The notes under the pieces: generated by a model
Databases searched by the model: none
Told to the model about the DNA's origin: nothing
The model's input: only the letters and a program-made list of their open reading frames with translations
From: Schmidtea polychroa
Taxonomy: Eukaryota
NCBI GenBank assembly: GCA_044892525.1
Contig: CM097885.1
Location: 157,170,001-157,234,000, forward strand
DNA length: 64,000 nt
Direction of reading: 5' to 3'
Position numbers and translations under genes: made by a program
Shown here: piece by piece, positions 1 to 64,000 of the stretch
How the letters are laid out: every line of letters begins with the position of its first letter
Position numbering within the stretch: position 1 is the stretch's first letter

Positions 1-14800: not shown

Positions 14801-17800
14801 NNNNNNNNNNNNNNNNNNNNNNNNNNNNNNNNNNNNNNNNNNNNNNNNNNNNNNNNNNNNNNNNNNNNNNNNNNNNNNNNNNNNNNNNNNNNNNNNNNNN
14901 NNNNNNNNNNNNNNNNNNNNNNNNNNNNNNNNNNNNNNNNNNNNNNNNNNNNNNNNNNNNNNNNNNNNNNNNNNNNNNNNNNNNNNNNNNNNNNNNNNNN
15001 NNNNNNNNNNNNNNNNNNNNNNNNNNNNNNNNNNNNNNNNNNNNNNNNNNNNNNNNNNNNNNNNNNNNNNNNNNNNNNNNNNNNNNNNNNNNNNNNNNNN
15101 NNNNNNNNNNNNNNNNNNNNNNNNNNNNNNNNNNNNNNNNNNNNNNNNNNNNNNNNNNNNNNNNNNNNNNNNNNNNNNNNNNAAATCGGATTGATTTGTT
15201 GTCCTAAAGCTACCAATTAAGGGAAAATCTAATAATTAATGCCGAATATCTAATTTTAGGATGAATAAACAAAAAACTGAGTCTCAAGTTTCAGAATTCA
15301 ATTTACCGAGTATAGAATAACAAATAAAATGGATTGTATACATTTGATATTTTAATTTTTGAAAAAGAATAGCAAATTTATTATGAAATTTCGATTTTCA
15401 TTTACGATAAATCGGAATATTAAATTTTGGCCTGGCAATATGTGGCTTGTTATAATTTTGACATTTAAAGTGAAAACAATAAAATATAATGATAATAGTA
15501 TTATGAAACAATTCAAATAAATATGTCACCTGATCTTTCTTTCTCTTCCACTCTAATTGACTCTTTCTTTTGGAAGGGTACCCAGAGCTAATTGAACAAA
15601 AACTACCAATGTTATAAAGGGTTCTGATGATAGTTATGAAATTGGTGTATCAGACTGATGCATAAATAATGGCTTTTTATTGTTCTGTAATAAAGCAAAT
15701 GTAATATTCATTTAATTTATGTAATTTATGTCCTATTTCCGTCTCCAACTGTATTCCATCTACTTTAAAGGTTAAAACTGCCTGAATTACATACTGATTC
15801 CGGCTTTCAAAGAAAATGTCATCGAAGATTTTATGATAAATCAACAATCGAAATCGAGTGTCACAAAACGGTTTTACATTTGAGAATTATGAAAAATTGT
15901 TTAAAAATATCCCCAACCTAACTCTTAGTTATTTTCCCTTGTAGATCTTGTTGCAAGGGGTCCCTTTGTAACCCTTTAATGTTTATAGAATGTTTAGGAA
16001 TCGGAATCCGTAAAATTCTCAAATATGAATTTAATTTTTTCGTAGTGTTAATAAATTAATAAAAAAACAAATGTATTAATTGCTATTTAAAACAAAAGTG
16101 TAAGTCACTCACCAGAAAGTGAAAATTTTGTTGACAGTTGAACAATTTAATTTCAGTAATTCTTAATAAAGTAAAAGTTTTATTCGAGAAAATTCTACTT
16201 TTGGAAGAAATCTATGTGATTATTGTTTTTATGACAATGTTTCACATTTCATAATCCTGTATTTCAGACATACTTTTTATAAGTATATATTTAAAAGTTA
16301 AATATTAACTTTAAAAATTAATTCAATAAATTATTTTAAAATAGTATAAATTATTTTAAATTATTTTAAATTATTTTAATTTAAATTATTTTAAAATAGT
16401 ATTTTCAAATTAACCTTTTAAATGTAAAATGTAAAATTAATAAATATTTATAAATTTAAAATAATAAATGTTGATCTGAATGAAATGTATGAAGAATGAA
16501 ATCTGTCCTTCTGAAAATATCAATATTTGACGCTGAAAAAACACTCCAAATATATTGTGTGTTTTATTAATAATTAAAAAAACAATGTTTGATCTGAAAC
16601 AAATTATTGGAAGATTGTTATTTCATGGATGTGATAAATACAAGTTCACGTAACTAATACTTTTTCTTAATGAGATGTCTATTAGCAATGCGATCCTTAA
16701 ATTCTTATTAATAAAAATGAAGCAATTGAGTATATTACATGTATAATAAAGAAAATGTCACGTAAAAATTAGCTTCATAAGGTCATCCTATTCATTGATA
16801 TTGATATTCTATAGGTTACCGCTTTTTTGGAAACCCTTGAAATATTGCACGACTTTTAGAATGTCTAAAAATAGACAATGGTGCTTATGTTAGGATTTGC
16901 ATGTTTATTTTTGCGATTGGTATAGCTTTCATCCATGATGTCAGTGTTCCAAACTTTTTTTATCACTGACTGAGTTAGCTAGTTCAATTACTGTCCCTTC
17001 AATTTTCTCATAGAAAATTAGGCATCAAGCACATCCGTTTTAGGGATTATCATCCCCAATTCAACAGAATAATCGAATGATTTCACTTTGCAACTTTGCT
17101 CCACCACAAAGATTTCTCAGGATTTAAATTTAATGAACATGTTTTCAAAATTCATCCAACAACATTCTCACGTCTAATTACTATTTCTTAATTTTTCTCT
17201 CCACATGACCTCCATCTGTTGATGAGAAAATCAACTTCGTCACAGTTTAACCAATTTATCACCGATCACCATAAACCTACATTTTCTAACATTTTCGTCT
17301 TCAGTTAAAACATTATATCTTCCAAATATGGTTGAGTCCATTGATATGTTGGCAAACTAAAGATTCTTCAATATTTGGGATAGTTTTCTTTCTTTAATGG
17401 TTCTAAGAAATAGCAGCAGATTAAAGTTTGCCTTTCAAAGATGTTGCTCGTCAGATAGAATTCTAATCACTTTGCAGAAAGTTGGACAAAGTAATAAATG
17501 AAGCACATTACAATTTACATTTATCTGTCATATAGGTCAATTTGTGATTATATATTTTCATTTGCTGAAAGGTATATAATTGTTTAGTTCCAGATCTTGA
17601 TGGATTTTATGAAATTCAGCTCTGATTACTGCTTTCAGCTCTTCGACATTTATGAATAATTATGCTCTGTGAGTTATTGCACTAAGTCAAATTCGGGATT
17701 CGTGAAATCCATGGTATTGGTCTGTATTTTCCTATTTGGTTTTGGAAGGTCTCTTGAAAAGAAGTTTTTCTTAGTGTAGGTCGTGTGTGCAGGTGCGCAT

Positions 17801-20800
17801 CCTTAAGAATGCGTTTGGCTTGAAAATCAGGAATAAATTTCGTCAGTAGTATCTCACTGTATGGATCAAATGTTACAGTTCTGCTTATTAAGAATGGTCC
17901 ATTCAAATAAAAAGGAGATGAAAAAATTAAAAATATAATTATATAAATTAAATATTTATTCATTCATTAAACATTGTTAGCCATAGACTATCTTTAACTC
18001 TTAGGGACTCAAGAAACATCCGGGATATATAAACCCCTAAGGGTATTGCCTCTCCATTGCGCTCAATCATATTTCAATTTTTAAAAAGGTATTTTAATGA
18101 AAAATATGTTTCATTTATTTTGTTTGGATTCGTAGAAAATAAGCTCAAAATAAGTTTAAATATGCAAATCAATAAAATGCGAAAACCTATAAAAACCAAA
18201 ATTAATAAGAAATTTGGAAAAAAATCAAAATGACGTATTCCGAAGGGAATGATATATACGGATACCGAACATCGAGACGAACAGAGATATACTAATATGA
18301 AACCGATGGGCTCTCCAGAAAAAGATATTCAATAATTACAAATTAATTAAAAATAAATAAATAATTTATTAATTATATGGGAAACCGGAGCAGTAAACAA
18401 TAGGAGAGTGAAATTAGGCATCCTTTCAAAATCAATAAAGTTTATTAGTTTTGAATTAGCGAAACGAGATCTGTGAATAAAATTGGTTATTAAAGAGAAT
18501 ATAAATTTTTTATCTATTGACGTAAATTACGACTTGTAATAAATATTTAAAGAAAAAAACTCAAATATGAACAAAATTTTTTAAAATATTCTGTTCGAGT
18601 TGGGGTTATTTTAATTGACACAAAATTTTCAAATTTTTTCCATAAATATTTTACATATTTAATTCATTTTAAAAAAAGGTGATTTAAATATCTTTATCCA
18701 GTTTTGACACATAAATTATATTTATCTTCTTTATTAAATGAGATTTTATTTCCCAGTTCATGCCGGATCTAGTACGACCCGAGTTTACATTGATCCTTCA
18801 AATTATGAAGATCCAAGCACAATCGTTCAGGAATTTGCACATGAGATTGACCCAGAGAAGATTCATATTGAAACAGTTATTGGTGAAGGTAACTAATCAA
18901 ATATCATTAATTTATAGTTTTATGATCATTATTTACTGTGATATATTCTTCAAGTTTTTTCTGGGTTTTTCAGTAAAGTATTATAGAATATGATATTAAT
19001 GTAAACAAAAAATCTTTTAGATAAATATATTTGACGATAACATAAATCTTTAATGAATAAAAGTACAGAAAAAAATTTTAAGGAGTTTTTATAAATATNN
19101 NNNNNNNNNNNNNNNNNNNNNNNNNNNNNNNNNNNNNNNNNNNNNNNNNNNNNNNNNNNNNNNNNNNNNNNNNNNNNNNNNNNNNNNNNNNNNNNNNNNN
19201 NNNNNNNNNNNNNNNNNNNNNNNNNNNNNNNNNNNNNNNNNNNNNNNNNNNNNNNNNNNNNNNNNNNNNNNNNNNNNNNNNNNNNNNNNNNNNNNNNNNN
19301 NNNNNNNNNNNNNNNNNNNNNNNNNNNAGCAGCATTTATTATTTAAAACAATAAAGTGATAATTTAAGCATTTTGCTTCGAATAATGTATTTAATGAAAA
19401 TATTTTCGACTATAAGATAGTCCTTGTCAATCTCTTGGAATTTAGCATTCCTCTTACCGAACATACATCTCGATCTTTCTTTTATTTCCTTTTCTTACTT
19501 CTCATTGATTAGAAATATAATATAATGATATATTTTCTTTGTCTGAAGAATTTTTTCAAAAGCTTTTATTGAAAATTAAAATTAAATATCCTCTAAAATT
19601 AAAAATGAAGCATCAGCCAAAATCTTTAAATTTTTAAATCTTCTATAAATAGCCCATAGAAGCCTATATTAATAAAATATTTATAAAATAAAGCTTCCAA
19701 TAATTATTTATATACGCGATTTTTAATTATAATTATTTATATGTCAATTTTGATTTTTATTCCTATCTTTTGAAAGCAAATTTCCCAAAATTTCTATATT
19801 ATTTTAATTATTATTTTTTATAATATTTTTTAATTATCAAGGTCAATGACAACAGATCAAATTGATGATTTCATTGATTTCTTCTTTAGTGTAGATTGTT
19901 GGCCGTCTGTTTAAAATGAGAATTGCTTCTTTGAAAAAAATCGCTTAACATAATGGCTTCATTGAGGATCACAGATGACCCTTATTAATAGTTTATCCGA
20001 TGTGTTTCCTAATGACTGTATGAATATTAATGTTTGCTATTGATTGAGTTTGTACATAAAGGTTCTATTTATACTGTTTTGCTGTCTGAAATTGCTGTGA
20101 TATAAAATTTTTATTATACCACATGGGTAATCCCCTTCTAATTATACTAGGACAACCAATGTTTTAGGCAAGCTAATGATGGATAGTTGATATGGTTAAT
20201 GAAGTGAATAAATATATTTTTGTTTTACTAACTCACAATTCTTAGCCTTTTCATTGCCGCTTTTAGCAGAGCTTTTATATATGAATATATTTTATCTAAA
20301 CAGTTATTATTCACAAAAACATGTTACATTTAGTATTGTTAATGCTGAAGGCAAGCGAGAATATATTTTTGCGGGAAAGTTTTATTTTCTAGTGTATTTA
20401 ATTATTAATTTATGCATGATTCGACAGAGTTAAAGAATAAGTGGGAAAAGGGTAGAATATCAAATTTTTTTGGATACCCAGGTAAACATTGTAATAAAAC
20501 TGCTATCAAGACTTAAAATCAAATAAAAAGAAAAGAAATTATTTCTTGATTTTCTGTAACCTAAATGTTCAAGAACTATTTCATAGTTTTGTTCATGTTA
20601 TGTTATCATTTCTCATCTGTCAGGTCTAATAACATTATAATTTGGTAAGTCATGCTAATTTATGATTAAATTTCCAGATAATATTTATTCAAATAAAACA
20701 AATTATTCCTTCTTTAAATTGCAGCATTAAAAAAAATATTTTGAAACCTTTAATAAAATCTCCTGTATTTTTCCCTTGGATTTTTAAAATTGAATTTTCA

Positions 20801-23800
20801 ATAATCGATTTTTTTTCAATTCTTTGCAATTTTTTAATTCTTCAATATTTAAATCCTCTCCTCATCAATTCTATCACCGAAACATTTTCGTGTTTCGATT
20901 TGGTTTGATTTGGTTTTTTAATTATTTTTTTTATTTAACCTGAAAATAATTTATAATCCACTAAAAATTAAAACCTAAATTAAATTTAAAAAATTTCAAA
21001 AAATTTCAAAAATAATTAAAACAATTAATTTTATTTATGAAACTTAATTAATTCTGAAGCTCTATCAATAAATTGAGGTGAATCCTTTTTATTAATTTTA
21101 TTTTTTAGTAATTGTTTATCGAGTTTTATAAAATTTTTAAATTGGTTTTATTTAGATTTTAAATATTTTGTATACTTTTATCCATCCTGAAATTCTCATT
21201 TGATGCGGTTTTAAAAATGAAAATTTGTTAGACTACTTCTGTTAGTGATAAAAGTCAGTGCCGGTCCGGGTGATACGTGTGAGGCACGTGGGCGCCGAAT
21301 TTCTAGAGACGGCCGATTTAACAAGAAAACAATTTAGCCTGGCTAATATATATGTATATAAATATTTAATTAATAAAGTGAACTTTGTACAAACAATACA
21401 TTTTTAAATTAATATATTTTTTTCGTCCTATCCTACATGAAATATGAATAGGACCAGCGCTGATTAAAGTGATTACGCCCCAGTTTACAAATACACAAAT
21501 ACACCTGTTGAATAAAATTTATTTATAAAATTTTATATATATTTTTTGGTGTCATGCACTTTTCTGGAAGGTGTAGAATTATTTGATTTCTACTTGGGAA
21601 AGGTTTGCTAAAAGACTACAATAAAAAGGTTGGAACCAGTTAGTAAGTCACACAAAAATAATTTTTCTCACTATATTTTTTCTAAAATTATTGTCGTTGC
21701 ACTCCACTATTATGCAATACTAAATCGTCGCACTTAAAAACTTTCAGCTGAAATAAACGTTNNNNNNNNNNNNNNNNNNNNNNNNNNNNNNNNNNNNNNN
21801 NNNNNNNNNNNNNNNNNNNNNNNNNNNNNNNNNNNNNNNNNNNNNNNNNNNNNNNNNNNNNNNNNNNNNNNNNNNNNNNNNNNNNNNNNNNNNGAGAATT
21901 CGGGGAAGTGTGCAAAGGAAGATTAATAAAACATGATATACGGAATAAAATTCCAGTTGCTATTAAAACTTTGAAATCTGGATGTTCAGAGAAAGAACGA
22001 ATGAACTTCTTAATGGAAGCGGCAATTATGGGTCAATTTAGCCATTCCAATATTATTCAGTTGGAAGGAATCGTTACGAAAACTCAACCTATTATGATAA
22101 TAACACAATTTATAGAATTGGGTTCTTTAGACACGTTTTTGAGAGTAAAGTTTTAATTTTTATCAAATGATTTAAACAAATTTCAAATTTTAGAAGAAAA
22201 AATATCAATTTTCCACCTTGCAGCTACTAGGAATGCTTAGAGGAATCGTATCAGGGATGAAGTATCTTTCAGAGATGCGCTACGTCCATCGGGTAAGATT
22301 GTTTAATGTATTCATTAATGATTTCAATTGATGCTGAAGGATTTGGCAGCTAGAAATATTCTCGTGGATAAAGATTTATGTTGCAAAGTTTCAGATTTTG
22401 GCTTATCTCGAGAAATTGAGGCTGACAACACCGAAGGTNNNNNNNNNNNNNNNNNNNNNNNNNNNNNNNNNNNNNNNNNNNNNNNNNNNNNNNNNNNNNN
22501 NNNNNNNNNNNNNNNNNNNNNNNNNNNNNNNNNNNNNNNNNNNNNNNNNNNNNNNNNNNNNNNNNNNNNNNNNNNNNNNNNNNNNNNNNNNNNNNNNNNN
22601 NNNNNNNNNNNNNNNNNNNNNNNTATTATTTGCCTAATACTCGCTGAACGAATCATCTCTGGTTGTGTAAACATGTCAATGTCTTAGAACTTTTAGATTG
22701 TGTTTCAGGAAACGTTTAACATACTATTATCATTAAAACACATCTAAATTTTAGGCTTTACTTTCGATCGACATGACAGTCGGCTGTGGACAACATGGTA
22801 GGAACTTCTGGACTCTTTGACATATAACAAAATTCATTTCGTTGAATAAATATTTTTTTAGTATTTTCATGGTATTTGTTATCTTTTTGTAAGAAAAGAA
22901 TTTTTTAATATATCAAGAGCAGCCAGAAAGTTTTTGCTTCCTTTCCCCTACAATTTGATCTGTGACTCGCATTATGTTTGAGTCAAGGGTGCCCGAAAAA
23001 ATATTAATGTAAAATGTTTTAACTAGGATTTCATCATTAAGAAAATTCTATTTTCTATTTGTTAAAATTATTTATCTACAACAATTTTTAATTTAAAGAA
23101 GAAATATAAAAATTTCTAATATCAGTATTGCAATTTATTAAAAACGTTTGATTATTTTTCTAATTTAGGGTGGATTGATACCGATTAGATGGACCGCTCC
23201 AGAAGCAATTAACTACCGTCGGTTTACGTCATCAAGTGACGTGTGGAGTTTTGGAATTGTTATGTGGGAAGTAATGTCCTATGGGGAGAGACCTTATTGG
23301 AATTGGTCAAACAAGGATGTTCTTCAGGCTATTGAATCAGGTTACAGACTTCCAGCCCCTAAACGATGTCCTCCAGCAATACACCTTTTAATGCTCGATT
23401 GTTGGACTTATGAAAGGTCAGAAAGACCAAAATTTGGGCAAATTCTTCATTCTATCAATGATCTTTTAAGGTGTCCTGAAGCGCTGGCTTCTATACCTCT
23501 CTCACATTCAATTGGAAGGCGGTCAGTAGACTCATATAGACGAAATTCGTCTATTGTTTCTGAATCAAAGTTATTCAAATTTAATTAAATCCTTTCTTTA
23601 TTTTCTTTACAGAAAAACACACCTCAACAGCAAACCTTTGTTACAAGCGGAACCGGTATTTGGTCCAGAAAGTTCCATTACCCAATGGCTTGATTGCCTT
23701 GATCTATCGTGTTATCAAGATAATTTTATAAAGCATCATTTGATATATTTATGTCACATATGTAAATTTGTCCGAAACGATTTAGTTTCTCTTGAAATAA

Positions 23801-23895
23801 CCGATCCAGAACACCTTCAGAAGTTAATGAACAACATTGAGGCCATGCAAAACTATTTTGACACTTTACAATCTGCTTCTTTTGCCGTGCTGTAA
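2210..23895 (+). CDS. Eph: Eph receptor tyrosine kinase, multi-exon gene (5' end and parts of FN3-2 and the activation loop hidden in N gaps)
   Basis: Manually spliced exons with GT-AG and consistent phases: <2210-2267, 2319-2575, 5285-5694, 5748-5900, 6703-6904, 6952-7088, 8748->8984, 11936-12098, 14062-14144, 18757-18888, 21894-22144, 22194-22292, 22340->22438, 23169-23569, 23613-23895. Diagnostic motifs: [21 protein letters not shown] (LBD), [64 protein letters not shown] domain, C-terminal FAVL. Confidence 0.96.
4130..4800 (-). mobile_element. Degenerate hAT transposase remnant (BED finger to first catalytic D) in Eph intron
   Basis: Minus-strand frames give [26 protein letters not shown] (BED zinc finger), [27 protein letters not shown]...WNL and [10 protein letters not shown]; many stops and frameshifts. 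Confidence 0.65.
5285..5900 (+). CDS. Eph: Eph exons: LBD C-terminal half plus Cys-rich (sushi/EGF-like) region
   Basis: [11 protein letters not shown]...[38 protein letters not shown]...GICVDGA...CQPTGQW...CHCKLGY; intron 5695-5747; [37 protein letters not shown]. Confidence 0.93.
6633..6685. repeat. (TAA)n microsatellite
   Basis: About 17 perfect TAA units just upstream of the FN3-1 acceptor. Confidence 0.95.
6703..7088 (+). CDS. Eph: Eph exons: fibronectin type III domain 1
   Basis: EPLLSPRNL...LQLSWDAS...FRIICISC; 47-nt intron 6905-6951; [23 protein letters not shown]; donor GTAAG at 7089. Confidence 0.88.
7314..8238 (+). mobile_element. Tigger/pogo-family non-autonomous element (internal deletion derivative)
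   Basis: TA-flanked imperfect TIRs CAGGTAAACCCCGTTAACCGC / GCGTTGAACGGGCGTTACCTG. Internal transposase C-terminus: [30 protein letters not shown] and [16 protein letters not shown], typical of Tigger/TIGD. Confidence 0.85.
8748..8984 (+). CDS. Eph: Eph exon: fibronectin type III domain 2 (truncated by N gap)
   Basis: Phase-1 acceptor TTTCTAG; [26 protein letters not shown]...ISYEVII, an FN3 W/Y pattern. Confidence 0.75.
9839..10028. repeat. 190-bp near-perfect foldback palindrome (about 94-bp arms, 2-nt spacer)
   Basis: Left arm ATTAAAAAGAGAGCTTGAAGAC...TTTTTCAAGTGAATTTGA, spacer TC, right arm is its reverse complement with one indel and a few mismatches. Confidence 0.92.
10168..10826 (+). 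mobile_element. Possible solo LTR with four 17-bp tandem units
   Basis: TGT...ACA candidate ends, AAACCCGAGC-type 17-mer x4 (~10235-10303), TATAAAA at ~10484, AATAAA at ~10768. No TSD found. Confidence 0.4.
11720..11798. repeat. (ATT)n microsatellite
   Basis: About 25 perfect ATT units. Confidence 0.95.
11936..12098 (+). CDS. Eph: Eph exon: transmembrane segment
   Basis: [25 protein letters not shown] hydrophobic span followed by basic residues; CG|GTAAG donor. Acceptor position is less certain. Confidence 0.8.
14062..14144 (+). CDS. Eph: Probable Eph cytoplasmic juxtamembrane micro-exon (83 nt)
   Basis: TTTTAG acceptor, open [27 protein letters not shown]. Phase 2 in and phase 1 out exactly bridge the TM exon and the YIDP exon. 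Donor GTTATT is weak. Confidence 0.55.
16700..17900 (-). mobile_element. Highly decayed non-LTR retrotransposon RT remnant
   Basis: Minus-strand fragments [15 protein letters not shown] (like NYRPISLL) and [10 protein letters not shown] (like GLxLNxEK) with many stops. Confidence 0.4.
18757..18888 (+). CDS. Eph: Eph exon: juxtamembrane tyrosines and kinase start
   Basis: [44 protein letters not shown], the Eph-specific JM motif; TCCCAG acceptor and GTAAC donor. Not in the supplied ORF frame. Confidence 0.93.
21256..21462. mobile_element. hAT-family MITE
   Basis: TIRs CAGTGCCGGTCC / GGACCAGCGCTG; 8-bp TSD ATAAAAGT / ATTAAAGT (7/8 match). Confidence 0.75.
21894..22438 (+). CDS. Eph: Eph exons: kinase N-lobe, catalytic loop, DFG
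   Basis: GEFGEVCKG...VAIKTLK...[21 protein letters not shown]; intron 22145-22193; [23 protein letters not shown]; intron 22293-22339; DLAARNILV...[10 protein letters not shown]. Confidence 0.96.
23169..23895 (+). CDS. Eph: Eph exons: kinase C-lobe, SAM domain, PDZ-binding tail
   Basis: [14 protein letters not shown]...[22 protein letters not shown]...YRLPAP; 43-nt intron 23570-23612; [18 protein letters not shown]...HLQKL SAM pattern; ends FAVL-stop. Confidence 0.96.
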
Positions 23896-26102
23896 AATTA
23901 TCACATATCTCACCAAACCGAAATTAATAATGATAGAAATTAGTTTGTTTTATCAAACGATTTTTAAATACTTTTTTTAAACAATTCAATGGTCAAATAT
24001 TTATTTTTTGACTTGTATATCAGTAAATATCCGAAAGAAAGTGATATTTCATTGAAAATGGGCATTTGTCACAATTGTAAACTCTCGGTGGAATTTTTCG
24101 TTGTTTTTTAACTGTTTATTTGTTTGTTTAAAACGATGACAGTTCAAACAGAACAAGATGAAATTACCAATTGTCCGAAATATTAATAAAAAACCGAATT
24201 TAAATTAATTATACTTTTAAATAGATTGTTGTTTCATGGACAAGGTTGTTAATAGTAAAATGTTTTTATTTGTTTTATTGAATGGTTTTAATATAAAATT
24301 AGTCGAAATCGAATTATTACTAAAATTTCTTATTTTTAATTATAAAAAATTCAGAAAATAAATGATTAAAATTGTAATTAAATGACTAATTTGATTAAAA
24401 TAGAGTGATGAGATATTCGATCCAATTTCTAACGGCAATCTAATTTCAAGTTTATTTGGCTTTCTTGGTAATATACAAATGTATCTTGTTAATGATCCTT
24501 CCGAAAGTGTCTCATTTGAGACTAGTCAGAATCAATAAGTAATTTATTTTGGAATTTTTATTCAGTGGTGAAATTTGAAAAAAGTTCTTATTCAATAATT
24601 CAAAAATTCTGATGATAATACCAGATCGTTAAGGTTCAGGGGTGACCCATTAGATTGAGGATTAATTCGAAAATTGAAATCTATCTAGGGATAGGCAACT
24701 ATTTCTATCAATAATGGCAATATCTGTAAGGAAAATGACTAGCCAATTTGAAGCGATAATTAACATTTTAGATTTGGATCATGAAGAAAAAGCTGAGGCA
24801 AAAACAAAGAGTGGAAACAAATTGTAGACATGAATTGTTAAAGCTACAAATTGTTTGGGTTCTTAAATTTAAAATTTTCAAATAATTAAAAAAGGAATAT
24901 TGAAAATTCTAAATCAATAAATCATCGAATTAAAATGTGAAAAACGGGTTAGGCGTAAATGAGATGAGGGGAAAGATCATGGGAGAATGGATTCATCAGA
25001 ATATGTTTAGAAAGGGTCGAAATGCAAGAAAACGTATAAAAACAGAAAATTAAGGAAAACCGAGTTAAGTAAACAGAAAGCCAAGAAAACAAAGTGGATT
25101 CTGGAAAACCATTATTATGACAGCATGAATAATGGGAAAATTGGAAAAAGATTATTAAAAAGAAGATGCACGGTGAGACAATTAATTATTTCTTTCGAAG
25201 GAGAAAAGATAAAGAAGGCCACGAGGCAATATTGTCAAACGGAAACGATCTAGTTGAAACGCCATTAATCAATGCGATTATTTCAACTATATAAAGGAAA
25301 TCAAATTCAGAAGCAATTGGCATTTTGTCCCAGGTTAACAATTTGACATTTAGGAAAGATGGGAAAATTAAAGTCACAAGATAGAAACGGAAAGGAAAAT
25401 AAAAAAATCAAGTTAAGTCAAATGATTAAAAAAGGTGATTAATGTTGGATATGTCAGATAGACCGCGGTGGTTGAAAACTCGTTCAGTACGACTATCAGA
25501 AAGAATGGGAAATTTGGAAAATAAATTTGAATTGACATATGAAACTCTGATACAAGTTCGTACGAAAATATATGAAGATAAAGACTATTTCAATAAAAAC
25601 CTTGCCAATTTAAAAAATACAATACTTGCATTAAAATAAATTTAAAAAATCTCTCATCAACCTGTAAAAATTTGAATTATTTTATAAATTAAAAAAATGT
25701 ATTAATATGATTTCATNNNNNNNNNNNNNNNNNNNNNNNNNNNNNNNNNNNNNNNNNNNNNNNNNNNNNNNNNNNNNNNNNNNNNNNNNNNNNNNNNNNN
25801 NNNNNNNNNNNNNNNNNNNNNNNNNNNNNNNNNNNNNNNNNNNNNNNNNNNNNNNNNNNNNNNNNNNNNNNNNNNNNNNNNNNNNNNNNNNNNNNNNNNN
25901 NNNNNNNNNNNNNNNNNNNNNNNNNCATTAGTATCCTTACTTTGAACAATTAAAACAATTTATTATTTTAAGGAAACATTCTATTATTATTTGATGAATT
26001 AATGAGGAACTCAAAGTACAAATGCGATTATTATGCGAATATAGCTTTATTTTCCCGCCATATTCGATTATTCGAAGCTGCTAACATCTTCTTAATTATT
26101 CT

Positions 26103-29100
26103 TTAAATCGTCGCTTTACTATGAAATTGTTCTCGAGCTATTTTTCTCCCAAATATTACTTCCGCGGGACTTCGTCCAATTGATTTCTGAAATGTTGCAT
26201 TCGTGGTAAATTCTATCTCTGGTATGATCTCTGGCCAATCTGTTCTACTCTTTTCTTTTAATGATGTATTTATATAGTCCCTTATTGTCCTGAATTGACG
26301 TTCTATCACACCATTTGTATTATGGTGATATGGACTTGAAAAGCATAATATAATTCCCATTGATTTTGTAAACTCTTTCATCGTCTTAGATTCAAATACT
26401 TTTCCACAATCTTTGTGAATTTCCTTTGGTTCTTCAAATCTAAGAATCCATTTTTGTAGTGTTGTTTCCTTCACCTTTTCTTCATCCTGTTTAGTGACAG
26501 CAGTCAGAGATATATATCTGCTAAATTGATCAATCATTGATACTATATATCTTTTCTTTCTGAATGTTTCCTTTAATGGGCCACATATATCAATGTACAC
26601 TTTTTCCAACGGCTCCTCTGCTGTCAGCTTTATTGTCTCTTCCTTCATCTTTGTTGTCACAACTTTCGTTCTTTGACATGCCTCGAATTGTCCAATTGTT
26701 TCTTTAACTGATTCTTTTATGTCTCCCATATCGTAATTGTCCGCTAAATATTTTGTCACCTTTTCTGCTCCTGCGTGTGATAGCAAAATATGCATACTCT
26801 TTATCATTTCTTGTCTTTTCTCTCTAGGTATCCATATCTTGCCTCCTATAGTTTTCACCACGTTGTCTACCAGTATAAATTTTCAACTTGAACCCTGTGC
26901 TATTTCCTTTTTTATTTGTTCTATTTCTGTATTATCCTTTTAACACTTATTATCTTCAGCTTTTTCCATCGTGTTTATCTTTCGTGTTTTCATTCTTTCC
27001 ACTTTCGCGTCTTCGTGTGCCAATAAACATTGTGTGCCACATGTACTCTTTGACAACATATCTGCATTTGCATGATCAGTATCTTTTCTATACTCTATTA
27101 AATAGAGTCTATTTTAATAATCAGACTACTGCGGTAGTTAATCCATATCTGAAATTGCGTTGTTATTGGTTTCTTTGTGGATAACATAAACGTGATGGAT
27201 TTATGGTCCGTTCTCAAAATGAACCATTTTCCATATAAATAATGATTGAAGTGTTGACAAAAATAATAGATTGCCAGAAACTCTTTCCTTGTTATGCAAT
27301 ATCCCTTTTAATGATTGATCATTGCATGAGAACCGTATGCTATAGCTTTATCGCACCCGTTGTCGTCTTTCTGTAATAATACTGCTCCAGTCGTGTCAAA
27401 ACTCGTATCAGTATCCAGAATGAATTCTCTTTCGAAATCTGGAAACCCTAAAATAGGTGAGGACACTAAAGCATTTTTCATATTTTCGAATGCAATGTTG
27501 CATCCGTCAGTCCAAATTAATTTTTGTTGTTTAACCCGCATAGCTCTTCTAAAACTCTTGCCTTTTTTGCGTATTCTTTTATAAATCTTCTGTAGTAATT
27601 GCATATTCCTAGGAAGCTTCTCAGATTCTTAACACATTTTGGCATTTCAAATGATTTAATTACGTCTAGCTTTGATGGGTCCATCTGTATTCCATCTTTG
27701 TTGATCATGTGACCTAAAAATTGGACTTCCTCTTTAAGGCGATGGCACTTTTCAGGGTTTATCCTAAAACCCGCCTTTCCAATTTTGTCCAGCACTTCAT
27801 TTAAAACTTCGTAGTGGTGATTGATCGTTTCTGTAAATATCAAAATATCGTCTAGGTATACTGCTGCATATCTCGTATCCATTAAAACTTTTCTCATCAG
27901 TTCCACTGCTATTTCAAATGACATTCTGTTAAAACAGTATTACCCTGATTTGGTTGAAAACACCGTTTTTAGCTTTGATTCATCTTCTAGTTCTACTTGA
28001 TAATATGCATTTCCAAGATCTATCAAACTGAAATACTTTGCTCCACCCAATTTATCTAACATCTCTGCTATATTCGGCATATGGAACGCCTGTCTCTCTG
28101 TTACTAGGTTTAATTGCCTGAAATCAAGACATAATCTGATATCTTGCTTTTCTTTCTTCCAGACGCATATTAATGGAGTGTTCCATGGCGAATTACACTT
28201 TTTGATAATATCGTTTTCCCATAAGTTTTTATCGCTTCATCTATTTTACCTTCCAAGTTGACTGGCTGTCTCCAAGGTTTAATATTTATCGGTTTTCCTT
28301 GAGTTTCTATTTAAGGCTTCAACAGCTTTGTGCAGCCAATGTCCCATTTATCAGCCATAAAAACATTTTGATTCTTTTTTACAATGTTCAGTAGTATTTT
28401 TTGCTTTTTGAAATCTTCCCATCTCCGTTATTGTCTTTCCAAATTTGGCTTCGATACTACATATGTACACTTGCTTCGTTTTCTTGACCTCTTCTACTGG
28501 CCATTTTAGTTGTATACCAAATTGTTTTTGCAACTCTATACCACCAATTACCTCTGGAGTCATATATCGTACTATCGTAAATTTTACCCTTCTTTTTCTG
28601 CCATTTATTACTATTTCTAATATTGCTTTACCTTTCGTTTCTAAAACACTATTATTTGCACATTCCAATGTATCTGTCGTTGTTGTTAGTTCTACAGCTT
28701 TAAGTTTCTCAAATTTGCTCCAACTCATGACATTTACTGTAGTTCCTGTACCGAGCAAGCATTCCATCTTCTGGTCTTGTATTCTAATAGTTACACTTTG
28801 TCGGCCTTGCATTTTATCATAACTAATAATATCATTTTTCCATTCATCTAAGGTGAGTATTTGTATATTTTCTCTTTCTCTTTCTGCAAAATTCTTTTTG
28901 ATGAATCTGTTCACTTTCCTTATTACATTATTTCCCTCTTCCGTTACCTCTGTATCTTTCACATCTTTTCCTATAATACGTAATATTTTACTTTTATTAT
29001 AATAATTAATAATTTGGGAGTCAGCATCACTGTTTAATACACTGTCCCGACTATCTCCTCTTCTATCGGGGCGTTGATATTTGGGTATTCTCTGTTCTCA

Positions 29101-29933
29101 CTTGGTTCGTCTATGAATGCTACGTATCTCTTGTCTGCTTGTCTTGTTTCCTATTTTGTTATGCAATCTCTACTCAAATGTCCTACCTTGTGACATGTCC
29201 AGCATTCGTTCTTATTTCTGTTCGGTCTTTCTTCTCGATACTCTCTCGGCTCGCTATTATATCTTGGTGATACAATATTTCTTGCTTGATTTGTAACCGC
29301 GTCTCTGTAAGTTCTTGTTATATTCTGTTCTGGTCTTCTTTCTCTCACTGCGTAGATATCTTCTGCAACTATACGAGATTCATGTAACTTCTTGATTTTT
29401 TTCTTCACTTCCGTTGTTCCTTTGGTGTCACTTAGACACGATTCTCGTTTCAAAGTCTTCTCGGCTGCACAGTGTACCAGCAAATATTCTGTTAAACTTT
29501 CCTTTTTTAACTCATGCCCCAATATCTTATCAACTAACTCGTCTATGATAGTAAAATATTTATCGGGCTCTTCACTAATCTGTCTATAAGACATAGCAGA
29601 TTGTGAATCCTCTGCCAAACTTGATTTTTTGACGAATGCCTTTCACAATCTTTCCTTATAAAATTTTATATTTTGGTCAACTCCTGTATATATCTCTCTG
29701 ATCTGTTTGTCGATCAGTAATTCGATCATCACTTCTTGTCTTGAAGTAGGCATTTGTACCATTTTAAAATATCTATCGCATTCGTTAATGAATGTTTCAA
29801 CATCATCTCCTATATGATAATCATTTGGGAATAGCTTCTTTATGAAGAAATCCATAGACGTGGTCGACATATTAGAAACTGCTAAAACATCTTCTAGACT
29901 ATTTTTTAAATCCGGTTCAAAAGTTAACGACAT
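26103..29933 (-). mobile_element. Degenerate Ty3/Gypsy LTR retrotransposon internal region (gag-PR-RT-RH-IN)
   Basis: gag 29933-29151 with CWTCHKVGHLSRDC knuckle. Protease LLGTGTTVNV (catalytic D lost). RT SPWNTPL...LCLDFRQLN...YLDDILIF. RH LGFPDFEREFILDTD. Integrase HILLSHAG...CQRTK...VYIDICGPL...HHNTNGVIERQF. PR-RT-RH-IN order, with frameshifts and deletions. LTRs not seen. Confidence 0.93.
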
Positions 29934-30047
29934 AATTCCAAGTATTTATTATATGACATATTGTATAATTTTAAACAAATTTTCAGCGTTGAATAAAATA
30001 TTTTCAAAACCATTTATCAAAATATTTCAATATTTAAAACATATTTA

Positions 30048-30263
30048 CCGTATTTTCCCGCATATAACCCGCGGGTTATACCGAATTTTACGTATCCGAC
30101 AGGGGGGTACGGGGTATATATGAGCGCGGGTTATATCAAACATTTTTTACAAGTATTTGTTATTTTACTATATTGCTTAATTTTTACACAAAACTTAAAA
30201 ACTTGTGGGGTATCTGAGTATGACGGTTATCTGCGAATGCGGGTTATATGCGGGAAAATACGG
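30048..30263. mobile_element. Tc1/mariner-pogo (Tc2-like) MITE
   Basis: Perfect 25-bp TIRs CCGTATTTTCCCGCATATAACCCGC, flanked by TA on both sides. Confidence 0.9.
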
Positions 30264-30599
30264 TATTTAAAATTTTTCATTAATAAAACTTCTTTTTTAA
30301 AAAGCTATTTTAATTTTTAATTCAAACTTTCAACTTAAAAAAATCCAATTTAAAAATTATTTAAAAGTTATTTTAATAATCAATTATTTATAATTTAATA
30401 TTATTTTGATAAATCATTGAAATATTTAACTCTCAGCTGAAAACACCTCACATCAATATTTTTAAAAATCAATATAATTAAAAAAACACCATACCTCATG
30501 CATATGAATGAAGCAAATGAAACAGTTGTCGGTGAGTTTGACAATCCAGGTGATAATGTTATCCTTGATTATGAGGAAACGCAATCGGGGACAAATGTA

Positions 30600-30960
30600 G
30601 TTAATCTAATGGCAAAACTGTTAGAAATACCATAATTCCACTGCCAACAGAAACAGAAATAGAGTCGGCTATAAAACAATTAGTAACGAAAACCCATTCC
30701 AAAATGACAGTCTGGTCGTTTTTATTAATAGCAATGTCGTTAGTGACATTAGGACTGACATTATTATTATTATTAACGTTTTTTCTGTTGTTGTTACCAA
30801 GCGGACTATTATTATCAATGATATTAGTATTCTTAATATCCATAATATTATTACTGTTCCTATCAGAATCCTACTGATTCTCATCTTTAGTATTGTTATT
30901 TCCATTTTAAATATTAGTATTAAGATTTCCATAGTTACTATGTTCAAGTTTCACATGATT
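30600..30960 (-). mobile_element. Possible Asn-rich gag/protease junction remnant
   Basis: N-rich frame ending in FIADSISVSVG, reminiscent of retropepsin xxDSGxS; contains stops. Confidence 0.3.
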
Positions 30961-31131
30961 TGTATTAAAATCCTTATTCGTATTTTTAAGTATTTTACTG
31001 GGTCAACGGAGATGTCACAATATTTAGTGTTAACAATAGTGTTAAGATTATACTTTAGATAAAGGTTATTCTCCTCAAATTTTCACTTATTTATATACCT
31101 TTTATTTTCTCTTATGTATGATTATAGAAAA

Positions 31132-31810
31132 ATGGCACAATCAAATCCTCAGTTAAAACCCTGTTTTTCGTGTTTGGATAAGAACTTGATTATCCGAAAA
31201 CAACAGGAAGAAATTTGATTGCTAAAGATGAAGATAGACCAACTGGATTGGGGCATGGTTCACTCCCGTCCAGATGAAAGAATTGATCCAGAAAGTGCTG
31301 CTCCTCGAGCACTGTCCAGATAATTTGATTGAGCAGAGCCATGCCCAGCTCACGCTGATACAGGAGCAAGCGGCTCAGGCCTTGTACGAGCTGGAGCATT
31401 GAATCAGAAGTCTACCTTCTGCAAATATGACAACTCTCCTTCCAGCCCACCATTTGGTTGGAAATGAAAACCACGCGATCTGTGACTTGTACTGTGTACA
31501 CCATGTTGATGAACTCACCACCCCACCTTTTCATCAGTTCCATCTGACAGTGCATGGATCCCGCTGTCTGTCATTGACCTGAGCAGATCCAGTCTAAAGG
31601 TGAATCCATCAGTATCAGCTCTAAAGACAAAGTGGAAACATCTTAAGTGTTGTGAGAGGAATGCTCGACGGAGGGCAAAGTAGGCCGCGGCACTCAGCCA
31701 ATTTTACAACCAGGCGATCCCGTCAGGTATCGTTCTAAGCCTAAATGGCTTTCTCCTTTACCGCAGATGCCAACATCTTCAAAGAAAGAAATGGGATTTA
31801 ACTCATCTGG
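31132..31810 (+). pseudogene. Decayed copy of unknown CFSC-coiled-coil ORF family (copy 1)
   Basis: MAQSNPQLKPCFSCLDKNLIIRKQQEEI*LLKMKID, frameshift, QMKELIQKVLLLEHCPDNLIEQS, and later basic KWKHLKCCERNARRRAK*AAAL. Aligns by eye with ORF 61743-62501. Confidence 0.75.
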
Positions 31811-32721
31811 AACTTTGTCGTTGACTGAATCCTTTTGTTATGTTTGTGATTTAATTATTAAACATATTATTAAATATTTAGCGTTATATATATGTAAATC
31901 AACAAACAAGACTTTTTATAAATATTTATTAAATAATACATTCATCCTGAAAATATACAGTTGATTCTTTCGACTTTTGGTATCTCGAATAGGTTCGTAT
32001 TATGTTTTTTTAATTGTTGTGTAATGCGTGTTATTTCTGTGATGCAAAAATTCTTGTTAGACTTTTCTGACTGTCTTATTTTTAAGTCTAAGAAGGATTT
32101 CGCTTTTTAGACTGCAGTAAAAACGGTTAGATTTTTGGGCGAATAACACAAATTTTACACCGCTATTTATACCAAAATTTTAAACCATTGTTAGTGGTAA
32201 ATAATTGCTTTATATTAAGCAATAATTACTTTTATATTTCCTAGTGCAATTTTTATTTGATTTATTTTTTTTAAATAAAAAAAGTGTTTTGTTGTTACCA
32301 GTCTGTATTAAGTTCAAATAAGAGTTACGTCATAAGAATAATTACATTAAAATGCATAATACAGTAAAAAGATAATAATGAATTTTTGTAAATTCTAATT
32401 TTTCTCTTCTTCATTTCCCTGTAAGTTTAAGAGGAAAAAATACTTTTCAGCGACGGCACCTGGAGCTCATAGTGCTAGCACATAACACTTCCGTGTGTAT
32501 TGTAAATTGATCATGTTTCAATTATAATTAAACCTTATTCCAACTCTGCAATGACAACGTTAATAAAATTTGAGAATTGTGCCTCTGACTTGCAAATTAT
32601 TAAATATATCAATTTAAAATACATTATTAAATTAAAATGATTGTATAAATATTCAAATAAATAAGATTCATGCTTCGTTTTAACATCGCCACTATCAATT
32701 CTTATTAAAACCTATTTAAAA

Positions 32722-33895
32722 ATGTCAAACATTCGAGAAGCTGAAACCTTTGCTTTCCAACCTGAAATCTCGCAGTTGACGAGCTTGATCATCAACACCT
32801 TCTATTCAAACAAAGAAATCTTCCTTAGAGGATTGATTTTTGTAGTAGTTTAAAGCTATGTTCTTATGAATTTATATGATTGTATTTATATGTTTAAATT
32901 GTTTGCTGATGTGTTGTAGGAAAGTTGTGAGAGCCCAGCAGAGTCTCCTTTAAAATCAGTTTTGAGACTGCTGTGGTGCTTGTGTGTAGAATTTGTAGAA
33001 TAAATTTGATACAATTAAAATAAATATTTGTATTGGAATAAAAAATAAACAATAGAATTAAATTAATTTAAAAAAAATTTATTCAGTTAATAAAAAAACC
33101 TTTAATTGCCAAGAATTGTTAAATATAATGATAAACCAGATATATTCCAGAATTGGATAATCTCGATCTAATTGCTGGAATCTTTGTTGAATGAGTTCCT
33201 TTAGTTTGATTCTTATTTTTAATTATAATTTTACTATTTTATTTATAATTTTACTAATATAACTACATGCATTTTCAATGTGTCTTAAAGTCACATCGTA
33301 ACGTTTTACGTAAGTATATCAACCTTGTAATAATAGGGTTAAACTTGTTTTATTCCCTTCATTCTTTTCGATATAGCTCTATCTTGTTTGTTTAGTCCTT
33401 CGTTAGTTTTTTTTGTATTTTCTATTCGTTTCTGTTATTTCTTCCTTTCTTATATTTTCAATTTTTCATTTCTTAATGTTTAATTAATGTTCTGGCTTTG
33501 ATTTAAATTTTTTGTTTCCAGAACGATAATTATAATTATTATGTAATAAATTACATGAAATTACTTTAGTAAAATTACGGTACATAATATATAAATACAT
33601 AAATAATACGTAATAATACATAAATACAGTACAATTTTCAATGCAAGTGATACTCTTGATAAAGTTCGTTATAAGAGCTTGATATTAGATAGCCAAAAGA
33701 AGTTAATGATTAAAGTTATTCCAGATAAAGATTTGATTACTTTGACATTGTACGATACTGGAGTCGATTTGACCAAAGCTGAACTCATTAACAATCTAGG
33801 TACAATCACAAGATCTAGTATCAATGTTTTCATGGAAGCATTGACTGTTGGAGCAGATATTTCTATGATCAGTCAATTTGGCGTCGCTTTTAATG
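32722..33895 (+). pseudogene. HSP90: HSP90 5' fragment (N-terminal ATPase domain), split by a solo LTR
   Basis: [39 protein letters not shown] + [12 protein letters not shown]...[25 protein letters not shown]...[14 protein letters not shown]. The frame is restored on removing 32841-33633 and one TSD. Conserved residues are substituted and the gene is truncated after about 125 codons. Confidence 0.93.
32841..33633. mobile_element. Solo LTR (793 bp) inserted in the HSP90 fragment
   Basis: Termini TGTA...TACA, perfect 5-bp TSD ATTTT (32836-32840 and 33634-33638), interrupts the coding frame exactly. Confidence 0.88.
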
Positions 33896-33960
33896 ATTTG
33901 TTGTAAATTCTAATTTTTCTCTTTTACATTTCCGTGTAAGTTTACGAGAGAAATTATTGA

Positions 33961-36010
33961 AGTTAGATATCTTTTTGTTTTAATAATTGGAGTTGGCGGT
34001 TTTTGTGAAAAATTAAAAACTTGTTATTTTACTTGATATTTTACTGAGAAATTTGAAGATGGATTTAACTGGCGACCAAACCGAAAATCAAAACATCAAC
34101 GCCATTTCGAAATCGCTAATGGAATGCCTACCGAAATCATGCCAAGACATGCTCACACTGAAAATTAGACGATATGATGGACGAGGTTTAAAAGAAGCCG
34201 AAAAATGGATCAGGGATATAGAAGAATGGCTGCTGACAAATGGACAGAAATTGACAAGCGCTTTCGATGTGTTATTGGTAGCAGAAGCAAAGACATTGCT
34301 GGGAAACGTCAGAAAAACAGAAACAACGGATGTGAAAGCCAAAGCGTGGTTCTTACATACGTTCACAATTACAAAATCAATAACTGACAAAATCAGAGAA
34401 TTCGCAGCTATGGAACAGGAAGATGATGAAAGGTTTGCAGCTTTTGTGATACGGCTAAGGAAAGCTTTAGCTGAAATTGTAAAGTAAGGACGATCAGAAG
34501 AAGATATTGTTCAAGACCTCATCGAAAATAAAACACGCGACGCGAGACTGCTGGAGATACTACTGAAGAAACCAGTAACAAAAATTGAAGAAACGAGATC
34601 ATTGGCGAAAATTTTGAAAGTAAAAAAATGGAAACGCTAACGTGACTGAGGGAGGGCAGATGATAATTCAAAAGAATACACAAGATCCCATGCCTAAATC
34701 ACCACAAAGAAGACTATCAGAAGAGTCATTTAGTCACCACAGATCAAGAAGAGACGAACATCCTATACGCGGACCAATACAATACGAAGGAAATAACCAT
34801 GGTCGTCCAGAGCAATCTCCAAAAGCGCAATTCTTGAGAAATGCGAGAATCCCGAATAGCTCAGAAAGGAATCTGCCAACAATATCCATGAAGAATATAG
34901 CAAGGAGGCTGTACAACGAAAATAGAGGACTACCACAAGCATCGGTCCCAAAATTAACGATATGTGATTGTTTTCGCTGTGGCGAAAAGGGAAACAGAAG
35001 GTATGAATGTCGACTAGAAAATAAATGTCTGATATGTGGCAAGGAAGGACACGGGTTCCGAGATTGTTTTTCGTTACGGAAAAAGGTTCCACGCCGATAC
35101 CAAAGAATTGAGTGCATAGAAGAAGAATATACAAAATCTGAAAGAAGTGATTACAACCAGAACAGCCAGGATTTTAGAACTGCTCACAGCAACATGGAAG
35201 ATAGATACAATGTCCCTGAGAAATATACTATATTGAGAGAAGACAGAAAACATCAGCGACTCCATGGGCTTCATTTCGTCGGTGGAGTCAAGACAGTAAA
35301 TTGTGAAAGAAGAAATGAACGACGTAGAGACGATGGAGAAGAAGAGATTTACCAAACGGAAGATGGAAGAAATTGGAGTAAAATAATGTTGAATAATGTC
35401 AAAGCAGAGATGTTATGGGACTCTGGAGCATCAGTAACAATTTGTGGGACAAAATAGGCAAACCAGAACTTCAACGTAGCATGCGGAGTTTTTTCAACTG
35501 GAGGTGAAGAAGCAATACATGACTATACCGGTCACATGGAATCAGAAGACCAAAATAATCACAGTAGTAGTGGTAAAAGAGATCAAGCCCGAATTCATAA
35601 GGGGCATTGATACAATGAAAGAGTTTGGAGTAAAGTTAGTGAAAATCAATAATATAGAAACGTCATTGATAAACAAAATCTACACTGATGAAGAAAGAAT
35701 AAATAAACCACTAGTGGCAATGGCAGGTGAGAATATAGTAAGCAAATTGAAGGAATGATCAGGGAATTTTTATGGCATCAAATATAATATATAATATGGA
35801 CAGATTTCTATCACCTCGTCGAGTCGAACTACATTCACAAGAAGGAACAAAAGAAGAATCGAGTTGGTGAAAAAGTGGAAAAAGTCGTAAGAAGGGAGAG
35901 TTAGATATCTTTAGGTTTTAATAATTGGAGTTGGCGGTTTTTGTGAAATTTTAAAATATATATTGTTGGTTTCAAGATTTTTGCTGAGAAATTTAAAGAT
36001 GGATTTTACT
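33961..36010 (+). mobile_element. Short gag(+PR)-only LTR retroelement with about 110-bp LTRs
   Basis: LTRs 33961-34070 and 35899-36010 (AGTTA...TAACT / TTACT). PBS-like TGGCGACC at 34070 and PPT AAGAAGGGAG before the 3' LTR. TSD ATTGA/ATTGT. gag has two knuckles (CFRCGEKGNRRYEC, CLICGKEGHGFRDC) and PR motif WDSGAS. No RT, RH or IN. Confidence 0.85.
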
Positions 36011-36439
36011 ATTGTACAAATATAATATCAAATGTACATTAAATTTAATTAATTATACTCTAACTAAACCTATGGTTATTATGGGTGCTTATACTAGTAA
36101 TATATTTAAATAATAACTTAAAATATATAATTATTTAAATATTTTCGAAATTCAAAATTGTTTATTTAAATAAAATTAATTTACTTTAACAAATTATAAA
36201 TATAACTTATTTAACTTATATTCTATATTGCCGCCATTTTTAATAAATAATTTAAGAAATTCTATTAAAACTAACTAGTAATTTTCTTAAATGATAGGTA
36301 ATTAAATCCTTATAAAATATGTTTATTATTTTTTGGCGAATTGTCAATTGTTATATATATATATATACATATTTATATATACATTTATGTAATGTATAAT
36401 TCCAGTCATTTTTCATTTCTAAAGGAAATCTCGTTGTAG

Positions 36440-36844
36440 ATGCCTCAAACCCAAAACGCAGAATACACCAATGGCAATAACGCAATGGGTGTAGCAGTTG
36501 CTCCTCCATCTGTTCAATACTCGTCGAACACCTCTTTATCTGGTCATATGCCAATGTTAAACACTTCAGTTCCTAATCCAAATTTAATGGCAGCAGCTTT
36601 ACAATATAATCAGCCAAATCAAGCTTATATGACTGGCCCGGGATTAGCAACAATAGGGCTACTTTACCCCAATGCTAATGGTTATGTACAATCTCCAAAT
36701 TTAATGTACAATCCTCATAATATAATTCACGGACAAATGGAAATGGTTCCAACAGTGTCATCTTCACTGGGTCATTCATCCGCACATCATAGTCATAAAT
36801 TATCTGGATTCGATGCAGTTCAACATTTCGGCAGCCTTCCACCT
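36440..36844 (+). CDS. RBMS: RBMS-like putative first coding exon (low complexity N/P/M-rich)
   Basis: 135-codon open frame ending CCT|GTAAG, phase 0, matching the acceptor at 39693. Confidence 0.65.
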
Positions 36845-39800
36845 GTAAGAATTTTTGATCAAGTAATAATCTCATCATATTATCAACATTTAAATTTAAT
36901 TTATTCATCAAAATTTTAAATATTTAAGTTTTTAATATATAACTTAATTCAATATATAATACAATTTTTGTATAAATAATTCAAAAATATAATTAGTATT
37001 TTCCCAAATGAAATAAGAATTCATATTGAGAATGAATTATGCGGAAATTATAAAAATTTCAAATGAAGATATAAATAAATTGATTTGCGCACATTATCCA
37101 ATTTGTTATTGTCATGTGATCGGCAGAACACGTGACTGAATAATTAAGATTTTATTTAGTAACGAGGTTTAGACGCAAATGTGAACTCGTTTCATTTGAT
37201 AGAGTCGATTCGCGTCGATTATTTCTCATTAAATTTATTTTGTAATTTCCTGAAAAAATATTTCGTATTTCGTTTGGAATTGCAAATAGCTCTTAAATTA
37301 ATCGAATAAATCTTCGTATACTGGAAAATTTTGGGAAATTTCACGGTTTCTCGAATTTTTAAAGCATCATTATATGCATTTTGGATTGTTTATTGCAGGA
37401 GATGGGAATGATTGGTTAAAATTCAGCAAAATTTGTCGTTATAATCAAATTATTACTGTTTTCTCAAGATTTGTTTGAAACAAGGCTTAAGTAAGAACAG
37501 AAACGAGCGGAAGGGTAAAGAGGATATTTGGTTCCTTAAATATGTATTGCTATAACTGGAACAAATTTTAAAGAATTGATATGAGCATGTTAATAAATGG
37601 CCTATATAAAGGCTACACACGTTGTGACCTTCGACTATTTTCAACTCTACACAAGTTAAACAATACATAATCCTATCGCACTTTTTTGGTAACTTTTAAG
37701 CTGTCACTGAAGTTTTATCATATTAAAGGCATAAAAGTAGCAATTGCATCAAATTGTGAACAATTAATGAATATTAATATTAATTAAGTGAATAAAATTA
37801 TAATTACTTTTATTATCTATAATCCAAGAGAACATGGAACCTTTTTTATTCATTTAACTAAAAAATATCTCAGCAGCGTCAATATTTATCTAAAATTTAG
37901 TCCAATCTATTGGGAATGTTTGATTTTATACACAAGTAGTCGCCGTCGTAAGTAAATATCTTTCCGGGTCAAATATTTCTCCTAATAATCATTAGAGTTG
38001 TCTCTGGCTGAAAATTAAAAGAATTCTTGTTAAATATAAAATAAAATGTTGATTAATAGTCTGAAAAAAAGAAAAGAACGAAAAGTAAATGTGGAAAGAA
38101 CCCAAATAAAAATATATCCTTAATTACGTGTTTCATTGATATTAGACTATCAAATTCACTTCTAAAATTCACTCTATTTGTTAATAACTGGTAAAATTCA
38201 CTATTGCTAGGCTACCACAGAACTCAGTGCAATTGCGGTAAATATAACATATTGGCAATCAGAACATTTTGAATTTCCTCCATCTTTATTTCTTTTCATA
38301 TAATAAATAGATATTTAACAAATTTTGATCTGAAGCCTGAAAAGAAAAGAAGTTAAAGGAAAATGAACATAAAAATTAAAGTGAAAATAAAAAATATTTC
38401 AAAACTAATAAAATTATGAAATATTGATTGTAATATTTGCTTTTATTTAATTTGTTTATGGTAATATTATTTTTCCCCAACATGAATAATTTCTATCGGA
38501 TATTCGAATAGTAATGTCAGATTTTCAAGTAAGTTGAATTTCATTTATCAGTAGCATAATTTCTTGCATTAGCAATATATATTATCCTCTTGTTTGCTTA
38601 GGGAAACTTATTTTTCGTTTTCTCTTTATAGAAATTTGTTATTAAAAATTATATTTTTCAATGGAAATTTAGGTAAGTAATGGATAAAATTTTGAAAAAA
38701 TAGTGAATTTTAAAAGATAAAAATTAACATGATCAATAATAAAAACCACCGGGAAAATTATTGATAAATTATAAATGCATTAAATAAAAACATTTAACTT
38801 GTAAAATAAAATTGTAAAAAATAATCAATTTTTGTAAGAAAAATAAATGCTTGAAAGCAATACTTTTTCCCCAGAGTTCTCTTGAGGATTTTTCTCTTTA
38901 TTTTTACTGATTATTTTTAATTAATAACATAATTTCATTAATCTGCTTTATTAGGATATAGTTATTTGTCTGATAGATACTTAGACTTTATCAAACATTC
39001 TGAGATTTATTTTGAGATTTATTGATGCTTTGTCATTGTGGCAAAAATTATCATTGAACTTCACCTGTGATAAATCACGAGGAAATATTTATACTTTTTT
39101 TATAGCAAGCTGAAAGGTTTATTTAACTTATACTTCAACTGGATCATATATATTTACCATAAATGTAATTATTTTCAGTTAAAAATCGCTGAGAATAAAA
39201 AAAATCAATTCCTATTCATTTTGTTATACATTTCAGATGATATTTGATCGATAAATTGAAACTAAACACAAATTTATTGATCAATTGTTATTTGAAAGAA
39301 AACAATAAAGAAATTGAAAATTTCATATTCAATCGATATTTAATCGTATTTAAAGTTTTTGTGATAAAATAATTAGTTAAATTATTGATTTAAATTAAAT
39401 TTAATATAATTTTCTTGGAAATTCTCTCAAACATTTTCTGTGATTTATTGAAAATATTACATTATTTATTTCACATTAAAGACAGCAAAAGTTTATTAGT
39501 GTATTTCATTAAAAAATTCCCTAAATACAATTGAAAAGGGACAACAAATGTTGGGCACTGAGTAATCTCATGCTATAATTACCAGATGATAATAAAGATG
39601 TTTTCATTTGCTTGTATTCTAAGTTGAAGTTTATCATGACAAATTATGACTGAAATAATAATTTTTCTGTATTGCTGTGATTCTTAATTCAGACTCAAAT
39701 TCGCAAGCCGAAGAATTCGATCATGTCCAAAACGAATCTCTACATCAACGGACTACAGGACTCAGCAACTGACGAATCAGTCCGAGCTCTCGTCGATGGG

Positions 39801-40294
39801 ATCATTGAACCAAAATCCTGCAAAGCCATGATGTCTCATGGCAAATGTCGAGGTAGGTATCCGCTGATTTTTGTTTTTTTTTGTCGACATCGTTACGCGA
39901 AAACATTTACAATTGCTGTTCACAACAGGATCCGGCTTCATCGATTGCGCAACCGAAGTGGATGCGGAAAAAGTGATTCAAATTCTCAGGAACAAACTGA
40001 TGCCCGATGGCAGTCGCCTGAATGTCAAATTCGCTTATGTGAGTAGTGTGGTTGTTAGAGAACAAAAACCTGTCATGATGACGATATTGTCCAGGAAAAT
40101 GAAAAAGATGATCTGAATGTCTACGTGAGGAATCTACCCCGACGGAGCAGCTTTACTAATTCGAATCTCGAGGAGCTGTTCAAGGATTATGGTCAAGTGG
40201 TGTCGGTGAAATTGCTTCAGTCAGACAATCAATATACAGGTGTGTTTAATGTTGTGTGTACGTTTGTATAAATATATATATATATGTGTGTGTG

Positions 40295-40327
<33 letters not shown>

Positions 40328-43300
40328 TACATTTTCTGTGGGCAGGTAAGGGTGTGTGCATGCGTGCAGTAAATGCGGCATCAAAGGCAGCAGTATTCAT
40401 GTCACTGGCAACTGCATCAGCCGCATGATTATTTTTGGCGGTAATTCAAAATTATGATCAATCAGTAAGTGTGTATGTGTATGTGTATATGCCTTGATCA
40501 TTTGTCAATTTTAAATATCTATTATTGGTCATTAGTTTTATTTATGTACTTATAATTATTTTTTGATTATTATTATTATTATTTAAGGATTATTATATAT
40601 TATCAGTAATTAATTATTTTAATATATATATATATATATTAGGGTGGCCCATGCAGTATAGCAAAAAAATAAAAGTTTTAAACTTCACCTTCTCACCCTT
40701 CCAACTTGTTCCAATGTTGAAAAGAAAATTTTCTGTGAAATATTTTCTGAAATTTCTCGACATTTAGAGGTGGCCCAACAATCTAGAAGTTTGAAGTACA
40801 AATATTTTAAAGTGGTTTTTATACGTTTTTGCTACTTGTACTGTGTTTGACGAAATTATGAGCAGCAAAATTATCTCATTTTTATTACAACATTAACTGT
40901 AGTGAAAACAGAGACATATTTGACAATAAACACACCTAACAACCGAAGCAGTTTACTAGTTTAGTTTATCACTGGGCCTATAGTCACTAGCCAGTCAAAG
41001 TCGACAAACTCAAAAGTCGAACATTACTATCAGTCACACAGTCAGTACACATTAGGGTAAAATAACAACAGTGCATGGAACATGGAAACTGAAAACATGG
41101 TGATTGAACACAGTTTTTAGTCGTAACTACTAATTAAGATCAGTCCGAGTTTGATAGTTAAGGTGTCGTTGGCGTAGATGACATGGCCATCATGAGACCG
41201 AATTTGCTGCAGTCTGGAAACAGCCGGCGATGTTCGCTAACGACATGCAACATGAATTGAAGCTGTTCCTCATCCTTGGTTAGCTTTTTATTGTAGTCCT
41301 GAATGAGGGCTACCCCTCTCTCAGCTCTGTCATTCACAACAGCCAATCCTTTAACAGTTCTCAGTGCACATTGGTATGTTTCATCCTCATCCCATTCTGA
41401 TGGATCTTTTGACATAAATGACGTCTGTAACTGCAGAAGACGAAACATGGTCATTGAATTGGCTGTGCAGAACTGTTCGAGACCCTTGCTGTTTGTGAAG
41501 GCTGATGTTTCCACTCTGGGACGTTTAGGTGGATGCTCAGGTGCAGCATTCTCCATGGCTGCAAGCATCAGCTTCTTGGTTTCAGCTGGAACTGTGGAGT
41601 CAAACAGAGCGAGTGTTACCAGCTCTTCTGAAATATACCACAGATGCAGTCCCAGCTTTTTGCTGGTTACAGATGAAATGTTTACATCGGGGTATTCAAG
41701 GAGCTGTCTCATCAACAGGAAATCATTCAATGGTGCATTTATTGCCAGAGGTGCTGTTATCCATACTCTGAGATAGACAAGCACACCAAATGCAGCAACA
41801 GCAGTGATTCCCTTCAGCTCACTCTGTGTCATCTTGAATTGTGCTCTGAAAAGCCACATCTTGATACTGTACAGCACTTTAGCCAACGACCTTGCTCGAT
41901 GCATTGCACCTGGAGACTGAAAGTGAATCCCCCTGGAAGGAGCATGCATTCAACAACGATGTGTTTTTGCATGTAATTCAGCAAAGTAAAATACTGACTA
42001 TTAATACATGAAGAGAACAAAGATTGCATAATTACATCTCGACTGGTGAGTAATAGCTGACTTTTTGTCTCAAAAATGAGAAACAAATATAAACATAAAC
42101 AGAAGAGAATTAGCAAAGAATGTCTAATAAATTCAATAAAATACCAATAAATAAGTAACACTTAAATAGGTTAATCATCCATACTCTCTCAGTCACTGCT
42201 ATATAACAAACCAATAACTCGCCCTGAATTACCGGCAAAAGAAACACCATGTCAAAACTTCATCACCAGTGGGCCACCTTTAAATATTGTCAAATTGCAG
42301 AAATATTTTGCACTAATTATTTTTATAGCAATTGGAACAACTTGGAAGGGTGAGAGTTGTTAGTTTTTAACTTTCAATTTTTTGGGCCACCCTAATATAT
42401 ATATTGTTATTAATATTATTATTATTAATTATTTATTTTTTAATATTAATGTCACTTCTCTGTTTTTCTGTAAAGCTGTATTGATTTTATACGAATCAAT
42501 GATTTTTCTTATTAACAATCACTTTGATCATTACCAATGCGCCATATATTATCGTTCTTTCAAGAGATCAATTGATATTTTAAGTATTTCTTAACTAATC
42601 AATATTTCTCAAATTTATAAATAATTATTTAAATAGCATAAAAATATCTACAAAATTCCCATTTAATATATTATCGTAACACAGTACAAATTATCGTAAA
42701 CGTTCCCCACAGTGGATTATTGGATAATTTAGTTTTGCAGTGATCCTATCCAATCAACAAATTAATGCATATTTAAATTGTACGGCATCAATCAATAGTT
42801 TCAAGATTCTAAAGTCATTGACAATTATTAGCAGTTAAGGGAAATATATTAATTAATCAGAATTTCCTTGTTCTTTGTGTATCGGAATTTAGAAATTATT
42901 TCCCTAATCAATGTAATGATTTTCCAATATGGTATAAATGTTTATAAAACGGTTTAAGGCCCATTAATATATCGTAAATTTTCTGCACAACTTTTTTTAA
43001 GTGTTTTGAAATAAAATTTATATAAATCAATGTGTTTTAATCTGAAAAGAAATCAGGGTATATTAAAATTGTTTGATTGCCAATCAAATTACACTTAGTT
43101 CTGGGGTAGGGTAACTGTAACATAGTTGCGTTCACATTTGTCGAAACAAGTTGTTTAGGATTAAGAAATATTTTTTATAATGTTGGACAAATTATTTTAT
43201 TAATGATTTGTCCTTATACAGAATATCAATCACAAATATTGATTTGATAATAATTGTAGTGGGAATAAAAAGTTTTAAAAACTAATTCCACATAAAATGC

Positions 43301-46300
43301 TAAAAGACCTTGGAAAATTATTGTAACCCCCATTTCCCATTTTGGGTGCCCGAAAAAATTCCAGGTTCGAAAATATATTCATGTGTGTCATTTGAGTTAA
43401 GGCCTATCTTGTTTTTTTACTTTCTGGTCTCATTTGCAGACAATTTTTCGAAAAACACATACAAAAAAGTATTCATAAGATAATTCCATTGAAATATATC
43501 CGAATTGGATGAATCTTTTAAAAAATTTTCATTTGAATCTATTCGTTTTCCGAAGAATTTTATTTTTATGTTAAAATCACCTATTTTTGTTACAATATAA
43601 AATAATATTGATTTTATATTAACAATTGAAAATTAAATAAAGACAAAACTAATTCTAATGGAGATTGTCTGGTAATATCGATTAGGTTTTGGTTTCAGTT
43701 TCAATGTTCATTTCAAGGAGTCAAAATTCCAAAATTTTTGAATGCACAATAAAAATTCATCACTATTCGTTTTTTAATATTCGTAAATTTTAACCAACAT
43801 TCAATTCAACAACGTTTAACCGTTCAACGACACATCATCAACAACTTTTAGCTTTAGCTCAATCAATTTCATATGGTTTTCTAAAATTTCTAAAATCAAC
43901 AAAACAGCACTATTGTTCTTGGGATAGTGGAAAATCATGCAATTGACAGCAAAATTTTCACTAATGAAACTGCAATTAATGGGATTTAACAAATTTAATG
44001 GCCTATAATGTAGTTCATTATGAGCACAACGCGTTAAAATTGATCCTCTACGTGACGTAAAAATTACAAAAGGGTCAAATTTTAAGGTCAAGGTCAATTT
44101 AGGGTCTTTTAAAGATTGACAATGTTAGTTTAAGGGTAAAATTTCACTAAAACGAGGAGGAGCGAGTAAAACTTGCCAGAACGCTCATAGCACACTAATA
44201 TATATTTTTCTTTTCACCTAATTGAAAGAGCCCAGCTTTGTTTTTAGTATAAGAAAGAATATTTTAAAGTCCTTTTTTAATTTCAAATATTTTTTTAAAA
44301 TGTTTTTATAAAATTTACTGCTTATAAATAAATATTTATTTCCGAAGTTTTGATAAACTATTTTAAGTTATATTTCTTCGCTTTTCAGATTTACGTTTAG
44401 AAATAATTCTCAATTCCAATTTGTCCTTGATTTTTAATATTTTTAGATGACGTAATATTTATTTATCATGCCATATTTATTTATTATGTAATCAATATTC
44501 AAAATTTCTCAATTTATTTGATGTGAAAAGTTGAAATTTTGAATTGATAAAATCGTAAATCTGAAAAAGCTGAGTAATTTTAACTTGAATTCTTTTCAAG
44601 TGGGATTTTAAAATTTTGATTTATAAAATATGTAATGTCAAAAGTAATAGAGATGATTTTCTAACAATTGATGATAAAGTATAAATTATAACTCAAATAA
44701 TCAACCAGTGTTCAATAGAAGTAGTTTACCAACGAAACTGCAAATTATGACGAAAACCGATAAAAGTTTTGTTTGAACATTTTTGTACGGAATTTATTGT
44801 TATATTGAATTCCGATTGTCGAAGTGGTACATCTAATCAAATATTTACTCTTCGTAGTTTTACTCACTGGTTCTTATGTGAATTGCCATTCGAATCGCTT
44901 TGGAGTTGAATGTCAATTCTGTTACTTAAATTTGATGAAATTTTTTCTATTATAAGCAACATATATCTAGGCATTAGCAATTCATATCCATAAAAAGTTT
45001 GTGTGATATCTCTCAAAACGCGACACCGGTCACAAAGCCAAATAACAGTCTTCACATATATATCTAGTTTCTTTTCGGAGTTTCTTTTCTCATTTGGTAT
45101 ATTGCTCAAACAGCAAACGGAACAACGACGTATTGGTGCCTCTTTCCCGACATTTGGATAAATTATCTTTGGGAATTGCCTTTCTGTAAACCGTAATCGA
45201 TTTCTTTCATGTGATAAATGGCCGCCTTTTTTGTGAAGTTAGTTTTTTAAGATCCATCTTGGTATATAACGCCATCTGCCTTTCAGTACCGTCAAGAGAT
45301 AAATGATGAGTCCGGTAATCATACATAGATGTAGTAGAACAAAGCAATATATTTTTGATCCGCTAATCGGGAGGATGTGAGAAGACAAAACGGATTAAGA
45401 ATAATTATTTATTTCTTAGTAAATCTCATGATGACAAAATATGTGAAAAGATATCCTGTTAAATAAAACTATATATATGTACTATAAGGGCTCTACGAAT
45501 CCGAAAGGAAATTAAAACAAATCGATAATCTTCGAAAATAATTCTGTCCGAATGTTTCTGAGTTGTTTTATTGATTAAAATTCTTTTTTTAAGTGGTTAT
45601 ACTCAAAAGTATGGTGTAGAATATTTTCTATAATTGTTATTGTTACCGATGCTTGCATGTGTCCATGTCAGTAATATAGACAATGAAATTAATATGGCGA
45701 TGTGAACGAGTGAAATTGGAGAATTATTTAATGGGTTATATTGGTCATTCACAATATCTATTAGATGATATGTATTCATTGTCTTTTTATAAATCTCTAT
45801 TAGCCATTTGACACAGAATGCTCTACTTTTATGACAAACAGAATATATACACACTCCACAATTTATACACACAAACACAGAGACAACAATAACATCCAAT
45901 CAAATGCATGCATGAGAAAATTATGAATAATGTCAACGATCTCGACAATATATCGCCTATTTGTTGACATTGATGAATAATAGTAGTAGTGAGTTACGAA
46001 GTAATTTTAATGTATTCCTATCACAAATAAAATATTTCTAGCCTTATTTCCCAATGAGTAAACTATGAATAAGAAACTTATTAATAATTATATTTTTAAT
46101 TTAAAAATTTTTCCTTTTTTTCAAAAAAAAAACTCCAATAAATCTGGAATTAATAAATTTATTTCAATTGATAGATTAATGCGGAATTTAACAAAAAGAT
46201 ATACAAGAATATCACAATATATTATTAAGTCTTTATATAATTACCAGCACCAATTATAATATCTTGATGAACACAAAACCAAGCCATTTTACCCTCTTTT

Positions 46301-49300
46301 CCATTGTAATTTTTAAATATGACTTTAGTTGCTCTGTTTATTTTTTTTTCTATCTCGTCATGACACCTTACGCTATGGGATACTGTATCATGAACCTTAC
46401 AACTTTGTTTCTGTTCCGGTTCATATTTACCTACAATATTCATTGCATTATCAATTAGTTCTCTTAACCTGCATCTTTTTCAAATGCTACCTGATAATTA
46501 ATTTCCTTCAAATCCGTTTCATTGTTTAAATCAAATAATTCCTCTAAGTAATCTTAATGAGTTGTAAAAAGAGCTTTTTCAACAATTGCACTTATTATTT
46601 TTTCACTGTTGGCTAAAATTTGTACTATACCTTAACAACTATTTATATTTTCATTCGGTTACCTAATCCAAGAACAATATTATTGAGGATACTTAAATAA
46701 TGAAAATTATATAAAATAAATAGGAGATTGCTCCAAAATTCTCAAGAATTATGAGAAATTAAAAATATGAAGAGGAAATTGCAAAAATCAATAAGATCAA
46801 AAAACAAAATACGACAAAGTCGTTATTAATTTATGAGTTCAAATTAAAAAGAGAAAACAAACAACAAAATGGAAATTAAAAATTACTTTATCTAGGCAGC
46901 TTGGTCAAGATAACGAATAAACCACCGGAAAAGGTGGGGAAATGATAAAAGCAAACCAAATTGCATATCTTACCAACTGTCGGAGATGGCAGCAATGAAT
47001 TGAAATGACTCTAATTGTATGAGAGAAAACGAAAATAAAATTGGAATTATCTTGGAAGTGTCAGCAAATAACAACCTATAAAAGGCAGAGGAACACCTGG
47101 AGAAACGATAGGGGAAATCGAGAAGAAATTGAGACAAGAAAATAGTTAAAAGTTTTGGAAAAAAAGTAATACTGAAACAAAAAGCAAATAGGAGATTGAC
47201 ACAAGTATATTGAGGAAGTTCGATTGAAGAAGCAATTTGACTCACTGTGTCGTAATTATGTTAGTAGAAATCGAATTGATTGTAATTGCGACAGAAAATA
47301 AATATTGAGAAAGTGTCATTCTTGTTGATACTTCAAGTTACGCTCGGAGTCAAATCAGTTTCAATACATTTCGCCAACAACCATATTAATTGGTCAAGGT
47401 TATGACCTTTGCATAGATCTCCGAAAGACCTTTCGAATGATACCCTTGGTTGAGGGTTTGACCTTATTTAACCTTATTTAAAAATTGAGGAGTCAACTGA
47501 CGACCATTAAGTCACCAAATGAGTCATACCGATGAGTAATACTGATGAGTCATAAATTAAAAAACCATGGCGGTAGAGATGGGGTATGAGTCATATGTCT
47601 TTGTTCCTGGCTTCTCATTCCACCCTACTATATGCAGTCCATTGATCAAAATAGCAAATTTGTAAGAATTTATAAAAAATAATTGTGAAAGTTTGCATAA
47701 AATTTTAATGTGATATAAAAATTTTAATTTTGAAAAAAAGGAAATGAAATTTATAGCAACGTTTATTTGGATAATTAGATTAAAAATTTTGTTTAAATAT
47801 CTGAAATTCAGAAGTTGACAATTTGGATTAGTAAAAACAACAAAAAAGACTTGATTTGCAAAATGAGCCGAATAACAATTTCGTTGTGGCTAACCCATAC
47901 AATATGATATTTTTTGCCTTTACGTTCAAAATTTGTAAAATTAAATTCCGTGGATTCCTATAGTAAATATAGTTAATAAAAAATATCGGAAAAATCTATA
48001 TAACTTATCAATATAAGCAAAAATATTCAATTTCTTTAGTGCAGTAATATTATTTTATTATTTTATTGATATATAATGCGCAATGTGCATTGCACATATA
48101 TAGAAACTAGAATCTCGCAAACGAGCAATTTGTATATTCGCCCTCAAATACAAACATGTCCACACGTAGTTTTCATATCTTTATGCTCGCTGGCTAATTT
48201 TTTCGATTGTAGATTAAAATTATCCTAAATATTTCACAGCACACTACCGTGCCGCAGCACACAGTTTGACAGACACTGAAATAAAGCAAGAAATTAAGTT
48301 TATTATACAATTGTAAATAATAATATTATTAACAATACTTATGAAAATAAAATTATAAAATGGTTTTTAAAATAAATTAATAAAATTAAATATTAATTAT
48401 TTATGAAAATTTCCTTTGATAAAGTCTATATAAAATTTTAATTAAAAATCGTTTTAAATTTTTGGGTTTATACAAATGAAATTTGTTTGTTCTCTTTTGA
48501 AATTGGAGTTGAAAACTGCCGCTATGCAATAGAATTTTCTAATAGAAATCATAGTCGATTTATTTTTCCGTATTGAATCAAATGGCAAATAATGATTTAT
48601 AATAGTGATGCTATTTATTTTAAAATATGTTCTTTTGGAATTAAATTCTCAACAAAAATTGCTGAGTTAAAAAATTAAATTTGAGTTAAACAATCGCCAG
48701 TTAAATCTTGTATCTTTTCAAATTTCCTATCCATCAAAAATCACTTAAAAATGCAGTATTGAAAATTCGTGTTAAATATAAGAAAAGAAATAAAAAGAAA
48801 AAAAAAGAAATAAAAATAATGGTAATTAAATAATCTTCCAAAAAAAAGATTACCAATGCTTTTTTATGTTTAGCTAATGTATTTATTAAGCTTTTTCTAT
48901 TATCTATTCGCCGAAAAATTTCCTGGGTTCTGATTGATAGATAAAATAATACTTTTTCATTTCATTTTTTATATAAAATCGACAATATAAGAGAAGAGAA
49001 ACAATTACCAACAGATTAGGTAGCATTATCAATATGGGAGAGAAATACGCTAATGAACACAATCGACTGTATAAACAATGAATCCATTAATTAACATGAA
49101 ATTTCTGAATAGATAATTGGAAAGGTTCTATTTTTAATGCTTGGATTAATATAGACCTGTCCTTGATTATAGTCATTTTTATGGAACTTTTTTTAAAGTT
49201 TTGAATCAAATAAATTCTCGATTTTTTTGAGATGCAAAAATACTAATAAATGGAGCAATTTCCTATTAAAGAAGTTACATTATGAAGTTGTAAGTAACAT

Positions 49301-52300
49301 ATATTTTGCATTCTAAGAAATAGTCTTTGCTTATAATTCTAAATAAGTTCGAAAACATCTATGACAGTGTTATCCAAACTTTTTTGACCCACGGCACACT
49401 TGGCTGATTTAAAAATTTTCGCGGCACACCTAAATTTTTTTTTGCTTTGCAATTTTTTATTGCACTTTTACTAATCTTTCAATAAGAAATGAAAAACTTA
49501 TTTACTTGAAATAAATTTAATGTAAAAAATTTTAAATTTAGAAAAATTAGTGAATGAAAAATTCATAAAACATTGTTTTGACTTTTTTAAAAAAAATTTC
49601 ACGGCACACAGTTTGGACAACGCTGATCTATGATGTGGAGTTTCAGAACTGCTTATATAATTTCACAGATTTAAGTTGCATTGGAATTTTTTAAGCGAAC
49701 CCATGTAATTTTGATTCTTCTTGCAATCTTCAATATATTTGATTAATATCATCATAAATATGATTGGCACACATATCGTGCAACATTTTGCTGTTTCCAC
49801 GAATTGTGTAATATGAGTGTATAATTCGCGAAATCTGTAGAATTTCCTCCTGTTATCGGATTGTAAGGCTACTTCTTTTCATCTATTTGAAAGTATTTTT
49901 CGAAACAAATAACATTTAGTCAAATACTCTTGATAGTGATTAATTAATATAAAAGTTGTCAACTCTGGAAGTCAACAAAATCTGCCTGACTAGTTGATTC
50001 ATATAATTCACAGAAATGGGTCGAACAACAAATCTTTTCAAAGTTAAATATCAATAGCCCATCATTCGCTATTTGTCCATATTCATATCCAAATTGATGA
50101 AAAATGCAAATAGTCAGCTTTTGGTTTGATTGATTGGTTTTGTTAGATGGATAATAGATGTATTTGAAAACCTAACAGTAATTATTTAACTAATTCCGTC
50201 TATTTTAAAATCGTATTTAATTCATTGCATTGACATCCAAAAAAATCTAATTATTCCTCATAACAATCGATTAAACTTTGAGAATAAATGTATATATCTT
50301 AAAAAACCAAAAGACTTATGAAGTAATATAACATTAGCAACGTTTCGTAAAATCCATTCGAATTGCACATTTTTCCGGGGAAAATATTTAAATATTTTTT
50401 GTTTACGCTGATGATAAAAATTTTATTTGGGTACGCATGTATTCCATAGTAGTTATAGGGTTAGATGTTACGAGTACATTGGTACATAAAATATATTGAA
50501 AAGCATTCGTGTCCAACAACAAATAAAATTTCAAATTGTGCGACGATATACTTTCTTACAAGTTTATTATTACTGAATTGTGTTGACTATTATAATCTTG
50601 ATAAAATATTATCGGAATCATTTCCCATCTAAAAATACTTATTATATATTGTTGTTTTATCTGAAATATCTTTAAATTTTAATTATTAAAAGTTTTTATA
50701 AAAATTTTTTGTAGGAAATTTGTATATTTTTTCGGAAATCGTTGTTGAAGTATTCTGAAACAGTTAATTTTAATAATATATTTTAATTTTGTTTTTTTAC
50801 AAATTACCGATATAGTTGATGAAAATTTTCTATGAAGAAGATGCTCTAGCATTAATTTTTTTTATTCTTTTACCGTTAATTTTTTATGTTTAAAAAGCTT
50901 TGATGAAAATTCGTATAAAAAATTCGTATATTTTCTAAAAACAAATGAAAAATTTTAATAGTTAATCTTTTTTAATTTATTTGAATTCTTTGAAACATGA
51001 CTTTGAAATAACCCATCGATATTCTGTTGAATGTGTCACACCTTAGAGGAAAATGAAATTTATCAGTTTAATATTGGGTAAATGGTAGATTTACTATGTT
51101 AAAAAATAAAGTAATAAATTAAATTAATAAATCAATATAACTTAATTATAAAATTAAAAACACTGCAATTAAAAAAATATTTACTTACACAAAAATTAAA
51201 TAAAATCCATAATTATTAATCCATTAACCAGGAATAGTTTAATAAGATCAACAACTCATTAAATCTCTTATTTTTTGTAATGTTGTATTCCCAAATAAAT
51301 TGTACTAAATATACCGATTGAATCTCACTTGAAACGCCTCTTTTTACGTCCATTATTACCAACTCTGCCCAGAATACTAGAATTTGCTGATAAATAATAC
51401 ATCATTGCCTCACGAAGCAACGAAACCCAATATTCAATTCATATCTAATATCTTGTAATTCTTCCCCTTTCATACAACGATAAAAAAGTTTTACTATTTT
51501 TTTGTGTTTATCTTACTTTTCACAATGAAAGAGTTTGCACGAATAGATTCCTGATATCGACATGTCTGAATACAGCACTAGTGATAACCATCCACATAAT
51601 TCATATTTTTAACATACCGTAAATGCCGGTTTTCGCATCGTTTACACAGTTTAAAAATCGGTATCAGACCAAAGCGGGCTAAAAATTCCTTTGTATTGGT
51701 ATGATCAAGAAACACATTGTCGAGATAGTTTTCGTTAATATTTATGGCACGTACTTTGGCGTCTGAAAGAATTGACTGCTTCGGAATTATAAAGAATTGT
51801 GTTTGTTTTGGCATGGATGTGCTAATTTTTTTAAATTTATAATTAATTTATATTGCTTTAACATAGTAAATCTACCATTTACCTAATATTGTTTTAAAGT
51901 ATCAATATAATTAATCAATAAAACAATATATTTCATTGATTTATTTTATGAAAAATTCTCCAAGTACTTGTTATAGCTAGAAAACTTGTGAAATAATTGA
52001 ACTAACATTAAGTAAATATTTTATGATCGATAAATATTTGTGTCAAGGTACTGGATTTGTACGTTATTCAAGTGCAGATGAAGCACAGCGTGCAGTAGAT
52101 CATATGAATGGACGTAAATTGATTCTTGGAAATGATGACAAGCCTGTCATTTGTAAATTGGCTGATAAAGGCGGCCGAAGAATGGCTCATGGAGGTGGTC
52201 AATCATTATCGGATGGTCTTCAACATCAATCTGATGGAGATATTCAACATCATTCCAATGGTGTAATGTCAGGACACTCTGTGTCTGGTGATGCGGACAA

Positions 52301-52994
52301 AATTAATGCCGCATACAGTGGTTTACAGGTAATGTCTAGTCAACCATATGGATCCCACCAAGGACATTCATGGCTACCAGCAGGTCATGCCAGTCCGGAT
52401 TTATTGGCTCAGGAACTTCAATCAATGGGTTTAACTAATGGTTATACTACTTTACTACCAGGACTTGTACAAGCATCGCCGCTGTCAGTTTCTGCATACG
52501 GGGATGAAAATGCGGCCCAACAGCAAGTTCTTGCACATATTCTTTATCAAAATAGTAGGCTAATGGCTGCTGCTAACTATCAACAACCTCAATCTGCCGC
52601 ACAAACTCATCACCATCAACAACAGCAACAATCTCAACAATCCATGATGCAGTGGCAACATCATCCCCAGGCACCTGCTAATGGAGGGGGTCTTTACTAT
52701 ACCACATCTACGGAACCGATGACACCTGCTACTGCAGCTTATTCTCAGCTGATTTATCCGCATCATCAATACGCTAATCGACCTCCTAGATCTATCATTC
52801 CCACCGCTGCTGTCGCTGCTGCTGCTGCTGCCGCCGCCGCCGCCGCCAACATGAAGTCGTCCCAGCCTCCATCAGTATTGGACCAAGCAGCTGTTATTAA
52901 TGGTCAGAGTCCGTCCAACATAATCTCCACCAATCAATGCGTAGTTGTTAACGGCAACGGTACCTTGGATTCTCATCAAACCAATAAGATGTGA
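36440..52994 (+). CDS. RBMS: Two-RRM RNA-binding protein, RBMS/MSSP/Alan shepard-like
   Basis: Exons 36440-36844, 39693-39852, 39929-40038, 40095-40239 and 52048-52994 splice in frame. RRM1: SKTNLYINGL...KCRGSGFID. RRM2: NVYVRNLP...GTGFVRY...PVICKLADKGG, matching RBMS TNLYIxGL / PLLCKFADGG. Q/A/H-rich tail. The first exon and start codon are less certain. Confidence 0.85.
39693..40239 (+). CDS. RBMS: RBMS-like exons 2-4: RRM1 and first half of RRM2
   Basis: Introns 39853-39928 and 40039-40094 (GT-AG); RNP2 and RNP1 motifs visible after splicing. Confidence 0.9.
40258..40326. repeat. Compound (TA)n/(TG)n/(TCTG)n microsatellite
   Basis: TATATATATATGTGTGTGTGTCTGTCTGTCTG directly visible. Confidence 0.9.
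40640..42394 (-). mobile_element. hATm-like DNA transposon deletion derivative carrying transposase C-terminus
   Basis: TIRs TAGGGTGGCCCA / TGGGCCACCCTA extending into about 70-bp imperfect inverted arms; 8-bp TSD ATATATAT. ORF 41158-41949 has PGAMHRAR, APLNDF, HLWYISEELVTLALFD and VVNDRAERGV. The subfamily name comes from remembered terminal and motif conventions. Confidence 0.8.
44985..45330 (-). mobile_element. piggyBac (PGBD4-like) transposase C-terminal Cys-rich remnant
   Basis: RLRFTERQFP...RRCSVCC, frameshift, RKETRYICEDCYLAL*PVSRFERYHT. Confidence 0.75.
48240..48278. mobile_element. Isolated right end of a hAT MITE related to 49365-49625
   Basis: GCAGCACACAGTTTGACAGACACTG resembles the 3' end CGGCACACAGTTTGGACAACGCTG. 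Confidence 0.5.
49365..49625. mobile_element. hAT (Charlie-like) MITE
   Basis: TIRs CAGTGTTATCCAAACT / AGTTTGGACAACGCTG; perfect 8-bp TSD ATCTATGA; internal CGGCACAC subterminal repeats. Confidence 0.92.
51077..51883 (-). mobile_element. Merlin (IS1595/ISXO2-related) DNA transposon, internally deleted
   Basis: Perfect 27-bp TIRs GGTAAATGGTAGATTTACTATGTTAAA; perfect 8-bp TSD TAATATTG. Remnant FLARFGLI...CKRC...DGYH..C...C..SIR..SF plus C-terminal QSVYLVQFIWE. Confidence 0.88.
52048..52994 (+). CDS. RBMS: RBMS-like last exon: RRM2 second half and low-complexity tail
   Basis: Phase-1 acceptor CAAG; GTGFVRYSSADEAQRAVDHMNG...VICKLADKGG; polyQ and polyA tracts; TGA stop. Confidence 0.9.
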
Positions 52995-54771
52995 TTTGAT
53001 CATGTTTTAATTTTAATAAATTGCCAAGACAGAAATTGCAAATAATCGAGAATCCAGTGTGAGATTGAGCTGTTAACAGTATTACTCCGGATCGATCAGC
53101 CGGTGTCCTAATTTATTGTTTCATCTACCATTTTCTTTTTTTTGATATCGACTGAACCAGCGCCAACCGCCAAGATGCCAATAATAATAATAATAATAAT
53201 AAGGTGTGTACTGTGTGTATATTTCTATTTAAGATAAATACACTGTTATCGAGATCACCCTTCCTCATTCACCTTTTGAAAAAGACAGTTGCGATAAATT
53301 ATTCGGTTCACAATATGGAGAGACTCTTGCCTTACTGTTGTGAATAGTAACATGATGATGTTGATGCTGATAGTGATTTGTATGATTTGCGATCCGGTTG
53401 TGCGCTCATCTTCTTGTGTACAGTAATAATATTGTGTTCGGTCGGTCGATCTGTATGTAAAACTTTTGACTTATCGCGTGTGTGTGTGTGTGTGTGAGAG
53501 CACGTATGATGATTGAAAGAATGTGAATAATTCAAATGCAATTATAATTTTGATGACACCCGACTACTGACTAAGTAATCTCTTATTTTCCATTTTAGAT
53601 ACATTTGCAAGGCGTTTTTATGACATTTTTGTAACGAGCAATTTTTGAAGATTATTCTCTCTCTTGACCAGTTTTACAGAAATGAATTTAATGTTTTTGT
53701 GTAATTTTCTAAGAATGTTGAGAAAAACGATAATAATAATTTTCGCCCATCCTGGTGGTGATTACTGCTATTGTTATTGTAGAAATAACATTTGTTATTA
53801 CTTTTTGTTGGTGTATTTTTGATATGTCAGTTGAAATCTGAAGCCCATGTGGCCGATGAATCTTTGTGACTGATAAGAATTATCGGCTTTGTTTTGGTTG
53901 GAGTTTTCAAATACCTCCGACATAAATTTTGTAAGTAGTTTCCATTTTTGAGATAATTTTCTCTATTGATATTCAAATACAACCAATTCACAATATTTAT
54001 TTTTTATTTTGGAATTAAATCATAGTTTTATTCAGATTATTTCAACAGCTTTGAATATGATTTAAATGATGTTGTAGAAGTTTTAAATAGAATTTTAATG
54101 GTGGAATATTACGGAACATGGATTTTTTATCAGATGGTTGCTGGGTTATGTAATGAAACAGGAATATGAATTTCCACATTTTGCATGGGATAGTCATGCT
54201 TAAAATTTCAGAAGGCCATTATGGCAATATTTGTAGGCTAATATTTTTCTATGGATTCAACAATTTTTTTTTAAAGTCATTTTATTTTCTATTCTCTAAA
54301 TCAGTATAAAGTTATAAATTAATCTTCGAAACCGAATGTATTGTTATCCACGGCATAAGTTGTAGGTTGTAAATTTTTTTGCTCATACTATTAGCGTTTG
54401 ACGGAAAGAAAGGCAAAACCGAAAAGATTTACATTCACGGGGACATCCCTTCAAACGCGTTCATAATTATTTAAATTCCTATCTGTGCTCATGGTAATGA
54501 CCATGTTGTTGATGTGCGCAATGGTCAAGAGCCAGTCAGCAGGTGAGCTTCATTACTAGCATTACTCATTTTACTCTCTATTCGGGTTCTGGACTGCCGA
54601 TAGAAAGGCTTCTGTCAAAAAAAGAACTATCGGATGTTGATTTTGTAATGATAAATTATAGTTATTATTCAGAAACGGATATACAATAATTGATATTTAA
54701 GATATGATAGGAACAATATTTTAATTTGAATACTGAATGTATATTTTCGAAAAGAAGCATATTTCACAAAA

Positions 54772-54960
54772 ATCACAAAGAATTTGCTTCGGCATCGATC
54801 AGAAGCTCACCTAGGTCAAACAGAGTGTCATTCACACTTCATCTGAACGAGGACGAACCAAGTCCCTCCAATCTGTTGACTTTGGGCTGGCTTCTGCAGA
54901 GTCCGGATAAATTCATCTTTATCCGAACACGAAAAGCAGGCTTTCAGTTAGGTATTTTTT
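54772..54960 (-). pseudogene. Decayed copy of unknown CFSC-coiled-coil ORF family (copy 2)
   Basis: Minus frame NT*LKACFSCSDKDEFIRTLQK...IGGTWFVLVQMK...DRCRS matches LRPCFSCADK...EGTWFSPPQMK...EHCRD of ORF 61743-62501. Not in the supplied ORF list. Confidence 0.75.
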
Positions 54961-55329
54961 GTAAAGGAAAGAATAAAAGTACAACACAGCATGAATTAGC
55001 GGTTTGCAGCAATTATAGTTGGGTATTTTGTGCAAGTCGACATCAATGTCTGACTCCTTTGTGTTCTTTCCGAAATTAAGTAAACAACCCAACACAAAAA
55101 TCTTTAGTCGAAGCTAATACAGTAACACTTTAGTTACACTTTTTATTAAAACGTACACACATATTTGTTTTTTAATAATTTTAAAATGTAACGTAAAATA
55201 AACAATTTATTTTACAAATACATTTTGCCTTTTGTCAATTTCATTTTTTATATTGTCAGTTCTCTTTTCCATTCGTCAATTTCATTGTAAAAATGCTATA
55301 TTTACAAATATTTATAAATTATTTTTAGA

Positions 55330-55830
55330 GCTGCAAATTATCTTGCAATGAGCCGCGGGTTGGCCGGTGATGGTTTAGCAGAACGGGTAATACGAACGGT
55401 TCGCTATATGATCGTGACATTTTTAAGTGATGGTCGAACTGGAGAGTGTTGGGACGACATTATGCCGAAAATTGAATATTCTCTAAACTCAACAACACAG
55501 AATACTACGGGATTTTCGCCAATGGAAAGAGAGGTTAATATACATGGAAAGAATTCATTCATAGATTTTAATCGAAAACAAGTATTATTGACAGCACAGA
55601 ACAATATTATGGTAGTGGCAGATAAAATGAGATCAAGAAATGCAGATAAGAACAGTCTTCGCCATTTTGAGGTGGACCAAAGAGTTCTAGTAAAAATGGA
55701 TCCACATAAGAGATCAAAACATTGTAATTTGAGCTAGGATATCCAGATGGGAAAAGATGCGAAAAATTGAATGGCTGAAAGAGTATCACAGTTCTTGAAG
55801 AAGGGGAGAGTGACGATATTTAGACTGTTA
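55330..55830 (+). mobile_element. Gypsy 3' remnant: integrase C-half, PPT and start of 3' LTR
   Basis: GLAERVIRTV...WDDIMPKIEYSLNSTTQNTTGFSP...FEVDQRVLVK; PPT GAAGAAGGGGAGAG (55797-55810) followed by TG at 55811. Confidence 0.8.
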
Positions 55831-56295
55831 TTTTTTTTTAATATTCGGATGTTATATTAAATATATTATTATTATATAATATTTGAAAATAGCTTTAATG
55901 ATTATTAATGGTAATGTTACTATACTAATTTTATTATTTTTCTATTTATAGTAATTATTTATTTCTATATTCTATTTATAGTAATTTACATTATTCTAAT
56001 AATAATTTTCTACTAACATAAGGCTTTAATTTGTACAATTTAGACTATTCCAAGCCCAACATATTAAAAAATGTTTAATATATACAATCTTGTTTTTATT
56101 ATTTCTATCCTATACAAGAATGCCTTAGCTGTACTTTCAGAGCTCGTATTTTCAACCAGTCCTGTGTCGCTAGTAGATGGTTTGGGCACCGCGAAAACAG
56201 GACTCCGCCAGAACAGTACCCCCACCCCCGGTCAATTTGAGAACAAAGACAATGAGTCATCCGATGACTCATACAACAAAGACAATGACTCATAA

Positions 56296-56965
56296 AAAAT
56301 TATTATTATTTTTCAAAAATATTATTAACTGTGCTGGCGGAGTCCTACTTTTCGTGACCCCAAAACATAGTCTGAAACTTAGAATTTTTTAAATATTTAT
56401 AGTTCATTTTGAAGCCCAGACGGAGATCTATCTTTTAAACTATAAAAATAATTTTTATCATTAATAATAAAAAGGTTATTAAGGTTTTGGTCAGAGTCAT
56501 TTTAATCATTTTAGGGTAAATTATTATTATTTTTCAAAAATATTGTTAACTGTGCTGGCGGAGTCCTACTTTTCGTGACCCCAAAACATAGTCTGAATCT
56601 TAAAATTTTTAAAAATCAATGTCACGTTTTGAAGCCCAGACGGAGACCGATCTTATAAGATATAAATAATTATTTTATCATAATTATTATAAAAGTTATT
56701 AATTTTTTAGTCCGACACTGATTGATGAAAAAATTATTATTATTTTTCAAAAATATTATTAACTGTGCTGGCGGAGTCCTACTTTTCGTGACCCCAAAAC
56801 TTAGTCTAAATCTCAAATTATTTTAACAATTTATAGTTCATTTTGAAGCCCAGAAGTAGACAAATATTTTGAGCCATAAAAATAATTTTTATCATAAGTA
56901 GTATAAAAGTTACTAATTTTTTAGTCAGACACTAATTTATAGCAAATTATCATTAATTTTCAAAA
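56296..56965. repeat. Tandem repeat, about 213-221 bp unit, three copies plus a partial
   Basis: Core AACTGTGCTGGCGGAGTCCTACTTTTCGTGACCCCAAAAC at 56327, 56548 and 56761; TTTTGAAGCCCAGA also repeated. Confidence 0.93.
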
Positions 56966-57496
56966 TCACACAATCAGGTAAGACTTTATTAATTTTCAAA
57001 ATTTTATGAAGAAATTTGCGGGTGATTCATCACTCACNNNNNNNNNNNNNNNNNNNNNNNNNNNNNNNNNNNNNNNNNNNNNNNNNNNNNNNNNNNNNNN
57101 NNNNNNNNNNNNNNNNNNNNNNNNNNNNNNNNNNNNNNNNNNNNNNNNNNNNNNNNNNNNNNNNNNNNNNNNNNNNNNNNNNNNNNNNNNNNNNNNNNNN
57201 NNNNNNNNNNNNNNNNNNNNNNNNNNNNNNNNNNNNNNNNNNNNNNNNNNNNNNNNNNNNNNNNNNNNNNNNNNNNNNNNNNNNNNNNNNNNNNNNNNNN
57301 NNNNNNNNNNNNNNNNNNNNNNNNNNNNNNNNNNNNNNNNNNNNNNNNNNNNNNNNNNNNNNNNNNNNNNNNNNNNNNNNNNNNNNNNNNNNNNNNNNNN
57401 NNNNNNNNNNNNNNNNNNNNNNNNNNNNNNNNNNNNNNNNNNNNNNNNNNNNNNNNNNNNNNNNNNNNNNNNNNNNNNNNNNNNNNTACAGTAAAA

Positions 57497-57830
57497 ATTT
57501 TGTTTAAATCGTTAATTATATTTTTTGTTTTAATTATCAATTACATAATAATATCATTTTGTTTAAATCGTTAATTATATTTTTTGTTTTAATTATCAAT
57601 TACACAATAATTTCATTTTGTTTAAATCGTTGATTATATTATTTTTTTGTTTTAATTATCGATTATGTAATAATTTAATTTTGTTTAAATCGTTGATTAT
57701 ATGACTTTTTTGTTTTAATTATCAATTACACAATAATTTCATTTTGTTTAAATCGTTGATTATATTATTTTTTTGTTTTAATTATCGATTACGTTTGTTT
57801 AAATTATCGATTATGTAATTATTTAATTTA
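57497..57830. repeat. AT-rich minisatellite, about 58-62 bp unit
   Basis: TTTTGTTTAAATCGTT(A/G)ATTAT...TTTTGTTTTAATTATC repeated about five times between N gaps. Confidence 0.88.
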
Positions 57831-58572
57831 TCATTATTATTGGGAAAGAACGCCCGCACGGAAGATTAAAATTATTATTATTANNNNNNNNNNNNNNNNN
57901 NNNNNNNNNNNNNNNNNNNNNNNNNNNNNNNNNNNNNNNNNNNNNNNNNNNNNNNNNNNNNNNNNNNNNNNNNNNNNNNNNNNNNNNNNNNNNNNNNNNN
58001 NNNNNNNNNNNNNNNNGAAAATTCTTCTTATTATTATTATAATTATAATTTGCAAATATTCATAAAACCTAATTTCTACGTCCATTTCATGCTTTTCATC
58101 ATTTTCATCATTTGTGTGAATATTTTAATAATTTTCAATATTTACATAATTTCCAACATTTTCATGATTTTCATAATTATTAATATTTTCATGGATTTTT
58201 AACATTTTCATAATTTTCTACATTTTCAATATTTTCATTATTATTTCAGGAACATTTTAATTAGTTACATGAACATTTTCATCAAATATTTTTCAAAGTA
58301 ATATTTCCGTTAGCTTATTTTCAAANNNNNNNNNNNNNNNNNNNNNNNNNNNNNNNNNNNNNNNNNNNNNNNNNNNNNNNNNNNNNNNNNNNNNNNNNNN
58401 NNNNNNNNNNNNNNNNNNNNNNNNNNNNNNNNNNNNNNNNNNNNNNNNNNNNNNNNNNNNNNNNNNNNNNNNNNNNNNNNNNNNNNNNNNNNNNNNNNNN
58501 NNNNNNNNNNNNNNNNNNNNNNNNNNNNNNNNNNNNNNNNNNNNNNNNNNNNNNNNNNNNNNNNNNNNNNNN

Positions 58573-60565
58573 GACATAATATTTTGTCCCCCTATGGGTA
58601 CTGTTCACACTCAACAGGTTGCAAGGGTACTAGTCATGTATATTTGTATTGTTATACAATATGATGTTACTTAAACATTTGAAGGTTCAACCATGGTTAC
58701 AATTTCTACATTTTGAAAACTCTAATTTGATTGGCTATCTCAATTTTTATAAATGTAAAAACAAAAGTAATTTAGTTATTAAGAAATTTATTTATTACTG
58801 ATGATTTCTACAAGTAAAACTGTTGAATATGAATGTGTAAATCACAAAACACATTTGGTAACTTTATTATTTTGTCAATATTTTTTATATTGTCATTTAT
58901 AGCAAGGAAGTCCTACTAGAAATAAGGAAAAATTAAGTCCAACCTATTCCGAAGATAAGCGTTCATTGAAATTTTTTAACAACACAGTTGAAGATTTTAT
59001 AAATAATCATGATACTTACAGTGATAAGCAAATCATAAATATTTTAAAAATTTTCAAACATTCCTCTATTGAATATTTGATTGATTTATTTAATTATGAT
59101 AAATGCATTTTAAAGTTATCTAGTTATTTAATGTATTTAGAAAAAACAGTGGTAAACAACGATTCACTGAATGAATACTTTTGGAGTTGTATGTATTTAA
59201 GGTTGAAACCGGGATATAGTAGATTGATTTATGAATGGATAGCAAAAGCCGATTTGATTGAAAATAAGCTAACGGAAAAACTGAACGATGTTAAGAAAAG
59301 GTATTTGACTTGTTCAATTTGTAAAGAAAATCGAGTTTCGGTTTTGTATTTACCGTGTGGTCACGTAATTGTTTGTTCTAAGTGTCACGAAAAGAATGTT
59401 CACAATTGTCAAGCCTGTTCAACACTGATTAATGAATATCATACTATATACATGTAAGTTCTCAATACAAATCAATACAATATCAAAGTCAAATGAATTA
59501 TTACCATACATAATGACGGTACTATAATGTAGAAAATTTTCAAACATTGAATAATATGAAATCATCTTGGTAATTAAATATATTGGGCGCAACTACCAAA
59601 TGGTGATGATATGATGAAGGGATACCCATGAGTTCATCAAAATGGGAAAAAGATCTTCGCAAGAACCATGAAGATGCTGGATGTATTGGTTATTATTTTT
59701 TCGGAAATAAATGTTTTAATTTGTTTTTATAAATTTATTGTTTTATTGTAATACTTTTTGATTAAAACATATTCATTTTGTTTTAATATTTGTATTAATT
59801 TTTTTATATAGTGTTATTTATATATATGGAAATTTACAATTATATATACAATTATATTTACAATTATTATAAATCATAATGATGCTTTTCTTCTGTTCAT
59901 TGATTCTCCTCTGATATTACTGCCATAATCATCTTCGACAAAATGTAAAGATAATATTTCTAGTGTCTTTGTTAATCATGCCCATTTATTGCAAAGTCTT
60001 TGTTAATTATGCACTTGTATTGCAAATTTATTAGTCATACAATTATATTATTTTTTTTTCATGCCCTGACATAATATTATTATTTTTAATTTTATTATTA
60101 TGATTATTTTATTTAACAATACCATATAGCAAATTTTTAGGCAATTTAGTGAAAAGTACATGGTTATTTTAAATATAGGAATTTCTTAAGTAAAATATTG
60201 CCAGGTAAATTTACCAATTTAGTTAGAAATCCATGGTTTTTGACTGTACCATTTAATTAAAATATTCTTGGATTCATAACAATTTTTTTTATATAGTTGA
60301 TAGTAATACCAATTATCTCAATTATTTAACTAGAAACATAACAGAATTCTTAGGTAATATAGTATTTTTGTGTATTTTTTAGTTAATTTATAAATATTAT
60401 CTGACATTTTGATGTATTAATGCAATATACAACAAATTAATCAATATAAACCATAGCATATTGTAAGTTTTTATATATAGTCTGAATTTATCCGACAAAA
60501 TATTCTGTCCCCCTATGTGTATTTGTCGTAAGGGTACTGCTTACATTCAACATGTCGCAAGGGTA
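58573..60565. repeat. Pair of about 57-bp direct repeats (58573-58629 and 60494-60565) bracketing the RING ORF
   Basis: GACA(T/A)AATATT(T/C)TGTCCCCCTATG...GGTACTG..ACA.TCAACA.GT.GCAAGGGTA; the second copy has a short insertion. Confidence 0.8.
58966..59457 (+). CDS. Intronless protein with C-terminal IAP/Mdm2-type RING-HC finger (probable E3 ligase)
   Basis: CSICKENRVSVLYLPCGHVIVCSKCHEKNVHNCQACSTLINEYHTIYM*: C3HC4 with the LPCGH signature at the extreme C-terminus. The ORF starts at TTG, so the true start is uncertain. Confidence 0.8.
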   Translation: MKFFNNTVEDFINNHDTYSDKQIINILKIFKHSSIEYLIDLFNYDKCILKLSSYLMYLEKTVVNNDSLNEYFWSCMYLRLKPGYSRLIYEWIAKADLIENKLTEKLNDVKKRYLTCSICKENRVSVLYLPCGHVIVCSKCHEKNVHNCQACSTLINEYHTIYM

Positions 60566-61742
60566 TATTAATTAAAGCACATGTATATTAGTTAAAAATT
60601 CTTAGGTAATTTAGTGAGAAATGGATGATCATAGATATCAGAAATTCGTGAATATTTTGAATGTAACTTACCGAATTCTCATTTCGAGCGACTAATTTAT
60701 TGGTTAACTTTGTCATGTTTAGTCATTTAAAATAATATTTAGCAAAAGGTAAGATATGAATATTTAGTATTTCATAGGTAATTTATTCATCTAATGTTCA
60801 TTACAATAGCTAATATAACTTCGTGAGAAATGCATATTCATTAATAACAACATATATTTATTGATAATTTTGGTAGAAAGTCTTTATGATTTGGAGTAAA
60901 TTTCTGTCTTTGTTCGAGTCAAAAAAGGAGTCATAATAGAAACATGATCATTTGGTTATCATCTAACCAATTAAGGTGCTTATTAGTTAGAAATATAGGG
61001 TTACAATTCTTTTCTAATTTAATGAGATGATCATTGGGTGTAATATATCTTTGTGAGAAATATATGGTTATCATTTTTAAATAGGGATTTTTGAGTAACC
61101 AAAACAGGGATATTTTGTGTGAATAATTTAAGAATATTGGTTAATTTTCTCTTTTTTAGTCATTTAAAATAATATTTAACAAAAGTAATTTAGCAAAATA
61201 TTGTTGGTGTATGAAAGGGAGAAGAAATTTTCTTAGACAGACATACGATCTCATGCATTAGCCTCAAACTCATCCCAACATACATCACATGACTTCGTTA
61301 ATATTCCCTCATGCGAGCCCGTGGCGATGGTTCCACGTTGGTTCTGCCCACACGGGTTGGAGTGGGTTAATAGGTGAGCCCCTACCTTAGGACTACTACT
61401 AACCCCCTCGCGGTACAGGTTCCAAGGTGCCTTAGAAGGACTTACCCTCAATCTCATACATCCTCGGGTCGACCCTGGTCCAAATGGACGACCTTCATAC
61501 ATTGCCAAACATTTAGTTCATCAATTGAATCGGGTATTTCACTCATCGTTCACGTAAAATAACTCATTAAACATCGAATAAATATATTAAGTTTACAACA
61601 CACGTTATTTACAAAATAATAAAGGTTTCACTAAAATCCAATACACAATCACTAAAGATAAAATGAGAAGTTGTCATGTTCTAGAGAAGTGGTTGCGACT
61701 ACCTCCGACAAGGTAGATCAACCCTGTCGTCACCTCGCGTCA

Positions 61743-62501
61743 TTAAAAGACTTCTCCGTCGGCAAATACTTCATCAATGTCTACCGGCAGGCGACGGTCC
61801 GCGAGATACTTGATGCCCTCGGCCGGTACGATTCGGAATATTTCTTTGGCCGGTATCACGTGGGAACTTGAAATCTCTTTGAGGGTGGATTGAGCCACTG
61901 ATAATGAAGCTTCCAGCGCTGCCATCGCATCCCTGCGCTTCTGATTTTTGGCGGCCCTGGTTGGTCGTTTCCTTTTGCGAGAAGGTATCGGATTATTTGT
62001 GATGGACGCGGCAGAGGGTGCCACCAGGGCTGGAACGAAGATAGGGCCGGAAGAGTCACCTACTAAGGGTTGTTGATCGGATAATACCGGAGCTGGGATG
62101 GGCGGCAGATAGGAGCCATGCCCTTGACAGTTTGATGCAGACGCTTGAGACGTCTGATGGTGTAGTGGAAAGACATTAGTACTATCAAAAACGGGAAATT
62201 CCCGAACTCGTTTGGCCAATTCTGCCTCCGTGTAGACCTTGTGGAGGGCTTCGGATTGCGCTTTAATTGTCAGCCGTTGACAACCGCTTTCCTCCAGCAG
62301 GCTGTCCCTGCAATGTTCCAACCGGAGGATCTTCTTTTGCTCCTCCTTCATCTGTGGCGGGGAGAACCACGTGCCCTCGTAGAGGTCAATACGCTTCTTC
62401 AGAGCCCCGATATATTGATGTAATTGGGCGATATCCGCGTTCTTGTCAGCGCAAGAAAAACACGGGCGAAGCTCCTTGTTAGTGTTGGACGATGTAGACA
62501 T
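61743..62501 (-). CDS. Unknown 252-aa protein: CxxC, coiled coil, Pro-rich linker, basic NLS-like segment (intact copy 3)
   Basis: ATG-initiated, uninterrupted, GC-richer than flanks. Two decayed paralogues in the window share CFSCxDK, GTWF/QMK and EHC blocks. Polypyrimidine-AG directly before the ATG; TATAAAA at 62580-62586. Confidence 0.75.
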   Translation of the reverse strand: MSTSSNTNKELRPCFSCADKNADIAQLHQYIGALKKRIDLYEGTWFSPPQMKEEQKKILRLEHCRDSLLEESGCQRLTIKAQSEALHKVYTEAELAKRVREFPVFDSTNVFPLHHQTSQASASNCQGHGSYLPPIPAPVLSDQQPLVGDSSGPIFVPALVAPSAASITNNPIPSRKRKRPTRAAKNQKRRDAMAALEASLSVAQSTLKEISSSHVIPAKEIFRIVPAEGIKYLADRRLPVDIDEVFADGEVF

Positions 62502-63000
62502 CTAAAGATTGAATAATTTTCATGTTCCTCCGTAATATTCGTTTATGTGACATTTACAATGGGAATATGGGCTTTGAACTTTTATAAATCATCCTACTCG
62601 GTGATGCCCCGAAATTGTTACTATTCATCTGTACTCACATTCATTTAATCATCAACATTCAGTTTAATTCACCCAACCCATGCAACATTGAAGAAAAGAA
62701 AACGGGGAATTCTCAAAAATTTTACTTTCGGATTGGAAAATTCCGATCTACTACATGTTTATACATTTGGTACGGTCAATCATATCCCCTTATTATTTGT
62801 CGTAATTCTGATAATTAAAATCTCGTTACTAAGTTTTGTGAATTTGTGCGTATATAATAATTATACAATTATAATTTCACATCGCCGGCGTCTACCCGTG
62901 TCATATTAATTCCGATTAACGTTATCAAAAGACTGAAAATATTTTAACTAAAATCATGTTCTATATTATATTTAATTATTTTAAATATTTCACTGTAGGT

Positions 63001-64000
63001 GTTGTCATGGTAACACCGACTCGCATGTAGTTATGTAATATCCTTATTTTCTATGCATGCTGACATTCGTCATTATATCTGTTGAGGTGCAGGTGTCCTT
63101 TAAATTGTTATCAGCCTATGCCGGTGGAACACCTAATAATTCTGTTGTTTTAAGATTGAGAAATCAAATTCCTTGCTTCTACATGTAATCTCGTTAATTC
63201 TGAGAAACTTCAGGCGGTTACGTCATCGTACTATCAGTTGAAGTGTATGTGCGTCGTTGTGCAGGGGGACGAATGGATATGACGTGATGTTTGGACGTTT
63301 CGGTAGCTTAGCTTCAATCGACGTCACCGAAAATTTGCTGCTCTAACTGCAGATCAATTTATATGTTGTCTGGTGGAAATTTATCTAGTGCGCATACATG
63401 CAGTTATACTCTCAAGTCAAAACATTTGGAATCCCTGTAGGCTTCTCCAGAAAATCAGTAATATTAGACGAAACATGGAGAGAAAATTTATCGCAATGAG
63501 GACGGAGATTAATTATGCGTTTACTGAATACTACAATCAGATTCTCTCCTAGTGTATTAGTTCTAGATAACACCTGTCAATTCGTTCGCTCAGCGACGTC
63601 TACCTGAAACCGATACTCAAGATCTCTTATCAAACTACTAACGATTATTCCCTACACCTGACTCTAAGCTGGCTGAGATTGACCGGCGATTTCGCGATAT
63701 CTCCGACGACTATTTCTTTTAGACTCATGGTAAGTGTTTTGATAATTTATCACGAAATGTTGACTTTACTGACAGACAGAACGATTTTTTCTGATAACGG
63801 CGGATCAAGAGCGACAAGTTATCCTAAAAGTGCATCGGTGATGGATCTGACTGCTAATGCCCTGGCGATACAAATCCTGGAAATCTTCAATTCTTATGAC
63901 AATTAATACGAGGCTTGTTGGAATTTTTACGAAAAATGCAGATCTCTATTAACGGATGTTTAAACACCTGCTGTTCGAAAACGTGAACAATAGACTGTTC
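63001..64000 (+). pseudogene. Long decayed reading frame of unknown family (runs to window edge)
   Basis: One frame reads about 330 codons with only scattered stops (e.g. KFAALTADQFICCLVEIYLVRIHAVILSSQNIWNPCRLLQK...; SDNGGSRATSYPK); GC higher than flanks. Confidence 0.45.

What the first reader, a model, noticed from the sequence alone, without database searches (positions are those of the whole stretch)
61743..62501. Orphan CFSC-coiled-coil ORF family present three times in 64 kb; this copy is intact
Seen in sequence: this 252-aa ORF (LRPCFSCADK, heptad-like helix, GTWFSPPQMKEEQKKILRLEHC, Pro-rich linker, SRKRKRPTRAAKNQKRR) has two decayed relatives. They are at 31132 (+; LKPCFSCLDK...QMKELIQKVLLLEHC...KWKHLKCCERNARRRAK) and 54772-54960 (-; LKACFSCSDK...GGTWFVLVQMK). 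I recognise no host protein or transposase here. The copies are dispersed, in both orientations, GC-rich against an AT-rich background and highly diverged, and each starts right after a polypyrimidine tract. Inference: this is the cargo or structural gene of an unrecognised mobile or endogenous viral element family. The CxxC-zipper start loosely recalls L2/CR1 ORF1 N-termini, but no RT follows.
Basis: partly seen in the sequence, partly recalled or inferred. Interest (0 to 1): 0.78.

Follow-up and report, generated by a model that had tools for sequence, protein, structure and literature searches.

The report
Coiled-coil gene of unclassified mobile element
This is a real, intact gene of a new protein family, repeated and scattered through a flatworm-like genome; its product looks like a two-stranded coiled coil with an arginine-rich nucleic-acid-binding arm, most likely a helper gene of a jumping element whose type is not yet identified.

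Summary
The 252-aa ORF is real (minus strand, 62501-61743), and both decayed copies align above chance. It is not an orphan. Twelve unnamed database proteins share its core (36-42% identity for the ten measured), and 10 of the 12 are gene models fused to ten unrelated host domains, as expected of a dispersed repeat. Contigs from public runs pile up over the core; 7 of 9 listed variants fall at third codon positions. GC3 is 0.55 against 0.29 in host exons. CFSC is absent from all 12 relatives, so the L2/CR1 lead fails. What is conserved is a coiled coil (modelled parallel dimer, score 0.61, best control 0.01) and a downstream arginine-rich helix. The start codon follows a splice acceptor. Copies 1 and 3 share a convergent opposite-strand module with a 45/43-nt intron. 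No transposase, reverse transcriptase, capsid or known fold was found, and no whole genome was available, so the element's class and ends stay open. Best reading: a dimeric nucleic-acid-binding helper gene of an unclassified mobile element. This scan had no earlier record of it on other DNA.

The parts
61743..62501 (-). Intact 252-aa ORF (copy 1)
   Evidence: 7 of 9 listed run variants inside it at codon position 3, 6 of 9 synonymous
62235..62462 (-). Residues 14-89: two long helices joined by the GTW-x-x-P kink; modelled as a parallel in-register homodimeric coiled coil
   Evidence: AF2 helices 17-41 and 48-89, pLDDT mostly 85-90, 66 at the kink; dimer score 0.61 vs best control 0.01; W45, P48, L68, E71, Q75, R76, Q82 invariant in 11 rows
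62157..62234 (-). Residues 90-115: short helices and a conserved P-x-x-H end of the family core
   Evidence: P112 and H115 invariant
61866..61979 (-). Residues 175-212: Arg/Lys-rich motif running into a helix (candidate nucleic-acid-binding arm and nuclear signal)
   Evidence: 10 R/K in 16 residues; 9 or more in 7 of 12 relatives; helix 182-212
62502..62557 (-). Candidate 56-nt 5'-UTR intron ending at the AG just before the ATG (predicted, not shown spliced)
   Evidence: host Eph introns are about 47-50 nt (read from the sequence)
62579..62586 (-). TATAAAAG, candidate TATA box about 80 nt upstream of the ATG
   Evidence: sequence; consensus match only
61202..61557 (+). Convergent conserved module: probable last exons of a spliced partner gene (or a conserved terminal cis element); frame ends at TAA 61555-61557
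   Evidence: best match among 2831 window tiles is the equivalent place beside copy 3 (109.5 vs next 85.5; z 7.1); depth peak at 61288-61468
61374..61418 (+). 45-nt GT-AG intron with a TACTAAC branch site; holds the only stop of the frame between 61237 and 61554
   Evidence: 2 such introns in 61202-64000, reached by 5 of 300 shuffles; counterpart beside copy 3
61577..61623 (+). Two AATAAA signals after the partner's stop, in the AT-rich spacer between the convergent frames
61202..61212 (+). Left junction: the neighbouring very-high-copy repeat stops at 61201 and TGTTGGTGTAT begins; possible element terminus, not proven
   Evidence: 27 contigs leave the window behind 61201; the only other exact match in the window is 53806, same orientation relative to copy 3; a collinear alignment to 54376-54420 argues for a truncation instead
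63440..64000 (+). Divergent, stop-ridden coding-like frames with a 46-nt GT-AG intron at 63730-63775; may belong to the same element
   Evidence: no Pfam hit; multi-variant but low depth
31132..31683 (+). Copy 2, decayed (stops and frame changes); keeps the acceptor context, the core and the basic motif; no partner module found
54831..54968 (-). Copy 3, N-terminal remnant; the rest of the ORF is missing
54376..54655 (+). Copy 3's decayed counterpart of the convergent module, with a 43-nt intron remnant at 54543-54585 (degenerate 3' splice site, frame changes relative to copy 1)

Best explanation
The ORF is the helper gene of an old, multi-subfamily mobile element in a flatworm-like animal genome. 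It is probably transcribed from its own promoter, with a short intron removed just before the ATG (inferred). The protein forms a parallel coiled-coil dimer through residues 14-89 (modelled). This presents two Arg/Lys-rich helices on flexible Pro-rich linkers, which enter the nucleus and bind nucleic acid, most likely the element's own RNA or ends, to package, chaperone or position it for a separate mobilising enzyme (inferred). Host-type splice signals lie on both strands and the opposite-strand intron is shared by two old copies. I therefore favour a carrier that moves as DNA with convergent spliced genes (the layout of two-gene DNA transposons or a virus-like DNA element). The mobilising gene was not found in the window. 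Shown: ORF, multi-copy dispersal, selection on the frame, conserved core and basic motif, linkage to the module in 2 of 3 copies. Not shown: splicing, expression of this copy, binding, the element's ends and its enzyme. I put 'mobile-element gene' at about 0.85; the confidence below is for the whole statement.
For: Three diverged copies in both orientations. 12 unnamed relatives: 10 of 11 phmmer hits at E 6e-8 to 4e-4 plus 2 more by profile; 10 of 12 fused to ten different unrelated host domains. Summed contig depth over the core (62193-62373) is 3.6e5 and 3.6e4 in two runs, against 1.3e3-2.1e3 and 4-266 at 63098-64000 (not a copy number). 7 of 9 listed ORF variants at codon position 3, P 0.008. 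Loose ends of two contigs from runs guessed to be RNA read in register as RKRKRLTRSE (aa 175-184) and IEKTNVFPP (aa 105-113). GC3 0.55 vs 0.29. Dimer model score 0.61, best of 3 controls 0.01, runs agree in at least 87% of contacts, pLDDT 82; the mark was met by 21 of 30 solved microbial pairs and 0 of 23 single chains, and in eukaryotes by 17 of 29 pairs and 0 of 30 single chains. Interface positions are better conserved than others (0.75 vs 0.57, P 0.01). Basic motif in 7 of 12 relatives. Convergent module and intron shared by copies 1 and 3.
Against: No transposase, recombinase, polymerase or capsid hit in either flank. No terminal inverted repeat or target duplication could be shown. The partner's peptide is poorly conserved between copies 1 and 3 (33 of 2000 shuffles score as well, with frame changes), so the module may be non-coding. 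Copy 2 lacks it. Only 40 of 673 variant rows were displayed, so the third-position count is a small, filtered sample. The dimer mark was met by only 1 of 7 eukaryotic pairs without an older solved relative, and long amphipathic helices may pass by general likeness. Five of 12 relatives lack the full basic motif (models end in it or skip it). Nucleic-acid binding rests on composition alone.
Confidence: 0.42

Rival explanations
1. Spliced accessory gene (ORF3/env position, or carried in the LTR) of an LTR retroelement. The acceptor before the ATG is the subgenomic splice site, the conserved downstream module is part of the LTR ending in ...CCAACA at 61202, and the basic arm binds the element's RNA, possibly as a Rev-like export or packaging factor.
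For: Acceptor immediately before the ATG. ORF3s, including coiled-coil types, are described as separate units expressed from spliced messages (PMC5408684, passages). TG/CA-type 11-mer at the junction, repeated once beside copy 3 in the same orientation. The depth peak over the module is what solo LTRs would give. One relative hits Pfam REV at E 0.0007-0.0013, below the curated cut-off. PPPY in 2 of 12 relatives. Gypsy remnants lie within about 0.4-1.2 kb upstream of copies 2 and 3.
Against: No pol domain in the 1.5 kb upstream of copy 1. The neighbouring gypsy remnants face the opposite way. I saw no polypurine tract or primer-binding site at a fitting place (by eye). The 11-mer lies 172 nt from the intron in copy 1 but about 740 nt in copy 3, and copy 1's junction also aligns collinearly inside copy 3's module. 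The module has no excess RNA structure (z -0.65 and +1.52).
Confidence: 0.25
2. Coiled-coil ORF of a Penelope-like (Athena/Terminon-type) retroelement, which can keep introns; the module is an inverted pseudo-LTR with its small intron.
For: PLEs retain introns, carry a small intron in the pseudo-LTR 5'-UTR, and some have an ORF1 with coiled coil and NLS (PMC8557442, passages; PMC6431247, passages).
Against: No hammerhead by Rfam at E up to 5 in 58500-64000. No RT or GIY-YIG domain in either flank.
Confidence: 0.1
3. Accessory gene of a Polinton/Maverick or other endogenous DNA virus already known to fill this genome.
For: Earlier unchecked scan notes describe abundant Polintons with spliced genes in this genome. 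Convergent and divergent small spliced genes fit a DNA-virus layout.
Against: No look-alike in the scan's indexed windows, many of them Polinton windows. No true hit in IMG/VR or among predicted viral folds. No Polinton core gene in the flanks.
Confidence: 0.12
4. A lineage-specific host gene family (a nuclear coiled-coil regulator) that expanded by duplication and left pseudogenes.
For: TATA-like box, host-type intron and purifying selection fit a host gene. No mobility gene found.
Against: GC3 is about twice that of host exons. Relatives sit inside or beside ten unrelated genes. Two of three local copies are decayed and in opposite orientations. Depth is strongly raised.
Confidence: 0.08

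Closest known systems
Coiled-coil (CC) ORF3/ORF1 of bdelloid LTR retrotransposons and Terminons (PMC5408684, PMC6431247; passages read)
   Same: Small enzyme-less coiled-coil ORF in a mobile element; ORF3s are described as expressed from spliced messages.
   Different: No sequence link tested or found; no gag-pol or RT beside it here; a convergent intron-bearing module follows.
Helper genes of two-gene DNA transposons (Harbinger Myb/SANT, Kolobok KolX, maize MURB; recalled)
   Same: A non-catalytic gene facing a second spliced gene across a short AT-rich spacer.
   Different: No Myb/SANT or other Pfam domain; the partner is not recognisable as a transposase; ends unknown.
Lentiviral Rev and other arginine-rich-motif RNA binders (Pfam PF00424; lambda N and delta antigen recalled)
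   Same: Helical Arg-rich motif plus an oligomerising helical region, in a gene that starts behind a splice acceptor.
   Different: Only 1 of 11 aligned members hits REV, below cut-off. About twice Rev's size (recalled), with a 75-residue coiled coil far upstream of the basic motif. No structured response element found.
L2/CR1 and L1 ORF1 proteins (recalled)
   Same: N-terminal coiled coil followed by a basic nucleic-acid-binding part.
   Different: CxxC is not a family feature; no RRM, PHD or esterase domain; no ORF2; only a dimer was modelled, a trimer was not tested.

Membership tests
L2/CR1 ORF1 | Conserved CxxC/PHD before the zipper | tested here: not met
   CxxC in the 3 window copies, 0 of 12 relatives
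L2/CR1 ORF1 | RRM, esterase or PHD domain in ORF1 | tested here: not met
   no such Pfam family in the ORF or the 11 aligned members
L2/CR1 ORF1 | Endonuclease-RT ORF2 directly downstream | tested here: not met
   six frames of 61200-61747 without any Pfam hit at E up to 1; an unrelated repeat begins at 61201
LTR retrotransposon ORF3/env-position gene | Splice acceptor just before the start codon | tested here: met
   sequence context in copies 1 and 2; splicing itself not shown
LTR retrotransposon ORF3/env-position gene | pol upstream on the same strand | tested here: inconclusive
   none in the 1.5 kb available; the window ends at 64000
LTR retrotransposon ORF3/env-position gene | Paired TG...CA LTRs, PPT, PBS, target duplication | tested here: inconclusive
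   TG-starting 11-mer at the junction shared with copy 3, but a rival alignment exists; second end not in the window
Two-gene DNA transposons (Harbinger, Kolobok, ISL2EU, MuDR) | Second, convergent spliced gene | tested here: inconclusive
   module and intron shared by copies 1 and 3; coding status weakly supported
Two-gene DNA transposons (Harbinger, Kolobok, ISL2EU, MuDR) | DDE/D transposase | tested here: inconclusive
   the surviving ~100 codons gave no hit; too short and decayed to exclude
Two-gene DNA transposons (Harbinger, Kolobok, ISL2EU, MuDR) | Terminal inverted repeats and target duplication | not testable with these tools
   no genome held; far end outside the window
Penelope-like elements | Hammerhead ribozyme near the 3' end | tested here: not met
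   Rfam at E up to 5 found only two chance snoRNA matches; some PLE clades lack it
Penelope-like elements | PLE-type RT, with or without GIY-YIG | tested here: inconclusive
   none in the flanks scanned
Polinton/Maverick | pPolB, integrase, ATPase, capsid genes in the same element | tested here: inconclusive
   none in 61200-64000; element extent unknown
Lentiviral Rev (PF00424) | Arginine-rich motif | tested here: met
   9 or more R/K in 16 residues in the ORF and 7 of 12 relatives
Lentiviral Rev (PF00424) | Profile match above the curated cut-off | tested here: not met
   19.1 bits vs cut-off 22 in one relative; none for the ORF
Lentiviral Rev (PF00424) | Leucine-rich export signal and RNA-export activity | not tested
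   needs a reporter assay
bZIP factors | Basic region immediately N-terminal to the zipper | tested here: not met
   the basic motif lies about 85 residues C-terminal to the main coil; bZIP_1 at E 0.038 in 1 of 11 members
Hepatitis delta antigen | Sequence or structure match to delta antigen | tested here: inconclusive
   Atlas score 0.78, below lead level; not listed in the PDB profile or fold searches

The most novel reading that the evidence does not exclude
The family marks a class of animal mobile element not yet described: either an invertebrate retroelement with a Rev-like, spliced RNA-binding regulator (complex-retrovirus-style control outside vertebrates), or a multi-gene, intron-bearing DNA element whose mobilising enzyme belongs to no recognised superfamily.
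Probability: 0.15. Interest if true: 0.85.

Novelty: new variant of a known kind. Interest (0 to 1): 0.5.

Why it matters
It defines a protein family with no match in Pfam, PHROGs, NCBIfam, PDB, predicted viral folds or the large Atlas clusters, and gives a profile that can pull the whole carrier element out of planarian genomes in one search. It also shows that this repeat contaminates host gene models: 10 of 12 database records are chimeras. If the carrier is a retroelement, an arginine-rich spliced accessory protein would be a testable case of Rev-like control in an invertebrate. If it is a DNA element, it may be an unclassified superfamily. If it is the helper ORF of a catalogued repeat, the gain is only annotation.

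Tried and rejected
No whole genome was held, so copy counting and end-mapping could not be done. Word-indexed homologue search with the single ORF found none of 818 candidates; the full HMMER scan found the family. P0011 was dropped as a repeat-driven chance hit, leaving 10 of 11. Negative or uninformative: Pfam, PHROGs and NCBIfam; PDB sequences; Foldseek viral and PDB, no E under 0.001; VIA-align, only generic helical hairpins, Z up to 9.6; Atlas, best 0.84 twice. IMG/VR scans: searches found none; the one hit (L003) got no support from the family profile. The metagenome scan returned two loci that match only the glycine-cleavage part of the chimeric query, so it is negative for the family. 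The partner frame found no homologue among 92 candidates (weak evidence). No RNA holder was listed for the stretch; the RNA-guess runs gave sparse cover and no joint was listed for either intron; neither speaks for or against expression. An RNA-structure reading of the module was rejected. Simple local DNA alignment of the three copies was barely above shuffles; the tile comparisons were clearer. My first idea that 63000-64000 is a LINE endonuclease/RT linker rests on recalled likeness and got no Pfam support. TGTTGGTGTAT as a proven terminus was not accepted. Seven paper searches listed no description of this family; word searches cannot match a peptide, Repbase was not available, and no supplementary repeat libraries were read.

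Full report
OBSERVATION. The ORF is real and lies on the minus strand, 62501 to 61743, 252 codons plus stop. It is the longest N-free frame in the last 10 kb of the window. tblastn finds copy 2 at 31135-31483 (+; 58.5 and 36.6 bits, joint E 1e-16) and copy 3 at 54968-54831 (-; 30.4 bits, E 0.002). The best of 100 shuffled N-terminal queries scored 26.6 bits. Copy 2 has stops and frame changes but keeps a basic motif at its end. Copy 3 keeps about 46 codons. The ORF is 52% GC with GC3 0.55, against 0.29 for two host exons and 0.30 for a gypsy integrase. The tract before each start is a splice-acceptor context. In copy 1 a 56-nt GT-AG intron and a TATAAAAG box can be placed upstream; host introns here are about 47-50 nt (sequence printed). 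The host is an AT-rich animal; earlier unchecked notes call it flatworm-like. No whole genome was held.

THE FAMILY. Pfam, PDB sequences, the word-indexed search and the Atlas gave nothing for the single protein. phmmer over 1.84 billion representatives gave 11 hits; 10 match residues 22-123 at E 6e-8 to 4e-4 and one is a repeat artefact. A profile added two more. A profile of the 10 relatives alone recovers copy 1 (E 4e-26) and copy 2 (E 5e-11) but not copy 3. Over the core the ORF is 36-42% identical to those 10, which fall into at least two further subfamilies; copies 1 and 2 group together with moderate support (90/89, no starred branch). W45, P48, L68, E71, Q75, R76, Q82, P112 and H115 are invariant in 11 rows. 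CxxC occurs in 0 of 12 relatives; a stretch of 9 or more R/K in 16 residues occurs in the ORF and 7 of 12. Ten of 12 records are fused to ten different host domains (8 of 10, 2 of 2). The nine family records looked up are single-member and unnamed, so their species is not shown; a planarian source is my inference.

MULTI-COPY AND CODING. Contigs of four public runs were laid on 58573-64000 at 80% likeness. Summed depth over 62193-62373 was 3.6e5 and 3.6e4 in the two larger runs, against 1.3e3-2.1e3 and 4-266 over 63098-64000, with a second peak at 61288-61468. The tool warns that this is no copy number, so I use it only as a sign of many diverged copies. Of the 40 variant rows shown (of 673), 9 lie in the ORF: 7 at third positions (P 0.008) and 6 synonymous. 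Two contigs from runs guessed to be RNA continue, in register, as diverged versions of residues 175-184 and 105-113. They show relatives that keep the frame, not expression of this copy.

STRUCTURE. AlphaFold2 with 11 sequences gives helices 17-41, 48-89, 92-101 and 182-212, a disordered Pro-rich linker, and pTM 0.34. Fold searches return only generic helical hairpins. Two copies of residues 12-120 fold as a parallel in-register dimer over residues 14-89: score 0.61 in three runs, best of 3 controls 0.01, at least 87% shared contacts, pLDDT 82. The mark was met by 21 of 30 microbial and 17 of 29 eukaryotic solved pairs (7 of 16 animal; 1 of 7 without an older relative) and by 0 of 23 and 0 of 30 single chains. 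This supports self-association but does not show it; a trimer was not tested. Interface positions are more conserved (0.75 vs 0.57, P 0.01). C14 and C17 of both chains meet at the N-terminal end, so a metal clasp special to this subfamily is possible (inference).

SURROUNDINGS. About 190 nt past the stop, a plus-strand frame ends at 61557, followed by two AATAAA. Its only stop between 61237 and 61554 lies in a 45-nt GT-AG intron with TACTAAC. A second such intron sits at 63730-63775; two or more arose in 5 of 300 shuffles. The best match to 61202-61475 among 2831 window tiles is the corresponding place beside copy 3 (109.5 vs 85.5), including a 43-nt intron remnant (z 7.1). Of three listed exon variants two are synonymous, and two of three intron variants replace purines by T in the acceptor tract. 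Against a coding reading, the peptides of copies 1 and 3 align weakly (33 of 2000 shuffles as good) and differ in frame, and no homologue was found. Copy 2 has no such module. At 61201 a very-high-copy RING-bearing repeat stops (27 contigs diverge there) and TGTTGGTGTAT begins. Its only other exact match in the window is 53806, in the same orientation and 1.16 kb from copy 3's start, against 1.30 kb in copy 1 (about 0.001 by chance within 600 sites, 0.27 anywhere in the window, for 10 letters). Yet the same junction also aligns collinearly inside copy 3's module. It may be a true TG/CA terminus or a truncation.

MECHANISM. Shown: an intact, selected, dispersed gene of foreign composition, linked in two of three copies to a conserved opposite-strand module. 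Modelled: a parallel coiled-coil dimer. Inferred from composition and from known arginine-rich-motif proteins (recalled): the two basic helices bind the element's nucleic acid and carry the protein into the nucleus, as a packaging, chaperone or targeting helper for an enzyme encoded elsewhere. Splice signals on both strands are simplest for an element that moves as DNA (0.42 for the full statement). An LTR element with a spliced accessory gene is the main rival (0.25), because such elements package unspliced RNA and their ORF3s are expressed from spliced messages (PMC5408684, passages). Penelope-like elements keep introns and can carry coiled-coil ORFs (PMC8557442 and PMC6431247, passages), but no hammerhead or RT was found (0.10). 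A Polinton or viral accessory gene (0.12) and a host family (0.08) remain.

COMPARISON AND NOVELTY. It works like the enzyme-less coiled-coil or basic helper ORFs of other mobile elements, but it cannot be filed under any family. L2/CR1 ORF1 and bZIP fail tested features, Rev is met only by composition, and the DNA-transposon, LTR and Polinton tests are inconclusive for want of the element's ends. Seven full-text searches listed no description of the family (listings and abstract starts only). Passages of PMC11410931 and a term search of PMC8532177 did not mention it. Repbase and supplementary repeat libraries were not seen and may already hold the element under an unannotated name. The scan's own index had no look-alike.

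VERDICT. A real new protein family of a probably mobile element, class unresolved: new variant of a known kind, interest 0.5. There is about a 0.15 chance that it marks an undescribed element class or a Rev-like regulator in an invertebrate retroelement, which would merit 0.85.

Noticed in passing
window 58573-61201: Very-high-copy repeat (summed contig depth 0.6-4 million in one run) carrying a 184-codon open frame at 58903-59457 with a C-terminal RING finger (Pfam zf-C3HC4_3, E 2.8e-9). A 60-80-nt motif with a small hairpin and GCAAGGGTA recurs at 58573 and 60494; it recalls Helentron/DINE-1 ends (recalled, untested). 4 of 8 listed variants in the frame are synonymous.
   Followed up: partly
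database proteins P0001-P0013: 10 of 12 relatives are gene models fused to unrelated host domains; several enter the repeat within a few residues of the family's start Met, as a shared acceptor would cause. All looked-up ones are single-member UniParc-type records without names or taxa.
   Followed up: partly
P0002, P0003: A PPPY motif (late-domain or WW-binding type, recalled) about 20-30 residues after the basic motif in one subfamily; absent from the window ORF.
   Followed up: no
window 26100-29900 (-), 33961-36010 (+), 55318-55810 (+): Three decayed gypsy-type LTR elements: integrase Pfam rve E 4e-15; short direct repeats at 33961-34070 and 35899-36010.
   Followed up: no
window 41158-41949 (-), repeats at 40607-40777 and 42270-42431: 263-codon frame of raised GC3 (0.46) without a Pfam hit, between inverted repeats; looks like a DNA-transposon remnant.
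   Followed up: no
window 30046-30265: Small element with perfect 27-nt inverted ends (MITE-like) between a gypsy remnant and copy 2.
   Followed up: no
window 32724-32830 and 33700-33890: Pieces that read like the N-terminus of Hsp90 (recalled), interrupted by repeats; probably a pseudogene.
   Followed up: no
window 30600-31060 (-): Asn-rich decayed frame divergent from copy 2; no similarity to the flanks of copies 1 or 3.
   Followed up: partly
window 5271-23895 and 36440-52994 (+): Host genes: an Eph-receptor-like kinase with introns of about 47-50 nt, and an RRM protein (RRM_1 E 9e-5); family names recalled from the translations.
   Followed up: no
window 56281-56965 and 57487-57883: Two tandem repeat arrays, with units of about 220 nt and about 60 nt.
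   Followed up: no
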